In this document: positions 1 through 44,454 of the stretch, piece after piece | How positions within the stretch are numbered: the first letter of the stretch is position 1 | Layout: every line of letters begins with the position of its first letter | Sequence record: MK931441.1 | DNA length: 44,454 nt | Reading direction: 5' to 3' (one strand) | From: Escherichia phage Snoke | Made by a program: the position numbers and the translations under genes | Notes under the pieces: generated by a model | What the model was told of the DNA's origin: nothing | The model's input: the letters and a program-made list of their open reading frames with translations, nothing else | Database searches by the model: none

Positions 1-12
1 AGGGCGCGTCTG

Positions 13-597
13 ATGCGCTCCGATGGTCAGACGCATATGTCAGGGGGTTATATGAAACTTACACTTAAGCAACCATCACCTGAGGTGGTGCAAGCTGCAC
101 ATGAAGAGGCTGTTAGCGCCAACCGTCGCCGTAAACGACCACGCGGCAAACAGAGCCTTTACCAGTCGTCCCGTAATTCCGCGGCATTGTGGAACCCGGA
201 CTATTGCGACGAGTTAATCCGGTTCTTCGACCGCAACTCGTGGGAACTCGTACCTACGTCCAAGGGTGACGAACGCCCGCTGATTCAGGATAAACCCCCG
301 TCACTGGCCCGCTTCGCCTTACACATCGGCGTCACTATCCCTATTATTAAGCTGTGGCTGCGTGAGATTCCGGCTTTCGCAGAAGCCTATGAAACCGCTC
401 AGGCGCTGGAAGAGGCGTATTTCACTGAGACCGGGGCCGCGGGTATCTCCGCTACGTTTGCTGCCGCGAAGTTAGGGTTAAGCAAAGAGAAACCGGTTGA
501 ATCCACCGAAGAGACCGCACCAACTGAGATTGTATTCACGGTAGCAGAGCCGGTAGGTAAAATCGTTACCACGAACATGGGTGAGGTAGAGGAATGA
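13..597 (+). CDS. putative terminase small subunit
   Basis: 194-aa ORF directly upstream of and overlapping (ATGA at 594-597) the large terminase gene; basic patch RRRKRPRGK; assigned by position only; start is 12 nt from window edge. Confidence 0.45.
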   Translation: MRSDGQTHMSGGYMKLTLKQPSPEVVQAAHEEAVSANRRRKRPRGKQSLYQSSRNSAALWNPDYCDELIRFFDRNSWELVPTSKGDERPLIQDKPPSLARFALHIGVTIPIIKLWLREIPAFAEAYETAQALEEAYFTETGAAGISATFAAAKLGLSKEKPVESTEETAPTEIVFTVAEPVGKIVTTNMGEVEE

Positions 598-1844
598 GTA
601 TTCAGCTATCAGCCCCTCAGGCGCTGTTCCTGAACTGCGATAACAAATACAAGGCCTATGTCGGTGGCTTCGGCAGCGGCAAGACGTTTGTCGGCTGCCT
701 CGACCTGCTTACGTTCATGCTTAAGCACCCTGGTACGCGCCTTGGCTACTTCGGACCGACCTACCCAGCTATCCGCGACATCTTCTACCCCACGTTCGAG
801 GAAGCGGCTAACCTCCTTGGCCTCGATGTTCTGGTTAAATCCGGCGACAAAGAGGTCGTCGTTACGCGCGGTAAGACTGTAATTGGTACAGTAATCTGCC
901 GCTCGATGGATAACCCCGGCTCGATAGTCGGCTTCAAAATCGCTGCTGCGGTAGTCGATGAATTAGACGTACTGAGCCGTGAGAAAGCGGAGCTAGCGTG
1001 GAACAAAATCGTGGCCCGTATGCGTCTGGTTATCCCTGGCGTAATTAACCACATCTCCGTCACTACGACGCCGGAGGGGTTCAAGTTCGTCTACGCCAAG
1101 TTCAAAGAGAACCCGACACCTAGCTACTCTATGGTGCAGGCGTCAACTCATGAGAACGCCAGGTTCCTGCCGCCGGATTACATCAGCTCGCTGACCGAGA
1201 CCTACCCGGCGCAGTTGATTAACGCCTACCTTAATGGTGAGTTCGTTAACCTTACTTCTGGCAGTGTCTACTACGCCTACGACCGACGAAAGCACCGCAG
1301 TAAAGAGACAATCAAACCTGGTGACACCCTGTACATCGGGCAGGACTTCAACGTTACGAAAAACGCCAGCGCCGTGTATGTGCAACGCCCTAACGGGTGG
1401 CACGCGGTAGCAGAACTGAAAGGGCTGTTCGACACTCCTGACACCGTGCGCGTTATTACCGAGAAGTGGAAGTCGCAAGGCCACCGCATCGTCGTGTATC
1501 CGGATGCCAGCGGAAAGAACCGCAAGACCAACTCGGCGTCAATCTCTGACATAGCCTTACTCCAGCAGGCCGGGTTCGATGTGCGGGCTAAATCTGCCAA
1601 TCCGCCGGTTAAGGACCGTGTTTTAGCCGTGAATACCGCGCTGGAAAAAGGTAAGCTGTGGGTTAATGACCACTTATGCCCTGAGATAGCGAAGACGCTG
1701 GAGCAGCAGGCATACGACGATAAAGGAGAGCCAGCTAAAGACGGCGTAATCGACCATATGGCGGATGCCCTCGGCTATCCTGTAGTTTACGAGATGCCGG
1801 TGGTTAAACCCGTAATCAACATCCCGGTGACTTTCGCACTTTAA
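594..1844 (+). CDS. terminase large subunit
   Basis: Walker A GGFGSGKT and Walker B-like VVDELD in N-terminal ATPase region; conserved position before portal gene. Confidence 0.85.
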   Translation: MSIQLSAPQALFLNCDNKYKAYVGGFGSGKTFVGCLDLLTFMLKHPGTRLGYFGPTYPAIRDIFYPTFEEAANLLGLDVLVKSGDKEVVVTRGKTVIGTVICRSMDNPGSIVGFKIAAAVVDELDVLSREKAELAWNKIVARMRLVIPGVINHISVTTTPEGFKFVYAKFKENPTPSYSMVQASTHENARFLPPDYISSLTETYPAQLINAYLNGEFVNLTSGSVYYAYDRRKHRSKETIKPGDTLYIGQDFNVTKNASAVYVQRPNGWHAVAELKGLFDTPDTVRVITEKWKSQGHRIVVYPDASGKNRKTNSASISDIALLQQAGFDVRAKSANPPVKDRVLAVNTALEKGKLWVNDHLCPEIAKTLEQQAYDDKGEPAKDGVIDHMADALGYPVVYEMPVVKPVINIPVTFAL

Positions 1845-1856
1845 GAGGATTATTCA

Positions 1857-3338
1857 ATGTTAACTATGAACGGTCAGAATCAGGGTGTTAAGACAAAACA
1901 CCGGGAATGGCTGCATCACTTCGATAAATGGCAGAAGGTACGCCACGCACTGGAAGGCGACCTTATCCGTTACCTGCGTAACGTCGGGAAGAACGAGCCG
2001 GACCCGACCTACGCGGCACAGCGGCAGGAAGAATACGAGAACGGCGCTATCTGCTACAACTTCACTAAACGTACCCTGGCGGGGATGGTCGGCAGTGTCA
2101 TGCGCAAAGACCCTGAGCAGATTATTCCGCCTGAACTGGAGTACCTGCTACGTAATGCCGACGGTTCCGGTGTCGGGCTGTGGCAGCACGCGCAGGACAC
2201 GCTGATGGAAATTGACTCAGTAGGCCGTGGCGGGTTGCTGGTGGACGCGCCGGAGACAGCAGCGGCAACGGCAGCAGAGCAGAACGCAGGATTATTAAAC
2301 CCGGTCATCGCGTTCTACACTGCGGAGAACATCATCAACTGGCGACTGACCCGCATCGGTTCGGTTAACCGTGTGACAATGGTCGTGCTGCGTGAGGTGT
2401 GGGAATACTCAGAACCTGGCGCAGAGTTTGAAACAAAGTTCGGTGAACAATACCGCGTTCTCGATTTGATTGACGGGCGCTACCGCCAGCGCATTTACCG
2501 CTTCGATGCCGAAGGTGGTGCGCAGGATGAAGTAATCGAAATATTCCCGGAACTCGGCGAACAGTTACGCGGTAAAATCCCGTTTACGTTCATTGGGGCA
2601 AGCAACAACGACGCCACTATAGACGATGCGCCTTTGCTGCCGTTGGCTGAACTCAATATCGGGCATTTCCGCAACAGCGCAGACAATGAGGAGTCCAGCT
2701 TCGTTGTAGGCCAGCCCACTCTGTTCATCGCCCCGGGCGGGAATATGAGCATGGAGCAGTGGAAAGAAGCCAACCCACACGGGGTACGCATGGGGTCGCG
2801 TTCAGGCCATAACATCGGTGAGGGCGGCAATGCGTTTCTGGTTCAGGCGGGGGAGAACAACCTCGCCAAGCAGAACATGCTGGATAAAGAGAATCAGGCC
2901 CTCCAGATTGGCGCACAGCTTATTACCCCGACGCAGCAAATCACCGCTGAATCGGCCCGTCTGCAACGTGGCGCTGATACGTCTGTTATGTCGACAATCG
3001 CACGTAACGTAAGCATGGCGTACACCGATGCGTTGCGCTGGGTAGCTGCGATGCTCGGGCTTAGTGACGGTACTGAGATTGAGTTCAAGCTGAATATGGA
3101 GTTCTTCCTGCAACCGATGACCGCTCAGGACCGCGCTCAGTGGATGGCGGACATTAATGCCGGTCTGCTGCCAGCGACCGCATACTACGCCGCGTTGCGT
3201 AAAGCAGGGGTGACTGACTGGACCGACGAGGATATTCAGAACGCTATTGAGGACGCACCTCTGCCGTTAGGTGCTGTTACTCAGGTGGCAGGAGAGATTC
3301 CGCAGTCGGTGCAGCAACAAGATGTCACTCAGCAGTAA
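1857..3338 (+). CDS. portal protein (putative)
   Basis: 493-aa ORF between large terminase and head morphogenesis gene; size and position typical of portal; no motif check possible by eye. Confidence 0.65.
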   Translation: MLTMNGQNQGVKTKHREWLHHFDKWQKVRHALEGDLIRYLRNVGKNEPDPTYAAQRQEEYENGAICYNFTKRTLAGMVGSVMRKDPEQIIPPELEYLLRNADGSGVGLWQHAQDTLMEIDSVGRGGLLVDAPETAAATAAEQNAGLLNPVIAFYTAENIINWRLTRIGSVNRVTMVVLREVWEYSEPGAEFETKFGEQYRVLDLIDGRYRQRIYRFDAEGGAQDEVIEIFPELGEQLRGKIPFTFIGASNNDATIDDAPLLPLAELNIGHFRNSADNEESSFVVGQPTLFIAPGGNMSMEQWKEANPHGVRMGSRSGHNIGEGGNAFLVQAGENNLAKQNMLDKENQALQIGAQLITPTQQITAESARLQRGADTSVMSTIARNVSMAYTDALRWVAAMLGLSDGTEIEFKLNMEFFLQPMTAQDRAQWMADINAGLLPATAYYAALRKAGVTDWTDEDIQNAIEDAPLPLGAVTQVAGEIPQSVQQQDVTQQ

Positions 3339-3348
3339 GTTCACATAT

Positions 3349-3370
3349 AGCCCCGAAAGGGGCTTTCTTA
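3349..3370 (+). terminator. stem-loop / weak intrinsic terminator after portal gene
   Basis: AGCCCC-GAAA-GGGGCT hairpin followed by TTCTTA. Confidence 0.4.
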
Positions 3371-3374
3371 TAGT

Positions 3375-5267
3375 ATGCTATTAACTTTAGCGCCACAGGG
3401 TTTATCTATGAGCTTACTTACATCTCTAATCAGCCACCAGATATGGCTGCAACGCACTGCATCCGGTGAGGTGAAAGACCTCGCGCCGTTCATTAAGGAG
3501 ATGCGGGACGAAATAAAACGGCAGGTGCTGTTATTCGGTGACGACGGGCGGAGCACTGCGCGACTGAATAAACTGTTACTCGACCTTGAAGAAGCGCTAA
3601 CCGGACTTACCGGCGATTGGCAAACAAAGCTGACAGAAGACCTTATGGAACTGGCGGCGTATGAGGCCGAGTGGAATGTAAAGACACTGACCACCAACGT
3701 AGATGCGGAATTTGTTACGCCTACTGCCGAACAGGTGTGGTCCGCTGCCGAGTTTCAACCCTTATCATTAAGCGACAAGCCTGTTGATTTCACTAAGCTG
3801 ATGTCGGGATGGGGTGAAACCGAAGTAGCACGTCTCGTAACCGGCGTTAAGATGGGCTTTGTTCAGGGTAAGACAACACGGCAGATTGTTAAGAATGTTG
3901 TTGGTGCTGGTGGTTTGGCGGACATTTCAGAACGTAACGCGGCTACTGTAATCCGCACCGCGCTGTCTCATGTATCCAACGAGGCCCGTAACGAGACGTA
4001 CCGCCAGAACGACGACATCATCGAGAAGTACGAGTGGGTGTCGACGCTGGACAGCCGTACCAGTACGATTTGTAGGGCCAGAGACGGAATGACGTGGGAA
4101 ATCGGTAAGGGGCCGATGCCCCCGGCCCATCCGAATTGTTTACTTGGGGACACTGTAGTATCTACCGGTAGTCCTGTTTCTAACATTTTTAAACGGGCGT
4201 ACAAAGGCACTGTAGTCTATGTCTCTACAAAGTCCGGTCGCACCTTGTCTATCACCCCAAACCACCAGGTATTGACTACCAGTGGTTGGGTTGCTTCCGG
4301 CCTTCTCAATGTAGGTGACAAGCTCGTGTGCGCTAAGGACTCTACTCTCTCTCTCAAGCATAAGGAACACAACGTTGTAGCCAAGTTCTCCGATTTGTTT
4401 AGTGCGGCTAATGTAGCGGTCAATCCTGCGGCGGTCCGTACAAGCCCAACCTCCACCGAAGACTTCCACGGCGACGGAACCGACGGCGAAGTCGAGATTG
4501 TACTTGTCGACCGCCTTTCCTGGGATAAAGTCAAGTCCGGACTGAATAAGCAAATCATTGACAAGGAACTCCCAGTGACTGCCGGCGTTGATGACTCCCT
4601 CCCTGGCTTTGGCTCTGCGAAGCAGTTCGGCATGGTCGGCCTTTCTCCCTCGGACAGCTTCGTGCGCGGCGGCAGAGAGAGCGAGGCGCTCCTCGGGAGT
4701 AGCTTTAGCCATTCTGATAAACATAGCGTCGCTACCTCCGCGAATGGTAACGCCGTTCTCTCTGAGAACGCGTATGACTGGACTACACGAAACGCCGATA
4801 ATCTTTCCGATTTCAACTGGTCCGATGCCGTTGGCGTAGAGCTTGATGATGTTGTCAATTTGGTCTTTAGTGAAGCTGATTTTTGCGGGCATGTTTATAA
4901 CCTCGAAAATGAACAGAACTGGTATCTTGCGAATGGAATTATAGCACATAACTGTCGCTCAACAACCGCGCCTGTAATCAGTTCGGAGTTCGACTTCCTC
5001 GATAAAGGCGCAAAACGCGCGGCTAAGGGCGCGGACGGCGGTATGCAGGTAAGCGCGGACACCACCTATTACGAGTTCCTGAAACAACAACCGGCATGGT
5101 TTCAGGACCAGGCGCTTGGTTCTGTTCGCGGTAAGATTTTCCGCAACAGCGGTATATCACCAGAGGAGTTTCGCGTAATATCTGTAGATGGTTTCGGGAA
5201 TCCGCTCACGCTTAAGCAGATGGCGGAACTCGATAAACGTGTTGCTGATTATCTGAAAGGGGATTAA
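3375..5267 (+). CDS. head morphogenesis protein precursor (Mu F / SPP1 gp7-like) containing an intein
   Basis: Extein carries the minor-head-protein signature DSRTSTICRARDG...PPAHPN-C-R; 630-aa precursor = about 358-aa extein plus 272-aa intein. Confidence 0.8.
   Translation: MLLTLAPQGLSMSLLTSLISHQIWLQRTASGEVKDLAPFIKEMRDEIKRQVLLFGDDGRSTARLNKLLLDLEEALTGLTGDWQTKLTEDLMELAAYEAEWNVKTLTTNVDAEFVTPTAEQVWSAAEFQPLSLSDKPVDFTKLMSGWGETEVARLVTGVKMGFVQGKTTRQIVKNVVGAGGLADISERNAATVIRTALSHVSNEARNETYRQNDDIIEKYEWVSTLDSRTSTICRARDGMTWEIGKGPMPPAHPNCLLGDTVVSTGSPVSNIFKRAYKGTVVYVSTKSGRTLSITPNHQVLTTSGWVASGLLNVGDKLVCAKDSTLSLKHKEHNVVAKFSDLFSAANVAVNPAAVRTSPTSTEDFHGDGTDGEVEIVLVDRLSWDKVKSGLNKQIIDKELPVTAGVDDSLPGFGSAKQFGMVGLSPSDSFVRGGRESEALLGSSFSHSDKHSVATSANGNAVLSENAYDWTTRNADNLSDFNWSDAVGVELDDVVNLVFSEADFCGHVYNLENEQNWYLANGIIAHNCRSTTAPVISSEFDFLDKGAKRAAKGADGGMQVSADTTYYEFLKQQPAWFQDQALGSVRGKIFRNSGISPEEFRVISVDGFGNPLTLKQMAELDKRVADYLKGD
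4137..4952 (+). mobile_element. intein (Hint domain), 272 aa
   Basis: Begins Cys1 CLLGDTVV (block A), SITPNHQVLT (block B, TxxH), ends VYNLENEQNWYLANGIIAHN (blocks F/G, terminal HN) followed by Cys+1 at 4953; splits conserved extein motif HPN|CR. Confidence 0.8.
4140..4892 (-). CDS. HTH + Vsr/DUF559-like PD-(D/E)XK endonuclease, candidate homing endonuclease encoded antisense to the intein
   Basis: Minus-strand ORF coextensive with the intein; ATG at 4892 preceded by GAGG with 8-nt spacer; N-terminal HTH (ISFTKDQIDNIIKLYANGIGPVEIGKIIGVSCSPVIRVLRENG) and nuclease signature SHWEFLVNDLL...YNLDFAVGSVAVEVFGGGW...RRRIDRYISRTKQIGELGYNVVF; ORF track gives upstream ATG at 4949 without SD. Confidence 0.6.
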   Translation of the reverse strand: MPAKISFTKDQIDNIIKLYANGIGPVEIGKIIGVSCSPVIRVLRENGVTIRGGSDAMFIRMAKATPEERLALSAAAHEAVRGRKADHAELLRRAKAREGVINAGSHWEFLVNDLLIQSGLDFIPGKAVDKYNLDFAVGSVAVEVFGGGWACTDRRRIDRYISRTKQIGELGYNVVFLMLERESRVLSAHELVTYIEKAGSNPTTGSQYLVVWGDRQGATGLCRDIDYSAFVRPFKNVRNRTTGRYYSVPK

Positions 5268-5728
5268 TGATGGGCTTTTTTAAAGTAACTGATGTGCCGT
5301 CGCGTCGCGTAGTCCAGTACGCCCGTGTATCCGGTTCTGGTGAGAACGTGGTGTCTATTGGGGACGAAAGTGTACTAGGTACACCGGTAGACGAGATGCC
5401 GTATGCGGACAAGACCGGTATCGCACTCTCTGCTGCTGGTATGCTTTATGAGATTCCGTATCGGGCAGATGCTGGTGATGTGTATTTCTCTGTGCAACCG
5501 AAAGACACCGAGCTGGTCGACGGTAGCGCCACCATCACCGTCGAAGTTAAGGCGGGTAAAGCGCCGTATGTACTGACCTGGTACAAAGACGGGAAGGAAG
5601 TGGTGAACGTCCCGGAAGAGGCTCTGTCTCTGACTGTTAATGCGGCTGGTGAATACTTCGTTAAAGTTACTGATGCCGATGGTGCGGAGGCCGTAAGCAA
5701 AGCGGCGAAGGTCTCTAAACCAGGATGA
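5267..5728 (+). CDS. Ig-like domain protein (virion-associated, function unknown)
   Basis: C-terminal beta-rich repeat with YVLTWYKDGKEV motif typical of bacterial Ig-like domains; start overlaps stop of morphogenesis gene. Confidence 0.5.
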   Translation: MMGFFKVTDVPSRRVVQYARVSGSGENVVSIGDESVLGTPVDEMPYADKTGIALSAAGMLYEIPYRADAGDVYFSVQPKDTELVDGSATITVEVKAGKAPYVLTWYKDGKEVVNVPEEALSLTVNAAGEYFVKVTDADGAEAVSKAAKVSKPG

Positions 5729-5730
5729 TA

Positions 5731-5760
5731 AAAGGCCCCATAATGGGGCCTTAGTTTTAT
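5731..5760. terminator. bidirectional intrinsic terminator
   Basis: AGGCCCCA-TAA-TGGGGCCT hairpin flanked by A-run upstream and T-run downstream, between convergent genes. Confidence 0.7.
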
Positions 5761-6278
5761 TTAAATCGCGCGGGCATTAACACCATAAAGGCCGTGTTTG
5801 AAAATTGTATTTTGCATCCTCTGGTTTGGTCCTGGAAATCGAAACGAGCAATTTCATTTTTGTATGCCTTAGAAATCTTGTACGCGTCTGCCAAATAGCG
5901 CAGAGTGAACCCTATACTACCGACAACACCCGGTGTGATGTGCGCCACGCGTCTCCAGTCAGGAAAGTTTCCTTCTACAACATCTACCGGAAGTGTACAT
6001 ATAAGCGCACGATTATCGTCATAGAAAGATACACTGCCGTTGTCGTGGTCTACCTCTGCGTAGTTAAATTTAGAAGGCTCTCTCCCTTTAATGTCGACGA
6101 GAACCCCTTTCTCAACGTTCGTCTTCACATTGTCGCAGAACAATCTATGACCGTCCGTAGACACTATCAATCCTTCAGGGTCTATGTAAAAAGCGTTCAA
6201 ATAGTAGCGAACATCATTTTTAGCCCTGCATATTTTCGCCCCTACATACGCAGGGAAAGTAATTACTGTAGTAACCAT
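5757..6278 (-). CDS. truncated DnaN-like protein (beta sliding clamp homolog, domain II plus partial domain III)
   Basis: 173 aa; DVRYYLNAF...STDGHRLFC, EGNFPDWRRV, IGFTLRYLADA and C-terminal FMVLMPARFK match, in order and spacing, E. coli DnaN motifs DVRYYLNG...ATDGHRLAVC, DGRFPDYRRV, IGFNVSYVLDVLNA and YVVMPMRL; strong SD AGGAGG 6 nt before ATG. Confidence 0.6.
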   Translation of the reverse strand: MVTTVITFPAYVGAKICRAKNDVRYYLNAFYIDPEGLIVSTDGHRLFCDNVKTNVEKGVLVDIKGREPSKFNYAEVDHDNGSVSFYDDNRALICTLPVDVVEGNFPDWRRVAHITPGVVGSIGFTLRYLADAYKISKAYKNEIARFDFQDQTRGCKIQFSNTAFMVLMPARFK

Positions 6279-6305
6279 TTTATGCCTCCTGTTTAAGTTA
6301 ACTGA

Positions 6306-6334
6306 ATAGTACCCTATTATATTGGTGCGCGCAA
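6306..6334 (-). promoter_or_regulatory. sigma70-type promoter (class II: TTGCGC-17-TACTAT) for DnaN-like gene
   Basis: Minus-strand TTGCGC, 17-bp spacer gcaccaatataataggg, TACTAT; spacer conserved with promoters at 15400, 37978, 38911. Confidence 0.55.
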
Positions 6335-6400
6335 ACTATTTGTTTACGTATTCCAGATATTCCACTCAATTGTAAACGTTGGAATAAACTATTCGAATAG

Positions 6401-6429
6401 TTGACTTTTCACTGAAAATATGCTAAGCT
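6401..6429 (+). promoter_or_regulatory. sigma70-type extended -10 promoter (class III: TTGACT-17-TGnTAAGCT), copy A
   Basis: TTGACT, 17-bp spacer ending TGC, TAAGCT; promoter plus about 45 nt of downstream leader nearly identical to 37681-37757. Confidence 0.55.
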
Positions 6430-6609
6430 CCACCTGAGCTTGTGAAGTATGAACAAGCGACCGCGGCGCGGGCAGGTAACGGAGCTGGACGTAAGTCCTG
6501 AGTGTAGTTACGCTGACGCGTTCGGAAGGGCCATACTCTATTGCTTGTGCAAAAAGTAACTGGTTTACTGAGATTACGCCGTTTCTATGTTTAAATGATA
6601 AGGACTAGC

Positions 6610-6637
6610 GCCCCGCTTTAAGGCGGGGCTTTACTTA
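6610..6637 (+). terminator. hairpin plus T-tract (attenuator/terminator-like) just upstream of spanin genes
   Basis: GCCCCGC-TTTAAG-GCGGGGC followed by TTTACTTA. Confidence 0.4.
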
Positions 6638-6653
6638 TCGAGAAAGGGGAAAC

Positions 6654-7046
6654 ATGAATCTTAAAGCAACTGTCGTAGCCAGAGCATGTTTCGTCGTCCT
6701 AGCCCTAGCCTACGCACACGGCATCTATCAATACCGCAGCGGCTGGGGTGAAGGCCGTGCTAATCTCGTTTCGCAGCAACAGCAGAAAGCACAGGCTGAG
6801 CTGACGAAGAAAACACAACGGCAGCAGCAGGATGAATCAAAGGCCGCCGCCGCTGACAACGAAGGCAAGACGAAATCAGAGGTGCTTACCCGTGAAGTCG
6901 TTAAGTACATTAAAACGCCTGGCCGCAGCGTGTGCACTTTCGACGATGCTCGCGTCCTGCTCAAGTCCCACGCCGTTGCCAACGCCAATTCCATCCCCGG
7001 ATACGACGATGATGCAGCCGCCGTGCAAACTGGCACCGCCAAGTAG
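6654..7046 (+). CDS. Rz-like i-spanin (putative)
   Basis: N-terminal transmembrane segment (VVARACFVVLALAYAHGIY), Q/K/E-rich helical region, C-terminal Cys; overlapped in +1 frame by lipoprotein ORF. Confidence 0.5.
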   Translation: MNLKATVVARACFVVLALAYAHGIYQYRSGWGEGRANLVSQQQQKAQAELTKKTQRQQQDESKAAAADNEGKTKSEVLTREVVKYIKTPGRSVCTFDDARVLLKSHAVANANSIPGYDDDAAAVQTGTAK

Positions 7047-7155
7047 CGACGCTGACGAGGATTTAGCTATCGACGTTCAGAACGCCGAATGTGTACGGCA
7101 ACTGAGACTGAAAGTGTTCATGTTGCAGGATTACGTGAGGAATATTCTGGAATAG
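6832..7155 (+). CDS. Rz1-like o-spanin lipoprotein (putative; start uncertain)
   Basis: +1 frame overlapping C-terminal part of Rz-like ORF; lipobox LASC after hydrophobic stretch LAAACALSTM; proline-rich mature part with Cys. Confidence 0.5.
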   Translation: MNQRPPPLTTKARRNQRCLPVKSLSTLKRLAAACALSTMLASCSSPTPLPTPIPSPDTTMMQPPCKLAPPSSDADEDLAIDVQNAECVRQLRLKVFMLQDYVRNILE

Positions 7156-7237
7156 TTGCCTTGTATGTTGGAATAATTTATTCTTGACATGTAAATCCGG
7201 GAGGCCCGGATTCCAACGTCCAGGGGACATACTGACT

Positions 7238-7939
7238 ATGAATCGTTTTTTACACTATCCGTTCCAGGAAGAAGCTGGGGCAGAAGATAAATCCGGCGGT
7301 GGCGACGCTCCAAAAATGTTCACCGCTGAAGAAGTTCAGGCGATGATTGAGAAAGAAGTTGCCGGACTTAAGGCCAATCAGGAAGCATTGCTGGCGGAGA
7401 AGAAAGAAGCCGCCCGTAAAGCAAAAGAGGCCGAAGAGGAACGTCAGCGCGCGCACCAGGAGGCGCTAAAAGCCGCCGGTAAGATGGACGAGTTCGAAAA
7501 GACGATTCGTAGCCAGTATGACCCGGTGTTAGCCGAGAAAGATGGTCGCATCACCAAAATGGCTGAGCGCATCCTCGGCAGCGAACGTAAAGCGGTGTTA
7601 GGCTCTTTCGCAGGTGATTTCATCACACCGGAAGCAGTAGACATTCTTGCTCCGTTCGTTAAGACTGAGTTTGAAGGCGATGACGTGGTTACTAAGTTTG
7701 TTGGTGCAGACGGCAACGTAATCACAACTGACCCGGAACAGTTCCGCAAATACCTGCGTGAACACAAAGCGTTTTCGCATTTGATTAAAGCAAATGCAGC
7801 TTCCGGCGGCGGGGCTTCCGGCGGCAAAGGCGGCGGGGCCGCACCAGCGTTTAAAGACATGAACGAAGCGGAGCGTTTAGCTCTGTACAAATCGAACCCT
7901 GCCGAATTTGAACGGCAACTTAAAGCCCTGAGGAAATAA
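7238..7939 (+). CDS. scaffolding protein (putative)
   Basis: Charged, helix-prone, A/E/K-rich protein immediately upstream of major capsid gene; start taken at first ATG (ORF track extends to 7184). Confidence 0.5.
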   Translation: MNRFLHYPFQEEAGAEDKSGGGDAPKMFTAEEVQAMIEKEVAGLKANQEALLAEKKEAARKAKEAEEERQRAHQEALKAAGKMDEFEKTIRSQYDPVLAEKDGRITKMAERILGSERKAVLGSFAGDFITPEAVDILAPFVKTEFEGDDVVTKFVGADGNVITTDPEQFRKYLREHKAFSHLIKANAASGGGASGGKGGGAAPAFKDMNEAERLALYKSNPAEFERQLKALRK

Positions 7940-7941
7940 TA

Positions 7942-8991
7942 ATGGCAATTACCACTATCGGCGATATCGTAACTGGCAACGTACCCGTCCTTCTGTCCTA
8001 TATGACTGAGGACCCGGTAGAGAAAACTGCGTTCTTCCAGTCCGGCATCCTGGCCCCGACCCCGTACGCTGCTGAGATTGCTCGCGGTCCGTCCAACGTC
8101 GCTAATATTCCTTTCTGGAAAGCGATTGATACCTCTATCGAGCCGAACTACTCGAACGATGTATATCAGGACATCGCCACTCCACGCAACGTACAAACCG
8201 GTGAGATGATGGCACGCGTCGCTTATCTGAACGAAGGCTTCGGACAGGCAGACCTGACTGTTGAACTGACCAGCCAGAACCCGCTGCAATCTGTTGCCGC
8301 TCGTCTGGATAACTTCTGGCAGCGTCAGGCACAGCGCCGTCTGATTGCTACCGCTCTCGGCCTGTATAACGACAACGTAACGGCAACCGATGCTTACCAC
8401 GAGCAGAACGACATGGTTATCGACGTGTCTGCGACTCTGGGCTTCGATTCTGGCGCGTTCATTGACGCTACCCAAACCATGGGTGACGCGCTGATGGGTA
8501 ATGGTGGTGAAGTGCTGGGGGCAATCGCGATGCATAGCTTCGTGTATGCGCAGGCGCGTAAGCAACAGCTTATCGACTTCATCCGCGATGCCGACAACAA
8601 CACCATGTTCGCCACCTACCAGGGCTACCGCGTGATTGTTGACGACAGCATGACCGTAGTTGGTACTGACTCTAGCCGTAAGTTCATCTCCATCATCTTC
8701 GGCAACGGTGCTATCGGTTATGGTGAAGGCAACCCGTCCAACCCGCTGGAATATGAACGCGAAGCGTCTCGCGGTAACGGTGGTGGCGTAGAAACCCTGT
8801 GGACTCGTAAGACCTGGCTGCTGCACCCACTGGGCTACAGCTTCACCAGCGCGGTAATCACCGGCAACGGCACCGAGACTACCCCACGCTCCGCTTCCTG
8901 GCAGGACCTGGCAAACGCCTCCAACTGGAACCGTGTTGTTGACCGCAAGCATGTACCGATTGCCTTCCTGGTAACTGGTGTCGGGGCTTAA
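7942..8991 (+). CDS. major capsid protein
   Basis: 349-aa ORF after scaffold, good SD GAGGA, followed by strong hairpin; position and size typical of major capsid protein. Confidence 0.7.
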   Translation: MAITTIGDIVTGNVPVLLSYMTEDPVEKTAFFQSGILAPTPYAAEIARGPSNVANIPFWKAIDTSIEPNYSNDVYQDIATPRNVQTGEMMARVAYLNEGFGQADLTVELTSQNPLQSVAARLDNFWQRQAQRRLIATALGLYNDNVTATDAYHEQNDMVIDVSATLGFDSGAFIDATQTMGDALMGNGGEVLGAIAMHSFVYAQARKQQLIDFIRDADNNTMFATYQGYRVIVDDSMTVVGTDSSRKFISIIFGNGAIGYGEGNPSNPLEYEREASRGNGGGVETLWTRKTWLLHPLGYSFTSAVITGNGTETTPRSASWQDLANASNWNRVVDRKHVPIAFLVTGVGA

Positions 8992-9006
8992 GGTTAAGAT
9001 ATAATC

Positions 9007-9033
9007 GAGAGGGACTTCGGTCCCTCTTTTCAT
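9007..9033 (+). terminator. intrinsic terminator/attenuator after capsid gene
   Basis: GAGGGAC-TTCG-GTCCCTC hairpin followed by TTTTCAT. Confidence 0.6.
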
Positions 9034-9050
9034 TTACTAAGAGGTGATTT

Positions 9051-9359
9051 ATGGCTAAGACCGGAAAAGGCTTGCCGCGCAGCCTTCAGAATGTCGACTT
9101 CGGCGACTTTGATATCCCCGTCACGCCCGCCACTACCAGCGTAGTTGGTGGCGTTAAAAAGTCAGCCACTGTAGCTGCACCCGCGGTCATTACCGCTGCC
9201 GCCGGGGCGCAGTCCGCTGCGGATCCGACTAAAGCCGAGTTCGATGCTCTTGTAGCGGAGTACAACAAACTTCGAACCGATGTTACCGCGCTGCGCACTA
9301 CCGTAGCAAATCTGTTGACTGCGCTTAAAAACGCAGGAACCGTAAGTAAAGGAGCTTAA
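9051..9359 (+). CDS. hypothetical virion protein
   Basis: ORF in head gene cluster, A/T/V-rich; no recognisable motif. Confidence 0.35.
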   Translation: MAKTGKGLPRSLQNVDFGDFDIPVTPATTSVVGGVKKSATVAAPAVITAAAGAQSAADPTKAEFDALVAEYNKLRTDVTALRTTVANLLTALKNAGTVSKGA

Positions 9360-9361
9360 AA

Positions 9362-9703
9362 ATGGTTGATGTAATTAAACGTCGTATTACTGGTGTGTCC
9401 GCCGATACCGTGGGTGCTAAAATCGATATGGCAAATATCTCGCCAGCGTCTTTCTCTTCCGCGCTGGCGGCTACTACCTCCGTTACCGCAGGTGAAACCA
9501 TGACACTGACCGTAACCGTAACGGGCGGTCTGGAGCCGTATTCCTACCAGTGGTACAAGAACAACAACGCTATCCCCGGCGCTAACGCTGCCACCTACGA
9601 GAAAACTTCGCTCGCTACTACCGATTCGGGTACGTATAAAGTGGTTGTTCACGATGTGTATGGTAATATTATCTCCAGCAGCACTGTAGCAACTGTGTCT
9701 TAA
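9362..9703 (+). CDS. Ig-like domain protein (possible capsid decoration)
   Basis: YSYQWYKNNNAIPGANAATYEKTSLATTDSGTYKVVVHDVYGN resembles Ig-like I-set domain. Confidence 0.5.
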   Translation: MVDVIKRRITGVSADTVGAKIDMANISPASFSSALAATTSVTAGETMTLTVTVTGGLEPYSYQWYKNNNAIPGANAATYEKTSLATTDSGTYKVVVHDVYGNIISSSTVATVS

Positions 9704-9739
9704 TACGACGGCCCTTCGGGGCCGTAATAAGGAAAGGTC

Positions 9740-9919
9740 ATGGCAGATAATTATGTAATCCGCGAAAAGTACACCCACGTTGATGTTGTTGACGGTCAGG
9801 TAATGCCAGTTCGCGGTGCTGTAGAGGCGGATGAACTGGTTGCAACCCAACCGGACAACGAAGAAGCGCGCAACAACGGCGGTGGTACTAAGCGTCGTCG
9901 CCGTAAGTCGGAGGAATAA
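9740..9919 (+). CDS. small basic protein (hypothetical)
   Basis: 59-aa ORF not in track (below 60 aa), SD AGGAAAGG upstream, C-terminal KRRRRK. Confidence 0.3.
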   Translation: MADNYVIREKYTHVDVVDGQVMPVRGAVEADELVATQPDNEEARNNGGGTKRRRRKSEE

Positions 9920-9922
9920 TTC

Positions 9923-10435
9923 ATGCCGCTAATCGTGGAGACAGGGGCAATCGTCCCGAATGCCGACAGTTACATTAGTCTGGCTGACGCCCGCGCGTTA
10001 GCGGCTAATTATGGCCTTGAGCTACCAGAAGACGATACCGCAGCAGAGGTGGCCTTACGCAACGGTGCTACTTATGTAGGGCTTGCAGAACCGCAGATGT
10101 GCGGTCGTCGAGTATCCGCCGAACAGTCTCTTGCATACCCCCGCACCGGCGTTACGTTAAACGGGTTCCCGGTGGTCAACAACGCCATTCCGAAACAGGT
10201 GATTCTTGCGCAGGTAATCGCTGCCGCTACATATGGCGCTGGTACTGAGGTGCGTGCTAACTCAGACGGGCGTTCAGTACAGACCGAACGCGTAGAGGGC
10301 GCGGTAACCGTCACCTACTTCAATAACGGCAGCTCTGGCGCTACTACATCAATCACCGCAGCCGATGACGCCTTACGTCCGTTACTGTGCGGTGGTCTTA
10401 ACAATGGTTTCTCGTTTAACGTGTACCGGGGTTAA
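9923..10435 (+). CDS. virion structural protein (possible head-tail adaptor)
   Basis: Position between capsid and tail genes; assigned by synteny only. Confidence 0.35.
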   Translation: MPLIVETGAIVPNADSYISLADARALAANYGLELPEDDTAAEVALRNGATYVGLAEPQMCGRRVSAEQSLAYPRTGVTLNGFPVVNNAIPKQVILAQVIAAATYGAGTEVRANSDGRSVQTERVEGAVTVTYFNNGSSGATTSITAADDALRPLLCGGLNNGFSFNVYRG

Positions 10436-10437
10436 AA

Positions 10438-11052
10438 ATGGCGAAGACTAAATCAGAGATATTCACGCTAATCGGTTCCGAGCTACCGGACAACACGACC
10501 GGACTTATTACGCCTGCGAAGTTGCGCGGGGTATTAACCCAGATGGCTGACTCACCTATTTACGCCACTCCGGGTGTTAAAGAGGTTGAAGTTCTCCGCG
10601 CTGCGTTGACAGTAGCGCAAGCGCCTACCGCAGTAGATACGGCGTTGCAGTTAACTTTCGGCTCTGCCCAGGGTAGTGCATCTGACCCGGTAATGATTAA
10701 TGCTGCGGGTCTTGTTACGTTCAACACCGCGGGTAACTACGCTGTTCGCATCAAGTTACAGGCCGGTCGTACAGGGGCCAGCGGTACATCTATCCTGTTA
10801 TCGCGCATTCTTCTGAACGGTGCTCAGTACGGCTCTCCAGCTGCCACGAAACTGGTAAGCGCGGACACCACAATCCCGATTGAATCCCGCGTCGTTATTA
10901 ACGCAACAGCAGGCCAGACGTTTGTCGTTCAGATTATGCGGGATAGCGCCGGGAGTAACTTCGGTGGCGTATACCCTCAAGCGGCTACCGTAACCGCATG
11001 GGGTGCAGCCCCCTCAGCGCTACTGGTTATTTCGAGACTGGAGGCCGCCTGA
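10438..11052 (+). CDS. virion structural protein (hypothetical)
   Basis: Synteny in neck region. Confidence 0.35.
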   Translation: MAKTKSEIFTLIGSELPDNTTGLITPAKLRGVLTQMADSPIYATPGVKEVEVLRAALTVAQAPTAVDTALQLTFGSAQGSASDPVMINAAGLVTFNTAGNYAVRIKLQAGRTGASGTSILLSRILLNGAQYGSPAATKLVSADTTIPIESRVVINATAGQTFVVQIMRDSAGSNFGGVYPQAATVTAWGAAPSALLVISRLEAA

Positions 11053-11411
11053 TGAGCACCGCTTTCAGTAAACGTATGCAAGGCGTTGGCACGCGCCTGC
11101 TAACCAAATTCGGTAGCACGGTATCTCTGGTTCGCGCTGGCTCGAAAGTGTGGGATGAGGTTCTCGGAGAGTACATCTGGTCTGCGGATGAAGTGCTGCC
11201 GCTGAAAGCCGTACCTGTTCCGGTTAACGCGGGCTTGGTTAACGGCACAACCATTCAGGCGGGAGACATGATTGTTAAAGCCGATTACAGCGTCGTCCCG
11301 AAGATGGAAGACAAGGTGCAATTCGGCGGTGAGCAGTGGTCGGTAGTAGCCATCGAGAAGAAGATGGTTAACGATGACGTTGTGGTATATTTTATTCAGG
11401 TGAGAAAATGA
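11052..11411 (+). CDS. virion structural protein (hypothetical)
   Basis: ATGA-coupled to upstream gene; ORF track start at 10998 overlaps upstream gene, internal ATG at 11052 preferred. Confidence 0.35.
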   Translation: MSTAFSKRMQGVGTRLLTKFGSTVSLVRAGSKVWDEVLGEYIWSADEVLPLKAVPVPVNAGLVNGTTIQAGDMIVKADYSVVPKMEDKVQFGGEQWSVVAIEKKMVNDDVVVYFIQVRK

Positions 11412-11803
11412 GTTTCGCGCTTGATGTCTCTAAGTTCGTTGAGAAGGCGAAGAAGAACCCTGAAACGGTTATGCGTCAGGTGTCTATCAAGCTGTTTTCC
11501 GCTATTATAAAGGCGAGTCCGGTAGACAAAGGGCGTTTTCGTATGAACTGGATGGCGTCGGGAGGAACCCCCGCTTCCGGAACTACAGACGCTACCGACA
11601 AGTCTGGTAACATCGCAATAGGAAACGCCACTAGTTTTGTGCTGAAAGCCGCAGACTGGCACGAGTTCACGCTGACTAATAACCTGCCGTACGCCCAACC
11701 TCTTGAGTACGGTTGGTCGCAACAGGCCCCGCAAGGCATGGTCAGGACTAATGTGTCACGCTTCCAGCAACTAATTAATGAAGAAGCCAATAAGGTAAAA
11801 TGA
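11408..11803 (+). CDS. tail completion protein (HK97 gp10-like, putative)
   Basis: Motif PVDKGRFRMNW resembles gp10-family signature; position before major tail gene. Confidence 0.5.
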   Translation: MSFALDVSKFVEKAKKNPETVMRQVSIKLFSAIIKASPVDKGRFRMNWMASGGTPASGTTDATDKSGNIAIGNATSFVLKAADWHEFTLTNNLPYAQPLEYGWSQQAPQGMVRTNVSRFQQLINEEANKVK

Positions 11804-12216
11804 TGGGCTACTTTGAAGACTTAACCAAAGCGTTCGACGTGCCGCTGGTAGCCTTCGGGGCCACCAACGGCATCAGGGTAGCGCTTGAGAACATCGACGC
11901 TCCGACGTCAACCGATACGCCATACCTTGCGAGTTACATGCTACTGGCGGATACCGAGCAGGCCGACTTATTTTTCACAGAGCAACGCGCCGGTGTTTAT
12001 CAGGTGGACATTAACTACGCATCGGTGAAAGGTAGCGCGCCAATCAATAAAATGGCAGACTTACTTAACACGGCGTTTAAAGCAGGTAAGTCTTTTTCAC
12101 GTAACGACATCTGCGCCGAAGTGCAATCGGTTAGCCTGGGGCCGCTGATTGTAGAAAATGGATGGGCTAAAAGACCATTGTCGATTAACTTTATTGCATT
12201 CACCAAGAGGCTGTGA
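11800..12216 (+). CDS. tail terminator-like protein (putative)
   Basis: Synteny immediately upstream of major tail protein. Confidence 0.35.
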   Translation: MMGYFEDLTKAFDVPLVAFGATNGIRVALENIDAPTSTDTPYLASYMLLADTEQADLFFTEQRAGVYQVDINYASVKGSAPINKMADLLNTAFKAGKSFSRNDICAEVQSVSLGPLIVENGWAKRPLSINFIAFTKRL

Positions 12217-13385
12217 ATATGGCTACAACTCCTTTTAAGGGCGCGAATACCGCGCAATTCTATGTGGCGGAAACTACCCCGGGCGTGACACCGACTTCCC
12301 CGGTATGGTCGCCGTTGCGTAATACTGGCGGCGTTCCCGCGATTACCCGCGACACTTTGACCTCCAACGAACTGGACGGCAGCCGCGAAACTACGTCAAT
12401 TCGCACTGGTAACAAACAGGTTAGCGGTGAATACGCCATCGAGCTTAGCTCTAAAAGTCAGGATGACTGGCTGGCAGGTGCTTTAGGCTCTACGTGGCAA
12501 TCAGGTGTATCCTTAACTGACCTGTCAATTACCGTCGCACCGGCAGGCAAGACGTTCACCCGTGCTGATGGTAGCTTTATTACCGACGGCGTTGAAGTAG
12601 GCGACCTGATTGCGTTTACCGACTTAACGGGAGATAACGCAAAACCGTTCATCGTCACTGCGGTAGAGGCACTGGTAGTGACCGGTGCGGGCATCCAGCA
12701 CACTCTCACCACAGAGACCGCTACTACTGCTGCTAAGACAGGCGACAAACTGGAAACCGGTAGCCAGTGTAAGACGTTCTCTATTCTCACATGGTACAAA
12801 GGCCAGTGCGGCGGGACTGACGCGTACACGCTTACCAAAGGTGTAGAAGTTTCTGGTTTCACTGTTGAGCAGGCCGTTAACGCGATGGTAACGGGCAGCT
12901 TCCCGTTCATCGGGCGCAGCCAGGAGATTCTCACCGAGCCGCCGTCTGGTTCTGATTTCTCCTCTGTTACGTTTGGTGATGAGCCGTTCTCCTCAGTTGA
13001 CGTTTCTGTGTTCGATGGCTCTACGCCGTTGCGTTGTGATAGCCTTACCATCACCAACGACAACAGCGCGTCCGCGCAGTTCGAACTCGGCAACACTAAC
13101 GTTGCGTTTGTGGAACGTAGCCGCGCGGCCAACACCTTCTCCATCTCCGGTAAGCTGTACGACATGGCGATGATTCAGAAGTTTATCAACGAACAGCAGG
13201 TAGAGATTAACTCTATTCTGGCGGGGGTAAACGGGGCTATGTCTTTCAGTCTGAAACGTGCAGAACTCACGGCGGTTACGCCAGAGATTGGTGGTCCTGA
13301 GTCAATCACTCAGAGCATAGAAGGACAGTCCACAGGCAATCAATATCAATCTTCTATTGTAATACAGCGCATTAGCTACGCGTAA
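12213..13385 (+). CDS. major tail protein (putative)
   Basis: 390-aa ORF upstream of chaperone/tape-measure genes, followed by strong terminator. Confidence 0.55.
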   Translation: MNMATTPFKGANTAQFYVAETTPGVTPTSPVWSPLRNTGGVPAITRDTLTSNELDGSRETTSIRTGNKQVSGEYAIELSSKSQDDWLAGALGSTWQSGVSLTDLSITVAPAGKTFTRADGSFITDGVEVGDLIAFTDLTGDNAKPFIVTAVEALVVTGAGIQHTLTTETATTAAKTGDKLETGSQCKTFSILTWYKGQCGGTDAYTLTKGVEVSGFTVEQAVNAMVTGSFPFIGRSQEILTEPPSGSDFSSVTFGDEPFSSVDVSVFDGSTPLRCDSLTITNDNSASAQFELGNTNVAFVERSRAANTFSISGKLYDMAMIQKFINEQQVEINSILAGVNGAMSFSLKRAELTAVTPEIGGPESITQSIEGQSTGNQYQSSIVIQRISYA

Positions 13386-13387
13386 GG

Positions 13388-13413
13388 AAAAGGCCCCTTT
13401 CGGGGCCTTTTCC
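13388..13413. terminator. bidirectional intrinsic terminator
   Basis: AAAA-AGGCCCC-TTTC-GGGGCCT-TTTT between convergent genes. Confidence 0.7.
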
Positions 13414-13587
13414 TTATTCCTTCAATTGCATTGGGTAGAAGTTAACGAGTTCTCCTTTATCCCGAAGCCGTGAATATTCATCTAACGCATCTTCCCGGCT
13501 ACTTACAGCATAGATATCATTCCACTCGTCCCATTCTTTGTCGTATACGCGGATTATGTATATTGTTTTCATTACATTCTTACTCAT
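13414..13587 (-). CDS. hypothetical protein (accessory island)
   Basis: Minus-strand ORF; internal ATG at 13587 has SD AGGAG 8 nt upstream; AT-rich. Confidence 0.35.
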   Translation of the reverse strand: MSKNVMKTIYIIRVYDKEWDEWNDIYAVSSREDALDEYSRLRDKGELVNFYPMQLKE

Positions 13588-13810
13588 CAATATTACTCCT
13601 GTACTCTCGTAACTTCTCCAGACTTTCAATTGCTTCCGCTAAGTCGGTTCCGGTGTCTTTGTGCCCGCGAAGGCCCATACACAATAGCTTCTTCAATGCG
13701 TGCTGTAGCGCCGGGTCGCGAATGTCGAAGGCACGCAGCACATCATAAACGTCTACTGTCATAGTGCTGCCGTGAGTGTTTGTCATTGTGCGGTTGTATT
13801 TATTTGTCAC
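13580..13810 (-). CDS. hypothetical protein (accessory island)
   Basis: Minus-strand ORF from track (GTG start); no motif recognised. Confidence 0.3.
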   Translation of the reverse strand: MTNKYNRTMTNTHGSTMTVDVYDVLRAFDIRDPALQHALKKLLCMGLRGHKDTGTDLAEAIESLEKLREYRSNIDE

Positions 13811-14000
13811 TGTTAACTCTCTTAAATCTGGCTATGCCTGACTCGTTAATGTTGCCTATTTCAAAGAAGCTGCGATATTTAGGCGAATACATTCTTACAT
13901 CGCCATTCTCTAGGGTGACCCCTTCATATACAGCACCTACTTCGAATCCATTTTTCTCCGCGTACGGACTCACATCGGTGCATTCATACATGTCTTTCAT
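13800..14000 (-). CDS. hypothetical protein (accessory island)
   Basis: Minus-strand ORF, coupled to upstream phosphoesterase gene. Confidence 0.3.
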   Translation of the reverse strand: MKDMYECTDVSPYAEKNGFEVGAVYEGVTLENGDVRMYSPKYRSFFEIGNINESGIARFKRVNSDK

Positions 14001-15127
14001 CCAAGCATCTCCGGTGAAATAGTTAAACGTGCGACCTCGCCATATTCGGCGCTATAAGTAATTACATTTGCACTACGACCTGACATCCATCCGCCGCGAG
14101 AGGCGTAGGCGTCTTTAGCCGCCAGGGTGCGGTGTTGCTCAACAACCATGTTACGGCTTTCTACAATCTTCTGATGGTGCAGGTGGCCTACATGGGCGTA
14201 GCTGTAAACACTCTCGCCGAACGCTTTGCGGAACTTGGCAATCATAACCGGTTCGATAGCGTCGAATCGTGCCTTATGCCCGTGGTGAAAGAACAGCGTC
14301 GTTTTGCCGTGTTGCACCATCTTGTAAACATCTGGCGACGTGTCGACGAACACCCGCGGCTCGTTGTCGTACAGCGTACTAAACATCTCAGCTAACCAAA
14401 TCATTCCGCTTTCGTCGTGGTTTCCTTGCACGATAAGCAAGCGAACATTTTTATGCTTAACCAGCGCCATACCGACAACACGGCGTACCATACGAATCAT
14501 GTAGCGGACCAGTTTCTGATAACGAGTGTCCGCATCAAGAACATGACCACTCGCTGGCGTAACCGCATCCAGACTATCGAAGTGCGCGAAGTCACCCAGC
14601 AGGTTAATAACCCCAGTTCCTGCATCTGGTGCTTTCTGAAACGCCGCATCGAACCATCGGGAGAACAGGTCTTCTGCAATCTTCATGTCCCAGTCGTCGC
14701 CGCTCTCGTCGGCCCAGGCCAGCATACCGAGATGGAAATCAGATACAGTGTAAAGATTAAGTAGTTTATCGTCACGTTTGGCGCGAACGGCTTTAACAGG
14801 CGCAACCGGCGTAATCTCTGACTTCATGCCCTCGATTACAGCTTTCATCAACTCGACCTGACGTTCAGCGTCAGTGTCTGTCTTAACCCATTGCAACTTA
14901 GTGTTGCCGAACTCGTCCACAAGCGACGACGTTCCTTTAATCTTGTAGCCGTCCGGGACAAGATGGCTAACGTCACGACCGTGACCTACGCCTTTCTTCG
15001 CCAGCTTCGCTTTACGGATACGAATAACTCGGTCTGAGATGCCGTATTTACGGGATATGTCGATAATCTTTGTTCCGGCGTTCAATTCTTCCTGTAACTG
15101 TTCGTCGGTTATTTTAATCCGGGCCAT
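13997..15127 (-). CDS. HTH domain + calcineurin-like metallophosphoesterase
   Basis: Phosphoesterase motifs in order: SDFHLG, GDFAHFD, GNHDE, HHGH, GHLHH; N-terminal HTH (ITDEQLQEELNAGTKIIDISRKYGISDRVIRIRKAK); SD GAGGAAG upstream. Confidence 0.7.
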   Translation of the reverse strand: MARIKITDEQLQEELNAGTKIIDISRKYGISDRVIRIRKAKLAKKGVGHGRDVSHLVPDGYKIKGTSSLVDEFGNTKLQWVKTDTDAERQVELMKAVIEGMKSEITPVAPVKAVRAKRDDKLLNLYTVSDFHLGMLAWADESGDDWDMKIAEDLFSRWFDAAFQKAPDAGTGVINLLGDFAHFDSLDAVTPASGHVLDADTRYQKLVRYMIRMVRRVVGMALVKHKNVRLLIVQGNHDESGMIWLAEMFSTLYDNEPRVFVDTSPDVYKMVQHGKTTLFFHHGHKARFDAIEPVMIAKFRKAFGESVYSYAHVGHLHHQKIVESRNMVVEQHRTLAAKDAYASRGGWMSGRSANVITYSAEYGEVARLTISPEMLG

Positions 15128-15166
15128 GCTTTACTTCCTCGTGTTTAGGATTTGTCCTATACTAGC

Positions 15167-15358
15167 TCACTTCTCTTTGACATTCGAGTTGCAAGCCCAG
15201 ATTAAAATAAATACCCACGGCAGCAGAACCCAGCCAAGAAACAGATTGGCCATGAATATCGCTAATTTCGCTTTATGACCCCGCATATGGGCCACTAAAA
15301 ACGGGATAAAATAAACTAAAACGATAATGATTAAGAAGAACATAGTAATACCTGTCAT
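15167..15358 (-). CDS. small membrane protein, superinfection-immunity-like
   Basis: 63 aa from internal ATG with SD AGGAG; two hydrophobic segments and motif AHMRGHKAKLAIFMANLFLGWVLLPWVFILIWA; ORF track start at 15496 would include the promoter. Confidence 0.5.
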   Translation of the reverse strand: MTGITMFFLIIIVLVYFIPFLVAHMRGHKAKLAIFMANLFLGWVLLPWVFILIWACNSNVKEK

Positions 15359-15399
15359 GGTGTAGCTCCTGTTCGAGTTAACATTGTTGGTGTAAGTGA

Positions 15400-15428
15400 A
15401 TAGTATCCTATTATGTTGGGGTGCGCAA
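15400..15428 (-). promoter_or_regulatory. sigma70-type promoter (class II) for minus-strand accessory island
   Basis: Minus-strand TTGCGC-17-TACTAT with spacer accccaacataatagga, identical to spacer at 37984-38000. Confidence 0.55.
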
Positions 15429-15536
15429 GTAATGTGATAGAATAATTTTGCGCCTAGTGTCGCACACGAAAAGCGGGTGGTTCCCGTCTGGCGCATTTAC
15501 CATTAACCTGTAACCTCTTAACCAAAGGATTAAAGA

Positions 15537-15953
15537 ATGAAACTTTCTGATTTTTATTACGAAGCTGAGGCAGAAAAAGGCGCCCGTATGCCGATACCAC
15601 TGAAAGACGGCACCGATTCAGGGGAGTGGCTGAACGTTGTTTCACCGGAGGCAGACGTTGCTGTTAAAGCTATGAGGGCGTTTACACTTGCGTACCGCGC
15701 GGCATTAGGTAAATTGAAACCGCTTCGCGATAAATGCGAGGAACTGAAAGATTTCTCGGAATACAACATCAAGATGGAAGACGCCGCAACGGACCTTAAC
15801 CGCCAGTTAGCGCTTGAACTGGTTAACGGTTGGAGTCTCGACGATGAATTTAATAAAGAGAACCTGAATACTCTTTTCTCACAATATAAACGACTCGCTG
15901 AACACGTTGTTGTTTTCCACAATGAACAGCTTCACCAATTGCAGGAAAAGTAG
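15537..15953 (+). CDS. tail assembly chaperone (G-like)
   Basis: 138-aa acidic protein immediately upstream of tape measure gene; followed by overlapping -1 frame ORF. Confidence 0.65.
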   Translation: MKLSDFYYEAEAEKGARMPIPLKDGTDSGEWLNVVSPEADVAVKAMRAFTLAYRAALGKLKPLRDKCEELKDFSEYNIKMEDAATDLNRQLALELVNGWSLDDEFNKENLNTLFSQYKRLAEHVVVFHNEQLHQLQEK

Positions 15954-16318
15954 ACGCGTTGCTCCAGTTTGCCCGTTGGAACTTCATAACCCGCCACAAA
16001 CGGCGGGAGTTTGACAGTATCGCCGACGGGCATAAAGCCGCGCTAATTGCTATGGGGGTTATGCAAGACGCGCCGGAAGCAACGCAGGACACAGGGCCGG
16101 AATGCCCCCCTGAGCTATTAACCACCTTCGAGAAGTACAGGGAAATCAAATTCACCCGCCGAGTGGACGATGATGGCATCAAGATGTACCCGCGCGAACA
16201 GTTAAGATGGTCGGATTTAGTGGCATACAGCACCGTTTCAGGCCAGAATATAGGCATGTTCGAATCTGACATCATCATGAGCTTAGACGCTATTTTCGAG
16301 GGTAGAAACGATGGCTGA
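15926..16318 (+). CDS. tail assembly chaperone extension reached by -1 frameshift (GT-like product)
   Basis: -1 frame open from 15926; candidate slip site GGAAAAG (15944-15950) immediately before the G stop codon TAG. Confidence 0.4.
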   Translation, partial: TASPIAGKVDALLQFARWNFITRHKRREFDSIADGHKAALIAMGVMQDAPEATQDTGPECPPELLTTFEKYREIKFTRRVDDDGIKMYPREQLRWSDLVAYSTVSGQNIGMFESDIIMSLDAIFEGRNDG

Positions 16319-18647
16319 TGTAGCTAGTTTAGTTGTAAAGGTATCAGAGCAAGGCGCGAAAGCTACATCGGACCGTCTTGATAATCTCTCCAAGTCGGCA
16401 AAAGTAGCGGGGGCAGCCGTAGCCGGACTCGCTTCAATCGTCGCCGCGACAGCGTACAAGGCCGCACAGGAACTGGTAGACTCCCAACGGCAACTGGACA
16501 AGATGTCCGCCAGCCTGAAAACGCTAACCGGAAGCACGCAGGGGGCAAGACAGGCGTTAAGCATCCTGCAAGACTTCGCGCGCGACACTCCGTATGGCCT
16601 TGAACAGGCGGTAGAGGGATTCCGTAAACTGGTGGCTCTCGGCCTTACCCCCTCAGAAGAAGCGTTGCGCTCCTATGGCAACACTGCCGCTGCTATGGGT
16701 AAAGACCTTAATCAGATGATTGAGGCCGTTGCGGACGCCAGTACATTTGAATTTGAGCGCCTTAAAGAATTCGGCATCAAGGCCAAGCAGAACAAAAACG
16801 ATGTTGAATTTACATTCCAGGGCACCACTACGGTAGTTAAGAAGAGCGCTGCCGACATCGAGCAATACCTGCTCAACATTGGTAACGTAAACTTCGCGGG
16901 GGCTATGGCGGACCAGGCCAACACACTTAACGGCGCCATCGCCAGTGCCAGCGACTCATGGTCGCAGTTAAAAATGACACTGGCTACCAGCCTTGATGTT
17001 GGTGCTCTTGCGGAGCCTATCCGGTACATCGATGATTTAATCCAGGAACTTAACGCACAGGTAGCATCCGGCGAACTCGCTGCTGAGATGCGTATGTGGG
17101 GCGACATCGCGTCAGAAGTGGGAAGCGCGATAGCGATGTCGTTCGACGCGGCATTTGGTTTCGTAGGCGACGCAATAAACGGGCTGAATGAACTTTGGGA
17201 CTTTAGCAGTAAAAGTATCACCGATAGCGGTGAACAAACGGCGACAACCATCGCGGAATCAGCCGCCGATGCGCTCGATTTCATTGCGGAAGAATTTACC
17301 GCGATGGAGCGATTCTTTGAAGATATGGTTAAAGGGGCACAGGACGCTGGCCGGTTGGTGAAAGCTGCCTTCACACCAGGGGAATCTGTAGACGTAGCAA
17401 AAAACATTAACTTCCAGTTAGGGATGGCACTGGATACTCAGCGCGATGTTGCGGACCTGACCCGTAAAAGTTTCCGCGAACAGGTGGAGGCTCAGCAAAA
17501 TATTGTCGCGCTTAAACGCGCGGCATATGACATCGACAAAGAAGCCGCTAAGGGAGAAGGTCTTAGTAAATTTAAGGTAACTGGTACTGGTGGCGGATCC
17601 GAAGATGATAGCGCAGGTGCAAAAGCCGCTAAGAAAGCCGCAGATGCGTTCGAGCGCCAGAAGAAAGCCGCTGAGGATTTCTACTACCAGTCGATTCATC
17701 TCAATGATGACGTATTCCAGAAAATAGAAGCCAACCAGGAACAGCAGCTAACCAAGCTACAGGAGTTTTACGGCAATCAGCTTCTTAGCGACCAGCAATA
17801 CGAGAACGCTAAAACTCAGATTATGCTGGAGGCGGACACTGCACGTCAGGAAGAACTCGCCAAGCGAGAGAAAGAACGGCAGGAAAAGAACCAGAAAGGC
17901 GAGGACTTCATGGCTCAGATTATGGGTCAGAATGCCGCAGAGCTTGAGCTTTTGGAGATTCAGGAACAACAAAAACTTGACGTTGCAGACCGATATCGCG
18001 AACAGAACCTTATTAACGAGGAGCAGTACCAGGCTGCGGTTAATGCTATAAACGACCAGTATGCTTTGAAACGTGCCAACGCTACCGGTAACGCTTTCGG
18101 AATGATGGCGGATAACATGAAGGCCTCACTAGGGGAGGCGTCTGCCGCATACAAAGCGTTTGCCATTGCGCAGGCCACCATCGCCACATACACATCCGCC
18201 ATCGAGGCTTATAAATCTGCATCGGCTATCCCTATTGTTGGATGGGTGCTCGGGCCTGTAGCAGCAGCTACAGCGGTAGCGGCAGGTCTCGCTAACATCA
18301 GCAAGATTCGTTCGGCCCGTGAGCAGGGCGGTAACTTAGCCGCAGGTCAGTTATCTACTATCGCGGAACGTAACAAGCCAGAAGTTATTATGCCTGCAGG
18401 GGCGTCACGCGTACGTACCGCGGAACAGATGCGCCAGATTATGGGCGAGAACGGCAACAAGTCAGGCGGTGACAGCGTGACAATCGTCAACAACACCACC
18501 GGACGAGTTGATTCCGCCGTTACAGAGCGTGACGACGAAGGGCGGTTACGTGTTATCATCAGTGAAACAGTATCGGCGGCGTTACAAGACAGCAACAGTG
18601 CAATCTCCAAGTCCCGCCGGGCTACACGAAACCAGCCGGGGTATTAA
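16311..18647 (+). CDS. tail tape measure protein
   Basis: 778 aa, long helical A/E/K/Q-rich protein after chaperone pair. Confidence 0.85.
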   Translation: MADVASLVVKVSEQGAKATSDRLDNLSKSAKVAGAAVAGLASIVAATAYKAAQELVDSQRQLDKMSASLKTLTGSTQGARQALSILQDFARDTPYGLEQAVEGFRKLVALGLTPSEEALRSYGNTAAAMGKDLNQMIEAVADASTFEFERLKEFGIKAKQNKNDVEFTFQGTTTVVKKSAADIEQYLLNIGNVNFAGAMADQANTLNGAIASASDSWSQLKMTLATSLDVGALAEPIRYIDDLIQELNAQVASGELAAEMRMWGDIASEVGSAIAMSFDAAFGFVGDAINGLNELWDFSSKSITDSGEQTATTIAESAADALDFIAEEFTAMERFFEDMVKGAQDAGRLVKAAFTPGESVDVAKNINFQLGMALDTQRDVADLTRKSFREQVEAQQNIVALKRAAYDIDKEAAKGEGLSKFKVTGTGGGSEDDSAGAKAAKKAADAFERQKKAAEDFYYQSIHLNDDVFQKIEANQEQQLTKLQEFYGNQLLSDQQYENAKTQIMLEADTARQEELAKREKERQEKNQKGEDFMAQIMGQNAAELELLEIQEQQKLDVADRYREQNLINEEQYQAAVNAINDQYALKRANATGNAFGMMADNMKASLGEASAAYKAFAIAQATIATYTSAIEAYKSASAIPIVGWVLGPVAAATAVAAGLANISKIRSAREQGGNLAAGQLSTIAERNKPEVIMPAGASRVRTAEQMRQIMGENGNKSGGDSVTIVNNTTGRVDSAVTERDDEGRLRVIISETVSAALQDSNSAISKSRRATRNQPGY

Positions 18648-18650
18648 CCA

Positions 18651-20051
18651 ATGAGTGATTTGAGATTCCCTATGTCCCTTCGACCAATAGTGTCGAAGGG
18701 GTACTCCCAAACGCGAGGGAGTAATATCTGGCGTACAGAAGTGCAAGGTGGCGTACCGCGACAGGGGCGTGATACATACTTTGAGCCAGTGCCGATTAGC
18801 GTTACGCTCGTCGTATCGTCGCTCGGGCGACAGGCGTTCTATAGCTTCCTGAACAACATAGACGGCGGTGCGTCTTCATTTATCATGCCGCACGATACGG
18901 GTTTAGGTCTCGAAGACCACCAGGTACTTATTACGTCGGACATTAGCGACAGCACCGACGATGGTAAAAACTGGGTAATTACTTTCACAGCAACCGCGGA
19001 GCGGACTGCGATTCAGGAAGATACCTGCCTTACGAAGAATCTGCCAGATTTGTATGGTTGCTACGGGGATTGTCTGGGTAGTTTCCTGAAAATATACGCG
19101 AACTATGAGACTACGTTCCCGCGCATCTGGAGCGATGAAGGGCCTGCAGGATACCCGCCGATTAACCTTCTGGCGTCCGCCCTGGATAGCCGCATTGTGT
19201 ACGACGGGCCGCAGGTTTATTACATCAACCGCAACGGCAATCTTGTGCAATCAGCCACTAATGAATGGCCTCTAACATTTATTGATGGTGTTGCCGTTGG
19301 GCGTGTGCCGCCGGAGGTTGGTGGTCTAAACCTACTAAAAATGTCAGAGGACTTATCGGATCCCGTATGGGCGAAAACAAGGACTACTGTTACCTACGGT
19401 GGAACGCAAGACCCTACCGGCGGAACGGGCGCATCCAAACTAGTCCCAACAACAACCACTGGTACTCATAACGTTTTACAATTGATAACCCCGGAAGCAT
19501 CTACGGCATACACCTATTCTGTTTTTGTGAAAGCAAATGGGTACAATAATGCTCTTGTTCAGATCGGAGTATTTGCTAGTCAGGTGGCAAGTAATCCTGT
19601 TTATGTAGACCTATCTACGGGGGTGATAACATCAGCTAATGACTATTCAAGATGCGGTATAATAGCAGTAGGTGATGGCTGGTTTAGAGTATGGGTGCGA
19701 GTTATTACTAATTCCTCCCCGACAAGTATAAACGCGTCTGTGTGGGCCTCTGACGCTGCTAACAACACGTCTTTCCCAAGTGATGGTGTTAGTGCTATAT
19801 CAGTTTTTGGTGCCCAAATGGAGAAATCTACTAATTCATCGTCGTATATTAAAACCGAAGAAAATTTAATTACACGCCCTACAGCCTCGGCAAAAGTAGT
19901 AATGAGCGGAGCAACAAGCATCGACATTACATATTCCGACGACTCTGTGGTAAACGTTCCGTCTGTTGACGGTTATGCCTCCATACCCCAAGCGGATTCG
20001 GCGTGGGGTAGTAAATACATCACTCGTATCGACTTTAATGTGGACGGTTAA
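18651..20051 (+). CDS. distal tail / minor tail protein (putative)
   Basis: First gene after tape measure; 466 aa. Confidence 0.45.
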   Translation: MSDLRFPMSLRPIVSKGYSQTRGSNIWRTEVQGGVPRQGRDTYFEPVPISVTLVVSSLGRQAFYSFLNNIDGGASSFIMPHDTGLGLEDHQVLITSDISDSTDDGKNWVITFTATAERTAIQEDTCLTKNLPDLYGCYGDCLGSFLKIYANYETTFPRIWSDEGPAGYPPINLLASALDSRIVYDGPQVYYINRNGNLVQSATNEWPLTFIDGVAVGRVPPEVGGLNLLKMSEDLSDPVWAKTRTTVTYGGTQDPTGGTGASKLVPTTTTGTHNVLQLITPEASTAYTYSVFVKANGYNNALVQIGVFASQVASNPVYVDLSTGVITSANDYSRCGIIAVGDGWFRVWVRVITNSSPTSINASVWASDAANNTSFPSDGVSAISVFGAQMEKSTNSSSYIKTEENLITRPTASAKVVMSGATSIDITYSDDSVVNVPSVDGYASIPQADSAWGSKYITRIDFNVDG

Positions 20052-20054
20052 TTT

Positions 20055-20570
20055 ATGAGCCAGGAATCAGTAGAAGCTGCCTATCGCCGTAAGCTGGCCT
20101 CAAATCCCGACGGCGAAATTGACTACACGACGCTGGAGATAGTACACCCGCTTCTTTCAAAGCGGTATTTGCTTGTGCGCGGAACTTCCGACCTGACGGC
20201 GACGTTAGAGACCGGAGAAGTCGTAACGTTTGAGGCTACCCCTATGGAGGCTAAAGGGGCCGCCAACAATAACGACATGGACCAGCGGGCGTCGTTCGCA
20301 TTACCTGATATTGGTAACCAGTTAGATGATGAGATGGACAGGATACCGCCTGATAATACCGTGCTACCTAAATTCATATTCCGCCGTTTTGTTGGTACTG
20401 ATTTGTCTTACCCGGCTGACGGGCCTGTTGTGTACGAGTTGCAGTCGATAAACCAGGAAAAGGGGCTATTTACCGCCGACGTTGGCGTTCCTATGTTGAA
20501 CCAAAGGGCCACTGGTGAACTAATGACCCCTTCAGTAATCCCATTGTTACGGGGCGTTTTGTCCACATGA
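20055..20570 (+). CDS. minor tail protein (putative)
   Basis: Synteny in tail tip cluster. Confidence 0.4.
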   Translation: MSQESVEAAYRRKLASNPDGEIDYTTLEIVHPLLSKRYLLVRGTSDLTATLETGEVVTFEATPMEAKGAANNNDMDQRASFALPDIGNQLDDEMDRIPPDNTVLPKFIFRRFVGTDLSYPADGPVVYELQSINQEKGLFTADVGVPMLNQRATGELMTPSVIPLLRGVLST

Positions 20571-20932
20571 ATATTAATTCTTATACAGGGTTGCCGTACG
20601 ACTTTCGCCGTCGTAATTGCTGGCACCATGTCCGTAACGTTCGTGCGGATGTAGGCCTCTTTACGCCTGAGTTTAACGTCGCTTCGCCAACACAGATTAA
20701 CGACGCCTTCGAAGAAGGCCATAAAGATACTAAAGGCCTTGTACGCGTAGAAACTCCGCAAAACTTCGATGCCGTGCTGATGGCAACACGGCACAGAAAC
20801 CGTGTAATCTGGCACGCCGGAGTATACTATGACGGTATGGTTAGTCATTGCGAGCTGGCGAGTCGCCAGGTACGGTTAGACCGTCTGGAAGACTTGCGCG
20901 AAACTTATGCGGAGATAGAATTTTGGCGCTGA
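20567..20932 (+). CDS. tail assembly protein, NlpC/P60-like (K-like, putative)
   Basis: Cys-His pair in NCWHHVRNV and later H residues; position between minor tail and tip genes. Confidence 0.4.
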   Translation: MNINSYTGLPYDFRRRNCWHHVRNVRADVGLFTPEFNVASPTQINDAFEEGHKDTKGLVRVETPQNFDAVLMATRHRNRVIWHAGVYYDGMVSHCELASRQVRLDRLEDLRETYAEIEFWR

Positions 20933-23478
20933 CATTACATTACACCCGTAACGAAGACGGTACTTTCGACCGCGAACGGCACAACGTACCGCCGATGGAA
21001 TACGTCGTCGCTAACATCCCCGACGGGGTGCCTGTACGTATTTACCGTGGCGAGATCGGCGAGGACACGGAAGTAACTGAAGATTTCGAAGCGCTGAAAG
21101 AAGACGATGTTTTCCATATTATCGAAGGCGCTGGTGGCGGTGGCGGTTTTCTGGGTAAACTCCTGGACCCTTTGGGTGTGCTTAAATTTGTTACCAAGTT
21201 GATTTCTCCGTCGCAGAAAACGCCTAAAACGAGTTTAGCGAACCAGCAGGCTGAGTCCCCCAACAACAGCCTGACGGACCGAAACAATAAACCCCGTCCA
21301 TATGAACGGTCGTATGATATTTGCGGCAGAGTCCAGACTATCCCTAATGACCTCATGACTACCTATAAAATATTCGATGAATCTGGTCGCATTATTGAAT
21401 ACGGATACTACGATGCCGGTCGTGGGTATCTGGACATCAAGGCCGAAGATATTACCGACGGCGATACTAAGGTACAGGAGATTACGGGGGCCTCTGTCGC
21501 GGTGTACGCGCCGTTTACATCCCCCAACAATACAAATACCCCGCAGCTTCTGGTGGGGGAACCTATCAATCATAATCTTTATATAACTATCGCGTCTAAT
21601 GAAGTAAATGGAGCCGTTCTTAAAGCCCAGAACGATATTCGGGTCAACCCAAGCGACACGGGCCGCGTGAGATATGACTCTGCTACAAAAATTGGATACC
21701 TGTATGACGACACGGGGGATTCTGGCTTCGCGGAAATATTATCTGTTGGTGACACCGCGTCGTTCAATAACTTTGACGTTCCGGACGTAACAAATACCAA
21801 CGGCAACTTTCGTGTTCTTTATGTCGATAACTTCGAGCTGCGGGTCGACACCGGCGGCGCGTCTAATTGGGCTGCTTTAGGCCCAACCACCTATTCACTT
21901 TCCCAGAGAAGTGACACGTGGGTAGGCCCCGTGGATACGTATGAAAGAACATTAACCGACTGGACCACCTTAAACCGCCTGGAAGTTGAACGCGTAGTAG
22001 CCAACATCGCTGCCGCTAACGGTATGTATAAAGACAACGGCAGTAAATTGCGTACGTCGGTAACTATTGAACTCCAATACCAACTACTCGATGAAACCGG
22101 TGCCCCATACGGGAGTATCTATTCAAAACAGGCCGTTATATCTGGTCGGTCCGCCGACTACACCGGAGTTACTATTTACGCCGACTTGCCCATGAGGTCG
22201 AAAGTTAGGGTACGTGCCCGTCGTGTTACCAACCTGGACCTTGATTTCGAGGGCACCGTGGTAGACGAGGTTTCCTATATCAACCTTTACGGTCAGGTCC
22301 GTGACACTACGCCACATTACGGCAATCGTACTACCGTACACTCGGCACGTAAGCAGACGCCGCGGGCCGCAGAGATTAAGCAACCACAGTTACGTATGGT
22401 CGCCACAGAGATGGTGTACAAATACCTCGGTAATGGTGTATTCGACACCGTAATGACACCGAATACTCAGGCCATTCAATCATTAATACGTCTCGCCCGT
22501 GACCCAGTAGTAGGTAATCTCAACCTAACAACATCCAATATGGACAAGTTGTTAGCGACTCAGACCGAGATTGAGAATTATTTCGGTAACGTGGAGGCGG
22601 GTCAATTCTGCTACACTTTTGACGACTATAAAATGACCATGCAGGATATCATCAGCACAATAGCCGATGCTATTTTCTGCACTCCATATCGTAAAGGGCA
22701 AGACATATTACTGGATTTCGAGCGCCCGCGTATGGGGCCGGAAATGGTATTCACACATCGAAGTAAGACAACAGCTTCGGAAAAGTGGACGCGCACATTC
22801 AACGACGCTCAGGTATACGATAGTCTTAAGTTCTCCTACATCGACCCAGATACTAACGTAAAAGAGACCATCAGCATTCCCGCCGAGGGCGGTGTTAACA
22901 CAGAAACGTATGACTCTAAAGGTATACGTAATTATCGTCAGGCGTACTGGGCGGCGTACCGTCGGTACCAGAAGAACCTGTTGAAGAAGGTGACGGTATC
23001 ATTCACGGCGACAGAAGAAGGGGTTTTTGTGCTTCCAGGACGGGCAATAAGCGTAGTTAAAGGCTCGCGAGTAGCACCTCAAGATGGTTATGTCGTTGCC
23101 GTTAATGGGCTTACCCTTACTCTTTCTCAGCCGGTTACGTTTACTCCGGGTGATGACCACTCACTGATTCTTAAGAAGAGAGACGGCGGAGTTCAAAGTG
23201 TTGCTGTTGTGCCTGGAAGCCACGACCGTGAAGTGGTTATGCTCTCTGCGCCTCAAGAGGCGATATACACAGGGAATAGCGCACTAAAAACTGAGTTTTC
23301 ATTCGGTAACGAAGCAAGGCATAATGCTCAGATGATTCTTGTTTCTACAGTTGACCCCGGAGACGACAGAACGGTTAAGATTACCGGGATTAACTATGAA
23401 GCAGATTTCTATAAATACGACGGCGTCGCGCCATACGGCAGCGGTTTCTCCGACGGATTCAGCGATGGTTTTAATTAA
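20848..23478 (+). CDS. tail tip / host specificity protein (J-like; start uncertain)
   Basis: 876-aa ORF; Gly-run GGGGGFLGKLL near N-terminus; overlaps upstream gene by 85 nt so true start is probably internal. Confidence 0.55.
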   Translation: MRAGESPGTVRPSGRLARNLCGDRILALTLHYTRNEDGTFDRERHNVPPMEYVVANIPDGVPVRIYRGEIGEDTEVTEDFEALKEDDVFHIIEGAGGGGGFLGKLLDPLGVLKFVTKLISPSQKTPKTSLANQQAESPNNSLTDRNNKPRPYERSYDICGRVQTIPNDLMTTYKIFDESGRIIEYGYYDAGRGYLDIKAEDITDGDTKVQEITGASVAVYAPFTSPNNTNTPQLLVGEPINHNLYITIASNEVNGAVLKAQNDIRVNPSDTGRVRYDSATKIGYLYDDTGDSGFAEILSVGDTASFNNFDVPDVTNTNGNFRVLYVDNFELRVDTGGASNWAALGPTTYSLSQRSDTWVGPVDTYERTLTDWTTLNRLEVERVVANIAAANGMYKDNGSKLRTSVTIELQYQLLDETGAPYGSIYSKQAVISGRSADYTGVTIYADLPMRSKVRVRARRVTNLDLDFEGTVVDEVSYINLYGQVRDTTPHYGNRTTVHSARKQTPRAAEIKQPQLRMVATEMVYKYLGNGVFDTVMTPNTQAIQSLIRLARDPVVGNLNLTTSNMDKLLATQTEIENYFGNVEAGQFCYTFDDYKMTMQDIISTIADAIFCTPYRKGQDILLDFERPRMGPEMVFTHRSKTTASEKWTRTFNDAQVYDSLKFSYIDPDTNVKETISIPAEGGVNTETYDSKGIRNYRQAYWAAYRRYQKNLLKKVTVSFTATEEGVFVLPGRAISVVKGSRVAPQDGYVVAVNGLTLTLSQPVTFTPGDDHSLILKKRDGGVQSVAVVPGSHDREVVMLSAPQEAIYTGNSALKTEFSFGNEARHNAQMILVSTVDPGDDRTVKITGINYEADFYKYDGVAPYGSGFSDGFSDGFN

Positions 23479-23490
23479 AGAGGACTCTAT

Positions 23491-25863
23491 ATGTCAAGCG
23501 GATGCGGTGACGTTTTAAGCCTGGCGGATTTACAAACCGCCAAGAAGCACCAGATTTTCGAAGCCGAGGTTATTACCGGTAAATCCGGCGGCGTAACCGG
23601 TGGTGCGGATATCGATTATGCGACCAACGCGGTTACTGGTCAGATGCAGAAGACTCTCCCTGCCGTGTTGCGAGATGCGGGGTTCTTCCCGGCATCTTTT
23701 GATTTCACTACCGGCGGGACATTATCGGCTACAGACCGCAATAAGGTCGTTTATGACCCAGTAAGCATGGCCTGGTATTCATGGGGCGGTTCTTTACCAA
23801 AGGTTGTCCCCGCGGAAACTAACCCGTTACTGGACACAAATTGGAAACCGCAAACAGACCCGAATCTACGCAATGACCTTGAAAATGGCATGTACAGAAC
23901 GGACGCAACCGCCGTTAAATATGTTCCTGGGGTGGTTATAAACAGCACAACAGATAACCGGGCCGCATTGTATGCATTCCCTGGCAAAGTTTATATCCCA
24001 AAAGACGTCCAGCTACGCTGTAATTTCCTGCCAGATGATGATGTAACAAAATTTACTGGTGAAGGAAAAATTCTCACGCGCGACCCATGGGGTAACGAGC
24101 ACATTTTCGACGTTTCACTGGCAACTCATGGGAGCAAATACACTGCATTCAACGTAATAAACCAGTTCGCTCGCCGCAATACGCGATGTCGTGTTGGTAT
24201 CATTGGTGACTCAATCACAGACGGCGCATACGGAACCGACTGGGTAGCCAACCCAACTGATTCAAACGGGGACCTTTCTTCGACTAATTACGACCACAAT
24301 GGCAATGGTGGCGCAGGTTCCTGGTTCCGTACCTTCACGGACTGGCTTAACCAATTTACAAAAAATGGTGCTTTCATCTTTAAAGCAGAAAACTGCGCAT
24401 CTTCTGGAAAGCGACTTATTGACGGGTGGGCTAATCGTAATTTCGACCATGGCTTTTTCAAAAACACTGCATACGGGAATGTTCCACCGGATGTCTGCTT
24501 TATGTCTATGGGCGTTAACGATAACGGCCAACTGGATACGTTAGGGTTCGATCAGTACTTATTCCGTTTTGAGCAGTTTATCCGTAAAGCATGGGGCTAT
24601 GGATGTGCTGTCTGCGTTGTTTCAATGAACCAGAATGGCTCACAATGGGCGGCTCTCGAGGCATCAATCAAGAAGCATATTGAACGCCTGTTCCCCGCGG
24701 TAGAGTTCCTCGATCTCTCTCAGGCAGTAACTGAGATGTACAGAGATGTCGGTAGCTACACCTTAGAAGAAATTTGCCGTCGTCCTACCGATGGCTCTTT
24801 CGACTACACGCACTTTGCGCCCCTTGGTCACCAATATATTGGCGCTTATGCCGCGACCAAGGTTATGCCTTATCGCGTCCATAAGGCCGCAAAAGGGAAT
24901 AATTTCCTGCCTGTGTCGCCTAACGATATCCAACCATTCGGGTACCCTTCCGGCAGTACATATGACGTTTCTATGGAGCGACTTAGCGGAAATTCATACC
25001 TGAATGGGCTTACCGGATGGGGCGTGGTTAAGCCCGCTACTGAAAATTTAACCATACGATATTTTGTCTGGTGTGATACTTCTGATATATCAATGGTTAT
25101 TTTTGAGCCATATAACCCTACTTACATTGGTTCCGGGCGCGCAAATACTGTATCAATACGCCAACAAGATACCCGTAATACAGCATATATCTCCGGTAAT
25201 ATCGCGAGTAATGGCGTCTCATCGTTTACGAACAAACTCACCACACGAACTGGGATCCTTAGAAAAGGACTGAATAAGATTGAGATTGTTTACGATGGTA
25301 CGCCGTCGAAAGTATACCCTCCCGCTCTGTTATTCAGAGGAGAGCTGAACGAATCATGTTCTCAAAACACCTCTGTATACTTGGCTGCAAATGCGATAAA
25401 GGGTGTTTACGGTCAATTAAGGGATAAAGCTGATTTGTTATTGTCATATGCGGCTGAAACCGCAAATGATGAAGCGCCGGATATGTACGGCGCTACTAAG
25501 TCATCAAATGTTCAAAATGTTGTCCTGTCAGCTTTGCCCGTTGATTGTGGTGTTGTTTTTTACTACAAACCCACGTCACAAAGTGGAGTTGTCGCCAAGC
25601 GAGTGGCGACTGGCATCGAGATCTCGACGATGCTTTTTGGCGCACTTACTGTTATCGGCACCTTGACTTGCGATGTGACCGGCGAAGTCATGCTCACAGC
25701 CGGCCTGGCACCTTCAGTACCTACAATAACAGTTAAACCCACTACCGGCGGCACTGTTCAACAAACTGTTACTGGTCACTCTGGCGGCAAGATAGCCCTG
25801 ATTAACAAGGGGGCTTCCGGTAACACAATAACGGTTAAATCTTCATCTCAATTCGTCATTTAA
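23491..25863 (+). CDS. tailspike / tail fiber with SGNH (GDSL) esterase domain
   Basis: SGNH blocks GIIGDSITDG (catalytic Ser), GVNDN, DYTHFAPLGH (Asp-His) at about 24180-24840; last gene of virion module. Confidence 0.7.
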   Translation: MSSGCGDVLSLADLQTAKKHQIFEAEVITGKSGGVTGGADIDYATNAVTGQMQKTLPAVLRDAGFFPASFDFTTGGTLSATDRNKVVYDPVSMAWYSWGGSLPKVVPAETNPLLDTNWKPQTDPNLRNDLENGMYRTDATAVKYVPGVVINSTTDNRAALYAFPGKVYIPKDVQLRCNFLPDDDVTKFTGEGKILTRDPWGNEHIFDVSLATHGSKYTAFNVINQFARRNTRCRVGIIGDSITDGAYGTDWVANPTDSNGDLSSTNYDHNGNGGAGSWFRTFTDWLNQFTKNGAFIFKAENCASSGKRLIDGWANRNFDHGFFKNTAYGNVPPDVCFMSMGVNDNGQLDTLGFDQYLFRFEQFIRKAWGYGCAVCVVSMNQNGSQWAALEASIKKHIERLFPAVEFLDLSQAVTEMYRDVGSYTLEEICRRPTDGSFDYTHFAPLGHQYIGAYAATKVMPYRVHKAAKGNNFLPVSPNDIQPFGYPSGSTYDVSMERLSGNSYLNGLTGWGVVKPATENLTIRYFVWCDTSDISMVIFEPYNPTYIGSGRANTVSIRQQDTRNTAYISGNIASNGVSSFTNKLTTRTGILRKGLNKIEIVYDGTPSKVYPPALLFRGELNESCSQNTSVYLAANAIKGVYGQLRDKADLLLSYAAETANDEAPDMYGATKSSNVQNVVLSALPVDCGVVFYYKPTSQSGVVAKRVATGIEISTMLFGALTVIGTLTCDVTGEVMLTAGLAPSVPTITVKPTTGGTVQQTVTGHSGGKIALINKGASGNTITVKSSSQFVI

Positions 25864-25867
25864 ATAC

Positions 25868-25893
25868 AAAAGGCCCCGAAAGGGGCCTTTTCT
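25868..25893. terminator. bidirectional intrinsic terminator between convergent modules
   Basis: AAA-AGGCCCC-GAAA-GGGGCCT-TTTCTC. Confidence 0.75.
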
Positions 25894-26027
25894 CTACTTT
25901 TCTAATAACTTCTCCAGTACAAACGCCAGTTGCGCATTGGCGGCGTCTCTCTGCTGCCGTAGTCGTAGAACCTCCTCTTCGAGTCCCTTGATACGTTTTT
26001 GCAATGCTGGAATCGGGGCTGTGATGT

Positions 26028-26213
26028 TCATTTCTTACCTTCGCTTTTCTTGAAACTGCGCTTTATGTCCGGCAGCGTGTAGCATCGTGACTTTTCGTAT
26101 TTACCGTCCGAGCTTACCAAAACAAAGCTGTTGCCGTCTTTCGATATGTACTCGATGGTGAAAGTATTGAATGAGTGTATGCTGTATATTTCATCGTCAA
26201 CATTAAGTTTCAT
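26028..26213 (-). CDS. hypothetical protein
   Basis: ORF from track at end of minus-strand operon. Confidence 0.3.
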   Translation of the reverse strand: MKLNVDDEIYSIHSFNTFTIEYISKDGNSFVLVSSDGKYEKSRCYTLPDIKRSFKKSEGKK

Positions 26214-27634
26214 TTCTTACCTCGTCTCTTCATGTAATTAAGCAACTCTTCCTGGACCGATTTCTTCTCGTCTGTACGCGCGGCAACAACCTCATCCAGC
26301 GTGTCTTTAGCAACGATGTGGTAGAGAAATACCGGTCGTTCGTGGCCCGCCTGTTTTTGTCGGACTGGACCTATACGCTCAACAACCTGCAAATAGTGCT
26401 CAAGGTTCCACCCTTGCGAAATAAACGCCAGATGATGGCCACCGTCCTGTAAATTGAGACCATGCCCGGCTGACGCAGGGTGCACGCATAGGATTTCGAT
26501 TTCACCACGGTTCCACGCTTCCATCTGCTTATTGCCATTCGCGCCTTTGGCGAACGCCTGTGCTTGCGGGAATCGCTTAAGGATGCGCTCCAGTTCGTGC
26601 TTGAACTGATAGGCTACCAGTAGCGTCGCACCCTGTAACTCCTCAACAATGGACTCAAGCGCATCCAGTTTCGTGTCGTGCACTTTCTCCCAGTCTTTGG
26701 TTGCTTCGCCGTCTGGACCAGACACATACACGGCACCGGAGGCGATCTGCAAACACTTTGACGTCTTTGCCGCGGCGTTAGCCGCTTCAACTTCTCCGCT
26801 CTCCAGTTCCGCGAATAGCTTCTCCTCCATATCTATGTACGCCTGACGCGCTTTCTTCGGCAGGTCAATTTCCACCGGCACGATAATCGGCGCTTCACAA
26901 CCGAACCACTCGGCGGCGTCAATCGTCAGGCTAATGTCTTTCATCTTCTGGTGAATTTCATTATCCGCACCAGGGCGTGCATGATACTCACGCGCCATAG
27001 CCGATTTGCCTTTCTGTACCGAGTTAAACCATCGGTCGGTGAATGCCGTGTATGAAGAACCGAGGCGCTCGCCCGCGTCGATAAACCAGTTCTGACCCCA
27101 CAAGTCTTTGAGGCCGTTCGGTGACGGCGTTCCCGTCAGGTTTATAAAACGCTTGACCTTACCGAACGCAACCTTGCTAAGCGCCTTTGCCCGCTTGCTG
27201 CCACCTGAACGACTGCGGAATGATTTCAGTTTCGTGCTCTCATCGGCAACGATAACCGTAAAAGGCCAGTCGTCTTTGCCGTAATAGTCAATAAGCCACT
27301 CGATAACTTCGTAGTTTGTACAGACCACATTAGCGTCTGACTCCAGTGCCGCGATGCGGCGCTTCTCTGAACCTGTCGCATCTACGACGCGCAGACACGG
27401 GAATCGCCATTTCTCTTGTTCTGATGGCCATGTGCCGGACGCAACACGCAGCGGGGCGAGGATTAACACGCGGTCGTCGTCCGTAAGCTGCCCGTTGCGG
27501 AACAGTCGGTTAAGCACCCACATCGTTGCGGAACTTTTGCCGGCGCCCATCGAAGCCCAAATATTACAGCGAGGATGCTGTAGCATGAACGAAGTCATGA
27601 GCTTCTGGTACTCGCGCCTTTGAAACTTACTCAT
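26210..27634 (-). CDS. superfamily 2 helicase (SNF2-like)
   Basis: Walker A GAGKSS, motif II VIVADEST, helicase C-terminal region with QGWNL...GPVRQKQ. Confidence 0.8.
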   Translation of the reverse strand: MSKFQRREYQKLMTSFMLQHPRCNIWASMGAGKSSATMWVLNRLFRNGQLTDDDRVLILAPLRVASGTWPSEQEKWRFPCLRVVDATGSEKRRIAALESDANVVCTNYEVIEWLIDYYGKDDWPFTVIVADESTKLKSFRSRSGGSKRAKALSKVAFGKVKRFINLTGTPSPNGLKDLWGQNWFIDAGERLGSSYTAFTDRWFNSVQKGKSAMAREYHARPGADNEIHQKMKDISLTIDAAEWFGCEAPIIVPVEIDLPKKARQAYIDMEEKLFAELESGEVEAANAAAKTSKCLQIASGAVYVSGPDGEATKDWEKVHDTKLDALESIVEELQGATLLVAYQFKHELERILKRFPQAQAFAKGANGNKQMEAWNRGEIEILCVHPASAGHGLNLQDGGHHLAFISQGWNLEHYLQVVERIGPVRQKQAGHERPVFLYHIVAKDTLDEVVAARTDEKKSVQEELLNYMKRRGKK

Positions 27635-27822
27635 TTTGCCACCAGCACCAGCTCTTTACGCCCGAACGCCGTAACGTTACCGGTTACATCTTCGATAACC
27701 AGTTTACCGTTAGACTCGACGAACACCGTATCAACGGCAACAGGGCGACGGGTCTTAACGTTGAAAATCATATCGCCTGGTACGATGTCACGTGCTGGTT
27801 TGCGGTCATATTCGTGTTTCAT
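27631..27822 (-). CDS. hypothetical protein
   Basis: ORF from track, ATGA-coupled to helicase. Confidence 0.3.
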   Translation of the reverse strand: MKHEYDRKPARDIVPGDMIFNVKTRRPVAVDTVFVESNGKLVIEDVTGNVTAFGRKELVLVAK

Positions 27823-27852
27823 TTCTCAATTCCTTATATTGTTGGTGTAGGG

Positions 27853-28152
27853 CTAACTATAATAGTTCGCTATTAGGTCGTCAACCTGTTTAAACGAACC
27901 AACGACAAAAACATTTGCACCACGTTTACGCATCCGCTCGTGCTCTCGTAGCTGGTGGGGGTCCGGCTTCGTGTTTTCATCTTTCTTAACCTCGACGAAC
28001 CAGATGACGCTGCCGGGGAGGATTACCAGCAGGTCAGGCGCTCCGTTTCTACCCTCATACACTATCTTACGAACGAGGCCGCCAAGGGCCTCGAATTGCT
28101 CTTTTGCGTATTTCTGAATCTTGCCTTCCGGAGTCATGAGCGCAAAACCCAT
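27853..28152 (-). CDS. VRR-NUC domain nuclease
   Basis: GAPDLLVILPGSVIWFVEVKK...Q motif pattern of VRR-NUC PD-(D/E)XK nucleases. Confidence 0.7.
   Translation of the reverse strand: MGFALMTPEGKIQKYAKEQFEALGGLVRKIVYEGRNGAPDLLVILPGSVIWFVEVKKDENTKPDPHQLREHERMRKRGANVFVVGSFKQVDDLIANYYS
27856..27884 (-). promoter_or_regulatory. sigma70 promoter (class I: TTGACG-17-TATAGT)
   Basis: Minus-strand TTGACG, 17-bp spacer acctaatagcgaactat, TATAGT; contains AATAG-N4-CTATT inverted repeat. Confidence 0.55.
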
Positions 28153-28286
28153 GCAAGGAAAGCCCCACCAACAACGGCAGCACCAACAAACTTAAAGAAC
28201 AGGTCATAATAGAACATCGAAGCTATTCCCGCACTGAGTAACAGTGCGAGCATGGTTACTATCGTCCAAAATACAAACATTGTCAT
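28134..28286 (-). CDS. small hydrophobic protein (hypothetical)
   Basis: 50-aa ORF below track threshold, predicted transmembrane. Confidence 0.25.
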   Translation of the reverse strand: MTMFVFWTIVTMLALLLSAGIASMFYYDLFFKFVGAAVVGGAFLAWVLRS

Positions 28287-28368
28287 AATACACACCCCTC
28301 ACGTTTCGTATGCTCAATTCCGCAGCGCGGACAGATTCGACAATCTTCTTCATATAACCGGTATATTT

Positions 28369-28500
28369 TCATTCCGGCACCCACAGATAAATTGCGATTA
28401 ACATACCCAATACGGCAACCATCATGCCGTACTGTCCCTCGTGACAGTAACCACCGGCGGCGAATCCAGCCAGTACCGCGATAATCAGTTTACTTAGCAT
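28369..28500 (-). CDS. small hydrophobic protein (hypothetical)
   Basis: 43-aa ORF below track threshold, predicted transmembrane, downstream of polymerase gene. Confidence 0.25.
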   Translation of the reverse strand: MLSKLIIAVLAGFAAGGYCHEGQYGMMVAVLGMLIAIYLWVPE

Positions 28501-30661
28501 AGCGCTTCATCTCCGCACCTTCTGCAACCAAAGGGAATCCCTCCGCCCAGTCAGGCAATTCACACATCAACCTCTCAAGCTCTGCAACATTGTATTCAGG
28601 CGAATCTGGCGTCTCGCAGATAATCTCATCGTGTACATGAAGCACAATCGGGTAGCCGTTTGCTTCAACTTTAAGTAGCGCGTTAGCCAGCAAATCACGG
28701 CACAACGCCTGCGTACAGTTTTCCACCAGTTTGCCTGAGTACGTGTACTGGAATCCCCACTGACGCGTTAACTGGTTCTCCCCCTGGTACTTGATGCGCA
28801 CGTTAGTAGAAACTTTTCCGTCTTCGTCTGTCTCTTTCGACACGCTTAAACCGACGCCAGGGTAGGACATAACACGTCCCGACGGCAACGTCATGCGCAA
28901 CCACCAACCCGCTACCTTGTTGCCGTTGTTGTCTGTTTCTACGTTGCGGGAAAACTTAACTCCGCGCGGGCCAGCGGAGAACTCTTTCCCCGGATTACGT
29001 ATAGCTGCCATAGCTGCGTCTTCAATATCGCGCCAGAATTGTACTATCGCCGGGTTGGCTTCCCGGTACATTCGTTTCAGAGCGTCACATGTACGCCAGA
29101 CTTTCTTATCAAGGATATATGATGGTCGGTCATCCTTTTCACCCGGACGCGGAGGACGTTTAGCTTCCTGAATACGTGCCCACTCGTAACCACGTGCCGT
29201 AGCGGCCCATATATGGTCAGGGAAAGTTCCAGCTAAAATGTTAGTCATGTCGTTCAAATCAAGCCCTAAGTTTTTAGCAAACGTGACGAAAGCGCCCACA
29301 CCCCCCGCGTAGCCCAGTCCGAGAACCATTGCTTTGGCTATTTGTCTTTGGTCTTTTGTTACGTCGTCATAACTAACATTGAACACGGTTGATGCGAGTT
29401 TCTTGTACACATCAACTCCGTTTACAAATACTTCTATTAAATCGTCTTCACCCGCCAGCCAGGCCAGCCCACGACCTTCAACGTTAGAGTAATCGGCAAC
29501 AACAAACTTGTGTCCGGCTTCCGGGATGATGCAGCTACGCACCGTCGATGCCGTCAGCTTGGCGACATCAAAGCGGCGATGTGCACGTCCTTTCAGTAGC
29601 GCAGAAATACCTTTATCCAGTTCATCGTCATGATAGTACCCGCGGGCCAGGTTCTGTGGCTGGAAGCCTTTGCCAGCGAATCGTAGCGTACGCTTAGCCC
29701 CGCCGTACTGGATACAACCACGGCGGCGGTCGTCTGACGAGCGGCCTAGCAACAGCGGGTTATATTTCGTTGACGCAGTTGACGCGGCCCCGAGGCGCAT
29801 TTCGATAATCATGCGTGCATCGTCGGGTAAATCCTCGTCAGCCAGCAGGTCGTTAAGAGTAGACTTCTGTGCGTTATGGATGCGATGCGCAGGGGCCAGT
29901 TCACGCAGAATCGGCAGGAAGTCTTTACCGGTAAGCGAGCCGCCGTATTTGCGCTGGGCTTCTTCCTGCAACTGCGCCTTGTGCTTCTCTACGGCTTCAA
30001 TCGCTGCTTCCGCCAGCGCAACATCAACCTTGAACCCACGGTCATTGATTAACTGGTCCAGTTCCAGTACACGGTCTTCGAACTCAGAGTTACCCCACCG
30101 CGGCAGCTTATGGAAGACTTCACGCATCGCGGTGATGTCGCTCACGGCGTACTTGATGAACAGCGCCCACTCGTCCAGGTGCGTTTCGGCGGTGTAGCGG
30201 CGGATTTTGTAGTTCTTCGGCGTAGGTTTAGAGAAACGCTGAATCAGCGCCTTGCCGCGTTTATCTTTCGCGTTGTCTGCCGATACACCCAGCACTTCGC
30301 ACAACGCATCAAGTGAACCCGGCAGCGCGTGGCGAAACGCCCAAATCATCGTATCAATGGTGTTGCTTACAGGAATATCAAAACCCCAGCAGTGTTTCAT
30401 GATGAGCCTGTCGAACATTGAGCCGTTGTGCCACACCATCTTGATACGGCTGTTCGGCTTAACCAGGCGGCGTAAGGCGCGGTGCAAATCCCCCGGCATG
30501 TCGCTGCCGTCGGTGCAATCCCATACCTGCACAGGCTCGTCATCAAAAGCATAGGTACAGATTAGCACTTCGGTAGTTGGATGTTCGGCGTAAGAGTAAG
30601 AACCGACTTTCTTTAAATCGGCCTCGGAGAATGTTTCAAAGTCCAGGTATAAGTAGCTCAT
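28490..30661 (-). CDS. DNA polymerase, family A (Pol I-like) with 3'-5' exonuclease domain
   Basis: Exo motif LDFETFS; polymerase motif A DYSNVEGR, motif B RQIAKAMVLGLGYAGG, motif C HVHDEI; start taken at ATG with SD AAGGA (track start 30715). Confidence 0.9.
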   Translation of the reverse strand: MSYLYLDFETFSEADLKKVGSYSYAEHPTTEVLICTYAFDDEPVQVWDCTDGSDMPGDLHRALRRLVKPNSRIKMVWHNGSMFDRLIMKHCWGFDIPVSNTIDTMIWAFRHALPGSLDALCEVLGVSADNAKDKRGKALIQRFSKPTPKNYKIRRYTAETHLDEWALFIKYAVSDITAMREVFHKLPRWGNSEFEDRVLELDQLINDRGFKVDVALAEAAIEAVEKHKAQLQEEAQRKYGGSLTGKDFLPILRELAPAHRIHNAQKSTLNDLLADEDLPDDARMIIEMRLGAASTASTKYNPLLLGRSSDDRRRGCIQYGGAKRTLRFAGKGFQPQNLARGYYHDDELDKGISALLKGRAHRRFDVAKLTASTVRSCIIPEAGHKFVVADYSNVEGRGLAWLAGEDDLIEVFVNGVDVYKKLASTVFNVSYDDVTKDQRQIAKAMVLGLGYAGGVGAFVTFAKNLGLDLNDMTNILAGTFPDHIWAATARGYEWARIQEAKRPPRPGEKDDRPSYILDKKVWRTCDALKRMYREANPAIVQFWRDIEDAAMAAIRNPGKEFSAGPRGVKFSRNVETDNNGNKVAGWWLRMTLPSGRVMSYPGVGLSVSKETDEDGKVSTNVRIKYQGENQLTRQWGFQYTYSGKLVENCTQALCRDLLANALLKVEANGYPIVLHVHDEIICETPDSPEYNVAELERLMCELPDWAEGFPLVAEGAEMKRYAK

Positions 30662-30828
30662 TTCTTTTTCCTTAAATCCAGTGCCTTCGTTTCGCTTAAT
30701 CTTATTTTCATACAATCACAGCAAATCCACACATGCCTGTACCCGGCCCGGTACTCATCTGCATACCACGGAAGCGGTTTCATATAGCGATAAACGTGCT
30801 TACAGAAAAACATTATTTTCGACCCTTA

Positions 30829-30853
30829 GTAAAAAGGCCCAATGAAGGGCCTT
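30829..30853 (-). terminator. intrinsic terminator/attenuator on minus strand
   Basis: Hairpin AGGCCC-N6-GGGCCT followed by T-run on minus strand, between DUF2815-like gene and polymerase. Confidence 0.5.
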
Positions 30854-30872
30854 AGTTAAATTGATTCAGATA

Positions 30873-31499
30873 TTAGCGGCGACGACGTTCGCGGCGCGGT
30901 GCTTCATCTTCTTCGTCGTCTTCCAGGTCAGTAACACTTGCAGAGACTTTAGAACCGCCAAACGCTTTACCTTCGCCGGCGTATTTAATCGCCAGCAGGT
31001 TAACGCCGAGGACTTTATATTTCTGGCTGAACCAGATTTCAACGCTTACGTTAGCGACGCAGCCGCTGTAAACCTGTTCACCTTCAATCTGTTCGCCTTC
31101 GACGTTGAAGTCAGGCTCTACCTGAGTTTCACCTTTTTTAGAGGTTACAATCAGAGGTTGTTTCTGTGCCTTCGCTTTGAAGTAGAAGCCTTCCGGGAAG
31201 TCTTCAAAAGGATTATCACGCTCGGCGATGTCCTTAATAGCACATTTATCCATGTGCTTGCCTTCGCCGTAGTTTGACTTCATCCACTTCTCGGCAGCAG
31301 CGGCCCCCAGTGCTTCCTCTACAACCGCATAAACAGTGTCGTACATTTCGTCGATTTGCGCATGGTCAGACGGCAGAATGATAGTCGCGCTGTACTGACC
31401 TTTAGTGATAGAGCCATCGTCGTTTTCACGGTCTTTTTCGCGTTCGAATACGTTAACCCATGCAGTGTTTACTTTACGCAGATTTAATTTCAGTCCCAT
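30873..31499 (-). CDS. DUF2815-like protein, possible ssDNA-binding protein
   Basis: 208 aa with acidic C-terminal tail DLEDDEEDEA; paired with Cas4-like nuclease gene as in known phage replication modules. Confidence 0.45.
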   Translation of the reverse strand: MGLKLNLRKVNTAWVNVFEREKDRENDDGSITKGQYSATIILPSDHAQIDEMYDTVYAVVEEALGAAAAEKWMKSNYGEGKHMDKCAIKDIAERDNPFEDFPEGFYFKAKAQKQPLIVTSKKGETQVEPDFNVEGEQIEGEQVYSGCVANVSVEIWFSQKYKVLGVNLLAIKYAGEGKAFGGSKVSASVTDLEDDEEDEAPRRERRRR

Positions 31500-31557
31500 T
31501 TGATTTCTCGCTTTTAAGTTTCGTTTACTCCGGGAAGCTGCCCGGCCAGTGATTAGA

Positions 31558-31586
31558 ACTATAATAGCTAACTATTCAGGTGTCAA
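31558..31586 (-). promoter_or_regulatory. sigma70 promoter (class I: TTGACA-17-TATAGT)
   Basis: Minus-strand TTGACA, spacer cctgaatagttagctat, TATAGT; contains AATAG-N4-CTATT. Confidence 0.6.
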
Positions 31587-31590
31587 CACT

Positions 31591-32835
31591 TTATTCTAAA
31601 TCTTCTTCACTAACCTGATTCCACTCAGGCCGTTTGTCGTCTGCCGTTGCTACACATGGTGCACCTGGCTTACGTGTGATGAAGTCTTTCAGTTCTTCTT
31701 CCGGTATAACTTTAACCGCTTCGGTCGGCGTCATGAGAACGACTTTGTTCAGCATAGTGCCGTATTTCTCAGCCACCTTATCAGCGTCTTTCCACGCACG
31801 ATTACCCGGACGACCCTCGACCAGCTTGTAACCCGGCACTTTCTTGCCAGAATGCAACGCGGCAGCCATAGCTTTCTCAACCTTGTCGATGTGCTGGCGC
31901 AACAACGGCAGCTTCTCATACTCGGCGACGAGTTGCTCGGGTGTCAGTTCCAGCGCAAAGTCGTCCTCCAGTTCTTCCACCAGTACAGAATTAACAGTCT
32001 TCGTCCTGGCGACGCACTGTTCCGAGAACCGGCACCACTGGCAACCATCGACTGACGGCTTAAAGTCGGACGCTTTCAGGTTCTTCTTACCACGGAAGTA
32101 CGCATCGAGTGCTAACAGCGCGCGTTTATGTGCGAACTTAGCGAACAGTTCCAGGCCTTCAACCGAGATATCCCACTCCGACGCACCGCCAGCATACGGC
32201 TGGAAGATGACCAGACGAACAGTTGTTATGTTATATCGTCTCTTTAGTCGGCGATAAACACCGAGAGCGTAAAGCATAAGCTGCTTGTTTTCTTTCGCTT
32301 CGACACGATGCCGTCCGGTTTTCAGGTCACCAATAATGAGCATGTGCTCGTCGGTGTTCGCCAGTTCCTGCACGGCAACAAGGTCAGCGGTCCCGAACGT
32401 CTCAACGCCTTCATATCCCGGATGCAGCACCTCTGTAAGATTGACGCGCATTTCCAGCTTGGCGTAAGTCGCTACGTCGATAATCGGTTTGCAGTAGTCG
32501 GTGTACTTACGCACCTGCTCAATCATGTCCGCCGTAATAAGTACCGCACCTTTCATAGGGCTGATTAACGCCTTAATCTGGCCTTTGCCTTCATCCAGCA
32601 CGTAAGCCCCGACTTCACGCTCTAACGGCAACGCAGTGCCTTTGATGTACTGGTTAAGGTGAATCTCAGCTATGGTGTGCATGGCTGTGCCCAATACGGC
32701 GGCTTTACCTGACGTATTTGGAATGTCTTTTTCACATGCCAGTGATGCACTGCACGTCAGCCACTTCTTAGCGCCTGACGGCGACAACAGGGCGTGCACA
32801 TCGTTATTGCCGCCGCGTTCTTTTAGTTTCATCAT
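31591..32835 (-). CDS. PD-(D/E)XK exonuclease, Cas4/RecB-like (DUF2800-like)
   Basis: D-x-K motif IGDLKTG, Cys cluster CQWCRFSEQC at C-terminus plus N-terminal Cys. Confidence 0.75.
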   Translation of the reverse strand: MMKLKERGGNNDVHALLSPSGAKKWLTCSASLACEKDIPNTSGKAAVLGTAMHTIAEIHLNQYIKGTALPLEREVGAYVLDEGKGQIKALISPMKGAVLITADMIEQVRKYTDYCKPIIDVATYAKLEMRVNLTEVLHPGYEGVETFGTADLVAVQELANTDEHMLIIGDLKTGRHRVEAKENKQLMLYALGVYRRLKRRYNITTVRLVIFQPYAGGASEWDISVEGLELFAKFAHKRALLALDAYFRGKKNLKASDFKPSVDGCQWCRFSEQCVARTKTVNSVLVEELEDDFALELTPEQLVAEYEKLPLLRQHIDKVEKAMAAALHSGKKVPGYKLVEGRPGNRAWKDADKVAEKYGTMLNKVVLMTPTEAVKVIPEEELKDFITRKPGAPCVATADDKRPEWNQVSEEDLE

Positions 32836-33089
32836 TTGGACTCCACCGGTAACTCAGGTAAATACATCCAGTGTGTTATACCCATCTCTATATACCGTTT
32901 CGTGTATAACTGTTTTCCGTTTTCATCCAGACCGGCGGTGATATCGTCGAAGTAATCCTGGATGTGAACAAAATCAATTCCACCTTCAGGGAAGCCGTTG
33001 TCATCATATTTACTTCCGTCTACGGAGCAAACCAAAACAGCATCATCTTTTGATTCCGGTAACGCATCATTTACGCTAACCCAATTCAT
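32832..33089 (-). CDS. DUF551-like phage protein
   Basis: N-terminal WVSVNDALPE and C-terminal THWMYLPELP resemble DUF551 signature. Confidence 0.45.
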   Translation of the reverse strand: MNWVSVNDALPESKDDAVLVCSVDGSKYDDNGFPEGGIDFVHIQDYFDDITAGLDENGKQLYTKRYIEMGITHWMYLPELPVESK

Positions 33090-33358
33090 ACCCTAACCTC
33101 CCACTGGTCGATTAAATGTCGTGTCTTATGGTCGCAGTGCATAGCCCATCCATACATCGACTCGAAGACATAAAAGTCACTTTTAACAAAAGTCGTGCGC
33201 TTAATCTGCGACATGTGACAGCCTATATCTTTAGGCCGTGGTACTTTGCCTAAGTACGCCATCTCTTCCATCTTGTGTGCGCCGGACGGAGCGCGCAACA
33301 GCCATAGCGCCTCTGCGTTATCCCGCCGGTCAACGGCGCGGTAGAGTTGGTAAATCAT
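33086..33358 (-). CDS. hypothetical protein
   Basis: ORF from track. Confidence 0.3.
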   Translation of the reverse strand: MIYQLYRAVDRRDNAEALWLLRAPSGAHKMEEMAYLGKVPRPKDIGCHMSQIKRTTFVKSDFYVFESMYGWAMHCDHKTRHLIDQWEVRV

Positions 33359-33401
33359 AATTACGACCCTCAGTTAAAGCGGCCCGAAGGCCGCGAGATA
33401 G

Positions 33402-33899
33402 TTATTCTTCTTCGAAATACTTGTTCTTGATTGCCGTCAGGCGTTCCAGGTATTCGGCCAGGTCTTCGTCTTTAATCGCGGCAATCTTCATCTTCTTGCC
33501 GGTGAACTCTTCTAGCAGTTCATCCGAATCATCGCACGCGGCATCGCTCGGGCCTTCGTTAATTGCATCGTCGATAGCCTGAATCTGGTCGCGCAGAGAC
33601 TGGTAATCGACTTCTTCCTTCTCTTCCGTCTCTGGCGTCGATTCCTCTACTTTAGCTTTACGCGGCTTACGTTTCGGCTTCTCTTCTTCCGCCGGTTTAG
33701 TGTCAACCAGGTCTTCACCTTCGACCGGGATTTCTTTTGTTTCTTCTTTAATACTTTCAGAGAACTGCTCAATTTTATGCGCGGCTACTGCGGCGGCCTC
33801 TTTGGCAGTAGTTGGCGCGAACTGTTTTGCACTGTTCGCAGCAATCAGTTCATGGGCAACTACGAAACGCTCCAGTAATTTCAGAAATTGTTCTAACAT
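33402..33899 (-). CDS. hypothetical acidic protein
   Basis: E/K/D-rich 165-aa protein with SD AGGAGAG. Confidence 0.35.
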   Translation of the reverse strand: MLEQFLKLLERFVVAHELIAANSAKQFAPTTAKEAAAVAAHKIEQFSESIKEETKEIPVEGEDLVDTKPAEEEKPKRKPRKAKVEESTPETEEKEEVDYQSLRDQIQAIDDAINEGPSDAACDDSDELLEEFTGKKMKIAAIKDEDLAEYLERLTAIKNKYFEEE

Positions 33900-33914
33900 T
33901 TGTTTCTCTCCTGT

Positions 33915-34064
33915 TTATTTATACTTAACGGTTTTGACTAACTGGCCTGTTGCTTTGTCGAAGAAGCCAACACGATTGTTGCTTACGCTATATCGTGCGG
34001 TTTCTTTAGTTACAAATGCGATATCAAGGCCTAACAGAATCTTTGCTTTGCGGTTGTTAACCAT
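33915..34064 (-). CDS. small protein (hypothetical)
   Basis: 49-aa ORF below track threshold with strong SD GAGGAG, first gene after early promoter. Confidence 0.3.
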   Translation of the reverse strand: MVNNRKAKILLGLDIAFVTKETARYSVSNNRVGFFDKATGQLVKTVKYK

Positions 34065-34094
34065 TGTGTCTCTCCTCTCGTTTGGTATGGGCTA

Positions 34095-34123
34095 ACTATA
34101 ATAGCGAACTATTCACTTGTCAA
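34095..34123 (-). promoter_or_regulatory. sigma70 promoter (class I: TTGACA-17-TATAGT) with embedded inverted repeat
   Basis: Minus-strand TTGACA, spacer agtgaatagttcgctat, TATAGT; AATAG-CGAA-CTATT at 34100-34113. Confidence 0.6.
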
Positions 34124-34187
34124 TGGGCTTTTCTAAAATAATTAATATGGTACTATTCACGCATCAACTAACTAAGGAGTAACTGAC

Positions 34188-34403
34188 ATGCAACCATCTG
34201 AACTAGGCATCCGTGTAGAACAACGCCGTAAAGAACTCGGCATCTCCCAGCGCCGTCTGGCTGTCCTGACTGGCGTTTCCCAGGGCGCGATTAACCAACT
34301 GGCACTTGGGGTAACTCAGGACGTCCGCCCGGCGACGCTGTTTAAACTGGCGGAAGTGCTGGAGGTAGACGCCAAGTGGCTGGCGTTAGGTGAAGGGGCT
34401 TAA
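34188..34403 (+). CDS. XRE-family HTH transcriptional regulator (Cro/CI-like)
   Basis: QRRKELGISQRRLAVLTGVSQGAINQLALG helix-turn-helix; SD AAGGAG; divergent from early promoter. Confidence 0.8.
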   Translation: MQPSELGIRVEQRRKELGISQRRLAVLTGVSQGAINQLALGVTQDVRPATLFKLAEVLEVDAKWLALGEGA

Positions 34404-34434
34404 TGCCCCTTTCTTTTTATAGCAACTTATCGAG

Positions 34435-34731
34435 CTATTCCAAATTCTTAATCGTGTGTTGCACGTTCAGGTACTGAATCCACGCAAAAAGCCATACGCT
34501 TAACGGAAAACTAACCACAGCTGCCGTTCTGAAAACAATGTGGACGGTACACGCTACAATTTCCTTTACCGTCATATCCAGAACGTGGCGCAATTCTGCA
34601 ACTTCCTCTAACGCTAGCTTGCAAGCAGGCCACCATTGGTGTGCTACACAAGAAACACATGTCAGGTACGACGGGCGGTATCCAGCCCTCACTGCTTTAA
34701 ACGGGTTATCTATAAAATCGTAGATATTCAT
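34435..34731 (-). CDS. hypothetical protein
   Basis: ORF from track; Cys-rich N-terminus, hydrophobic C-terminus. Confidence 0.3.
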   Translation of the reverse strand: MNIYDFIDNPFKAVRAGYRPSYLTCVSCVAHQWWPACKLALEEVAELRHVLDMTVKEIVACTVHIVFRTAAVVSFPLSVWLFAWIQYLNVQHTIKNLE

Positions 34732-36989
34732 TCCAAATCCTCTTCTGTCACTATCAGCATCTCATTCGGCTCGTATATTGTCTTCGGAATCTTGTTATCG
34801 TTTATGCCCCACGGCAGCCGATATTGCTTAGGTATAGGCCTGTTGTTATTATCCAGCCCAGAGACGATAACCCCAGCCTCGTGCATCTCCTCCAGTTTCT
34901 TTCGAAGGTCGTTATTAGCGTTAATCGGTACACCATAACTATCTTCTTTCGCCGCTTTGACGATAGCGGACATAGAAAACCCTCGCTTGTCGTCGCCCTG
35001 CTCCTGCAATTTACCTAATGCGTAAATAACCGTAGCTTCTTTGGTACCCAGTTTCTCGAACTGGCCTACCTTTTCTTTAACGGCTTCCTTCTGTTCGTCG
35101 GTCATACCTTCTACTTTCTTCACGAAGACAGAGAAGGCGTTAAAGTTAACAAAGACATCGATGTGCGGATTTCCCGCGTCAAAATCTCGCACATCGTCAC
35201 TGCTATACCCTTCCGGAAGCACCATGAAGTTGTGAGTTGGTTCTTTCTTTTCCGGTGGCTCCGCTATCTGAATCTTCTGTATTACGAATCCTCTGGCTTT
35301 CTGCCGTTCTCCGTTTCGGTTCTTTATGTGATACAGGTTTATCTCTAAGTTATTGTCGTTGTCTGGTTTATGCAGGAACATCCCGTTATCGATGGAGTTG
35401 TGAAAGTCGCTCCCACCCTTCGGCATCATGCCGTTTTCAGACGGTACGGTTTCGTCGATGTTTTTAGTCGGGTGCACCATAGCGCCTACCGCAGCGTTAA
35501 GCGTCGACGCTATTTCGTTAAGCGCCTGCGCCGCTTCTTTCATCGACCTGTTGTCGTTCTCGTCGAAGCCTGGTATGCAAGTTTGTAGGGTATCAAACGT
35601 AACCTTTACAATTTTCTCTTCACCGGCGACACGGCGCATCATTCTTACCGCCTGGCGGCGCCATGCTTCATCAAGTAAATTACACCCATCGGCAACACAA
35701 TCGATAATGTGCAAGCGGTCCAGGCTATCCCCGAGGGCAATCTGCAAAGACTTTTTATGTCGCCCGAACGACTGTGCGCCTTCACCGGCGAAAATGAACG
35801 CATGTCCTTCTGCAACCTCTGCCCCACCGAACGCATATCTTTTTTCGGCGGCAATAGCGGCGTCAATCGCCATACTAAATGTCGACTTACCAGTGTGGGA
35901 CTTTGCGCAAATGTAAAACGATTCGTTAGTCTGCATAAGGCCGTCTACGACGGAGTAAGCAGGTTCTTTTTCAACTTCCGGCTCGTCTTCGAGGTCTTCC
36001 AGAGTGCAAGTTACAGGCTCTTCATTCTCTGTGCGGTGTAATTCCTCAATCTCTTCGTCCGGTAAATCAGGCAGAGCCGCACGAATGCTGTTAATACTGA
36101 TAGGTTGCTTGTCTACGTTAAGCTCGTCCGGAAGACCGCACATACGCAGAGCCAAATGTTGTCGGCGGTTAAGCTCGGTGCAAGCGCCGTTGTTTGTGTG
36201 CTGGCACACGAAGCGCACTTCTTTACCATCAAGCATAATGCTGGTAGAGCCTTTGCCGGTGTGCAGGTGTTCGTTAGGGCAAGGCACTTCGTACCCGCGA
36301 CCGGAAGATAAAGCGTCAAGGCCAAGCTCCGCTTCGCAGAAATGCGCTATATCCGCGTTAAGCCCATGCTCATCGGCAGCAAGGGTCTTAGCTTCACGTT
36401 TACGCAACCCCATTTCTTCGGCTTTCTTGATGTACCGCTCGGCACGGATAACACGCCCTTCTGTAACCGTTATCTTCGACTCTTTATGCGGCAGGTAGAT
36501 AAGGCGGTTGCCATCTTCTGTGCAGTGGTCACGCAGCGCTTCGTCTATCTCTAACTCTGCACAAATGGCGCGTTGTACCATCCACGCATCGTTAGAGTTA
36601 AACGGCGTGCGTGCAGGTACAAGAACGCGAAAGGCGTAATCCCCGTTTTTACACGCGTGCTGATGCGACGCCGTTGTGTGCAGAATGTTGAAGAACGGCG
36701 CGTTCTTGAATTTGCGCGTCAGGTCGCGGTACTGAGCGCGGTTGAGATGGTCAAAGTCGAACTTAACCACACTGTCTTCCAGAATCGCGTTCTTACGGCG
36801 ACCGCCAACCGGCGCAATAGCTTTCTGCTTAATCTTGGCCGCGTCGTACTCTTCCTTAGTCCATGACGGGTCTACGGACAGACGCTTCGATGTATCGCAG
36901 ACATACTCTACAAACTGCTCCAGTGGCATTTCACGGGCTACCGGGTTTTTATCGAATGTGTTACGCAGCGTTGCAAAAACAATATTCAT
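34728..36989 (-). CDS. DNA primase / helicase (putative)
   Basis: Central P-loop AKSHTGKST; N-terminal region with Cys/His cluster CPNEHLHTGKGSTS...CQHTNNGAC; position in replication module. Confidence 0.6.
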   Translation of the reverse strand: MNIVFATLRNTFDKNPVAREMPLEQFVEYVCDTSKRLSVDPSWTKEEYDAAKIKQKAIAPVGGRRKNAILEDSVVKFDFDHLNRAQYRDLTRKFKNAPFFNILHTTASHQHACKNGDYAFRVLVPARTPFNSNDAWMVQRAICAELEIDEALRDHCTEDGNRLIYLPHKESKITVTEGRVIRAERYIKKAEEMGLRKREAKTLAADEHGLNADIAHFCEAELGLDALSSGRGYEVPCPNEHLHTGKGSTSIMLDGKEVRFVCQHTNNGACTELNRRQHLALRMCGLPDELNVDKQPISINSIRAALPDLPDEEIEELHRTENEEPVTCTLEDLEDEPEVEKEPAYSVVDGLMQTNESFYICAKSHTGKSTFSMAIDAAIAAEKRYAFGGAEVAEGHAFIFAGEGAQSFGRHKKSLQIALGDSLDRLHIIDCVADGCNLLDEAWRRQAVRMMRRVAGEEKIVKVTFDTLQTCIPGFDENDNRSMKEAAQALNEIASTLNAAVGAMVHPTKNIDETVPSENGMMPKGGSDFHNSIDNGMFLHKPDNDNNLEINLYHIKNRNGERQKARGFVIQKIQIAEPPEKKEPTHNFMVLPEGYSSDDVRDFDAGNPHIDVFVNFNAFSVFVKKVEGMTDEQKEAVKEKVGQFEKLGTKEATVIYALGKLQEQGDDKRGFSMSAIVKAAKEDSYGVPINANNDLRKKLEEMHEAGVIVSGLDNNNRPIPKQYRLPWGINDNKIPKTIYEPNEMLIVTEEDLE

Positions 36990-37181
36990 TTCTTTTTCTC
37001 CGCACGTTCTAAGGCTTCCAGCATACGGCGCATTGCGCGTTCATCTTTACCGGTGCGAAGAAGTCTGCGCCGTGTTTCTGGCGGCGTAGCTGTGGAACTA
37101 TTAATTTCGCCATTGTATAATCCTTGTGCTTACTTTGATGATTTGTGCTTCGGCCCCGACGTCCTAGCGTTGGGGTTTCTT

Positions 37182-37394
37182 TTATTTATCGCCTGCAAAC
37201 CACGCGTGCGCAGAATCATAGAAACGACATTTACTTAATACCTCGATTGGCATCTTAATAATGCGCGTCGGTTCCGACAAATGATTAGGCTTACATATTT
37301 CTGCATAGAATCCGCTGTCAGTAATTTCTGACGCAAACTTAAACCAGTATTTAACTTTACCGTCTTCAAAGTAACAACCCATACGCCCAATCAT
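37182..37394 (-). CDS. hypothetical protein
   Basis: ORF from track. Confidence 0.3.
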   Translation of the reverse strand: MIGRMGCYFEDGKVKYWFKFASEITDSGFYAEICKPNHLSEPTRIIKMPIEVLSKCRFYDSAHAWFAGDK

Positions 37395-37573
37395 TTCACG
37401 TTCTCCTTAATCCATGCTTCAACTTTATTACGGTCAAATGTACCCGGTAAACGGCGGCCCATTACTTTAATACAGCAGTCAGGGAATTTACCACTGCGCA
37501 GCCAGTTATTAATTGTCTGACGTGTCACACCGATACGTTCTGCTACTTCATTCTGGGTCATGTAATGTTGCAT
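37391..37573 (-). CDS. HTH DNA-binding protein (AlpA/excisionase-like fold, putative regulator)
   Basis: MTQNEVAERIGVTRQTINNWLRSGKFP helix-turn-helix; internal ATG with SD AGGAG 8 nt upstream. Confidence 0.55.
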   Translation of the reverse strand: MQHYMTQNEVAERIGVTRQTINNWLRSGKFPDCCIKVMGRRLPGTFDRNKVEAWIKENVK

Positions 37574-37604
37574 TTTTATATCTCCTGTTTGTTTGGTGAA
37601 GCTG

Positions 37605-37633
37605 AGTATAGGATAGCGGGAATGTAAAAGCAA
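37605..37633 (-). promoter_or_regulatory. sigma70 promoter (TTGCTT-17-TATACT) for HTH regulator gene
   Basis: Minus-strand -35/-10 with 17-bp spacer. Confidence 0.45.
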
Positions 37634-37680
37634 CCAAAACGCCACACAAAGTTACTAAGATACAAAAGATGCTACAGGTA

Positions 37681-37709
37681 TTGACTTTTACTAAGAAATA
37701 TGGTAAGCT
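37681..37709 (+). promoter_or_regulatory. sigma70-type extended -10 promoter (class III), copy B
   Basis: TTGACT-17-TGgTAAGCT; promoter and following leader to about 37757 nearly identical to 6401-6476. Confidence 0.55.
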
Positions 37710-37977
37710 CAGCCTGAGCTTGTGAAGTATGAACAAGCGACCGCGGCGCGCGGCAGGCGAAACGAGCACGTGTAGCGTGTGGAGTGAGGCTCGCTAGCGC
37801 GTTTGGGAGGCCCCAAGTCTATTGTAATTCCAGCCTAAGTAGCTAAGTTACTGATTTGCCGTAGGTTAGAACCGCCAGCTCACTCACTCACTCTTGGTGC
37901 CTTCGGCACCACGTTCGTTTCGTTTCGCTCGCTACCCCCTTAAACGAAAGAATCACAACGGCAACGTAACTAATCTC

Positions 37978-38006
37978 TTGCACACCCCAACATAATAGGA
38001 TACTAT
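37978..38006 (+). promoter_or_regulatory. sigma70-type promoter (class II: TTGCAC-17-TACTAT)
   Basis: Spacer accccaacataatagga; AATAG-GATA-CTATT at 37994-38007. Confidence 0.55.
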
Positions 38007-38040
38007 TCACTTATCGAAACGAGACAGAGGAGTGAGGGCT

Positions 38041-38232
38041 ATGTTTAAGAAGGGTCAGTTGGTTAAATACTCCGACGATAAACACGGCATAATTGAATTA
38101 AAATCTGCTTTATTTCCAGGAAAGTACGTAGTTACCATGCAAAATGTGAGAGGAGTAAATTCACAAATATACGTAGCGGAGGAGAACTTAAAACTAATCG
38201 GCAACAATTTTAAATTCAAAGAGGCGAAGTGA
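38041..38232 (+). CDS. hypothetical small protein
   Basis: ATG with SD GAGGAG upstream. Confidence 0.35.
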   Translation: MFKKGQLVKYSDDKHGIIELKSALFPGKYVVTMQNVRGVNSQIYVAEENLKLIGNNFKFKEAK

Positions 38233-38420
38233 TGGAAGAATTAATTTACGACGTATACGTCGACGGGGTTATCTCAGAAACGACAAGTAATAAAGATTAC
38301 GCAATAAAGCTGTATATGTATTACGCGGCCATTGTAGGAAAGATGGTAGAAGTGCGGGAGCGAACGGCATCGAATCATGGTGCCAGTGCCGACGACTCTG
38401 AGGGAGGTTGCCGTAAATGA
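38232..38420 (+). CDS. hypothetical small protein
   Basis: ORF from track, coupled. Confidence 0.3.
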   Translation: MEELIYDVYVDGVISETTSNKDYAIKLYMYYAAIVGKMVEVRERTASNHGASADDSEGGCRK

Positions 38421-38608
38421 GAATTCGTATAACTGATGTTGAACAAACATGCCCTGAGGAATACCAGGACGTTAGCCTTGCGTACTTTGGCGTCTCTGTT
38501 GGTGATGAGTTCGACGTAGGGATTAGTTGCGAATATGGGTTTGTTGTAAATCATCGCGGCGAGAATTTGTTCGTCCGTAATTCTGAATGCGAAGTTCTGG
38601 AGGACTAA
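38417..38608 (+). CDS. hypothetical small protein
   Basis: ORF from track, coupled. Confidence 0.3.
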   Translation: MRIRITDVEQTCPEEYQDVSLAYFGVSVGDEFDVGISCEYGFVVNHRGENLFVRNSECEVLED

Positions 38609-38611
38609 GTT

Positions 38612-38773
38612 ATGAGAGAAGCGTTCGAACGGTGGGCCGTCGTCGAGGGTCTGCCGGTTAACAAGGGTTCGAAGAAAGAGTACCTGAACGTTAAGACGCG
38701 TCTCGCGTGGCGGGCGTGGAAAGCTGGTGCGCAATATCGTGCCGGTATGACAGGTGGTGTAACAGGTCAATAG
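38612..38773 (+). CDS. hypothetical small protein
   Basis: 53-aa ORF below track threshold, SD GGAGG. Confidence 0.25.
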   Translation: MREAFERWAVVEGLPVNKGSKKEYLNVKTRLAWRAWKAGAQYRAGMTGGVTGQ

Positions 38774-38796
38774 TTTAGGATTTTACTGAGTGACTT

Positions 38797-38830
38797 ACGC
38801 TGCTACACAGCAGCGTATCATTTTTCTCAT
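38797..38830 (+). terminator. intrinsic terminator
   Basis: ACGCTGCT-ACAC-AGCAGCGT hairpin followed by ATCATTTTT. Confidence 0.65.
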
Positions 38831-38910
38831 TTTTGTCCTATTTCACCAAACGCAACAATCGAATCGACTATTGCAGGAGATGCAATAATACAAACACCAA
38901 TAAAATTTAC

Positions 38911-38939
38911 TTGCACGCTGGGGAAGAATAGGATACTAT
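38911..38939 (+). promoter_or_regulatory. sigma70-type promoter (class II: TTGCAC-17-TACTAT)
   Basis: Spacer gctggggaagaatagga; AATAG-GATA-CTATT at 38927-38940. Confidence 0.55.
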
Positions 38940-38970
38940 TCATTTACACAAACGAGAGGAGAGGCAGAAT

Positions 38971-39120
38971 ATGGTTACTTTGATGATTATGGAGTTCGAA
39001 AACAGCGCTGCAACTTACCGCGAGATGACTATGGCGCAGGCGTACCACCTGGCTAAACACAGCAACTTCTACAAGGCTCAAATCATTAATGAGTTTGGGG
39101 TAATTGACTATGAATTTTAA
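38971..39120 (+). CDS. hypothetical small protein
   Basis: 49-aa ORF below track threshold, SD GAGAGGAG. Confidence 0.25.
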   Translation: MVTLMIMEFENSAATYREMTMAQAYHLAKHSNFYKAQIINEFGVIDYEF

Positions 39121-39382
39121 CAGCTACACCGTGACCGTTGATTTTGAGGGGCTGGAGTTGCCCCTCCCTAACAACTACCGGTACATAACGCGCGATAGTA
39201 ATGGGTTTATTCAGGGGTGGAGGAACAAACCGACGGACACTGAGTTCGGGATGTCAGGAGGGGAAGAGCTGCCGATCACTTTCGGGCACCAAAGTAGTAA
39301 TGAAGAACTTAAAACGGTGATTCGTAAGTATCGTCGCCGCGGTAACACCGGGCTTATCGCAATAACAGGCGCTGTTGAATAA
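39110..39382 (+). CDS. hypothetical protein
   Basis: ORF from track, ATG at 39110. Confidence 0.3.
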   Translation: MNFNSYTVTVDFEGLELPLPNNYRYITRDSNGFIQGWRNKPTDTEFGMSGGEELPITFGHQSSNEELKTVIRKYRRRGNTGLIAITGAVE

Positions 39383-39513
39383 GTGAGAGGAGAGACAGAA
39401 GATGTATAAGTATTTGACGGTGGAGAAACTGGAGCAGCTTTATGCTGAGTTGCGAGTTTGCAGCGTATGCAACGGCGACAACGAGCATGTTTACGGAGAA
39501 CTGGAGGTAGCTG

Positions 39514-39990
39514 ATGAGTAACAAAAACGAAGTATTCGAGTACCTGATTGACCAGTTACGGCAGCAGGTAAATAGTAACCAGTGCGAAGACCTGGCGCAC
39601 GAGGTGCTGTCACTCAAGAATCAGTTACGTGATGTGTCAGAACATATTAAGGAGTTGCATAAGGCGTTGGCTACAGCTACAGGTGACGTAGGCGCTTATA
39701 TAGCAGCAGAGCAATCTGGTTGCCGTAAGGAAGATACTCAGTACAACGCCTGGAGGCCGCATTATGGTGCACGACAACCTGTGCCAGATGGGACTATGGT
39801 ATTTATCCGGTATCGCAACGGGGAGGAGCTGAAACACAGTGTAGCAGCAGAAAAGAGGTTGTGGATTTGGGATGGAACATACGCAGACATAGTGGAATAC
39901 AAGATTGACACACAGGAATGCGAGCACAATTGGTTATATAGTAAACACAAAAGTGGCTTCGTTTGCTTTAATTGTGGGGCGCGTAAGTAA
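39514..39990 (+). CDS. hypothetical protein
   Basis: 158-aa ORF; C-terminal Cys pairs (CEHNW...CFNCG). Confidence 0.35.
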   Translation: MSNKNEVFEYLIDQLRQQVNSNQCEDLAHEVLSLKNQLRDVSEHIKELHKALATATGDVGAYIAAEQSGCRKEDTQYNAWRPHYGARQPVPDGTMVFIRYRNGEELKHSVAAEKRLWIWDGTYADIVEYKIDTQECEHNWLYSKHKSGFVCFNCGARK

Positions 39991-40193
39991 TGACCAGCAT
40001 CTTATTTATCTGGACACTTACCGCAGGCCAGATGCAACTGGCGGCATCAGAAACGTTTTACTCGATGGAGGCGTGCCAGTCAGCGGCACGCGCCGCAGAG
40101 AACGCGCACTTCCTGTTTCAGGGTGACAAGCCCAACGATTCAGAGGTACGCGCTATCTGCTCACCTAAGCGACTTGGTAAACAGGAGAAGTGA
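39990..40193 (+). CDS. hypothetical protein
   Basis: ORF from track. Confidence 0.3.
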   Translation: MTSILFIWTLTAGQMQLAASETFYSMEACQSAARAAENAHFLFQGDKPNDSEVRAICSPKRLGKQEK

Positions 40194-40195
40194 TT

Positions 40196-40480
40196 ATGGT
40201 ACAGAGATATGATTTAGTAGGGGATATGGATGGCAACTGTAACCTGAATGAAGCGAGAATGGAGAAATCTGACGACGGGATATATGTTTACTATCGCGAC
40301 TACAAGGAACTGGATGACAGTTTCCAGGACTACATAATAACCACTGACATGGAAATAGAAGGGCTTGTGGCAAGACTGGCAGAAGTAAACGCTGAGTTAC
40401 AGAAATACAAAGACCAGTTCCCTGATTACGTCGAGTGCGCGAACTGTGGGTCAATTACACATGTGGAAGGGGTGGAGTGA
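40196..40480 (+). CDS. hypothetical protein
   Basis: ORF from track; start region ATGGTACAGAGATATGA repeated at 40480. Confidence 0.3.
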   Translation: MVQRYDLVGDMDGNCNLNEARMEKSDDGIYVYYRDYKELDDSFQDYIITTDMEIEGLVARLAEVNAELQKYKDQFPDYVECANCGSITHVEGVE

Positions 40481-40674
40481 TGGTGCAGAGATATGAGGTA
40501 AAAGCGTGGGGCCTGCCAGAGCCTGAGATGGCTGAGTACGCATACGGCGATTATGTAGAGTATGACGCTTATCTGAAACTTGAAGCAAAGTTACGTGAAT
40601 TCGCCGAACAGGTAATGTACGCACCTTGTTCGAAAGTTACAGAAGAAATGGCCCGCGAGATTCTCGGAATATGA
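40480..40674 (+). CDS. hypothetical protein
   Basis: ORF from track; N-terminus MVQRY as in upstream gene. Confidence 0.3.
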   Translation: MVQRYEVKAWGLPEPEMAEYAYGDYVEYDAYLKLEAKLREFAEQVMYAPCSKVTEEMAREILGI

Positions 40675-40964
40675 GCCTCGCAACTGACATCCTGAAACGA
40701 AGCGGCCTTGCGCCGCTGTCGCCGAGAGCAAACACTCAGATATACAAGCGCCGCCGTAATACGCTGTACCCAGAGATACAAGAACGGCGTAAAGCTATCC
40801 GCGCCTGTGGATTCCAGAACGGGAAAGCCGTGAATCTCGGTGAGTTTAAAACACAAGAACGCGCCGCAATCGCTAATCGACTATTTAATTACTGGAAATC
40901 GCTGGGGTACGATGATATTCCGACGAAACCCCAGAGACGACAATACATCTGGAGGCACAAATGA
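40671..40964 (+). CDS. hypothetical basic protein
   Basis: ORF from track, coupled. Confidence 0.3.
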   Translation: MSLATDILKRSGLAPLSPRANTQIYKRRRNTLYPEIQERRKAIRACGFQNGKAVNLGEFKTQERAAIANRLFNYWKSLGYDDIPTKPQRRQYIWRHK

Positions 40965-41398
40965 CTACTATCGCGTTTGACGGAAAGACGATGGCCTGTG
41001 ACACCCGAGTAACCGGAGACCACATCTACAACACAGATACCAAGATATATGAGAACGAGTTTGTTGTTATCGGTGTAGCAGGCAATGCTGAGGCTGGTAT
41101 CCTTTTAGTGAAGGACGATAGTATTTTAGTACCTAAGCACTACGATTTTGATTTCTCTGCTTTGGTGTGGGTTAAAGACATCGAAACGTTGTGCAAAGTA
41201 GAGTTCTACAAATCCTGGGATTGTGCACTAAGTTCGGTTATCCCTGTTGCAGATGGTTTTGCCGCCGTTGGTTCCGGTGCACCTTATGCACTGGCGGCTA
41301 TGTATTTAGGTAATACGGCAACACGTGCAATTACTATAGCAGAGCAATTCGACCCTAACACCGGAGGCAATATTATTACCAAACAACTATTAGGATAA
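40961..41398 (+). CDS. HslV-like Ntn-hydrolase peptidase (proteasome beta-type)
   Basis: N-terminal MTTIAF (Thr nucleophile after Met removal), VVIGVAGNAEAG and AAVGSGAPYALAAM match HslV blocks TTIVSV, VIAGFAGGTADAF and IAIGSGGPYAQAAA; SD GGAGG. Confidence 0.65.
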   Translation: MTTIAFDGKTMACDTRVTGDHIYNTDTKIYENEFVVIGVAGNAEAGILLVKDDSILVPKHYDFDFSALVWVKDIETLCKVEFYKSWDCALSSVIPVADGFAAVGSGAPYALAAMYLGNTATRAITIAEQFDPNTGGNIITKQLLG

Positions 41399-41457
41399 TT
41401 CCTAACCGTGCTATCCTCCAGTTACTGCATACTTAATACGCACCTGGAGGATTCATC

Positions 41458-41766
41458 TTGGATAAATTTACTGAAACAGTGCCGGGGTGGCTTCTCGCCG
41501 CCGCACTGGTTGGTGGATTGGTCGGACTAAGACAACATAAAAAGTCTATATCCGGTCCAGTCGACGGACTGGTATTTCTTCTCACCGGCTTCGCGTGTGC
41601 CATTTTCGGTGCACCTCTTGCCGCTCAATGGTTCGGTATTACCGGTGAGCGCGAGATAGCTGGCCTCGGATTCATCATTGCCATTCTCTGGATGCCTATC
41701 TATTCCCGCCTTTCTGACATCGTATCGGGTGGCGATATTTCCCGCCCGGGAGGACCTCATGACTGA
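41458..41766 (+). CDS. holin (putative)
   Basis: 102-aa protein with hydrophobic segments, TTG start with SD GGAGG, immediately upstream of endolysin. Confidence 0.55.
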   Translation: MDKFTETVPGWLLAAALVGGLVGLRQHKKSISGPVDGLVFLLTGFACAIFGAPLAAQWFGITGEREIAGLGFIIAILWMPIYSRLSDIVSGGDISRPGGPHD

Positions 41767-42040
41767 GCTATTCTGGTTTGTCGTAATGCTGGCAATGGGC
41801 GCTTCGTCCCTGTTCAACGTGTATAATGAGCACGTGGACGACGGGTTATTCGGGCGTGTGCTCTATATCCTGACTGCGATTGTCTGCGCCGCCGGATGTA
41901 TCCACCTGTTACAGGGCAGCGTGTCACCAACGTTGCCGGAAACACTAATCACCCTGGTAGCGCTGCGACAGATTCGTCAATCGTGGCTGCATTACCAGTC
42001 GAAAGGAGGACATAAGCGTGTCTCGAAACATTTCAGATAA
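41759..42040 (+). CDS. second holin-like membrane protein (holin/antiholin)
   Basis: 94 aa from internal ATG with SD GGAGG; two hydrophobic segments. Confidence 0.45.
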   Translation: MTELFWFVVMLAMGASSLFNVYNEHVDDGLFGRVLYILTAIVCAAGCIHLLQGSVSPTLPETLITLVALRQIRQSWLHYQSKGGHKRVSKHFR

Positions 42041-42521
42041 TGGATTGCAGTTCAAGAAAGCGTGGGAGAAGTTTCGTGGAACTGCGTACAAAGCCACAAA
42101 GAACGAGAAATACTGGACTATAGGCTGGGGCCATACCGGACCAGATGTGTACGAAGGGCAGAAGATTACCGAGGGTCAGGGGTTGCTGTTACTTAACCGT
42201 GATATGCAGTGGGCGGTGAAAGCAGTAGACGAGGTGGCGCATCCATCGCTTACCCAGGCCCAGTTTGATGCCGTTGTTGACCTGGTGTTTAACGCCGGAA
42301 CTGGTGTTATCGCAGCGACTACCGGAACCGGTAAGGCGCTACGGCAGGGGGACATCGCAGCCTTACGGCACAAGATGAGCCAGTTCATTAACCAGCGCAA
42401 CCCTAAGACCGGTAAACTTGAACCTGTTCTGGGCCTGCGCCGTCGTGTAGCGGGTCGCCTGGCGCTGTTCGACGGTAAACCGTGGCAGGAGGCGGAGGAT
42501 ATCGGGAGGGCTGTTAAGTGA
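42018..42521 (+). CDS. endolysin, GH24 lysozyme-like
   Basis: N-terminal E...YKATKNEKYWTIGWGHTG pattern resembling T4 lysozyme catalytic region; GTG start with SD GGAGG. Confidence 0.75.
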   Translation: MSRNISDNGLQFKKAWEKFRGTAYKATKNEKYWTIGWGHTGPDVYEGQKITEGQGLLLLNRDMQWAVKAVDEVAHPSLTQAQFDAVVDLVFNAGTGVIAATTGTGKALRQGDIAALRHKMSQFINQRNPKTGKLEPVLGLRRRVAGRLALFDGKPWQEAEDIGRAVK

Positions 42522-42653
42522 TGGACGAATACGAAGGTGTTTAGTATTATGGTTAAGCCAAGTTTTTCGTATTTGCATACTAAGCCTTGGTAAACCTGAA
42601 GCAGCAGCCCAAGCGGTGGAGACTGCGTAGGGTTCAGAGGCTTATGACCGAAA

Positions 42654-42681
42654 CCCGGACCGCGAATCCGGGTTTTATTTT
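42654..42681 (+). terminator. intrinsic terminator after lysis genes
   Basis: CCCGGA-CCGCGAA-TCCGGG followed by TTTTATTTT. Confidence 0.7.
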
Positions 42682-42754
42682 ACCAATTGACACCTGAGAC
42701 TAATCCGACAATACTTAAATCACCTCCTGCTCCATCCCTCTGCTCTCCAGTTTT

Positions 42755-42790
42755 ATCCCGGCCCTGAACCCAGCCGGGATTTTTTTTATC
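42755..42790 (+). terminator. intrinsic terminator
   Basis: ATCCCGGC-N10-GCCGGGAT followed by T9. Confidence 0.7.
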
Positions 42791-42809
42791 TATTTTCTGT
42801 AATGACTAG

Positions 42810-42838
42810 TTGACTATTATTCTGACACCAATTATATT
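42810..42838 (+). promoter_or_regulatory. sigma70 promoter (TTGACT-17-TATATT)
   Basis: -35, 17-bp spacer and -10 directly after terminator. Confidence 0.5.
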
Positions 42839-42930
42839 TACTCCATCGACGAATCAGCTAATGTTAATATGAGCCTGGATGATTTTATGACTATTGTTGA
42901 GCAGGTTCTGGCGTTTTATGGAGATGTAAA

Positions 42931-43080
42931 ATGAAAATCACAGATATCGAAGCATTCAAAGATGCACAACTGATGGCACGTATCGCTGTCAGTAACCTGA
43001 GCACTACTGTACCAGCGGACGCGTTCTGGTTCACCGCGATGCAGACACTGAAAGCAGCTTATGCAGGAGAGAAGAAATGA
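42931..43080 (+). CDS. hypothetical small protein
   Basis: 49-aa ORF below track threshold with SD. Confidence 0.25.
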   Translation: MKITDIEAFKDAQLMARIAVSNLSTTVPADAFWFTAMQTLKAAYAGEKK

Positions 43081-43217
43081 GCGAACAAGGTCAAGTAAGC
43101 CAACCATTACGCGTAGGCCGTAAAGTCAGTCACACCCCGTTCCCGACACGCGAGGAACTGATGAAACGTAACAGTTTCCCGGGGCCGGACAAGAACAAGT
43201 ATCTAAATCGCATGTAG
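43077..43217 (+). CDS. hypothetical small protein
   Basis: 46-aa ORF below track threshold, coupled. Confidence 0.25.
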   Translation: MSEQGQVSQPLRVGRKVSHTPFPTREELMKRNSFPGPDKNKYLNRM

Positions 43218-43230
43218 GGAGAGCGTAAAA

Positions 43231-43419
43231 ATGACTGACCGTGAATACGAAAAGATGATGGTAGAGGCCGCGCACGGCAAAACGCAGAACGCTAAAGCCG
43301 AAATAGGGATACTTGATAAGTGGATAGAAGAACAGGCTCGATACCTTGACCGCCTGATGGAACGCCGCCGTGAACTGATTAACCGGTTCAACCTGAACAA
43401 AGGTGACACCAATGCCTAA
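43231..43419 (+). CDS. hypothetical protein
   Basis: ORF from track. Confidence 0.3.
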   Translation: MTDREYEKMMVEAAHGKTQNAKAEIGILDKWIEEQARYLDRLMERRRELINRFNLNKGDTNA

Positions 43420-43651
43420 AATCACAATTGCATCGCTCGAGCGTCGTATCCTGGTGCTCGAGTCGGAGAAACAGACGTTAGGCGGGCAACTGTCTATCAA
43501 TGGTGAGTTTCAACTGGAGGCGTTTAAGTTGCTTCTTGATAAGTTGAGGGAGGACGAAAAGCCTCACGAGCACGATTACTACCTACATGTGGTTGATGGG
43601 ATACACCAGGCAACGTGCATTAAATGTGGTAAAGCGTATGGAGTCGCCTAA
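43403..43651 (+). CDS. hypothetical protein
   Basis: ORF from track; C-terminal Cys pair. Confidence 0.3.
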   Translation: MTPMPKITIASLERRILVLESEKQTLGGQLSINGEFQLEAFKLLLDKLREDEKPHEHDYYLHVVDGIHQATCIKCGKAYGVA

Positions 43652-43820
43652 ACCAGTAGTCATTGATGGTGTCCTGTGGAAACCATACGCGGTTAACCAC
43701 ATCGACGCCGACGGGAAGAAGTTCAGCTTCTACATTTTTGCGATTAGCCGTGAGCACGCCGCTTGTGTGGTAGATGATATACGAGAAACGGCGTGGCTTG
43801 GTGATGAGATAGTGGGGTGA
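43638..43820 (+). CDS. hypothetical protein (start uncertain)
   Basis: Internal ATG of track ORF 43587-43820. Confidence 0.3.
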   Translation: MESPKPVVIDGVLWKPYAVNHIDADGKKFSFYIFAISREHAACVVDDIRETAWLGDEIVG

Positions 43821-43822
43821 GT

Positions 43823-43993
43823 ATGTTCGATAATATTGACGCAGCAATCGAAGAAGCAATCTGGCGTCGCTACAACGGTGAGCAACAACGGCACTTCTGC
43901 CTGGTGCAGCGCGGTAACATGATTGCCGTAGTGCAGGACCGCGATAATAAATACCCAAATGCAATGTGGACGACGAGGAATTTCTTAGGATGA
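43823..43993 (+). CDS. hypothetical small protein
   Basis: 56-aa ORF below track threshold. Confidence 0.25.
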   Translation: MFDNIDAAIEEAIWRRYNGEQQRHFCLVQRGNMIAVVQDRDNKYPNAMWTTRNFLG

Positions 43994-44226
43994 TTACCAG
44001 CATTCCGAACCTGATTAAAGAATACGGCACGATGGCGGAGACATGCCGACAAACCGGCATCAATGAAATGACGATTCGCAAGTACAGCAAAGACGTAGAC
44101 TGCGAGCGCCATGTAATTTATAACAACCGCCTGATGACGCACGTCAGGACAAGCCCGGTGTTATTCACACGCCGTGGTATCACGAAGACTGAGCAACGTA
44201 TCGCACGAGAGGAGGGTGATGTATGA
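43990..44226 (+). CDS. HTH-containing protein (hypothetical)
   Basis: IKEYGTMAETCRQTGINEMTIRKYSKD helix-turn-helix-like segment; ATGA-coupled. Confidence 0.35.
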   Translation: MITSIPNLIKEYGTMAETCRQTGINEMTIRKYSKDVDCERHVIYNNRLMTHVRTSPVLFTRRGITKTEQRIAREEGDV

Positions 44227-44378
44227 AAAAGTTAACGGTGTACTGGAAGACAGGCGCTACATCAGAACTTGATGTTTTCAGCGTAACGCAATGTGAGAAG
44301 TTCTGGTACGCCGAAACATTCAACGGTGAAGTGAGAATCCCGTTAGCACTGGTAGACGGCGGGGATATCACCGGGTAA
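44223..44378 (+). CDS. hypothetical small protein
   Basis: 51-aa ORF below track threshold, followed by terminator. Confidence 0.25.
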   Translation: MKKLTVYWKTGATSELDVFSVTQCEKFWYAETFNGEVRIPLALVDGGDITG

Positions 44379-44387
44379 CCAACCATC

Positions 44388-44412
44388 AAGCCCTCTACGG
44401 AGGGCTTTTCTG
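44388..44412 (+). terminator. intrinsic terminator
   Basis: GCCCTC-TACG-GAGGGC followed by TTTTC. Confidence 0.65.
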
Positions 44413-44454
44413 TACATCCAGCCCAATCCCCTTATATAATCCCTTTAGACGCGT

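Follow-up and report, generated by a model that had tools for sequence, protein, structure and literature searches.

The MuF-type head-morphogenesis gene of Escherichia phage Snoke, a Kagunavirus-like coliphage of the Guernseyvirinae, most probably contains a mobile intein of the antisense-endonuclease type (probability roughly 0.8). Expression, cleavage and splicing are predicted. The window was the whole stretch of DNA analyzed, 44,454 nucleotides of record MK931441.1. An earlier note, made from the letters alone, had claimed a homing-endonuclease gene that is antisense to an intein and coextensive with it. The claim is upheld by frame-specific selection, a Vsr/I-Bth0305I-type fold, the conserved arrangement in relatives and signs that the intein was recently transferred horizontally, with co-converted flanks. 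The coordinates are collected in Table 1.

Table 1. Features of the intein locus (positions in the window).
Feature	Position	Strand	Remarks
MuF / SPP1 gp7-type head morphogenesis (minor capsid) gene	3375..5267	+	630 aa precursor, intein included
N-extein flank, looks co-converted with intein	4107..4136	+	Identity profile against intein-less Kagunavirus and PST-H1
Class-1 intein, 272 aa	4137..4952	+	Cys1 ... His-Asn; from translation and Pfam Intein_splicing
Intein block A (CLLGDTVV)	4137..4160	+	Codon 2 TTA (4140-4142) doubles as endonuclease stop
Antisense homing-endonuclease gene	4140..4892	-	250 aa and stop; codons in register with intein codons
Intein block B, TPNH (Thr40, His43)	4254..4265	+	T40, N42 and H43 invariant in alignment A2
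Vsr-like nuclease core of endonuclease, residues about 105-200	4293..4580	-	
Intein centre (aa 63-235)	4323..4841	+	Neutrally evolving read-through; no confident predicted fold in intein frame
N-terminal helix-turn-helix DNA-binding region of endonuclease, residues about 9-45	4758..4868	-	
Intein block F (GHVYNLE)	4887..4907	+	Antisense strand holds endonuclease ATG and Shine-Dalgarno GAGG
Intein block G (NGIIAHN)	4932..4952	+	+1 Cys at 4953-4955
Candidate extended -10 element TGCTATAAT	4938..4946	-	Reverse complement of block G codons ATT ATA GCA
C-extein flank, looks co-converted with intein	4953..4982	+	Identity against Kagunavirus and PST-H1
Weak candidate -35 TTGTTG, 3/6 matches, 16-nt spacer	4960..4965	-	In first C-extein codons; read from sequence

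The plus-strand ORF matched Phage_Mu_F (Pfam) at residues 159-255 of 630 (E 2.4e-11) and the head morphogenesis family PHROG 241 (E 2e-147). It also matched Intein_splicing (Pfam PF14890) at 41.9 bits, above the curated threshold of 35.8. The single ORF crosses the intein and the host gene is not broken into two ORFs with intein halves. The N-terminal nucleophile Cys of the intein (4137-4139) directly follows ...AHPN. The C-terminus reads CAT AAC TGT at 4947-4955, which is His-Asn (4947-4952) followed by the +1 Cys. The insertion point falls between PPxHxx and CR(S/C) of a conserved MuF motif. The junction of the spliced window allele is ...CCGGCCCATCCGAAT followed by TGTCGCTCAACAACC..., and that of a natural intein-less Kagunavirus allele is ...CCGGCCCATTTTGGG followed by TGCCGAAGTACCACG.... 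The insert is read as a class-1 intein. Splicing is predicted and is supported only indirectly, by purifying selection on blocks F and G and by the insertion in the conserved motif.

The earlier note had seen no endonuclease features in the intein's own central region. This was borne out, with no endonuclease-family match to the centre in a profile search of its own frame. Residues 63-235 are rich in S, V, A and D. The AF2 model of the intein frame had a mean pLDDT of 43.7 and low confidence in the centre (about 22-48 per 10-residue block over residues 124-226).

The minus-strand gene fills the intein. The stop TAA (4142-4140) is the reverse complement of TTA at 4140-4142, intein codon 2 (Leu), and this holds for codon 2 in 37 of the 63 non-redundant loci. 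The start codon, ATG at 4892, is read from the complement of the block F His codon (CAT, 4890-4892). GAGG lies 8 nt upstream of the ATG, complementary to 4901-4904, where the final base of Asn AAC is followed by Leu CTC. The positions of stop, ATG and GAGG given in the earlier note were confirmed to the base. Gene calls and homologues mostly begin at M-P/S/A-(R/K)-K. A longer version from an ATG at 4949 (269 aa) was rejected, with phages PhiSTP2 and vB_STM-ZS having an in-frame TAG between the two ATGs. A third ORF, at 4217-4858 in another frame of the minus strand (213 aa), was also rejected. Its frame has two stops across the window intein and 5-7 in divergent relatives. The overlap of endonuclease and intein is not confined to an unconstrained linker, because about 60 C-terminal endonuclease codons overlie the N-terminal splicing domain, and there it is the intein frame that shows the stronger conservation.

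The endonuclease and intein frames are both real and are under selection in complementary zones. The earlier note had proposed codon-level selection as a check of both frames, and the minus frame proved constrained in the centre, where the intein frame was close to neutral. Among 12 Guernseyvirinae alleles dN/dS over intein aa 63-235 was 0.09-0.21 in the endonuclease frame compared to 0.90-1.05 in the intein frame; estimates from overlapping frames are mutually dependent. Over aa 236-272 (blocks F/G) divergent pairs gave 0.02-0.08 in the intein frame compared to about 1-2 in the endonuclease frame. Variable sites in the intein centre numbered 104/28/52 at host codon positions 1/2/3. Across the 63 non-redundant loci the endonuclease frame was about twice as conserved over endonuclease residues 21-190, and the intein frame was better conserved over intein residues 13-62. 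None of the 18 Leu and none of the 15 Ser codons of the minus ORF is TTA, CTA or TCA (P about 6e-4 from the phage's own codon usage). This is stop avoidance, since these are the sole codons that give a stop in the intein frame. Both frames were fully open in 86 of 87 related loci, and in the remaining locus (L014) the host frame covered 87% of the match. The host frame was open too in further endonuclease-bearing loci (L089-L095 and L096-L099).

The AF2 model of the endonuclease reached a pLDDT of 84.9 from just 14 sequences and has a predicted Vsr-type nuclease fold. The family profile matched 3R3P over the nuclease core (E 2.2e-6). The core residues are E108, Y131-N132-x-D134 (4491-4493) and V142-E143 (4464-4466) of VAVEVFGGGW. 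D134, E143 and E108 are invariant or nearly so in the family, with E108 present in 61/63 and D134 in 63/63 relatives. E108 and D134 correspond to the conserved Glu and the metal-binding Asp of I-Bth0305I (E170 and D196), and D134 aligns to the D196A position of 3R3P. The alignment is gapped at the second Asp (D222 of I-Bth0305I, D97 of Vsr); D153 and D158 are candidates, with no column conserved across the family. The nearest Pfam nuclease model found was DUF559 / REase_MTES_1575 (PF18741), which the window protein matched below threshold (13 bits, E 0.12, cutoff 38.2). A relative in locus L096 scored 34.2 bits. The earlier note had called the protein a Vsr/DUF559-type nuclease. The Vsr-like part stands on the 3R3P profile match and the fold, and the DUF559 assignment as such falls away. 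The label that fits best is the 'EDxHD' lineage of Vsr-like homing endonucleases, that of I-Bth0305I.

Trp149-Ala150 of the window protein occupies the place of the family's catalytic His (His213 of I-Bth0305I and His69 of Vsr, the proposed general base). W-H was found in 53/63 relatives, and W-A or W-S in the clade of the window, which makes up 9/63 non-redundant loci. This clade also has no second nearby His and has gained a conserved acidic insertion (D153), which could compensate for the absent catalytic His. With Ala150 replacing His, catalysis by the window endonuclease may differ or be weakened.

Phages that carry or lack the intein were compared, another check proposed earlier. The intein was 95.7-97.7% identical to Salmonella Jerseyvirus copies while the flanking exteins were only 71-82% identical. 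It was absent from more than 100 of the closest Kagunavirus relatives, and the computationally spliced gene aligned without a break to over 100 Kagunavirus genes that have no intein (90-93% identity). Over the last 30 nt of the N-extein the match to intein-less Kagunavirus dropped to 77% (from 97-100%), and that to Jerseyvirus PST-H1 rose to 93%. For the first 30 nt of the C-extein, identity was 90% with PST-H1 and 73% with the Kagunavirus allele that has no intein. Roughly 30 nt at either end look co-converted with the intein. Mobility of the intein is supported by these sequence comparisons.

Endonuclease homologues of 25-48% identity were found antisense in MuF inteins of Gordonia phages, Aaphi23, Vibrio phages and metagenomic phages. 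The tblastn matches in Gordonia phages, on the antisense strand of MuF/minor capsid genes, had E values of 6e-26 to 2e-25. The Gordonia (Vivi2), Aaphi23 and Vibrio host proteins combine Phage_Mu_F with Intein_splicing. Relatives occur in phages of Salmonella, Pantoea, Vibrio, Klebsiella, Acinetobacter and Aggregatibacter and in hundreds of IMG/VR contigs, and 457 of 475 IMG/VR pattern matches encode relatives. Neither free-standing nor sense-strand members of the family were found among the first 87 loci and four on longer contigs, all of which were antisense inside inteins. The GenBank records of these phages nearly all annotate the MuF gene alone. One Jerseyvirus paper mentions an 'intein-containing capsid morphogenesis protein' and no antisense gene.

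Synonymous codon choice in blocks F and G is biased toward an antisense ATG/GTG, GAGG/AAGG and TA(T/C)AAT. The block F codons were His CAT in 47/55 non-redundant loci (p 2e-14), Leu CTC in 39/55 (p 6e-12) and Asn AAC in 45/50. Those of block G were Ile ATT in 41/49 (p 6e-20), Ile ATA in 25/35 (p 3e-10), Val GTA in 12/17 (p 1e-8) and Thr ACA in 18/35 (p 2e-6); loci were counted as independent in all of these tests despite common ancestry. The candidate extended -10 element lies 45 nt upstream of the endonuclease ATG, and most non-redundant loci have TATAAT or TACAAT at this position. In 3 of the 12 close relatives the element reads TATAAC and agrees less well with the consensus TATAAT. The element was found by direct reading and family comparison only, and from these we infer that it may serve as the endonuclease promoter. 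A sigma-70/terminator consensus scan of 3300-5800 reported no minus-strand signal upstream of the ORF, with counts at the level of shuffled sequence. The scan requires at least 4/6 matches per hexamer, so a promoter with TTGTTG was not reported. Antisense transcription would collide with transcription of the late operon, and this was counted against the preferred explanation.

Three other readings were weighed. In one, the minus frame is a chance 'shadow' ORF, a codon-aligned antisense frame of the kind that is often open with no product made. Opposite its scaffold and major-capsid genes, the window does contain another codon-aligned antisense ORF, of 529 aa (7444-9033), which has no family match, and a long antisense ORF alone therefore proves nothing. 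The ORF at 4217-4858 is another long minus-strand ORF in the same region. However, the frame of the latter gains stops in divergent relatives, and the tblastn matches of the endonuclease are always antisense in MuF inteins of unrelated phages. Chance openness is refuted by the dN/dS pattern of the centre and the confident, Vsr-like model of the minus protein, and is hardly credible.

It is improbable, though less far-fetched, that the minus protein is made but is no nuclease. It would then be a DNA-binding regulator or maturase-like helper, and the intein would be mostly vertically inherited or mobilized by another phage endonuclease. The loss of W-H and of a nearby His in the window's clade fits such a role, and loci of relatives adjoin other nuclease genes (RusA-like or annotated 'endonuclease VII'). 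Yet this His-less clade includes the Guernseyvirinae copies with recent cross-genus transfer and co-conversion, the acidic core residues are kept, the D153 insertion could stand in for the His, and the endonuclease was co-inherited with the intein in every locus examined. Very unlikely, too, is a real endonuclease gene without a working contiguous intein. MuF would then be effectively disrupted, as a split intein or fractured gene of the kind in Dassa 2009, or the unspliced insert would be tolerated. Vsr-like endonucleases were first described between split-intein halves, and the host frame is interrupted in L014. Against this, the host frame is fully open in all the other 86 loci with stop codons actively avoided, and none of Cys1, TPNH, GHVYNLE, HN and Cys+1 is missing. 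Purifying selection on blocks F/G is strong in divergent pairs, and the insert lies within the most conserved MuF motif.

In the preferred reading, a mobile intein with its endonuclease on the opposite strand, the late mRNA would be translated straight through the 816 nt of intein. Hint blocks A, B, F and G would fold and splice the insert out, restoring the MuF motif PPxHxx-CR(S/C). The roughly 170 central intein residues would be merely the obligatory stop-free read-through of the other strand. On the minus strand the same codons, in register, would give the 250-aa protein with its N-terminal helix-turn-helix and C-terminal Vsr-like (EDxHD-lineage) core. In mixed infection the endonuclease would cut intein-less MuF alleles near the insertion site. 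Through recombinational repair the recipient would then acquire the intein together with the endonuclease gene and some 30 nt of flank on either side. The signals would occupy synonymous positions of the splicing blocks, with the stop in block A, ATG and GAGG in block F and a TGnTATAAT-like element in block G. As the expression signals sit within the splicing blocks, the element would carry its own expression cassette. We tentatively extend this, at somewhat short of an even balance, to a self-contained two-strand mobile unit with its cassette hard-wired in the splicing blocks. Such a unit would be no rarity peculiar to actinophages and may be the standard state of a large Vsr-like family across phages of many bacterial phyla and several exteins (MuF, RtcB, methyltransferase-like), including a clade with the catalytic histidine replaced.

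The locus is a clean natural case of about 750 nt encoding two proteins on opposite strands, with selection switching strand along the sequence. Such a dual-coding stretch is useful for studies of overlapping-gene evolution and for calibrating gene finders. With it, the recently described inteins with an antisense endonuclease reach beyond actinophages to common coliphages and to phages of Salmonella, which are easily manipulated, so that homing, splicing and expression of the antisense gene are directly testable. The target site falls within a conserved head-assembly gene. The His-less Vsr-like nuclease may interest those who study nuclease mechanisms or engineer nucleases. In the Jerseyvirus-Kagunavirus transfer the element is seen to move between phage genera that serve in therapy and biocontrol.

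The earlier note knew of no described contiguous intein with an antisense endonuclease and called for the literature to be checked. This no longer holds, as antisense VSR-like endonucleases in contiguous actinobacteriophage inteins were reported in 2025 by Gosselin, Arsenault and Gogarten (bioRxiv 10.1101/2025.01.02.630785). The two systems share a full intein, an antisense endonuclease ORF and an intein-frame centre without recognizable structure. Minor capsid (MuF-like) proteins are among the actinophage host genes, and antisense ORFs in the MuF inteins of Gordonia phages are homologues of the window endonuclease. They differ in the host, here a Guernseyvirinae coliphage, and in the absence of the catalytic His from the window's clade. 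Searching the preprint's text turned up neither an analysis of selection by frame nor any mention of promoters, ribosome-binding sites or start codons. Beyond the preprint, we found wide spread outside actinophages, putative signals in synonymous block F/G codons and a clade lacking the catalytic His. The principle is decades old. As cited in the same preprint, antisense LAGLIDADG inteins are known from Synechocystis DnaX (Gorbalenya 1998, Gogarten 2002), where the intein is likewise contiguous and the endonuclease is read from the opposite strand; by that account the endonuclease is of the LAGLIDADG type, compared to the Vsr-like type here.

The I-Bth0305I or 'EDxHD' Vsr-like homing endonucleases (Dassa 2009, PMC2677866; Taylor 2011, PMC3239194) resemble the window protein in having two parts, a DNA-binding region of HTH/NUMOD type at the N-terminus and a nuclease of Vsr fold at the C-terminus. 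Profile and fold match, and conservation extends to the Glu, the Asp and an extra acidic residue (E143). Members of that family are free-standing between split-intein halves or lie on the sense strand in group I introns, whereas the window gene is nested antisense in a contiguous intein and has Ala in place of His213. The insertion in the ShiLan methylase, with its out-of-frame 'hidden' HNH endonuclease (Arsenault 2025, PMC11855218), differs in its HNH type, in the use of another frame of the same strand and in having no splicing domain. It is alike in that a phage gene contains a stop-free insertion, in frame, on which the endonuclease is overprinted, and that element is actively homing.

The window phage is a Guernseyvirinae siphophage, and its nearest group is the Kagunavirus coliphages. 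The MuF exteins of the window share 90-93% identity with those of >100 Escherichia phages. The intein interrupting this gene carries Cys1, the block B motif TPNH, block F GHVYNLE, block G NGIIAHN and a +1 Cys. The coordinates which the earlier note gave for the 250-aa antisense endonuclease ORF within the intein (the minus ORF, or HEN) were exact, with stop, ATG and GAGG all re-read from the sequence. A longer minus ORF from ATG 4949 was ruled out, as two relatives carry a TAG in its frame. In 37 of the 63 non-redundant loci intein codon 2 (Leu TTA or CTA), read antisense, is exactly the HEN stop; in most of the remainder the stop lies within a few codons of it.

Features of the intein-containing gene in the window and of two related loci
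Feature	Position	Strand	Basis
MuF / SPP1 gp7-type head-morphogenesis protein	3375-5267	+	Pfam Phage_Mu_F, PHROG 241
Class-1 intein, 272 aa, interrupting MuF gene	4137-4952	+	Pfam Intein_splicing match over threshold
Minus ORF stop TAA	reverse complement of TTA 4140-4142, intein codon 2	-	
Minus ORF start ATG	4892, reverse complement of block F His codon	-	
GAGG, 8 nt upstream of minus ORF start	reverse complement of 4901-4904	-	
Candidate TGnTATAAT-like element TGCTATAAT	reverse complement of 4938-4946	-	read from window sequence
L096 (metagenomic contig), RtcB RNA-ligase gene	1498-2790	+	holds related intein, 33% identical in intein frame
L096, homologous antisense endonuclease ORF, early stop within intein	1669-2334	-	Pfam MTES_1575 E 2.8e-8
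L098, HEN family member antisense in intein (HHVNC/LIEG...ITHN/CQPE)	3001-3864		

A 529-aa ATG-initiated, codon-aligned antisense ORF (7444-9033, minus strand) lies opposite the scaffolding gene (7184-7939) and the major head gene (7942-8991). It had no PHROG or family match and is probably a shadow ORF, an internal control for the chance origin of long antisense ORFs in this genome. The length of an antisense ORF alone therefore says little. Four independent lines, namely selection, fold, conserved arrangement and stop avoidance, show that the minus ORF is a real gene, and these sequence and model data support the proposal of an antisense endonuclease gene within the intein.

For selection, 12 Guernseyvirinae alleles that align without gaps were compared. 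The variable sites of the intein centre (aa 63-235) were distributed 104/28/52 over host codon positions 1/2/3, so the wobble signature belongs to the minus frame. The dN/dS there was 0.09-0.21 in the minus frame vs 0.90-1.05 in the intein frame. Over blocks F and G (aa 236-272) the values for divergent pairs were reversed (intein frame 0.02-0.08, minus frame ~1-2), and the N-terminal splicing region was intermediate. Constraint thus falls on the minus frame in the centre and on the intein frame over blocks F and G. The nuclease assignment was supported by the HEN family profile, which matched 3R3P, the structure of the Vsr-like homing endonuclease I-Bth0305I, with an E value of 2.2e-6. The AlphaFold2 model of HEN had a pLDDT of 84.9 from an input of just 14 sequences. 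The same modelling of the intein frame gave a mean of 43.7, with 10-residue block means of ~22 to 48 over residues 124-226. TTA, CTA and TCA were used in 0/18 Leu and 0/15 Ser codons of the minus ORF (P ~6e-4 given phage codon usage).

HEN relatives with 25-48% identity (tblastn) were found in Gordonia, Mycobacterium, Aggregatibacter (Aaphi23), Vibrio, Klebsiella, Acinetobacter, Edwardsiella and Idiomarinaceae phages. The match was antisense to an annotated MuF/minor head gene in all three distant loci whose annotation was inspected, and both Phage_Mu_F and Intein_splicing were found in the Vivi2, Aaphi23 and Vibrio host proteins. In IMG/VR, HEN relatives were encoded by 457 of 475 pattern matches. 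The codon-aligned opposite frame was open over the whole match in 86 of 87 loci. The sole exception, L014, has a host frame open over 87% and interrupted near the intein N-terminus, and may be decaying, fractured or wrongly assembled. Across the 63 non-redundant loci conservation of the HEN frame was ~2x that of the intein frame over HEN residues 21-190, and the intein frame was the more conserved over intein residues 13-62. The DVGCGPG motif in the N-extein of L098 points to a candidate SAM-dependent methyltransferase. In nearly all other listed records the MuF gene alone is annotated under the HEN match, with names including 'NAD+--asparagine ADP-ribosyltransferase' and 'structural protein'; in Salmonella phage PK1 (PV360690.1) the long form of the antisense ORF (1444-2253) and a second internal ORF (1730-2176) are annotated as hypothetical proteins.

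Part of the conservation of each frame is an imprint of the opposite frame. The conserved intein-frame motif EDFHGDG (residues 109-115, 4461-4481, plus strand) mirrors, on the other strand, the catalytic motif AVEVFGG of the nuclease and could easily be taken for an intein block. Likewise, the HEN tail motifs YxVVWG and RNxTTGRY are the antisense of blocks B and A. The ~60 C-terminal HEN codons overlying the N-terminal Hint lobe are probably tolerated, not selected; the RtcB copy is among the relatives in which the HEN stop is earlier.

In the clade to which the window HEN belongs (9 of 63 non-redundant loci), W-A or W-S replaces the W-H seen in 53 of 63; the window residue is Ala150 (4443-4445). 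This position corresponds to His213 of I-Bth0305I and His69 of Vsr, the proposed general base (Taylor 2011, PMC3239194). The Ala found here in 3R3P is the engineered H213A. A second nearby His is also missing from the clade, and a conserved Asp (D153) has been gained by insertion. These endonucleases are probably active with a modified active site, because the clade shows purifying selection and contains the copies with signs of recent transfer.

The window intein shares 95.7-97.7% nucleotide identity with Salmonella Jerseyvirus copies, with just 71-82% in the flanking 300 nt. The gene with the intein removed in silico aligned in one piece, at 90-93%, to >100 intein-less Kagunavirus genes, and one other Escherichia phage only in the collection searched carried the intein. 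Against the closest intein-less allele the N-extein was 97-100% identical, dropping to 77% in the last 30 nt, and the first 30 nt of the C-extein were 73% identical. The same 30-nt flanks reached 93% (N-extein) and 90% (C-extein) against Jerseyvirus PST-H1. This comparison of relatives with and without the intein, which the earlier note had proposed, gave the footprint expected of double-strand-break repair with short co-conversion tracts. Transfer would have been from a Jersey-like donor to a Kagunavirus recipient.

Synonymous codon use in blocks F and G (window 4887-4952) was strongly biased (p 2e-4 to 6e-20 in 55-58 non-redundant loci sharing ancestry). Block F was recognisable in 55 such loci, where its His codon was CAT in 47 and CAC in 8 (extein CAT background 35%, p 2e-14), giving ATG or GTG antisense. 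The Leu codon was CTC in 39 and CTT in 11 (CTC background 26%, p 6e-12), and Asn was AAC in 45/50. Combined, these read antisense as GAGGTT or AAGGTT 8 nt upstream of the HEN start. The block G I-(I/V)-(T/A) codons were strongly biased to Ile ATT (41/49, p 6e-20), Ile ATA (25/35, p 3e-10) or Val GTA (12/17, p 1e-8), and Thr ACA (18/35, p 2e-6), giving antisense TG(T/C)TA(T/C)AAT 45 nt upstream of the HEN start in most of these loci. These codon choices probably supply the start, Shine-Dalgarno and -10-like element for HEN expression. The window's -35 candidate, TTGTTG, is weak, three close relatives have TATAAC in place of TATAAT, and a consensus scan called no promoter. Antisense transcript could alternatively come from read-through of the RusA-like resolvase gene (5757-6278, minus strand) into the HEN ORF. 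The RusA-like gene ends right before a GC-rich hairpin (5732-5752), which also terminates the plus-strand Hoc-like gene.

The earlier note's suggestion that this arrangement was undescribed did not hold, as antisense Vsr-like endonucleases in actinophage inteins have been published (Gosselin, Arsenault and Gogarten, bioRxiv 10.1101/2025.01.02.630785). That preprint cites antisense LAGLIDADG inteins (Gorbalenya 1998; Gogarten 2002) and names an intein cluster with Gordonia phages Affeca and Angelicage in a passage on endonuclease VII-like inteins. A Vsr-like antisense ORF was found in the MuF-like minor capsid genes of these two phages (tblastn, 37% identity, E 2e-25); the intein holding it may be distinct from the one in that passage. 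The Vsr-like family was defined by Dassa 2009 (PMC2677866) and characterised by Taylor 2011 (PMC3239194), and an intein-containing capsid morphogenesis protein was previously noted in a Jerseyvirus paper. The switch of selection between frames, the expression signals embedded in blocks F and G, the breadth beyond actinophages and across exteins (RtcB, L096; methyltransferase-like, L098) and the His-less clade were not found in this literature. As the architecture is published, the window element joins a known kind and opens no new category. It makes a textbook-quality case, sits in a tractable coliphage and yields some mechanistic leads that are new.

Follow-up and report, generated by a model that had tools for sequence, protein, structure and literature searches.

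What occupies the middle of the minor head protein gene of Escherichia phage Snoke? Within the analyzed stretch of this genome (MK931441.1, 44,454 nt; hereafter the window), a conserved motif of the gene is split by an 816-bp insert that leaves the reading frame open. An earlier note, made from the sequence alone, read it as an intein of intermediate size. The size was noted correctly, while its cause was overlooked: a homing-endonuclease gene on the opposite strand (4892..4140).

An intein interrupts the minor head protein gene

In agreement with the earlier note, the ORF listing shows a + strand frame of 630 codons without stops (3375..5267). This maximal ORF encodes a MuF-like minor head (head morphogenesis) protein, with a Pfam match to Phage_Mu_F over aa 159–255 (2.4e-11), and is flanked by the portal gene (1857..3338) and an Ig-like decoration gene (5267..5728). 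ATG 3375 lies downstream of a terminator hairpin and lacks a Shine-Dalgarno sequence; ATG 3408 (Met12), preceded by AGGG 8 nt upstream and annotated as the start in most records, is likely the true start codon. As both features favor ATG 3408, the precursor probably comprises 619 aa and the spliced product 347 aa, rather than the 630 aa and ~358 aa proposed before.

The insert spans 272 codons (4137..4952, + strand). Translation of 4137–4955 opens with CLLGDTVV, contains SITPNHQVLT and closes with NGIIAHN followed by Cys, exactly as described, which places Cys1 at 4137–4139, block B (TPNH) at 4254–4265, blocks F and G (GHVYNLENEQNWYLANGIIAHN) at 4887–4952 and the +1 Cys at 4953–4955. Likewise, the insertion does split the conserved MuF motif (…PPAHPN|CRSTTAP), and intein-less alleles are colinear across this point. 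In a Hint-domain search, the 41.9 bits (E 1.2e-10) obtained for Pfam Intein_splicing (PF14890) exceeded its gathering score of 35.8, and residues C1, T40, N42, H43, G251–L256, H271, N272 and C273 are invariant in the alignment of homologues. The C-terminal block of the intein evolves under strong constraint in the sense frame (ω 0.03–0.05). The AF2 model of the intein has an overall confidence of 41.6, with pLDDT values of 65–78 only at residues 21–60 and 241–250; with this low-confidence model, 50 of the 50 best Foldseek matches were intein splicing domains, albeit weak ones (E ~1e-3, 53–68 columns). Together, the Pfam match and the invariant splicing residues support the Hint-type reading and confirm, at the level of sequence, that the gene contains a class-1 intein predicted to be self-splicing. 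Block F (VYNLE) carries Asn in place of Asp, the usual block F residue of class-1 inteins.

The middle of the intein evolves as a protein encoded on the opposite strand

On the – strand, an ORF of 250 codons plus stop (4140..4892) covers most of the contiguous, sense-open intein, its codons in register with those of the intein and its stop (4142–4140) formed by the complement of intein codon 2 (TTA). The mechanically called antisense ORF extends to an ATG at 4949, and the codons upstream of 4892 evolve in a sense-only manner.

Substitution patterns indicate which strand selection acts upon. In the exteins, substitutions at sense positions 1/2/3 amount to 10/4/65 and are thus heaped at position 3; the C-extein (4953..5267 including the stop codon) shows 1/1/20 relative to locus L001. 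Within the intein middle, the corresponding counts are 59/8/27 and 73/15/36, i.e. heaped at sense position 1, the third position of the antisense codons (chi-square p ~1e-9). NG86 estimates of ω for this region are 0.14–0.16 in the antisense vs. 0.85–1.12 in the sense frame, and amino-acid identity is 0.78–0.82 vs. 0.53–0.62. The nuclease core of the antisense protein reaches ω values as low as 0.07–0.08 across dS of ~0.5–1.2. These codon comparisons point clearly to purifying selection on the antisense frame.

Given the use of TTA, CTA and TCA in this genome, the probability of an open frame arising by chance is ~4e-4 for the endonuclease and ~6e-6 for the sense strand. Each of the 12 independent loci examined has both frames open. 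The frames stay open even in the AT-rich (42–44% GC) phage Aaphi23 and Vibrio phages.

The sense-frame counterpart (intein aa 67–234; 4335..4838, + strand) is in all likelihood translated, evolves neutrally in its own frame and is predicted to be unfolded, with AF2 pLDDT values of 20–46. From sequence and model, the sense middle of the intein is best described as an unfolded read-through linker, kept only free of stops. We therefore reject the view that the intermediate size of the intein marks a degenerate or novel in-frame domain; it appears to be the footprint of a full antisense endonuclease gene.

The antisense ORF is predicted to encode a Vsr-like nuclease

AF2 models the antisense protein at a pLDDT of 84.9, and a Vsr-like alpha/beta nuclease fold is confidently predicted. 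The model comprises a putative N-terminal helix-turn-helix (HTH) DNA-binding module (aa 8–45; 4758..4871) and a Vsr-like/PD-(D/E)XK nuclease core (aa 105–200; 4293..4580, both – strand), the latter with the invariant acidic residues E108 (4571–4569), D134 (4493–4491) and E143 (4466–4464). A search of PDB sequences with the single antisense protein returned nothing useful, and the family profile was needed: the A1 profile matched the sequence of 3R3P (E 2.2e-6), relating the family to a characterized member. In Pfam, MTES_1575 is matched by 8 of the 14 family members and DUF559 by three, while on its own the window copy does no better than 0.1 for MTES_1575. PHROGs yielded only weak 'DNA binding protein' matches for the antisense protein.

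Homologues were found by tblastn under the MuF genes of Vibrio, Gordonia, Klebsiella and Aggregatibacter phages, and an exhaustive profile search defined a family of 1,497 cluster representatives (50% identity) at E ≤ 1e-30. A search of the word-indexed protein database gave only 14 homologues for the antisense protein and 18 for the intein, as gene callers rarely call the embedded ORF. A free-standing homologue in Acinetobacter phage IME285, with the same E/D/E residues, faces the MuF gene convergently at its 3′ end. Where many family members have His after GGxW, the window copy and its close relatives have Ala, so the catalytic chemistry of this copy may differ from that of other members. 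The window copy also contains a single HTH module, as opposed to two in many relatives.

Intein-less alleles and horizontal mobility

A synthetic spliced junction, made of 300 nt on each side of the insertion point, aligned in one piece and along its entire length (100%) with natural intein-less alleles, with 145 phage records covering at least 80% of this query contiguously across the junction. Coverage of at least 80% of the intein-containing gene is reached by only 57 of 258 related records. Among IMG/VR relatives, the insert is absent from 63 alleles, which read AH(PN/FG/AN)|CRS…, while 11 have the intein at this very point. Intein-less relatives are numerous and include phages of the BASEL collection, such as Bas70–76 with AHPN|C.

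The distribution of the intein is sporadic and its phylogeny discordant with that of the host gene. It is 98% identical between phages whose exteins are only ~70% identical; relative to phage PST-H1, identity rises from 45–75% to 95–100% exactly at 4137 and drops again just past 4952. The closely related phage Schulenburg, 99.1% identical nearby, has an intein-less MuF gene (AHFG|C). This locus was compared segment by segment, since a global alignment forced the intein against the C-extein plus an HNH gene and was meaningless. The 98% vs. ~70% identity and the intein-less Schulenburg allele point to recent horizontal movement of the intein. Related inteins with an antisense endonuclease gene also interrupt RtcB, at N|CHHNY, and a second site in MuF. 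A stretch of the C-extein (CGCTCAACAACC) considered as a co-converted tract common to intein-bearing alleles was not consistently shared, and we make no claim for it.

A probable bidirectional selfish module and its alternatives

Taken together, the element is very probably a bidirectional, fully overlapping selfish module, with two genes on one stretch of DNA. According to this model, late + strand mRNA would be translated straight across 4137–4952, and a Hint domain, built from the first ~66 and last ~40 residues of the insert, would excise the insert and join …PPAHPN to CRSTTAP…, so that the minor head protein is whole again. Between the Hint halves, ~170 residues would be a disordered loop whose sole task is to be stop-free. 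The – strand would encode a 250-aa enzyme composed of the HTH module and the Vsr-like (EDxHD-type) core, with an extended –10 promoter and a GAGGT ribosome binding site inside the block G and F codons as its probable expression signals. In mixed infections, this enzyme might cut intein-less MuF alleles near a CATCCGAAT|TGYCG site, and recombinational repair from intein-bearing genomes would copy in the intein together with the endonuclease gene (homing).

It is very improbable that Snoke has an ordinary intein whose endonuclease is degenerate or absent and that the – strand ORF is a chance shadow in the codon-register antisense frame. Such shadows do exist in this genome, namely a 529-aa ORF (7444..9033, – strand) antisense to the scaffold and major capsid genes, and the antisense ORF in the intein is left uncalled by most annotators of related phages. 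However, the capsid shadow, used as a negative control, fails the tests of codon position, ω and persistence that the intein ORF passes: its substitutions follow the sense frame only (14/6/89 and 25/15/153), and its capsid-gene part is interrupted by three stops in a relative. By the same evidence, 7444..9033 was rejected as a second antisense gene. The intein ORF, moreover, has a confidently predicted nuclease fold and belongs to a family of thousands; one of its distant homologues is a free-standing gene. Equally hard to credit is that the middle of the insert is a novel in-frame sense domain, an unrecognized endonuclease or DNA-binding module of the kind found in canonical bifunctional inteins. 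The frame does remain open, and the sense motif EDFHGD and H192 are invariant among homologues; yet EDFHGD is the codon-for-codon complement of the catalytic endonuclease strand VAVEVF, and a sense ω of ~0.9–1.1, an identity lower than that of the antisense frame and pLDDT values without any fold speak against a sense domain. The least likely reading has the insert removed from the RNA as an ORF-containing group I or II intron, with no protein splicing. Introns of this kind do occur in phage structural genes, and the solved member of the endonuclease family, I-Bth0305I, is intron-encoded, but the sense frame is unbroken in all homologues, the Hint blocks are under strong sense-frame selection, and positions 3300–5800 gave no match to any Rfam intron family, even at E ≤ 1.

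Somewhat less remote, though still unlikely, is an antisense gene that is real without being a working homing endonuclease—a decaying relic, a co-opted protein (e.g. a DNA-binding regulator), or a source of transcript acting as an antisense regulator of MuF. The single HTH module and the Ala after GGxW would fit this reading, as would the vertical-looking inheritance of some VSR-like groups (bioRxiv 10.1101/2025.01.02.630785). Against it stand the invariance of E108, D134 and E143 with a core ω of ~0.07, and the sharp identity step at the intein borders along with presence/absence among near-identical genomes, which indicate recent movement. The preferred reading thus remains the two-gene module with an active endonuclease.

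Relation to known intein and endonuclease arrangements

Anti-sense VSR-like endonuclease inteins have been described in minor capsid genes of actinophages (Gosselin, Arsenault & Gogarten, bioRxiv 10.1101/2025.01.02.630785). These share with the Snoke element the MuF/minor capsid host gene, a contiguous intein, the antisense endonuclease, an unfolded sense middle and the link to 3R3P/EDxHD enzymes, and the window endonuclease shares 35–37% identity (E 1e-25) with antisense ORFs under the MuF genes of Gordonia phages. The preprint covers PhagesDB actinophages only and mentions neither enterobacterial phages nor expression signals, whereas the host here is an E. coli phage of the Kagunavirus-like type. 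In addition, the endonuclease ORF in Snoke also spans the splicing blocks, with its stop in intein codon 2 and its putative ribosome binding site and start in block F, and dN/dS evidence for selection on the antisense frame is added. This antisense-endonuclease intein architecture is so far described only in that 2025 preprint on actinobacteriophages, and Snoke is a further case of this rare kind, in a coliphage.

More distant parallels exist. As far as their descriptions allow comparison, the anti-sense LAGLIDADG inteins of Synechocystis DnaX and a Chloroflexus SpoVR-like protein (Gorbalenya 1998, Gogarten 2002) likewise combine a contiguous intein with an opposite-strand endonuclease gene, but belong to cellular hosts and encode a LAGLIDADG rather than a Vsr-like enzyme. 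In 'fractured genes', a free-standing Vsr-like endonuclease gene lies between the halves of a split intein (Dassa et al. 2009, PMC2677866). A Vsr-like/EDxHD endonuclease is here, too, tied to an intein without in-frame fusion, in a phage or metagenomic setting; in fractured genes, however, host gene and intein are split in two and splice in trans, whereas the Snoke sense frame is continuous and splicing in cis is predicted. Because of this continuity, the Snoke endonuclease gene must avoid TTA, CTA and TCA codons. I-Bth0305I (PDB 3R3P), an EDxHD homing endonuclease from a group I intron in recA of phage 0305phi8-36 (Taylor et al. 2011, PMC3239194), differs in being intron-encoded on the sense strand and in its N-terminal DNA-binding region, and is 17% identical in sequence to the Snoke protein. 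Finally, the ShiLan-type hidden out-of-frame HNH endonucleases in phage methylase genes (Arsenault et al. 2025, PMC11855218) are similarly overprinted on an insertion left open in the host-gene frame, but lie on the same strand in a shifted frame, are of the HNH family and come without a splicing domain.

In bacteria and phages, long protein genes that overlap another gene in antisense are a contested matter, and annotation pipelines routinely drop them. The Snoke intein offers a 250-codon example with evolutionary evidence that both strands are read, one frame selected as an enzyme and the other merely held open for the splicing domain. It illustrates a route by which a free-standing endonuclease may colonize an intein without fusion, and is relevant to the 'splicing first, endonuclease later' model for how inteins arose. 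As Snoke is a coliphage, with the 99%-identical, intein-less Schulenburg and many other intein-less relatives, antisense expression, the target site, homing and co-conversion can be tested in E. coli; the actinophages in which the architecture was first described lend themselves less readily to such tests. For phage inteins labelled 'mini' or 'degenerate', the opposite strand is worth checking.

Candidate expression signals within the splicing blocks

A Shine-Dalgarno-like GAGGT (4900..4904, – strand) lies 7 nt upstream of the endonuclease ATG, within the block F codons (VYNLE), and may serve as its ribosome binding site. It is kept in most Jersey-like relatives, Vibrio phage L003 and the metagenome loci L015 and L016; L010 reads TAGGT. 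Further upstream, the complement of the block G codons ATT-ATA-GCA (I-I-A) forms an extended –10 promoter-like element, TGCTATAAT (4938..4946, – strand), from which the antisense gene might be transcribed, with a weak –35 (TTGTTG; 4965..4960, – strand) in the C-extein at a 16-nt spacer. A two-hexamer promoter scan does not call the –10 element. A scan of 3900–5400 for terminators found none. Transcription by read-through from the – strand gene at 5757..6278 was also considered and is unlikely, given a hairpin at 5732–5752.

Tentatively, and at somewhat less than even likelihood, the 816-bp intein can be regarded as an obligately dual-coding unit, in which the block G and F codons double as promoter (with TGCTATAAT as –10 element), ribosome binding site and start, and the block A and B codons as C-terminal strands and stop of the endonuclease. 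In this broader proposal, such units would be no actinophage curiosity but the predominant form of a family of >1,000 clusters (50% identity) across phages of Proteobacteria, Actinobacteria and uncultured hosts, and would compete with free-standing HNH endonucleases for the locus, as in the pair of Schulenburg and the window. If dual coding is indeed obligate, neither gene can move or decay without the other. The conserved YxVVWG and the C-terminal TGRY..VPK tail of the endonuclease may, however, only mirror splicing blocks A and B and have no function of their own. At the putative promoter, 11 of 14 intein-bearing sequences keep TATAAT unchanged, distant ones among them (Vibrio, L016, and L017 at 60% GC), and the other three have it altered, while synonymous sites next to it vary.

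An intein interrupts the minor head protein gene

The minor head protein gene MuF occupies an ORF (3375..5267, plus strand) that proved free of interruptions in the ORF listing of the window and whose residues 159–255 matched Phage_Mu_F in a Pfam search. Translation of codons 4137–4952 confirmed the in-frame 272-aa insert described in an earlier note, which begins with CLLGDTVV, contains SITPNHQVLT, ends in NGIIAHN and is followed by Cys. The Hint-domain search called for there returned a Pfam Intein_splicing match on the insert above threshold (41.9 bits vs. a gathering score of 35.8). A synthetic ‘spliced’ junction aligned in one piece with natural alleles across its full length, and at least 80% of it was covered, colinearly, by 145 phage records of the intein-less type. 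Among IMG/VR relatives, 63 alleles continue without interruption at ...PPAH(PN)^CRS... (caret, insertion point) and 11 carry an insert at exactly that point. The intein reading is right and the finding real; that the insert is instead an RNA intron was contradicted by direct test, and Rfam intron models found no match in the intein region.

The 630-aa size proposed for the protein stands only as far as the ORF is indeed open. Since ATG 3408 has a better ribosome-binding site than ATG 3375, the ORF is probably 11 residues too long, and MuF translation likely starts at 3408, yielding the 619-codon form annotated in most records. ATG 3375 is preceded by a terminator-like hairpin (GCCCCGAAAGGGGC, then TTTCTT; within 3345–3374, downstream of the portal stop) and lacks a Shine-Dalgarno sequence.

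The minus strand of the intein encodes a predicted protein under selection

Overlooked in the earlier account of the intein was a 269-codon minus-strand ORF (4949..4140) lying exactly within it. Its codons are in register with those of the intein, sense position 1 lying opposite antisense position 3. Intein codon 2 (TTA), read on the other strand, supplies the stop codon of this ORF. This predicted antisense homing-endonuclease gene, which we consider more interesting than the intein itself, is a further case of a recently described, rare kind.

Long in-register antisense ORFs can arise by chance, as exemplified in the same window by an ATG-initiated ORF of 529 codons (7444–9033, minus strand) opposite the scaffold (7184..7939) and major capsid (7942..8991) genes, and selection was therefore tested directly in a codon-by-codon alignment of MuF with eight relatives (omega by NG86). 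In the exteins, substitutions at sense positions 1/2/3 (e.g. 10/4/65) gave a sense omega of 0.04–0.13, the antisense value not being computed owing to stops; the C-terminal splicing block (e.g. 1/1/7) had a sense omega of 0.03–0.05 and no meaningful antisense one. In the intein middle (gene codons 326–495), substitutions concentrated at sense position 1, i.e. antisense position 3 (59/8/27, 73/15/36 and 17/1/3; chi-square p about 1e-9), with a sense omega of 0.85–1.12 and an antisense omega of 0.14–0.16, reaching 0.07–0.08 in the nuclease core. Amino-acid identity there was higher in the antisense (0.78–0.98) than in the sense frame (0.53–0.90). The N-terminal Hint lobe (blocks A and B; 19/11/21) diverged little in either frame, and both appear to be constrained. 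The 19 codons upstream of an internal ATG at 4892 evolve sense-only (0/0/7), which places the start of the predicted 250-aa protein at 4892 rather than 4949.

A chance origin of the ORF within the intein is contradicted by this test, which the capsid shadow ORF, serving as negative control, failed (14/6/89 and 25/15/153). The latter, with its sense-only substitutions, is a chance shadow ORF; its capsid-gene part contains three stops in phage PhiSTP2. Based on the window genome's usage of TTA, CTA and TCA, the probability of a frame staying open by chance is ~4e-4 for the endonuclease and ~6e-6 for the sense frame, and both are likewise open in AT-rich relatives. An in-frame sense domain in the intein middle is likewise contradicted by direct test. 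Residues 67–234 of the sense product are predicted to be unfolded (pLDDT 20–46), and for its structured ends intein splicing domains were the only matches. An invariant sense motif, EDFHGD, is the codon-for-codon complement of VAVEVF, the strand within the endonuclease protein that bears E143.

Candidate expression signals lie in the splicing blocks

We hypothesize that the antisense gene carries its expression signals inside the splicing blocks. Candidates on the minus strand, both within block F/G codons, are a GAGGT 7 nt before ATG 4892 and an extended –10 element (TGCTATAAT, 4946..4938) 46 nt upstream of that ATG. Its TATAAT is formed by the Ile-Ile codons ATT-ATA, which 11 of 14 intein-bearing sequences retain, even those from Vibrio and a 60%-GC MAG and despite variable neighboring synonymous sites. 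The –35 of this putative promoter is poor, and a simple promoter scan did not report the –10 site. Read-through from the upstream minus-strand gene is argued against by a GC-rich hairpin (AAGGCCCCATAATGGGGCCTT, 5732–5752), annotated as a bidirectional terminator in Escherichia phage Schulenburg, between the convergent decoration (plus) and sliding-clamp-like (5757..6278, minus) genes.

Two endonuclease elements at one locus

Nucleotide identity to Salmonella phage PST-H1 was 45–75% over the N-extein, rose to 95–100% at the bin that begins at 4135, stayed there through 4915, and was 77–88% thereafter. Schulenburg (L098, MK931438.1) is 99.1% identical over 14.7 kb, yet its MuF has no intein, and behind it stands a gene that the window lacks, for a free-standing HNH endonuclease (4576..5145); near-isogenic genomes thus harbor two different selfish endonuclease elements at one locus. 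Up to position 4130 the two differ at 1 of 756 nt, at 4131–4136 at all six (PN vs. FG), and in the C-extein at 71 of 315 positions, identity returning at the decoration gene. The exchanged tract (window 4131–5267, Schulenburg 4131–5148) spans from 6 nt before the intein site to the decoration gene start.

AHFG^C in place of the conserved AHPN^C is a minority state among intein-less alleles (5 of 63 in IMG/VR, including Escherichia phage vB_VIPECOTPH05A, plus Schulenburg). Comparison of window 4131–4136 with loci L018 (vB_VIPECOTPH05A), L040, L042, L048 and L098 revealed that the six nucleotides just 5′ of the insertion point all change, from CCGAAT to TTTGGG/A. The allele could have been left as a scar when an intein was lost, or it could be a target that resists the endonuclease.

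MuF is not the only host gene of this intein family, which also resides, antisense gene included, in RtcB at N^CHHNY: metagenomic contig L095 carries a homologous intein (GHVYNL...NGIIAHN^C) in an RtcB RNA ligase gene (2261–3787, plus) with a homologous antisense endonuclease ORF (2672–3346, minus), which indicates extein switching between MuF and RtcB. This RtcB gene adjoins a phage integrase and has an apparent frameshift between 1950–2498 and 2261–3787. In the Kagunavirus Escherichia phage fEg-Eco06, a different intein (RTST^C...VKN^CRARDG) sits ~25 codons upstream in MuF (1365–3356, minus); its long antisense ORF (1350–2567, plus) is a distant relative of the window endonuclease (25% identity, E 2e-4).

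The predicted endonuclease belongs to a large family

The model of the 250-aa product had a mean pLDDT of 84.9, built from only 14 sequences; the family profile matched the I-Bth0305I sequence (E 2.2e-6), and E108, Y131-N132-x-D134 and V142-E143 were invariant in the endonuclease alignment. Homologues were detected by tblastn in 106 phage records. Of the matches listed, nearly all overlap a MuF or minor head gene, and every fetched locus except a free-standing one has the homologue on the opposite strand. Host groups include Vibrio (41% identity), Gordonia (35–37%, E 1e-25), Klebsiella, Aggregatibacter/Haemophilus and Helicobacter, and the two-strand architecture recurs on three metagenome/MAG contigs. 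An exhaustive profile search retrieved 1,497 cluster representatives with E<=1e-30, a number that rose to 6,333 with the cutoff relaxed to E<=1e-10, further evidence of a large family. About half of the best 147 members have a C-terminal tail, ...TG(R/Q)Y..(V/I)P(R/K), mirroring intein block A (CLxGD..V), and block B (TPNH) has its mirror in the YxV(V/I)(W/R)G that most also have; to judge by these motifs, such members are probably likewise gene calls made within inteins.

Earlier literature notes that capsid-morphogenesis proteins of Jerseyvirus contain inteins (PMC8425127). For actinobacteriophage minor capsid inteins, a 2025 preprint reported antisense VSR-like and LAGLIDADG endonucleases, a sense product unfolded in its middle and, by HHpred, a link to 3R3P, and cites older antisense LAGLIDADG intein reports (10.1101/2025.01.02.630785); enterobacterial phages and expression signals lie outside its coverage. 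‘Fractured genes’ with split inteins (PMC2677866) and HNH genes that lie out of frame within methylase insertions (PMC11855218) are related to the present arrangement, yet distinct. New here are the quantitative selection evidence, the candidate expression signals in splicing blocks, the near-isogenic intein-less partner, and the evidence for a large family across several phage host groups.

The free-standing homologue, from Acinetobacter phage IME285, keeps the three acidic residues and lacks the block-B mirror motif. Its gene (1342–2055, minus) converges with an intein-less MuF (455–1348, plus), overlapping the MuF 3′ end by a few bases. Such an arrangement is as expected of an ancestor, or relative, aimed at the same gene, and a plausible precursor of the intein-embedded state; the IME285 MuF gene stops ~15 codons past its PxC.C motif.

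Follow-up and report, generated by a model that had tools for sequence, protein, structure and literature searches.

The presence of a small gene with similarity to the bacterial sliding clamp in Escherichia phage Snoke, a virulent Kagunavirus (Guernseyvirinae), raises the question of what function a fragment of a replication ring could serve for a phage. The analyzed window is the whole stretch of 44,454 nt deposited as sequence record MK931441.1. The gene, here termed mini-clamp, is a lone minus-strand gene with the capsid-decoration gene on one side and the spanin genes on the other. The following local features were found:

5757-6278, minus strand: mini-clamp coding sequence, an intact open reading frame of 173 aa with an ATG start
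6285-6290, minus strand: Shine-Dalgarno sequence AGGAGG, 6 nt 5' of the ATG, read from the sequence
6316-6321, minus strand: -10 hexamer TATAAT, a perfect match and candidate mini-clamp promoter, read from the sequence
5732-5752, detected on the plus strand: G+C-rich hairpin directly after the mini-clamp stop codon

The first-pass annotation had described a minus-strand frame of 173 aa with a strong Shine-Dalgarno sequence, and both the ATG frame and the AGGAGG were recovered. The matching site is the annotated ribosome binding site (RBS) in Escherichia phage Schulenburg. A promoter of its own had also been assigned to the gene, and the perfect TATAAT at 6321-6316 agrees with this assignment, but the best -35 element is a poor TAAACA at a spacer of 19 nt and the site was not called in a consensus promoter scan. 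A separate mini-clamp promoter is therefore only plausible. The region 5' of the gene is kept in phage K1H, where it lies ahead of another small gene, and an Rfam search of the intergenic region upstream of the mini-clamp yielded zero matches. The hairpin at 5732-5752 separates the convergent decoration-protein and mini-clamp genes; as terminators are annotated on both strands at its position in the Schulenburg record, it is likely a bidirectional terminator.

A promoter-plus-leader element is repeated in the window at 6402-6475 and 37682-37757, both on the plus strand. Its order is TTGACT, a 17-nt spacer, TGnTAAGCT and a conserved leader of about 45 nt, which contains the hairpin GCTTGT-GAAGTATGA-ACAAGC plus GACCGCGGCGCGGGCAGG. 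After the copy at 6402-6475 comes a stretch of ~200 nt with structure (fold z=-2.6), which extends up to a terminator at 6610-6629 just before the spanin gene. The element is unmatched in Rfam and may be a nut/put-like antitermination element.

The relationship to the beta clamp could be established by sequence and structure searches. A PDB search with the single mini-clamp sequence found the E. coli beta clamp at E=3.3e-5, with residues 16-116 of the query aligned to DnaN 144-252 and a weak second piece pairing residues 117-171 with DnaN 312-365. An alignment of 43 mini-clamp relatives (A1), used as a family profile, found E. coli DnaN in the PDB at E=7.4e-29, and the C-terminal unit of this profile scored 17.3 bits on DnaN 312-366. 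The Pfam domain DNA_pol3_beta_2 was matched by 36 of the 43 relatives. The similarity to DnaN domain models that had been anticipated thus holds for the family, but the Snoke protein alone stays under the curated cut-offs of Pfam (17.4 versus 27 bits) and TIGR00663 (20.8 versus 137.65 bits). All five DnaN motifs named in the first-pass annotation are present and follow the DnaN order: DVRYYLN (DnaN 150-156), TDGHRL (172-177), FPDWRRV (241-247), IGFxxxYLxD (317-326) and MPAR (362-365). Structure prediction of the protein on its own, which had been suggested as a check, resulted in a confident clamp fold (AlphaFold2 with alignment A1; pLDDT 95.4, pTM 0.91). Fold searches with the mini-clamp returned clamps only, and the E. 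coli clamp is its nearest solved relative. The mini-clamp is a DnaN homologue, with a similarity far above chance.

The alignments define which parts of the clamp are retained. Domain II of DnaN (E. coli about 129-252) is represented by residues 1-116 of the mini-clamp, and residues 117-173 match the C-terminal half of domain III (E. coli 312-366), a beta-alpha-beta-beta-beta unit; this division had been proposed beforehand and the PDB alignments agree with it. The whole of domain I, already noted as missing, and DnaN 253-311 are absent, and the protein measures 173 aa versus 366 for DnaN. A three-domain protomer of the DnaN type was not found, as the mini-clamp consists of domain II and half of domain III and scores under the family thresholds. 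The head-to-tail interface of DnaN was not found either, as nothing in the mini-clamp matches domain I or DnaN 253-311.

The DnaN ring is lined by two helices per domain. The mini-clamp model contains two long helices only (residues 8-17 and 126-138), and a loop of nine residues (64-72) takes the place of the second helix in domain II. This lost helix is the structural counterpart of the domain-I helix that bears K74 and I78; a helix-like insertion is still present at the loop site in more distant relatives. The dimer interface of DnaN is formed by I78, F106, K74, R96 and R103 on the domain I side and by I272, L273, E298, E300 and E304 on the domain III side (PMC11139829), and all of these residues fall in parts missing from the mini-clamp. 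Since both interface faces were lost with domain I and DnaN 253-311, the mini-clamp is predicted to be a protein that cannot close a DnaN-type ring, in line with what had been concluded at first sight.

The loss of both faces also bears on the function proposed in the first-pass annotation, in which the fragment would cap the opened host beta clamp via domain III and act as a poison that prevents ring closure. The mini-clamp is homologous to host DnaN and the exposed edge of its domain II sheet could in principle pair with another clamp domain. However, the domain III side of the interface (I272, L273, E298, E300 and E304) sits exactly in the missing DnaN 253-311 and domain I is absent, which leaves capping unsupported. 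In addition, the model has a loop where domain II would carry the counterpart of the domain-I interface helix, and no interface-like residues are conserved in the family, the highly conserved columns all being located at or beside the binding pocket described below. Capping of host beta was rejected as the leading idea because both dimer-interface faces are missing, and such heterodimerization is considered highly improbable.

A ring could also be assembled from several copies. Each clamp domain is an internal duplication, and two C-terminal half-domains might pair into a pseudo-domain III, so that an arc or a closed ring would result from dimers or tetramers (4 x 1.5 = 6 domains). The third unit of the family profile aligns to DnaN 253-283 and also to DnaN 312-366, two times 173 residues roughly equal one DnaN protomer, and a lone half-domain should expose the surface that is normally packed on the other half of domain III. 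Yet the monomer is already modeled with high confidence, one channel-lining helix is missing in the Snoke subfamily, the phage encodes no clamp loader, and the gene is dispensable. A multi-subunit clamp is viewed as improbable.

What the mini-clamp does retain is the docking site of the clamp. The pocket for clamp-binding motifs (CBMs) consists of subsites I and II with 18 residues listed in a review (PMC11139829), all of which fall within the retained segments. Identity between the mini-clamp and E. coli DnaN was 15/18 in the pocket and 34/138 at the other aligned positions (Fisher p=2e-6). Conservation in alignment A1 averaged 0.81 for pocket columns and 0.44 for the others (p=4e-7). A wider set of 148 relatives, composed of representatives clustered at 50% identity and re-aligned, gave means of 0.81 for the pocket and 0.39 elsewhere (p=4e-8). 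Any column of this set that is at least 85% conserved is either a pocket residue or at most three residues away from one; in E. coli numbering these columns are R152, Y153, Y154, L155, G157, T172, D173, G174, H175, R176, D238, G239, P242, R246, Y323, M362, P363 and R365. In the 148 relatives, conservation was 91-100% for twelve of the 18 pocket residues and 16-73% for the remaining six. The pocket geometry is retained in the model, and the presence of a CBM pocket is thus predicted by both sequence and model.

Judged from these alignments, the pocket is the sole feature under strong selection across the family. In DnaN proteins generally, no parts are better conserved than the pocket motifs, and these are located at the domain II/III junction; for both reasons their conservation could partly be structural. 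It is also partly what makes the homology detectable at all. The dN/dS value of 0.12 for the Snoke mini-clamp and the copy in phage 26 verified that the gene is maintained by purifying selection. The best-supported statement, as far as alignments and model can carry it, is that the mini-clamp is a module of non-ring type that presents the CBM pocket as its conserved functional surface. Variant pockets were detected in SaI_NFG_5577 (L005 3992-4501), which has TDGAIL in place of TDGHRL, and in TheodorHerzl (L006 4001-4519), which has TNGHRL and PDWSRF; these changes may reflect an altered ligand specificity or a lost pocket function.

A profile search of 1.84 billion representatives was employed to obtain an overview of the family. 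The best 150 matches were all short (141-265 aa, E<=3e-30); 149 of these 150 matched in a single stretch and most spanned nearly the full profile, which argues for a large distinct family and not for an isolated truncation. The same short fold is found in BFVD for phages of Serratia, Pantoea, Burkholderia, Rhodococcus, Gordonia, Bacillus and Xanthomonas. The Snoke protein has a net charge of about +2 and a pI of 8.3, compared with a median pI of 7.7 in the family. A DNA-level search of 5,426 E. coli genomes, including chromosomes and prophages, did not reveal a match to the mini-clamp gene. Plasmid homologues were found to be uninformative, as the examined case is a full-length DnaN paralogue of 425 aa and not a mini form. 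This paralogue (L019 8482-9759) is located on the conjugative MOBH plasmid pECTOK-001_1 of E. coli and adjoins DinG, Dam methylase and RdgC; about a dozen other matches on large plasmids of Klebsiella, Citrobacter and Serratia, annotated as DNA polymerase III subunit beta, are seemingly similar.

Many family members extend beyond the clamp fold. A C-terminal tail of 10-60 aa past the MPxR motif is present in 100 of the 148 representatives; the Snoke protein has no tail. Half of the tails (50/100) carry P-x-[W/F/Y] at 7-11 residues past the Arg, and 44 of the 100 end in -AA, compared with 3.3 expected from composition, an ending that resembles an ssrA/ClpX-type degron. Such tails may occupy the pocket as pseudo-ligands or serve as signals for turnover.

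The annotation of the family is not uniform. The gene is named 'DNA polymerase III sliding clamp' in Schulenburg and 'beta clamp domain-containing protein', 'DNA polymerase III beta subunit' or 'RusA-like Holliday junction resolvase' in other records, and the mini-clamp is a clear member of PHROG 3007, which bears this last name (E=2e-36). A Pfam search with the Snoke protein did not match RusA (PF05866) at E<=10, and the 43 relatives matched DnaN domains only, without RusA, at E<=0.01. The RusA label of PHROG 3007, which many records follow, is therefore regarded as a propagating annotation error, and the identity as a RusA-like resolvase was rejected given zero RusA signal and a clamp fold.

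The genomic setting of the gene was analyzed in comparison with related phages. Snoke and Schulenburg are about 96-99% identical over large aligned blocks and 98.6% identical across 1.3 kb around the mini-clamp, and their mini-clamp proteins are 100% identical. One difference between the two genomes concerns the head-morphogenesis gene (Mu-F/SPP1-gp7-like; 3375-5267, plus strand), which in Snoke has 630 codons and contains an intein (Pfam Intein_splicing, aa 263-526). The Schulenburg counterpart is a head-morphogenesis gene of 358 aa followed by a free-standing HNH endonuclease gene, and Snoke 4131-5253 has no counterpart in Schulenburg. An antisense frame of 269 codons (4140-4949, minus strand) lies fully within the intein, gives a weak HTH_7 match and may be an endonuclease or DNA-binding gene.

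The replication set of Snoke comprises the following genes, and the mini-clamp gene is placed outside this module:

31591-32835: DUF2800/PD-(D/E)XK exonuclease
30873-31499: Enc34/gp2.5-type single-strand binding protein (SSB)
28490-30715: family-A polymerase (PolA)
34731-37040: AAA_25 primase-helicase

Neither a clamp loader nor a Pol III-type polymerase is present among the Snoke genes. The comparison with K1H further delineated the unit that is exchanged at the mini-clamp locus:

5759-6284, no strand assigned: swappable cassette, coding sequence plus RBS spacer, from blastn of Snoke against K1H

Snoke 5200-5758 and 6285-6900 are homologous to K1H by blastn and the interval between them is replaced. 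The K1H slot holds 109 unrelated bp (L012 1859-1967) with a hydrophobic frame of roughly 33 codons. The corresponding slot of the Jerseyvirus S100 (L013 942-1670) holds an adenine methyltransferase on the same strand as the mini-clamp. A second slot, flanked by the portal and head-morphogenesis genes, contains the mini-clamp in Kagunavirus phage 26 (L014). The mini-clamp gene together with both flanks was detected at a coverage of at least 80% in only 15 of 180 related records at megablast level. Cargo is exchanged at the site that separates the decoration gene from the spanin genes, and the flanks of this site are conserved; the mini-clamp is a mobile accessory cassette that is dispensable within the genus.

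Other phage lineages place the gene in different contexts. It is again a lone opposite-strand gene in Dhillonvirus, there within the head module, and the last gene of a small operon with a ParB/KorB-like gene in Cedarrivervirus and Roufvirus. Edwardsiella phage PEi21 carries the mini-clamp directly after a triad of exonuclease, gp2.5-like SSB and DNA polymerase, and PolA lies 1-8 kb from the mini-clamp in each of the three metagenome lineages whose contigs measure 25-44 kb (3/3). Phage Sf11 carries a mini-clamp relative and no DNA polymerase, which argues against a simple, universal poison of host replication.

A gene of the DUF932 family (PF06067; about 320 aa) was found directly upstream of the mini-clamp, or one small gene off, in three independent metagenomic lineages. 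Its positions on the metagenomic phage contigs are:

L007/L008, 6697-7677: DUF932 gene
L016, 7678-8649: DUF932 gene
L018, 3860-4825: DUF932 gene

A ParB/KorB-like gene fills the corresponding operon in Sf11 and pYD38-A (L002, L003). The DUF932 literature gives no function for the domain.

These contexts are central to the main rival explanation. By analogy with the herpesvirus proteins UL42 and UL44, the mini-clamp could be an adaptor of phage replication or recombination, whose pocket would recruit either a host enzyme with a CBM (Pol I, ligase or Pol III) or a phage protein to the phage DNA or replisome. The location near PolA or other replication genes in PEi21 and several metagenome contigs fits a role at the replisome; Snoke has the PEi21 triad elsewhere in its genome, the PolA genes of all three metagenome lineages with 25-44 kb contigs lie within 1-8 kb, and phage RcTitan lists PolA together with a 'beta clamp'. 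Relatives are moreover retained by phages that depend on the host polymerase, such as Sf11. Nevertheless, the gene is dispensable and traded for unrelated cargo within Kagunavirus and Jerseyvirus, and four genera place it outside the replication module, on the opposite strand and among structural genes. A CBM-like motif was not found at the termini of the phage PolA, SSB and helicases, and the net charge of about +2 and the family median pI of 7.7 do not provide a strongly basic DNA-binding signature. An adaptor function was kept as the main rival on account of the relatives in polymerase-less phages and the polymerase neighbors in some lineages, and is judged rather unlikely. The stricter version, an essential processivity factor of PolA, was rejected as unlikely because the gene is swapped for unrelated cargo in the genus and has relatives in PolA-less phages.

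The reading preferred here, with a probability of roughly 40%, is that the mini-clamp is a soluble non-ring binder or decoy for clamp-binding proteins. Domain II and the packing half of domain III would build the hydrophobic cleft for CBMs (QLxLF-like peptides), and the mini-clamp, expressed from its own transcription unit, would offer CBMs a receptor in solution. It would probably bind host proteins that usually attach to the clamp, and not DNA; candidate clients include the clamp-loader delta subunit, Pol III alpha and epsilon, Hda, MutS/MutL, translesion polymerases, Pol I, ligase and RecB. The bound clients would be titrated away from host clamps, and the phage would replicate with its own clamp-independent machinery, consisting of the family-A polymerase, the gp2.5/Enc34-type SSB and the primase-helicase. 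Competition for clamp-binding proteins had been the second option in the first-pass annotation and is supported by sequence through the conserved pocket; the redirection or shut-off of host replication put forward there would be a possible outcome. We infer three elements of this proposal, namely the binding of CBM peptides, the identity of the host clients and the preference for inhibition over recruitment.

For Snoke, the decoy is favored because the gene is dispensable, mobile and located outside the replisome module, and because the phage needs no host clamp and no plausible phage client was found. A scan of all six frames of Snoke with a CBM regular expression revealed nothing convincing in the replication proteins, its matches being confined to structural proteins or non-coding frames, and a CBM-like motif was not found at the termini of the Snoke PolA, SSB and helicases. 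Several points speak against a decoy: a general Pol III sink would harm polymerase-less phages such as Sf11, the gene lies near PolA and replication genes in PEi21 and several metagenome contigs, and a few family members have altered pocket residues.

Two host proteins stand out among the candidate targets of such a decoy. The five-residue domain III loop contacted by delta, which we take to be about residues 274-278, probably falls in the segment that is missing from the mini-clamp. Delta binds a monomeric beta variant about 50-fold tighter than the dimer (PMC11139829), and this preference over the ring makes it an attractive candidate. RecB carries a functional CBM, QVEMEF, that binds the canonical clamp pocket (PMC13254535), which identifies it as a further candidate.

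The RecB motif also leads to a variant explanation, in which the client of the pocket would be a CBM-using host nuclease or defense protein, RecB for example, and the mini-clamp an anti-defense decoy. The S100 slot carries an adenine methyltransferase, which is classical anti-restriction cargo, and in the early regions of other lineages the gene lies beside ParB/KorB-like or DUF932 genes and many small open reading frames. On the other side, the mini-clamp does not match PADLOC models at E<=1, and Sf11 additionally encodes a Gam-like protein. To our knowledge, there is no anti-defense protein with a clamp fold. A dedicated anti-defense function, for which the arguments are purely contextual, appears improbable.

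Several known systems can be compared with the mini-clamp. DnaN itself (E. coli P0A988; PF00712, PF02767, PF02768; TIGR00663) differs in that the mini-clamp is an accessory phage gene. A parallel in architecture is E. coli beta*, which Skaliter, Paz-Elizur and Livneh reportedly described in 1996 as a UV-induced 26-kDa product of an internal dnaN start. This protein is said to consist of domains II and III, to oligomerize in a clamp-like manner and to support processivity. Like the mini-clamp, beta* begins near the start of domain II, has no domain I and keeps the pocket, but it retains the whole of domain III, half of which is lacking in the mini-clamp. The herpesvirus factors UL42, UL44, PF-8 and BMRF1 each comprise two complete domains with a basic face for DNA binding and act as indispensable partners of the viral polymerases. 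In contrast, the mini-clamp has 1.5 domains, a near-neutral charge and is dispensable; its gene adjoins a polymerase gene in some lineages only. The monomeric beta variant I272A/L273A (PMC11139829) resembles the mini-clamp as a non-ring form that presents the pocket, but is an engineered full-length protein.

Phage proteins that act on the host clamp system provide a functional comparison. The N4 protein gp8 targets the delta subunit of the clamp loader, as reportedly observed by Yano and Rothman-Denes in 2011. The Twort protein Gp168 is found in complex with the S. aureus beta clamp (PDB 7EVP). In both cases phages that are independent of the host clamp interfere with the clamp system, and the goal proposed for the mini-clamp is the same. 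Unlike the mini-clamp, Gp168 and N4 gp8 are no clamp homologues and bind the clamp or its loader without imitating the docking site.

The homology of the family to DnaN is already contained in GenBank annotation, and a genome paper (PMC9825357) describes the family gene simply as a processivity clamp. Literature searches for truncated or mimic phage clamps returned annotation-level mentions only, with no account of the truncation, the lost interface halves, the pocket-only conservation or a functional test. The pocket-only architecture and its meaning thus appear to be undescribed. In hundreds of phage genomes such genes are named either DNA polymerase III beta subunit/sliding clamp or RusA-like resolvase. 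The former suggests a processivity factor that forms a ring, for which the architecture offers no support, and the latter is incorrect.

More than a dozen bacterial proteins of replication, repair and recombination are organized through the pocket of the beta clamp as their hub, and this pocket is also a target for antibiotics. A natural, stable protein of 173 residues that retains the pocket alone would be a ready-made minimal scaffold to study or screen pocket ligands, and would be direct evidence that phages manipulate the clamp network by imitation of its hub and not by blockage. As a tentative and somewhat doubtful generalization, mini-clamps may form a large unrecognized class of phage docking-site decoys that soak up the CBMs of host replication, repair or nuclease proteins, for example delta, Hda, MutL or RecB. 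If true, the tool-belt of the host clamp would be uncoupled in infected cells, which would represent a previously undescribed strategy of takeover or anti-defense.

Follow-up and report, generated by a model that had tools for sequence, protein, structure and literature searches.

A promoter-linked leader RNA, duplicated in Escherichia phage Snoke and conserved in Guernseyvirinae siphophages, as a candidate regulator acting in cis

Introduction

Why would a virulent phage place nearly the same promoter, followed by nearly the same untranslated sequence, in front of two unrelated sets of genes? The question is raised by Escherichia phage Snoke (MK931441.1), a virulent siphovirus whose complete Kagunavirus genome (Guernseyvirinae), 44,454 nucleotides long, is the whole stretch of DNA analysed here and is referred to below as the window. 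Over the regions compared, Snoke is nearly identical to the E. coli siphophages Shashou and Schulenburg. Few therapeutic phages of E. coli and Salmonella are isolated as frequently as Kagunaviruses and Jerseyviruses, and the element that we describe is the most conserved non-coding sequence heading their late operon. We found neither a published description of this leader RNA nor a published map of start sites or 3' ends for these two groups of viruses; a Kagunavirus transcriptome paper reports gene-level data only (PMC12645636).

The rightward genes of Snoke fall into three blocks, namely terminase, portal and head morphogenesis (13-5728), spanins, scaffold, capsid, tail and tailspike (6654-25863), and small early genes, holin/endolysin and further small genes (38041-44389). 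The leftward genes, including those for replication, lie mostly at 25894-37573.

A duplicated promoter and leader

The longest direct repeat in the window (repeat search, family D2) joins 6401-6470 (copy A) and 37681-37750 (copy B) with 87% ungapped identity, close to the figure of about 90% given in a preliminary description of this DNA. Past 6470 there is a 1-nt indel, followed by blocks that MAFFT aligns for about 70 nt more, up to about 6570 and 37855, in agreement with the earlier remark that the sequence 3' of the repeat is diverged and still alignable. The conserved element itself had been delimited as 6401-6476; it is present there, but these limits are too narrow, given that the structured core reaches approximately 6571 (covariance-model matches 6433-6571 and 37713-37854). 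The core of the leader RNA occupies 6436-6571 in copy A and 37716-37854 in copy B, both on the plus strand, and the matches of the covariance model described below (R1) score 169 bits in copy A and 86 bits (E 3e-20) in copy B.

What has been duplicated is a portable module in which a structured non-coding leader RNA of about 135 nt is fused to a strong extended -10 promoter of the sigma70 type. The suggestion that one such module is common to two transcription units holds as well: it heads both rightward units. The joint duplication of promoter and RNA ahead of genes that are unrelated argues for a role that is exerted in cis, independently of the gene that follows, at the level of transcription or of the mRNA.

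Distribution of the leader among related phages

Relatives were collected by an exact-word scan of IMG/VR, from loci anchored on the capsid and helicase genes and from GenBank phages, and these sources yielded five versions of the element. K-A is the copy that precedes the spanin gene in Kagunaviruses and some Salmonella phages; B and B2 are two forms of the second copy; J comes from SETP3/Ent2-like Jerseyviruses; and T3 is found in Cornellvirus FSL SP-031, phiEap-2, 'pink', Hafnia phage TS33 and Pantoea phage AH01. The copy that heads the spanin/structural operon is present in every sampled relative of K or J type (180 and 268 GenBank records, respectively). Two copies are present in 42 of the 180 K-type records, and all 268 J-type records are single-copy. 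A gapped pattern scan of IMG/VR, followed by the model, revealed no members outside Guernseyvirinae, the extra matches being chance ones inside genes, and no homologue was matched in 5,426 complete genomes of E. coli. The leader is a previously uncatalogued RNA family, confined among the collections searched to Guernseyvirinae siphophages, and it is of a known general kind, the cis-regulatory 5' leader.

Where copy B is missing, its place is taken by another promoter and by an unrelated leader that is rich in hairpins. At the copy-B position of phage Bas74 (L234:500-800), for example, there is a promoter TTGACACATGTTTGTATAATG, found also in Pantoea phage AH01, and a leader that contains a long, nearly perfect hairpin, GUUGACGAA(C/U)CCCUC/GAGGGAUUCGUCAAC. 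Alternative leaders of this type may be functional analogues of copy B.

Fold and covariation

Is the conserved entity an RNA? Model R1 was built from 21 K-A and B2 sequences with a hand-derived structure, and it matches every K, B, B2 and J copy (35-172 bits) and, weakly, that of phiEap-2 (23 bits, E 0.001). The layout consists of a 5' hairpin, P1, a gap of 2 nt, a long irregular stem with a conserved internal loop, P2, an invariant YGGRAGG tract and a short stem, P3. In copy A, P1 (GCUUGU 6438-6443 paired with ACAAGC 6453-6458) begins about 2 nt after the predicted start site. P2 spans 6461-6525 and comprises modelled outer pairs (6465-6470/6517-6522), the helices CAG/CUG (6473-6475/6513-6515) and GUAAC/GUUAC (6476-6480/6507-6511), an internal loop made of GGAG (6481-6484) and AGUGUA (6501-6506), and an apical hairpin (6485-6500) with a GUAA loop. 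YGGRAGG lies at 6523-6529, and P3 joins UAUU (6539-6542) to AGUA (6555-6558). The minimum free energy (MFE) fold of copy A is that of the model and accounts for 45% of the ensemble; a CCG(C)/CGG extension of P2 in this copy, which comes from the MFE fold only and shows no covariation, is possible. In copy B, P1 and the ACCGCGG tract are identical to those of copy A, the interior of P2 is diverged yet paired, the tract after P2 reads UGGGAGG (37804-37810), and P3 is kept.

The covariance analysis across related phages, which had been proposed as a check in the preliminary description, gave a clear answer. Standard pairs make up 96.3% of the cells in the covariance-model alignment, which has 47 distinct rows, and compensatory changes on both sides are seen in 18 of the 30 pairs (119 cells). 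The covariation score is 0.303 compared to a mean of 0.114 for column shuffles, none of which reaches this value (0 of 500), and it falls to 0.018-0.050 when the partners are slid by 1-3 columns. The apical hairpin occurs as CGGGAC/GUCCUG, CGGUGC/GCACUG and CGGGGC/GCCCUG, the helix beneath the internal loop as GUAAC/GUUAC, GGAAC/GUUCC and GAAAC/GUUUC, and one outer pair of P2 as C-G, U-A and A-U. P1 takes a different form in each type, GCUUGU-N9-ACAAGC in K, ACGCU-UUC-AGCGU in J and UUCGU-UCU-ACGAA in T3, always at the predicted 5' end. The strong covariation shows that the leader is a functional RNA. RNAalifold retrieved the fold only in part when given raw MAFFT alignments, the reason being that the B and J types are misaligned in them.

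Several unpaired segments are invariant or nearly so: ACCGCG before P2, the loop strands GAGC and GAGUGUA (UAGCGUAA in J), and YGGRAGG after P2. In a set of 36 distinct K-A loci, no local segment varies less than the leader, which has a diversity of 0.01-0.06 per site versus 0.05-0.21 in the spanin gene and 0.2-0.65 upstream. The earlier proposition that conservation is at the nucleotide level is correct and extends to the level of structure, the short open reading frame that raised the issue being absent from the J and Cornellvirus-type versions. Two other pairings were considered and abandoned. That of GCGGCG with CGCCGU, taken from an MFE fold, is rejected because a change of G7 to U in three loci (L017, L021 and L064) is uncompensated; a hairpin AGUAAC/GUUACU (6555-6569) is disfavoured, given that B types with AAUAUC break it and P3 stays paired (U.G to U-A).

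The leaders of four distant relatives, Cornellvirus, phiEap-2, TS33 and AH01 (L090:281-372, L231, L232 and L233), depart from this arrangement in that the motif GACCGCG^CGGAAGGG is contiguous and the loop strands UAGCGAG and AACGAGC come in swapped 5'/3' order. Judging from the sequences, it is as if P2 had been permuted in these leaders with respect to the K and J types; the leader of phiEap-2 retains the GUAAC/GUUAC helix.

Promoters and the surrounding DNA

Both copies carry the extended -10 promoter TTGACT-17-TGnTAAGCT that had been recognised at the outset. On the plus strand, promoter A (6401-6429) combines a -35 element TTGACT (6401-6406), a 17-nt spacer and an extended -10 element TGcTAAGCT (6421-6429), and promoter B (37681-37709) combines TTGACT (37681-37686), a 17-nt spacer and TGgTAAGCT (37701-37709). 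The start sites are predicted at about 6436 and 37716, that of promoter A being placed by spacing only. An independent annotation of an equivalent promoter and of a leader-end terminator is contained in the GenBank record of phage fBC-Eco01. What did not survive is the first hairpin of the preliminary description, AAGCTC-N4-GAGCTT: its spacer is 5 nt, it is not kept in the J type, and it cannot fold in a transcript that begins at about 6436, because its left arm is the -10 hexamer (6425-6430).

The complementarity between the -10 hexamer and a strand of P1 (6425-6441 and 37705-37721) is there in the DNA, as AAGCTC/GAGCTT in copy A and as AAGCTCAG-C-CTGAGCTT, with 8-bp arms, in copy B. The J type has a -10 element, TACGCT, that recurs as the 5' strand of P1. 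A corresponding alternative hairpin could form only in transcripts that enter from upstream.

Directly 5' of promoter A, on the plus strand, lies a set of repeats (6350-6400) that consists of ATTCCA at 6350-6355 and 6359-6364, TGGAAT at 6380-6385 and the palindrome CTATTCGAATAG at 6389-6400. A layout ATTCCA-N3-ATTCC...GGAAT also precedes the J-type (Jerseyvirus) and T3-type (Cornellvirus) promoters, and the ATTCCA/TGGAAT repeats are absent 5' of promoter B; possibly, these repeats are binding sites for a regulator that is specific to the structural operon.

Located 3' of leader B is a second promoter (TTGCAC-17-TACTAT, 37978-38006) that includes an AATAG-N4-CTATT palindrome (37994-38007; family D4). 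The leftward genes are served by a promoter family distinct from that of promoters A and B and marked by this palindrome (family D1), and the promoter 3' of leader B is one of this kind. The palindrome promoters of the minus strand (27855-27898, 31557-31600 and 34094-34137) read TTGACA..AATAGnnnnCTATTATAGT and those of the plus strand (37977-38024 and 38910-38957) read TTGCAC-17-TACTAT, with the palindrome between the -35 and -10 elements; at promoter A, its inverted form, CTATTCGAATAG, adjoins the -35 element. The palindrome promoters are probably operator-controlled early or middle promoters, the regulator being perhaps the Cro-like protein encoded at 34188-34403.

Operon layout and the 3' parts of the leaders

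Unit 1 runs from promoter B across the end of the window to a terminator at 5732-5752 and comprises early genes, then lysis genes, then terminase and portal. Unit 2, the spanin/structural operon, runs from promoter A to a terminator at 25868. Together, the two leader-headed units span the rightward lysis, packaging and structural genes, and strong internal intrinsic terminators are found in both (9007-9028, 13388-13412, 38796-38817 and 3349-3364). Across the 19-kb structural operon, nothing else that resembles promoter A in its near-consensus -35 and extended -10 elements was evident, a promoter scan having returned only chance-level matches (9-10 of 12 positions). Leftward genes flank both copies, a clamp-like gene (6278..5757) next to copy A and a helix-turn-helix gene (37573..37391) next to copy B; Shashou has kept copy A without an adjacent leftward gene.

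The 3' part of leader A (6572-6653, plus strand) includes a conserved GCCGU (6578-6582), a long hairpin (6597-6639) and a Shine-Dalgarno sequence AAAGGGG (6643-6649) ahead of the i-spanin ATG at 6654. The hairpin has an outer stem GAUAAG/CUUAUC, a core GCCCCGC/GCGGGGC (6610-6629) and the tail UUUACUUAU; the terminator scan confirms the GC hairpin and T-tract that had been noted at 6610-6637 before the start of an Rz-like gene, the T-rich tail ending 16-17 nt upstream of this ATG. The rest of leader B (37855-38040, plus strand) contains GCCGU (37859-37863), a (CTCA)3 repeat (37879-37893), a GC hairpin GGUGCC-UUCG-GCACC (37895-37911) with a weak U-rich tail, and the second promoter, and is followed by the first gene (ATG 38041). 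The hairpin of the B2 version is different again. The copy number of the CTCA repeat varies from 3 to 6 across related phages, and the tract could be a Rho-loading site since it is C-rich, G-poor and unstructured.

Is the end hairpin an attenuator, as had been supposed? This reading is supported only in part. Within K, the core of the hairpin occurs as GCCCCGC, GCCCAGC and GCCCUGC, each with a matching partner; in J it is GCCCGGC or GCCCGAC flanked by UAUACG/CGUAUA; and T3 has a different long stem, such that a hairpin is kept by compensatory changes in all types. The U-tract is moderate in K (UUUACUUAU), weak in J and absent in T3 (Cornellvirus-like), and inspection of the A, B, B2, J and T3 leaders revealed neither a conserved pairing nor a mutually exclusive fold that links the core with the end hairpin. 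The downstream hairpins, which lie 60-75 nt from the core, are unlike in sequence among the leaders. A stable hairpin is thus maintained about 200 nt from the start, whereas canonical termination at that point is not conserved.

Coding capacity and known RNA families

Could the leader encode a peptide? A short reading frame that begins MNKRPRR is indeed present in both copies, with its frame shifted by a 1-nt indel, as had been pointed out. We reject it as a leader peptide, given that the frame differs between A and B and that the ATG is absent in J, in T3 and in the L064/L010 variants. A mini-ORF would start at UUG 6541, 11 nt after YGGRAGG, and this UUG is kept in K, J, B and B2; the mini-ORF is an unlikely coding sequence, being located inside P3 at a long spacing, ranging from 1 to 19 codons and missing in T3. 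These comparisons support a non-coding element.

Nor does the leader fall into a catalogued family. Rfam 15 produced no match across the whole window at gathering thresholds and, with E up to 10, only chance-level matches (at most 15 bits) and no riboswitch in the two leaders. Model R1 found no match at E up to 0.1 in an 8-kb region of phage HK022 that contains putL, and a match to put noticed by eye, GAGCGCGGCGGG..CAGG..AACGG, was discarded as not significant, the Smith-Waterman score of 18 for the best local alignment being reached by 193 of 1000 dinucleotide shuffles. No boxA was matched in either leader with up to 3 mismatches, and no ops/JUMPstart sequence (GGCGGTAGnnTG) on the plus strand of 6436-6653 or 37716-38040 with up to 2 mismatches. 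The Cornellvirus-type leaders do hold CGTAGCGAG, which agrees with ops in 9 of 12 positions, but this lies within an internal loop of the RNA. A sigma-dependent pause element was dismissed as well: TGAGCT at the start site lacks the key A, and the UAU in the loop of P1 is not kept in J. In a Pfam search of 20 small or regulatory proteins, there was no antiterminator of the N, Q or any other family.

The only strongly basic reading frame is 40626-40964 (112 aa, 25 R+K versus 9 D+E, TTG start, no Pfam match). Between the homologous flanking genes of Shashou no counterpart is annotated, and Shashou has both copies of the leader; this frame is not linked to the leader.

Comparison with known leader RNAs

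The closest parallel is phage HK022, in which the put RNAs (putL and putR) are RNA-only processive antiterminators that are blocked by rpoC mutations in the zinc-binding domain of the beta' subunit of RNA polymerase. The putL RNA is located at the very 5' end of its transcript, where a long irregular stem comes almost immediately after a short one (PMC9378689). The Snoke leader, too, is 5'-terminal and has a short stem followed by a long irregular one, so that two adjacent stem-loops come directly after a sigma70 promoter, as in put; this is a resemblance of layout only. The likeness extends to the presence of two related copies per genome, each after a sigma70 promoter that heads a long operon with terminators, and to the lack of a recognisable dedicated antiterminator protein. 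The differences are substantial: the Snoke leader is about 135 nt long compared to about 72 nt for put, has YGGRAGG and P3 in addition, shows no sequence similarity, and belongs to a virulent siphovirus, whereas HK022 is lambdoid.

In phage lambda, late transcription is controlled by the succession of PR', the 194-nt 6S RNA and tR', together with Q. Snoke shares with this arrangement a constitutive-looking promoter, an untranslated leader of about 200 nt, a hairpin or terminator at its end and a very long late operon, a layout that by analogy would suit a read-through switch. Unlike lambda, with its Q and N/nut systems, Snoke has no Q- or N-like protein and no boxA; no conserved -10-like pause element was seen in the initially transcribed region across the leader types; and the conserved element is an RNA fold in Snoke but a DNA site for Q binding in lambda.

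Structured 5' leader RNAs on long operons are also known from Gram-positive bacteria. EAR RNA is a structured 5' leader for processive antitermination of Bacillus eps operons, and the conAn leader RNA has this function in long conjugation operons (PMC8191782). These RNAs come from other phyla and are unrelated in sequence and structure, with the model comparison consisting of the negative Rfam scans alone, and conAn2 requires the ConAn1 protein. A likeness of another kind exists to the ompA 5' stem-loop and to the RNase III leader hairpins of T7 and lambda, with P1 at the extreme 5' end and a long interrupted stem before the ribosome-binding site; those hairpins, however, are simple and devoid of extensive single-stranded motifs, so P2, YGGRAGG and P3 are left unexplained. 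The leader is not a member of put, nut, ops or any Rfam family, and it may still work like put.

Elongation control and the alternatives

What, then, could such an RNA be doing? The reading that we favour, with a probability of roughly 0.4, is that the leader serves in cis for elongation control or processive antitermination, in a manner analogous to put or nut without belonging to either family. The leader RNA would influence, in cis, the same RNA polymerase molecule from which it has just emerged, either alone, as HK022 put does, or with a host or phage factor, as in the case of nut sites. A polymerase that departs from promoter A or B would then pass the leader-end hairpin or terminator (6610-6637; 37895-37911) and those within the operons of 12-20 kb (9007-9028, 13388-13412, 38796-38817 and 3349-3364), and P1 would probably also shield the 5' end of the mRNA. 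This proposal is consistent with the covariation-backed fold, in which P1 is swapped for an unrelated hairpin in J and T3; with the strong selection that makes the leader the least variable local segment; with intrinsic terminators inside both leader-headed units; with the different promoter and hairpin-rich leader found where copy B is missing; and with a putL-like layout in a phage that has no recognisable protein antiterminator among the 20 proteins scanned. Against it, start sites, 3' ends and read-through alike are predictions; the leader has no similarity to put, no boxA and no ops; internal terminators that are partly read through are common in late operons of phages that have no antiterminator; and the conserved single-stranded tracts would fit any specific interaction of RNA with protein or RNA equally well. 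Furthermore, a terminator that must be overcome at the leader's 3' end is not universal, because the U-tracts are weak or absent in the J and T3 relatives. A stronger version of the proposal, arrived at by analogy with put, is that this leader constitutes a second family of RNA-only processive antiterminators, independent of put in its evolution, and that its P1-P2-YGGRAGG fold binds RNA polymerase without any protein; we consider this rather doubtful.

The same features can be put to other uses. A module for mRNA stability or processing, in which P1 blocks the 5'-end-dependent action of RNase E, in the manner of the ompA 5' stem-loop, and the other folds set RNase III or RNase E sites and stable ends, would produce long-lived late mRNAs and leave elongation unaffected. 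The location of P1 at most about 2 nt from the 5' end predicted for K, J and T3 is what one would expect of such a module, as is its placement before unrelated genes, and the end hairpin, an interrupted stem of about 17 bp, resembles an RNase III substrate in which covariation keeps the stem and not the U-tract. A simple protective hairpin, however, needs neither some 100 nt of near-invariant sequence nor an internal loop nor YGGRAGG, and a further promoter intervenes between copy B and the first gene, so that the 5' protection of the mRNA of this gene does not depend on copy B; on balance, we regard the stability module as somewhat unlikely. It is unlikely to a greater degree that the main product is an abundant discrete RNA of about 200 nt, ending at 6637 and at about 37925, that acts in trans as a regulator, sponge or decoy, with read-through being secondary. 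Strong promoters of constitutive type, a stable fold, 3' hairpins at about 200 and 210 nt and two gene copies that would raise the dose all speak for such an RNA; yet the tails of the 3' hairpins make poor terminators in copy B, J and T3, the universal copy is the one before the late operon, which fits a role in cis, and read-through appears to be required for the 19-kb structural operon because no comparable other promoter is evident.

Two further possibilities carry little weight in our view. An aptamer that, like a riboswitch, senses a ligand or factor and times late expression through termination at the end of the leader would account for a size of about 100 nt, for the concentration of conserved nucleotides in junctions and internal loops, which is typical of aptamers, and for the hairpin that follows in every type. 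It is improbable considering that inspection disclosed no conserved, mutually exclusive pairing between core and hairpin, that the platforms 60-75 nt downstream of the core are unrelated between copies A and B, and that no Rfam riboswitch was matched with E up to 10. Very improbable is conservation at the level of DNA, with the element serving the divergent genes as an operator or as part of an overlapping minus-strand promoter that reads leftward (TTCACA-18-CATATT). A promoter-like match on the minus strand (9 of 12 positions) inside both copies, the AAGCTC/GAGCTT inverted repeat across the start site, with its 8-bp arms in copy B, and the leftward genes that flank both copies in the window are compatible with this idea; recognition of DNA by a protein, however, leaves the pairing-preserving compensatory changes unexplained, Shashou carries copy A without a neighbouring leftward gene, and neither the palindrome nor the minus-strand match is kept in J.

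Should elongation control be the correct reading, the leader would be the second natural example, after put, of a nascent RNA that reprograms E. coli RNA polymerase, and a compact part for synthetic operons. If, in addition, the RNA acts alone, the late programme of Guernseyvirinae would run on a self-contained promoter-plus-RNA cassette that renders the polymerase of E. coli or Salmonella resistant to pauses and terminators. Even as a leader for stability or protein binding, the element would be a key regulatory node for the engineering of these phages.

Neighbouring genes

Two of the genes near copy A differ between Snoke and Shashou. The head-morphogenesis gene (Mu F-like, 3375-5267) contains an intein (Pfam Intein_splicing, residues 263-526), the product being 630 aa long in Snoke compared to about 347 aa in Shashou; in Shashou the intein is instead in the helicase, and the helicase of Snoke (26210-27634) is intein-free. 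The sliding-clamp-like gene (5757-6278, minus strand, 173 aa), which lies directly 5' of promoter A, has a weak match to Pfam DNA_pol3_beta_2, and its homologue in Shashou is annotated as a clamp and placed after the portal gene. This gene is mobile, and the region 6040-6340 is highly variable among relatives.

What the first reader, a model, noticed from the sequence alone, without database searches (positions are those of the whole stretch)
13388..15428. Reverse-oriented five-gene accessory island between major tail and tail chaperone genes
Seen: five minus-strand ORFs (three small hypotheticals, the HTH-metallophosphoesterase and a small membrane protein) lie between a bidirectional terminator (13388-13413) and their own class II promoter (15400-15428). 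They interrupt an otherwise co-linear plus-strand structural operon, and the small ORFs are noticeably AT-rich. Inference: a moron-type insertion expressed independently of late genes, likely early, consistent with host-takeover or exclusion functions.
Basis: partly seen in the sequence, partly recalled or inferred. Interest (0 to 1): 0.5.

Follow-up and report, generated by a model that had tools for sequence, protein, structure and literature searches.

The report
Backward-facing gene cassette in phage tail operon
This is a real but already annotated five-gene backward-facing cassette in the tail genes of a Kagunavirus coliphage. The slot itself is old and widely conserved, so it is not a recent insertion, and only three of its small genes are true add-ons.

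Summary
Five minus-strand genes (13414-15358) lie between a strong two-way terminator hairpin (13383-16) and the promoter at 15400-15428. All five are under purifying selection.

The window is 99.6% identical to Escherichia phage Schulenburg (Kagunavirus), where all five genes are already annotated.

The "recent moron" reading is only partly right.
- The slot (terminator, reversed genes, TTGC-type promoter) sits between the tail tube and chaperone genes in Kagunavirus, Jerseyvirus, Serratia phage Otaku and Shewanella phage 3/49.
- Cargo ranges from one to five genes. The promoter-proximal gene is always a small envelope protein; here it is a T4 Imm-family protein.
- The HTH-metallophosphoesterase has genome-typical GC and matches 2040 phage records. 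Elsewhere it lies among replication or lysis genes.
- Only Imm, orf66 and orf57 are AT-rich and patchy.

The promoter belongs to a repeated promoter/operator class. Other copies precede the cro-like gene, the small-gene arrays and a second reversed cassette. This suggests host-polymerase expression independent of the tail genes, but timing is unproven.

Side finding: a covarying, subthreshold int-alpA-like RNA element precedes the chaperone gene.

Verdict: ordinary, low to moderate interest.

The parts
12213..13385 (+). Tail tube gene; the left flank of the slot.
   Evidence: PF18906 Phage_tube_2, E 6.5e-39. Annotated as tail tube protein in Schulenburg.
13383..13416 (.). Two-way intrinsic terminator hairpin, TAAGGAAAAGGCCCC-TTTC-GGGGCCTTTTCCTTA. 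It overlaps the tail tube stop codon and the orf57 stop codon.
   Evidence: 16-bp stem, -28.7 and -29.5 kcal/mol, z -6.0 and -5.4. The AAGGCCCC-N4-GGGGCCTT core is conserved after the tail tube stop in all but one relative examined, whatever the cargo.
13414..13587 (-). orf57: small hypothetical protein, AT-rich accessory gene restricted to the genus.
   Evidence: AGGAG ribosome-binding site, GC 0.385. Found in 22 phage records, all from Escherichia/Shigella phages or labelled Kagunavirus, at 50-100% identity. dN/dS 0.18-0.32. No Pfam, PHROG, NCBIfam or PADLOC match.
13580..13810 (-). orf76: widely conserved small phage protein of unknown function.
   Evidence: Found in 773 phage records over many genera, at 92% identity in Jerseyvirus. 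phrog_2452, E 8.6e-37, aligned to the C-terminal 70 residues of a 235-position profile. dN/dS 0.02-0.08. A stand-alone small gene in early or nin-like regions in Sf12 and Shewanella phage 3/49.
13800..14000 (-). orf66: small hypothetical protein, AT-rich accessory gene restricted to the genus.
   Evidence: Found in 25 records, all from Escherichia phages or labelled Kagunavirus, at 92-100% identity. GC 0.413. dN/dS 0-0.07. No family match.
13997..15127 (-). HTH-metallophosphoesterase (376 aa). It has an N-terminal three-helix DNA-binding-type domain, a beta-hairpin linker and a binuclear metallophosphoesterase core.
15167..15358 (-). Imm-family superinfection-exclusion protein (63 aa, two hydrophobic segments). 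It is the promoter-proximal gene.
   Evidence: PF14373 Imm_superinfect, E 9e-14, 51.5 bits against a cut-off of 27.9. phrog_1039. The AGGAG site 7 nt upstream and the 63-aa start are conserved in relatives. GC 0.395.
15400..15428 (-). Island promoter TTGCGC-17-TACTAT. The -10 region overlaps a palindrome, AATAG-GATA-CTATT (15399-15412).
   Evidence: TTGC and TAnTAT are invariant with fixed spacing across Kagunavirus, Jerseyvirus and more distant loci. The motif is repeated in the window. It is the reverse complement of the 7-copy PHIRE motif reported for fBC-Eco01 (PMC9825357). No transcription start has been mapped.
15416..15443 (+). Candidate divergent promoter for the chaperone and tape-measure genes: TTGGGG-16-TGaTAGAAT (extended -10).
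   Evidence: Read from the sequence. The TGnTAGAAT element is conserved in the Kagunavirus loci and in L043 and L075, and looser in Jerseyvirus (read on the opposite strand). This is inference only.
15447..15511 (+). Conserved three-helix RNA element resembling Rfam int-alpA, 26 nt upstream of the chaperone start codon.
   Evidence: RF02996, 32.5 bits (gathering score 35.8). It is the only Rfam match in the whole window at E 0.0054. In covariation counts, 94% of cells pair, 5 pairs change on both sides, and 0 of 500 shuffles reach the observed score.
15537..16318 (+). Two tail assembly chaperone ORFs; the right flank. They are followed by the tape measure gene at 16311-18647.
   Evidence: PF08748 and PF23812; annotation.
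6306..6334 (-). Second copy of the same promoter motif. It drives another reversed gene (5757-6278) inside the structural module.
   Evidence: A two-way terminator is annotated in Schulenburg at the gene's 3' end.
37978..38006 (+). Third copy of the promoter motif, ahead of an array of small plus-strand genes.
38911..38939 (+). Fourth copy of the promoter motif, ahead of a second array of small plus-strand genes.

Best explanation
The region is an old, self-contained, backward-facing cargo slot built into the tail operon of Guernseyvirinae-type siphoviruses. It is not a recent insertion.

Its fixed frame has two parts. One is a two-way intrinsic terminator directly after the tail tube gene. 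The other is a host sigma-70-type promoter (TTGCRC-17-TAnTAT) next to the tail chaperone gene. In this phage the -10 region carries a palindrome (AATAG-N4-CTATT) that recurs at the phage's other non-structural promoters.

Host RNA polymerase most likely reads one polycistronic message from this promoter, independently of the surrounding structural genes and under the same control as the cro-like gene and the small-gene arrays (inferred).

The first product is a small two-segment inner-membrane protein of the T4 Imm family. It most likely blocks DNA entry by superinfecting phages (inferred from family membership).

The second product is an active binuclear metallophosphoesterase tethered to a DNA-binding-type domain. 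In other phage lineages this gene sits with a polynucleotide kinase/phosphatase, a dNMP kinase and nucleases. It is therefore most likely a DNA-end or DNA-degrading phosphodiesterase serving nucleotide supply, repair or host-DNA attack (inferred).

The three small distal genes are interchangeable cargo of unknown function. Relatives carry PNK plus dNMP kinase, HNH endonucleases, an anti-repressor or nothing in the same position.
For: Shown:
- Gene order, gene overlaps and purifying selection.
- Terminator strength and conservation.
- Promoter positions invariant across divergent relatives.
- The motif is repeated in the window: 5 matches of the loose pattern against 0.35 expected, 7 matches of the core against 0.14 expected. 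Four full copies lie upstream of the two reversed cassettes and the two small-gene arrays; weaker core-only copies precede the cro-like gene. The same motif was reported as a 7-copy element in fBC-Eco01 (PMC9825357).
- The slot has the same position and orientation in all 46 IMG/VR loci where a chaperone gene is recognisable, with at least eight cargo variants.
- The slot persists with one gene in Serratia phage Otaku and two genes in Shewanella phage 3/49. Both keep the terminator and a TTGCAC-17 promoter, and both have a signal-peptide or transmembrane protein first.
- Imm passes Pfam's cut-off.
- In some Kagunaviruses the Imm position is taken by a 108-aa signal-peptide protein (phrog_14165), which is also the sole cargo in Otaku.
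- The MPE catalytic motifs are invariant and the fold is confirmed.
- MPE neighbours are PNK and dNMP kinase in Webervirus Sushi and in Kagunavirus variant C, and an exonuclease, endonuclease VII and PNK in Bonnellvirus Lidtsur.
- In Kagunavirus K1B4 the Imm gene is transcribed, and its profile groups with the DNA polymerase and methylases, not with capsid or tail genes (PMC12645636).
- A mycobacteriophage MPE expressed early damages host DNA and counters defence (PMC12287305). This is a functional precedent, not a tested homologue.
Against: - No transcription start or time course exists for this phage.
- The K1B4 study calls the Imm gene "late" (peak after 100 min). Its infection was asynchronous, with phage reads at most 8.9% of the total.
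- Pfam scores for the MPE are below the curated cut-offs.
- The HTH assignment for the window protein rests on the model and on Pfam hits to 40%-identical homologues.
- Nothing is known about orf57, orf66 and orf76.
- The loci surveyed were retrieved through MPE homology, so they cannot show how often MPE is missing. Otaku shows that it can be.
Confidence: 0.6

Rival explanations
1. One reading: the whole five-gene block is a recently acquired moron, expressed early for host takeover or exclusion.
For: It has its own promoter and terminator. Imm, orf66 and orf57 are AT-rich. orf66 and orf57 are restricted to 25 and 22 records. The Imm family is filed by PHROGs as moron/host takeover.
Against: The slot and its frame are conserved out to Otaku and Shewanella phage 3/49. 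MPE and orf76 have genome-typical GC and are found in 2040 and 773 phage records. No relative examined has the tail tube and chaperone genes adjacent.
Confidence: 0.1
2. The metallophosphoesterase is an anti-defence enzyme that destroys nucleotide second messengers (cyclic oligonucleotides or cyclic mononucleotides) made by host immune systems. On this view the cassette is a counter-defence unit.
Confidence: 0.15
3. The cassette is expressed late together with the tail genes and serves virion assembly or lysis timing.
For: It lies inside the tail operon. The K1B4 study calls the Imm gene late. In Dhillonvirus and Drexlerviridae the MPE gene lies next to lysis genes.
Against: The cassette is on the opposite strand, behind a terminator, and uses the promoter motif of the non-structural genes. 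In K1B4 the gene groups with the DNA polymerase, not with capsid or tail genes. No product has a structural-protein signature.
Confidence: 0.1
4. The HTH-metallophosphoesterase is mainly a transcription regulator. It binds the promoter palindrome, and the enzyme domain acts as a sensor.
For: It has a sigma70 region 4-like N-terminal domain. A conserved palindrome overlaps the -10 region of the promoter class.
Against: All catalytic residues are invariant, which argues for catalysis. The protein is conserved in phages that lack this promoter motif. Otaku keeps only one copy of the palindrome genome-wide and has no MPE. A separate cro-like HTH gene preceded by two motif copies is the simpler candidate regulator.
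Confidence: 0.05

Closest known systems
Escherichia phage Schulenburg (MK931438) genes 022-026, and the same block in other Kagunavirus and Jerseyvirus records
   Same: 99.6% DNA identity over 5 kb. The same five genes are annotated in the same order, including "phosphoesterase" and "superinfection immunity protein".
   Different: Schulenburg annotates a 109-aa Imm start. The conserved 63-aa start with an AGGAG site is more likely. The records annotate the genes, but neither genome paper read here describes the block as a unit.
Morons in siphovirus tail operons, such as HK97 gp15, a superinfection-exclusion membrane protein (recalled from the literature, not tested here)
   Same: A small inner-membrane exclusion-type gene with its own promoter and terminator sits among tail genes. 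The accessory genes have atypical base composition.
   Different: This unit is reversed and multi-gene, and it is conserved across a subfamily. It carries a DNA-metabolism enzyme. The phage is virulent, so there is no lysogen to benefit.
T4 Imm (Pfam PF14373)
   Same: The Pfam match is above the curated cut-off. The protein is small with two hydrophobic segments.
   Different: 63 aa, and found in a siphovirus. The target of exclusion is unknown. Relatives replace it with a 108-aa secreted protein.
The MPE-PNK-dNMP kinase cassette of Drexlerviridae (for example Klebsiella phage Sushi gp37-39)
   Same: The HTH-MPE is homologous (42% identity). The same three-gene order occurs in Kagunavirus variant C.
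   Different: In Sushi the cassette is co-oriented with the replication genes and precedes the lysis genes. In the window, PNK and the dNMP kinase are replaced by three small ORFs.
Mre11/SbcD and the PolD DP1 exonucleases
   Different: There is no C-terminal capping domain and no Rad50/SbcC-type partner in the genome. The protein has an N-terminal HTH instead. Small phosphodiesterases match equally well.
Mycobacteriophage A10ZJ24 gp48 metallophosphoesterase (PMC12287305)
   Same: A phage MPE reported as early-expressed, which damages host DNA and counters defence. This is a working model for the enzyme here.
   Different: Homology beyond the superfamily was not tested. No HTH fusion is reported in the text searched.
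Rfam int-alpA RNA (RF02996)
   Same: The same three-helix layout and the conserved strings GCGCCUAG, CGAAAAGCGGG and CUGGCGC. The match covers the full length of the model.
   Different: The score is 32.5 bits, below the gathering score of 35.8. No relative reaches the gathering score. The element lies before a tail chaperone gene, not near integrase or alpA genes, and it lacks the long U tail of the consensus.

Membership tests
Moron (independent transcription unit inserted in a phage operon) | Own promoter | tested here: inconclusive
   A conserved sigma-70-like motif lies at 15400-15428, repeated in the window and invariant in relatives. No transcription start has been mapped.
Moron (independent transcription unit inserted in a phage operon) | Own terminator | tested here: met
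   16-bp hairpin, z -6.0 and -5.4, conserved.
Moron (independent transcription unit inserted in a phage operon) | Base composition unlike the genome | tested here: inconclusive
   Met for orf57 (0.385), orf66 (0.413) and Imm (0.395). Not met for MPE (0.508) or orf76 (0.481). The genome is 0.502.
Moron (independent transcription unit inserted in a phage operon) | Present in some and absent from other, otherwise collinear relatives | tested here: not met
   Not met for the unit as a whole: the slot is present in all 46 related loci and in two outgroups. Individual genes (Imm, orf66, orf57, and MPE in Otaku) do come and go.
T4 Imm superinfection immunity family (PF14373) | Profile match above the curated cut-off | tested here: met
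   51.5 bits against a cut-off of 27.9, E 9e-14, covering profile positions 1-42 of 42.
T4 Imm superinfection immunity family (PF14373) | Small protein with membrane-spanning segments | tested here: met
   63 aa with two hydrophobic stretches (about residues 5-23 and 31-54), read directly from the sequence. No topology predictor was run.
T4 Imm superinfection immunity family (PF14373) | Blocks DNA entry of superinfecting phage | not testable with these tools
   Needs plating and DNA-entry assays.
Calcineurin-like metallophosphoesterase superfamily | Five metal-binding motifs (DxH, GDxxD/H, GNHD/E, H, GHxH) | tested here: met
   D130/H132, G178-D179, N236-H237-D238, H282-G283-H284 and G314-H315-x-H317 are invariant in 15 homologues.
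Calcineurin-like metallophosphoesterase superfamily | Beta-sandwich phosphoesterase fold | tested here: met
Calcineurin-like metallophosphoesterase superfamily | Pfam gathering score | tested here: not met
   Metallophos_2 scores 21.9 against 27. Metallophos scores 18.5 against 21.5. The protein is a divergent clade.
Mre11/SbcD DNA repair nucleases | Capping domain after the phosphoesterase core | tested here: not met
   The model ends with the core at residue 376. The extra domains are N-terminal.
Mre11/SbcD DNA repair nucleases | Rad50/SbcC-type ATPase partner encoded alongside | tested here: not met
   None is found among the large ORFs of the window or in the Schulenburg annotation.
Mre11/SbcD DNA repair nucleases | Nuclease activity on DNA | not testable with these tools
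   Needs biochemistry.
Rfam int-alpA RNA (RF02996) | Covariance-model score at or above the gathering score | tested here: not met
   32.5 bits against 35.8. Relatives also fall below.
Rfam int-alpA RNA (RF02996) | Three-helix structure supported by compensatory changes | tested here: met
   94.4% of cells pair, 5 of 14 pairs change on both sides, 0 of 500 shuffles reach the score, and slid controls pair at 34-46%.
Rfam int-alpA RNA (RF02996) | Location near integrase or alpA genes (as I recall the family description) | tested here: not met
   The element lies between the island promoter and a tail chaperone gene.

The most novel reading that the evidence does not exclude
The divergent region between the cassette and the chaperone gene may be a coupled control-and-exclusion module.

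(1) The promoter-proximal envelope protein (one of two Imm types, or the 108-aa secreted protein) would be matched to the tape-measure and chaperone type it is inherited with. It would exclude phages that use that DNA-entry type.

(2) The int-alpA-like structured leader, which starts at the predicted start of a conserved extended -10 promoter, would act as a terminator or attenuator. A phage factor would have to override it to switch on the distal tail genes, as with lambda Q at tR'. That would assign a function to the orphan int-alpA motif.
Probability: 0.15. Interest if true: 0.55.

Novelty: already known. Interest (0 to 1): 0.25.

Why it matters
For the scan, this finding can be closed as ordinary. 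The block is annotated in dozens of GenBank records, and its kind, an independently transcribed accessory cassette with an exclusion gene inside a tail operon, is familiar.

Four points are modestly useful.
- The slot is an ancient, fixed "docking site" whose cargo turns over, from one gene to five. It is therefore a natural place to look for exclusion and anti-defence genes in Guernseyvirinae used for phage therapy.
- The HTH-metallophosphoesterase matches 2040 phage records, is labelled "DNA repair exonuclease" without evidence, and remains uncharacterised.
- The promoter/operator class ties the cassette to the phage's non-structural regulon.
- An int-alpA-like RNA in a defined position, as the leader of the tail chaperone operon, offers a testable context for a motif with no known function.

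Tried and rejected
- Pfam, NCBIfam and PADLOC gave nothing for orf57, orf66 or orf76, even at E up to 10 in Pfam; PHROGs matched only orf76.
- I tested whether orf76 is a remnant of the dNMP kinase found at that position in relatives. BLASTP showed no similarity (E 3.4). It is a stand-alone small gene in other phages.
- Sequence and profile searches of the MPE against PDB sequences found no phosphoesterase match. Only weak HTH hits appeared.
- Two of the three large protein searches returned only homologues of 84% identity or more. A third search, with a marine homologue, was needed to build a usable alignment.
- A single-sequence AF2 model of orf76 was too poor to search with (pLDDT 65, pTM 0.34).
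- I first read the conserved hairpin plus T-run as a minus-strand terminator upstream of the island promoter. I dropped this when the string CGAAAAG proved to be part of the int-alpA consensus on the plus strand. Two U-G wobbles still favour the minus strand, so the strand is not fully settled.
- Linkage of the Imm type with the chaperone and tape-measure type was considered as evidence for co-adaptation. It is not claimed, because adjacency alone explains it: there are 175 bp of conserved spacer on one side and 1.1 kb of conserved MPE on the other as recombination substrates.
- The promoter/terminator scanner missed both the terminator and the TTGC promoter because of its rules.
- No tRNA genes were found, and no Rfam family reached its gathering score.
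- Literature searches for Jerseyvirus or Guernseyvirinae transcriptomes and for the HTH-MPE family found nothing usable beyond the K1B4 study.
Full report
**What the window is.** A 5-kb stretch around the finding is 99.6% identical to Escherichia phage Schulenburg (MK931438), a Kagunavirus of the subfamily Guernseyvirinae. It matches 478 phage records in all, mostly Salmonella Jerseyviruses and Escherichia Kagunaviruses. In Schulenburg the five genes are already annotated: three hypothetical proteins, a "phosphoesterase" and a "superinfection immunity protein".

**Checking the observation.**
- The five minus-strand ORFs are real.
  - orf57: 13414-13587
  - orf76: 13580-13810
  - orf66: 13800-14000
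  - HTH-metallophosphoesterase (MPE, 376 aa): 13997-15127
  - membrane protein: 15167-15358
- Adjacent genes overlap by 4-11 nt.
- The membrane protein most likely starts at the ATG at 15358, giving 63 aa with an AGGAG site 7 nt upstream. Relatives annotate this start and it is conserved. The 109-aa start annotated in Schulenburg is less likely.
- All five ORFs show purifying selection against homologues in related loci. dN/dS is 0.01-0.05 for MPE, 0.02-0.08 for orf76, 0-0.07 for orf66, 0-0.23 for Imm and 0.18-0.32 for orf57.
- The flanks are a tail tube gene (PF18906) and two tail assembly chaperone ORFs (PF08748, PF23812), followed by the tape measure gene.
- The terminator is a perfect 16-bp stem at 13383-13416. 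It folds at -28.7 kcal/mol on the plus strand and -29.5 on the minus strand, with z-scores of -6.0 and -5.4. U-rich 3' arms are present in both directions.
- Its core, AAGGCCCC-N4-GGGGCCTT, follows the tail tube stop codon in all but one of the relatives examined that retain the tail tube 3' end, whatever cargo follows. The exception is L013, where an HNH gene lies between the tube gene and the slot.
- AT-richness is real but selective. GC is 0.385 for orf57, 0.413 for orf66 and 0.395 for Imm, against 0.508 for MPE, 0.481 for orf76 and 0.502 for the genome.

**The promoter.**
- I aligned the spacer between the cassette and the chaperone gene from 24 loci: Kagunavirus, Jerseyvirus and more distant forms. 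TTGC, TAnTAT and their spacing are invariant, although the first gene downstream differs.
- The loose pattern TTGC-N19-TAnTAT occurs 5 times in the window against 0.35 expected. One of these, at 34824, does not resemble the others and is probably chance.
- The full 29-mer occurs 3 times against 0.00 expected. The core ATAATAGGRTACTAT, with up to two mismatches, occurs 7 times against 0.14 expected.
- The other full copies lie upstream of three units:
  - a second reversed gene inside the structural module (promoter 6306-6334, gene 5757-6278);
  - two arrays of small plus-strand genes (promoters at 37978 and 38911).
- Two weaker core-only copies lie upstream of the cro-like gene (34098, 34142).
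- The motif contains a palindrome, AATAG-N4-CTATT, overlapping the -10 region. In two divergent loci it becomes AATAC-N4-GTATT, a change on both arms. This suggests an operator for a dimeric regulator.
- The paper on Kagunavirus fBC-Eco01 reports seven copies of tgAATAGTa-ccTATTat-T found with PHIRE, which is the reverse complement of this motif. The authors attribute it to a phage RNA polymerase (PMC9825357). No RNA polymerase gene is annotated in Schulenburg.
Sharing it with the cro-like gene and the small-gene arrays is the main argument that the cassette belongs to the non-structural regulon. That argument is an inference.

**Is it a recent insertion?** No.
- I retrieved 72 IMG/VR loci through the MPE protein and mapped the neighbours.
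- In all 46 loci where a chaperone gene is recognisable, the MPE lies next to it in the opposite orientation. Where the contig extends far enough, the tail tube gene lies on the other side.
- The position next to the promoter holds one of two Imm types, or instead a 108-aa protein with a signal peptide (phrog_14165).
- The distal position holds one of the following:
  - orf66-orf76, with or without orf57
  - orf76 alone
  - orf76-orf57
  - a polynucleotide kinase/phosphatase plus a dNMP kinase, with or without orf57
  - an HNH endonuclease plus orf76
  - orf76 plus an anti-repressor
  - nothing
- These loci were found through the MPE, so I also started from the tail tube protein.
  - Serratia phage Otaku (Guernseyvirinae, tube 70% identical) has a single reversed gene in the slot. 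It is a 108-aa signal-peptide protein of phrog_14165. The genome has no MPE anywhere.
  - Shewanella phage 3/49 (tube 63% identical) has two reversed genes and no MPE in the slot. The first encodes a 60-aa protein with a transmembrane segment.
  - Both keep the hairpin terminator after the tube gene and a TTGCAC-17-CATTAT or TTGCAC-17-TATTGT promoter.
- The frame is therefore old. The first gene is always a small envelope protein, and the rest is cargo that turns over.

**How widespread each gene is** (of 50,697 phage records):

| Gene | Records |
|---|---|
| MPE | 2040 |
| orf76 | 773 |
| Imm | 379 |
| orf66 | 25 |
| orf57 | 22 |

The three rarest genes are the three AT-rich ones.

**The membrane protein.** It matches Pfam Imm_superinfect (PF14373) above the curated cut-off (51.5 bits against 27.9) and phrog_1039. 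It has two hydrophobic segments. From what is established for T4 Imm (my knowledge of the literature), the family blocks DNA entry by superinfecting phages. That activity is inferred here, not shown.

**The metallophosphoesterase.**
- It matches phrog_704 ("DNA repair exonuclease") at E 3.8e-164. It matches the Pfam Metallophos families only below their cut-offs.
- In an alignment of 15 homologues down to 40% identity, the residues of all five metallophosphoesterase motifs are invariant.
- An AlphaFold2 model built on a 48-sequence alignment has pLDDT 71 and pTM 0.69. It shows three N-terminal helices, a beta-hairpin region and the phosphoesterase core.
- Marine homologues carry precomputed Pfam hits to sigma-70 region 4 in the N-terminal part.
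  - The best Foldseek E-values go to Rv0805 and Mre11.
- The protein has no capping domain, and no Rad50/SbcC-like partner is encoded in the window. Filing it as an Mre11/SbcD repair nuclease is therefore not justified.
- Gene context in other lineages points to DNA or nucleotide metabolism.

| Phage (lineage) | Genes around the MPE |
|---|---|
| Klebsiella phage Sushi (Webervirus) | helicase, VRR-NUC, methylase, MPE, PNK, dNMP kinase, then lysis genes |
| tonnikala (Warwickvirus) | similar, without PNK or the kinase |
| Lidtsur (Bonnellvirus) | exonuclease, endonuclease VII, MPE, PNK |
| JLBYU60 (Dhillonvirus) | lysis genes upstream; in the matching IMG/VR locus L049, terminase-sized ORFs follow (76% identity to the window protein) |

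- A mycobacteriophage MPE, A10ZJ24 gp48, is reported as early-expressed, damaging to host DNA and needed to overcome host defence (PMC12287305). This is a precedent for function, not a tested homologue.
- My best reading is a DNA-directed phosphodiesterase. A second-messenger phosphodiesterase is a live rival.

**Expression data.**
- The only transcriptome I found for the genus is for phage vB_Eco_K1B4 (PMC12645636). Its cassette has an Imm gene, the MPE and three further reversed ORFs whose lengths match PNK, the dNMP kinase and orf57.
- The authors place the Imm gene in a class peaking after 100 min, together with DNA methylases and the DNA polymerase. Capsid and tail genes peak earlier, in their "middle" class.
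- The latent period was 30 min and phage reads never exceeded 8.9%. The culture was therefore asynchronous and the class names cannot be taken at face value.
- The data do show that the gene is transcribed. They also show that it behaves like the replication genes rather than like its structural neighbours.

**Side finding: a structured element before the chaperone gene.**
- The spacer contains a conserved three-helix element.
- On 14 distinct sequences, 94.4% of cells form standard pairs, against 84% in shuffles. Five of 14 pairs change on both sides, no shuffle of 500 reaches the covariation score, and slid controls pair at 34-46%.
- Rfam matches the same bases (15447-15511, plus strand) to int-alpA (RF02996) over the full model. 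The score is 32.5 bits, below the gathering score of 35.8. It is the only hit in the whole window at E 0.0054. No relative reaches the gathering score.
- A conserved extended -10 element, TGaTAGAAT (15435-15443, plus strand), lies back to back with the island promoter. It would start transcription about where the element begins, which would make the element the leader of the chaperone and tape-measure transcript.
- Two U-G pairs fit the minus strand better, so the strand is not fully settled.

**Mosaicism.**
- The type of the first cassette gene goes with the type of the chaperone and tape-measure genes. There are three types at roughly 50% identity.
- The MPE (93-99% identical) and the tail tube (89-97%) on the other side do not follow these types. 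Two loci, L028 and L063, are exceptions.
- The cassette thus spans a recombination boundary between Imm and the MPE.
- Co-adaptation of an exclusion protein with a DNA-entry type is attractive. Simple adjacency explains the pattern as well, so I do not claim it.

**Verdict.** The feature is ordinary and already annotated. The enzyme's substrate, the timing of expression and the function of the small ORFs remain open.

Noticed in passing
window 5757-6334: A second reversed cassette lies inside the structural module. It is a 173-aa gene (annotated "DNA polymerase III sliding clamp" in Schulenburg; no Pfam match here) driven by the same promoter motif at 6306-6334. Schulenburg annotates a two-way terminator at its 3' end.
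   Followed up: partly
window 15447-15511 (+): A conserved three-helix element lies before the tail chaperone gene. It matches Rfam int-alpA over the full model at 32.5 bits (gathering score 35.8) and shows compensatory changes among relatives. A conserved extended -10 element (15435-15443) would start transcription at its 5' end.
   Followed up: partly
window 34098-34156 (+), 15399-15412, 6306-6320, 37992-38006, 38925-38939: The repeated promoter motif carries a palindrome, AATAG-N4-CTATT, over the -10 region. Two tandem copies precede the cro-like gene, which suggests autoregulation by a dimeric repressor. The fBC-Eco01 paper attributes the motif to a phage RNA polymerase, although no RNA polymerase gene is annotated in the close relative Schulenburg.
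   Followed up: partly
window 3340-3398 (-): A weaker copy of the -10 motif (TTAATAGCATACTAT) is followed at once by a GC-rich hairpin (AAAGCCCCTTTCGGGGCT) on the minus strand. This could be a very short antisense unit or chance.
   Followed up: no
window 15537-18647; loci L009-L075: The tail chaperone and tape-measure genes occur as three types at about 50% protein identity in genomes that are otherwise 90% or more identical around them. The type of the first cassette gene (two Imm types or a 108-aa secreted protein) follows them, with two exceptions (L028, L063).
   Followed up: partly
window 15167-15496 (-): Schulenburg and fPoEco01 annotate a 109-aa Imm ORF that starts inside the conserved promoter region. 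The 63-aa start at 15358, with an AGGAG site, is conserved and is used in other records. The long form is probably a mis-set start.
   Followed up: yes
L049, L081 (Dhillonvirus) compared with window 13997-15127: The MPE protein is about 76% identical between Kagunavirus and Dhillonvirus, yet in Dhillonvirus it lies after the lysis genes and just upstream of what appear to be the terminase genes. This points to exchange of the gene between genera or to its relocation.
   Followed up: partly
window 13398-13401; loci: The 4-nt loop of the terminator hairpin appears in both orientations among relatives (TTTC or GAAA, sometimes GTTT or GGAA) while the stem stays fixed.
   Followed up: no
L002 1994-2626 (+), L005 4671-5171, L013, L029, L036, L062, L065: HNH homing-endonuclease genes have entered the slot repeatedly, at different positions and on either strand, in Kagunavirus and Jerseyvirus relatives.
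   Followed up: partly

Follow-up and report, generated by a model that had tools for sequence, protein, structure and literature searches.

A widespread helix-turn-helix metallophosphoesterase encoded in a minus-strand island of Escherichia phage Snoke, a candidate DNA nuclease for host takeover

The genome of Escherichia phage Snoke (MK931441.1), a Kagunavirus of the Guernseyvirinae, was analyzed as a single stretch of 44,454 nucleotides, referred to here as the window. Between 13000 and 16500 its sequence shares 99.5% identity with Escherichia phage Schulenburg, and this segment includes a compact minus-strand operon of five genes in the order Imm-like gene, metallophosphoesterase (MPE) gene and three small ORFs whose stops and starts overlap. 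This operon is placed between the tail tube gene and the tail assembly chaperone genes, which are followed on the plus strand by the tape-measure genes (Table 1). The initial annotation of this DNA had described a helix-turn-helix (HTH) fused to a calcineurin-like metallophosphoesterase on a minus-strand island amid the tail genes, and both the fusion and the island were borne out. The MPE gene has an ATG start with a GAGGA ribosome-binding site upstream and 376 codons; the five MPE motifs are found in order at residues 129-134, 178-184, 235-239, 281-284 and 314-318, behind the N-terminal HTH. The gene is not new, given that an identical protein (100% amino acid identity) is already deposited and annotated as "phosphoesterase" in Schulenburg (gp025, QEG06813.1), and that the family to which it belongs is very large. 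The Snoke finding by itself adds little.

Table 1. Features of the minus-strand island of Snoke and its flanks (positions in the window)
Feature	Position	Strand	Remarks
Tail tube gene (flank)	12213..13385	+	ORF call, Schulenburg annotation
Final small ORF of the island, 57 aa in the Schulenburg annotation	13414..13587	-	ORF call
Small ORF, 76 aa	13580..13810	-	phrog_2452, E 8.6e-37, positions 150-220 of 235
Small ORF, 66 aa	13800..14000	-	4-nt overlap (ATGA) of its start with the MPE stop
HTH-metallophosphoesterase (MPE) gene	13997..15127	-	376 aa plus stop, PHROG 704
MPE catalytic domain, motifs I-V	14000..14773	-	Residues 119-376
Beta-hairpin plus helix module, conserved, unclassified	14813..14956	-	Residues 58-105
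N-terminal tri-helical HTH	14996..15106	-	Residues 8-44
Imm-like superinfection-immunity membrane protein	15167..15358	-	First gene of the island, 63 aa; Imm_superinfect, phrog_1039
Tail assembly chaperone pair, two frames (flank)	15537..16318	+	phrog_15027 N- and C-terminal halves, Schulenburg annotation

The product of the first gene of the island matches Pfam Imm_superinfect with an E-value of 3.1e-13. Its ORF is open for 109 codons, up to position 15496; an AGGAG sequence and an ATG at 15358 favour the 63-residue form that is annotated in phage Shashou, and the 109-codon form would leave only ~40 bp to the divergent tail-chaperone gene. Among the small ORFs that follow the MPE gene, those of 66 and 57 residues gave no PHROG or Pfam family match, and the former is a hypothetical protein in both Schulenburg and Shashou. 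The similarity of the 76-residue ORF is limited to the last ~70 residues of phrog_2452 (235 aa) and of phrog_17613 (246 aa, 'ATPase'). It represents a domain on its own or else a remnant; that it is what is left of the dNMP-kinase-like gene of the relatives was rejected, since no similarity was found. On the plus strand, the ORFs 15537-15953 and 15959-16318 lie in different frames and correspond to the N- and C-terminal halves of phrog_15027 (259 aa), a split over adjacent ORFs that is the classic G/GT frameshift layout of tail chaperones. Promoter- and terminator-like matches at the island were no commoner than in shuffled sequence, i.e. they occur at chance level.

The Snoke protein matches PHROG 704 ("DNA repair exonuclease") with an E-value of 3.8e-164, residues 5-375 aligning with profile positions 3-389 of 390. 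The Pfam models Metallophos (21.9 bits, cut-off 27) and Metallophos_2 (18.5, cut-off 21.5) both remained under the gathering score, and membership in the MPE superfamily rests on the motifs and the fold because the family is too divergent for these models. Searches of the protein against NCBIfam and PADLOC gave nothing meaningful, and a structure search of BFVD returned uncharacterised phage proteins only. Among 1.84 billion cluster representatives, an exhaustive homologue search detected 4,595 relatives with E <= 1e-3, of which 1,146 had E <= 1e-30; the majority of the best 150 relatives listed have 370-420 residues and align to almost the entire query. When 50,697 phage records were searched with tblastn, 2,048 of them matched, 1,958 with at least 80% coverage of the protein, and 291 records encode a protein with at least 80% amino acid identity to that of Snoke. 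The positive groups include Guernseyvirinae, Dhillonvirus, Drexlerviridae, Webervirus, Vibrio siphophages, N4-like roseophages and Campylobacter phages.

From the full-length hits, 112 relatives with 32-50% identity were picked and aligned. Residues D130, H132, G178, D179, N236, H237, H282, G314 and H317 are invariant in this set, and H315, H284, H182 and D184 are conserved in more than 90% of the sequences. The initial annotation had made its reading depend on the metal-ligand residues, and these are kept, invariant or nearly so. At least 117 residues precede motif I in all 112 relatives, a count that applies to a set picked from full-length hits and not to an unbiased census.

The position of the MPE gene differs between phage groups and shows no fixed link with tail genes. 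Dhillonvirus genomes carry it with the lysis cassette on one side and the small terminase gene on the other; in Drexlerviridae it is the last gene of the replication module, immediately upstream of the holin and endolysin genes; Vibrio phages have it in a region of lysis and head genes. It is reported that the core module with the MPE gene is present in 508 of 522 Drexlerviridae (PMC13164509). Together with the 291 phage records of at least 80% identity, this persistent rather than sporadic distribution speaks against a homing endonuclease or other selfish mobile gene. The suggestion in the initial annotation of a selfish function is not supported: whole phage families persistently retain the gene by vertical descent, at differing genomic positions.

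What varies between relatives is the set of genes that comes after the MPE gene. In phages without an SH3 gene, MPE is most often followed by a polynucleotide kinase and a dNMP kinase (PMC13164509), and the same pair follows MPE in Kagunavirus relatives of Snoke. What is annotated as "polynucleotide kinase" is a HAD 3'-phosphatase domain of the PNKP type (Pfam HAD_PNKP, E 1.5e-19); the gene after it encodes a P-loop kinase-like protein in these relatives. Examples of the MPE-HAD-kinase order are found in the loci L002 (1915-2954) and L043 (5156-6312); Snoke has three small ORFs instead. Neighbours were also counted in 80 IMG/VR loci, found with a 12-sequence alignment and dereplicated into 34 groups at 85% identity. 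No dominant partner gene was found in these 80 loci, where each neighbour family occurs in at most 4 of the 34 groups, and therefore the enzyme appears to work alone. The recurrent genes directly downstream were HNH homing endonucleases, HAD_PNKP (3 of the 34 neighbourhoods) and a weakly Q-like protein. HNH homing-endonuclease genes stand directly downstream of MPE in unrelated phages (L010, 15209-15694; L006, 4741-5250; L064 and L091), which suggests that the conserved end of the MPE gene is a homing site.

A model obtained with AlphaFold2 from the 112-relative alignment (pLDDT 92.9, pTM 0.80) shows a three-helix bundle (residues 8-44), which a disordered linker connects to a beta-hairpin plus helix (58-105), followed by a catalytic domain (119-376) with the predicted alpha/beta sandwich of the MPE fold. 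In the structural ranking the proofreading exonuclease PolD DP1 came first (score 15.8), followed by Mre11 of Thermotoga maritima (15.1), SbcD of Staphylococcus aureus (15.0), LpxH (13.7) and further Mre11/SbcD entries (about 13), with the PPP protein phosphatases and the nuclease MPE of Pseudomonas putida at about 9. Motif I has the form [ST]DxH[LI]G and motif II the form GD[FL][LF]H, both Mre11-like and including the histidine of motif II. The signatures of lambda phosphatase and PPP enzymes (GDxHG, GDxxDRG, GNHE) are absent here. The superfamily fold and the metal-ligand scheme are common to the Snoke protein and the lambda Ser/Thr phosphatase NinI, whereas in an HHalign comparison NinI reached a probability of 0.8% against the PHROG 704 family, and it has no HTH. 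Of the classes that the initial annotation had left side by side, the nuclease clade (PolD DP1, Mre11, SbcD) is the one to which the fold is closest, and the lambda-phosphatase type is disfavoured by both the motifs and the structural ranking.

The resemblance to Mre11 has limits. Mre11 and SbcD carry a C-terminal capping domain and a Rad50/SbcC-binding region that the Snoke protein lacks, since its chain ends 58 residues after motif V and this stretch forms core strands; Pfam Mre11_DNA_bind and SbcD_C gave no match. A Rad50/SbcC-like ATPase was found neither in the Schulenburg annotation nor in the ORF scans of Snoke, and no ATPase recurs among the neighbours in the 80 loci. Sequence searches of the PDB with the protein and with the family profile gave marginal matches only (a GerE HTH at E 0.045, Mre11 at about 0.2); in the profile search the Mre11/SbcD entries fell at E 0.17-0.39, outside profile membership, and the HHalign probability of Escherichia coli SbcD against the family was 3%. 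PolD DP1, for its part, has an OB fold and a polymerase partner, both absent here, and in comparison with Mre11, SbcD and DP1 the N-terminal HTH and beta-hairpin module is specific to the PHROG 704 family. The protein is thus not an Mre11, and judged from sequence it represents a separate family inside the MPE superfamily.

The HTH is of a DNA-binding type, resolvase/LuxR-like. It had been noticed that it resembles the HTH of the ORF at 4140-4949, which shows a weak match to Pfam HTH_7. The HTH profile, in the register originally proposed, scored 17.1 against this ORF and 8.1 +/- 1.9 against shuffled sequences, with a probability of 20%, and BLASTP gave no alignment between the two. The two HTHs can be placed in the same class; a specific common ancestry is not upheld, the likeness being generic.

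The only member of PHROG 704 with published genetics is Bas01_0050 of Escherichia phage AugustePiccard (Bas01, Drexlerviridae; MZ501051), a full-length orthologue of 376 residues with 45% identity to the Snoke protein (E 5e-114) and the same layout of HTH plus MPE. In Bas01 the gene terminates the replication module and precedes the lysis cassette, whereas that of Snoke is inside the tail cluster. In a 2026 preprint on the reverse transcriptase DRT7/UG10, Bas1 escapers of this defence were reported to carry missense or frameshift mutations in Bas01_0050, which was termed "a nucleic acid-targeting phosphoesterase" and whose expression in E. coli was too toxic for co-expression tests; in the same work, lambda escapers of DRT7/UG10 had lost gam. 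From the genetics of Bas01_0050 and the orthology it follows that the family is dispensable in the laboratory and toxic, and that DRT7 requires it for its action on the phage. The proposal of the initial annotation that the enzyme is a DNA-targeted nuclease or phosphodiesterase is supported by the nuclease-clade fold, the fused HTH and the toxicity of this orthologue.

The nearest analogue with a known role is the pre-early protein A1 of phage T5, which is necessary and sufficient for degradation of the host DNA and by itself degrades the E. coli chromosome. A1 has been described as a predicted metallophosphatase that resembles double-strand break (DSB) repair and proofreading nucleases, with a DNA-binding domain at the N-terminus and an endonuclease domain at the C-terminus; it has also been named as a trigger of the retron Eco2, an RT-based defence. 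In 12 diverse A1 homologues the full set of MPE ligands is conserved. A1 and PHROG 704 share a DNA-binding N-terminal region followed by a C-terminal MPE domain, which is an architectural analogy only, as well as DSB-repair and proofreading nucleases as structural kin, an extended motif III (E[GS]NHD..S.WL) and a C-terminal ITY; toxicity and the link to an RT-based defence are common to A1 and Bas01_0050. In contrast, A1 (phrog_1745) has 556 residues with a longer and different N-terminal region, its motif II reads HD where PHROG 704 has GD, and it is essential, being also needed for the second step of DNA transfer, whereas Bas01_0050 is dispensable. The A1-family profile aligned with the PHROG 704 family over 63 columns (HHalign probability 41%, E 2.9e-4). 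Single sequences of SbcD, lambda phosphatase, Bxb1 gp47 and T5 A1 each gave a probability below 20% against the family; on HMM scoring the A1 proteins fell between 8.5 and -2.4 bits, a range that also takes in the controls Bxb1 gp47 (4.6) and SbcD (1.9), and no PHROG cross-match exists between 704 and phrog_1745. The relation to A1 is probably best described as a functional analogy plus a shared superfamily, not as family membership. A1 genes are followed by genes for HAD-family phosphatases (dmp or 'polynucleotide kinase'; L094, 124-3376; L098; L099), which mirrors the MPE-HAD linkage of PHROG 704.

A precedent more distant than A1 is the MPE of cluster A mycobacteriophages. Experiments on Gp48 of A10ZJ24 have shown that it is an active phosphodiesterase, is toxic and disrupts the integrity of the host genome, and the protein has been reported to act in counter-defence by silencing host defence genes. 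Gp48 and Bxb1 gp47 (phrog_221) have the same five motifs as the Snoke protein; they differ in their length of about 255 residues with motif I at the N-terminus (D10), i.e. they have no HTH module, and Bxb1 gp47 belongs to another PHROG (HHalign probability 7% against the PHROG 704 family). The papers on Metis and PUA-Cal-HAD were considered and set aside, as they deal with host-side calcineurin-like enzymes outside PHROG 704.

We favour, with confidence evenly poised between acceptance and doubt, the reading that the MPE of Snoke is an HTH-tethered, Mre11/DP1-like DNA nuclease for host takeover. The enzyme would be a stand-alone binuclear-metal phosphodiesterase of the Mre11/SbcD/PolD-DP1 structural type, predicted to be catalytically competent, in which the HTH, joined through the flexible linker and the beta-hairpin/helix module, would bring the nuclease onto duplex DNA. 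Its expression would come from the minus-strand operon itself and would not depend on the tail genes; the enzyme would act against the host DNA during takeover, as the functional counterpart of T5 A1 in T1-like phages, Dhillonvirus and Guernseyvirinae. Such a function would be accessory, not needed for growth in the laboratory, toxic for the cell and disadvantageous to the phage in hosts with DRT7/UG10. However, toxicity and DRT7 escape would fit nucleotide-pool or RNA targets as well; Snoke is without the HAD and kinase neighbours, and no partner is conserved in the 80 loci; and the orthologue, unlike A1, is dispensable, with homology to A1 supported only up to the superfamily level.

More tentatively, and with rather less expectation of being right, it can be proposed that PHROG 704 is the unrecognised A1 equivalent of T1-like phages, Dhillonvirus and Guernseyvirinae, a group of HTH-guided chromosome DNases whose activity, and not the protein itself, would be detected by DRT7/UG10, while the HAD phosphatase and the dNMP kinase would process the released nucleotides. 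The same activity might possibly also be sensed by defences that detect products of DNA breakdown. The gene ranks among the most persistent unexplained components of several large coliphage groups (among them Drexlerviridae, Dhillonvirus and Guernseyvirinae), many of which find use in phage therapy, and a host-DNA-degrading nuclease would explain the host shutdown, the sensing by DRT7/UG10 and the co-travelling HAD phosphatase and nucleotide kinase genes.

Processing of DNA ends for replication or recombination of the phage, or to counter a RecBCD-type attack, by an Mre11-like enzyme that acts without Rad50 and spares the host DNA, is in our view unlikely. The nearest folds, Mre11/SbcD and a polymerase proofreading exonuclease, would suit this role, as would the end-of-module location in Drexlerviridae, and the fact that DRT7 is escaped by loss of either Bas01_0050 or lambda Gam, a RecBCD inhibitor, suggests a shared pathway. 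The genome, however, has no Rad50/SbcC-like ATPase and already carries a phrog_69 exonuclease beside a gp2.5-like SSB/annealing protein; the gene is dispensable yet toxic by itself, and its position varies among tail cluster, lysis cassette and terminase vicinity.

That the enzyme heals ends, as a 2',3'-cyclic phosphodiesterase or 3'-phosphatase like the MPE of bacterial Pnkp, and together with Pnk-type enzymes repairs tRNA or DNA cut by defence systems, seems improbable. This idea draws on the many relatives in which a PNKP-type HAD phosphatase and a P-loop kinase are the next two genes, and on the 2',3'-cyclic phosphodiesterase activity that PMC2190708 ascribes to MPEs of the lambda-phosphatase/CthPnkp type. 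It is opposed by the lack of these neighbours in Snoke and the low frequency of HAD_PNKP in the census, by the rank of the PPP/lambda-phosphatase-like structures far under the nucleases and the near-zero profile probability of lambda phosphatase, by the absence of an RNA ligase from the annotation, and by the HTH, which suggests duplex DNA.

We consider it very improbable that the protein serves anti-defence as a phosphodiesterase by breaking down nucleotide second messengers or other small nucleotides, an option raised by the initial annotation that found no support: a conserved DNA-binding HTH has no obvious role with a small-molecule substrate, the nearest folds are nucleases, PADLOC gave no match, the gene is persistent across families and not patchy, and the sole link with a defence system found here goes in the opposite direction, as the orthologue sensitises the phage to DRT7/UG10 and its loss lets Bas01 escape. 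That the protein is instead a Ser/Thr/Tyr protein phosphatase of the lambda type, acting to reprogram host proteins, is hardly credible given the motifs and the ranking described above, and the HHpred hit of 99% to lambda phosphatase recorded by the annotators of Shashou reflects the superfamily fold.

Other features of the genome were observed outside the island. The Mu-F-like head-morphogenesis gene at 3375-5267 on the plus strand contains an intein (Pfam Intein_splicing, E 7e-10, residues 263-526), and the corresponding insert of ~818 bp (about 4131-4949) is cleanly absent from Schulenburg. The 269-residue ORF 4140-4949 on the opposite strand is nearly coextensive with this insert, so that both strands are open; besides HTH_7 it has a weak match to REase_MTES_1575. 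A free-standing HNH gene is present downstream in Schulenburg, and Snoke is without it. The recombination pair is encoded on the minus strand at 31591-32835 (the phrog_69 exonuclease, annotated as 'hypothetical' in Schulenburg) and 30873-31499 (the gp2.5-like protein).
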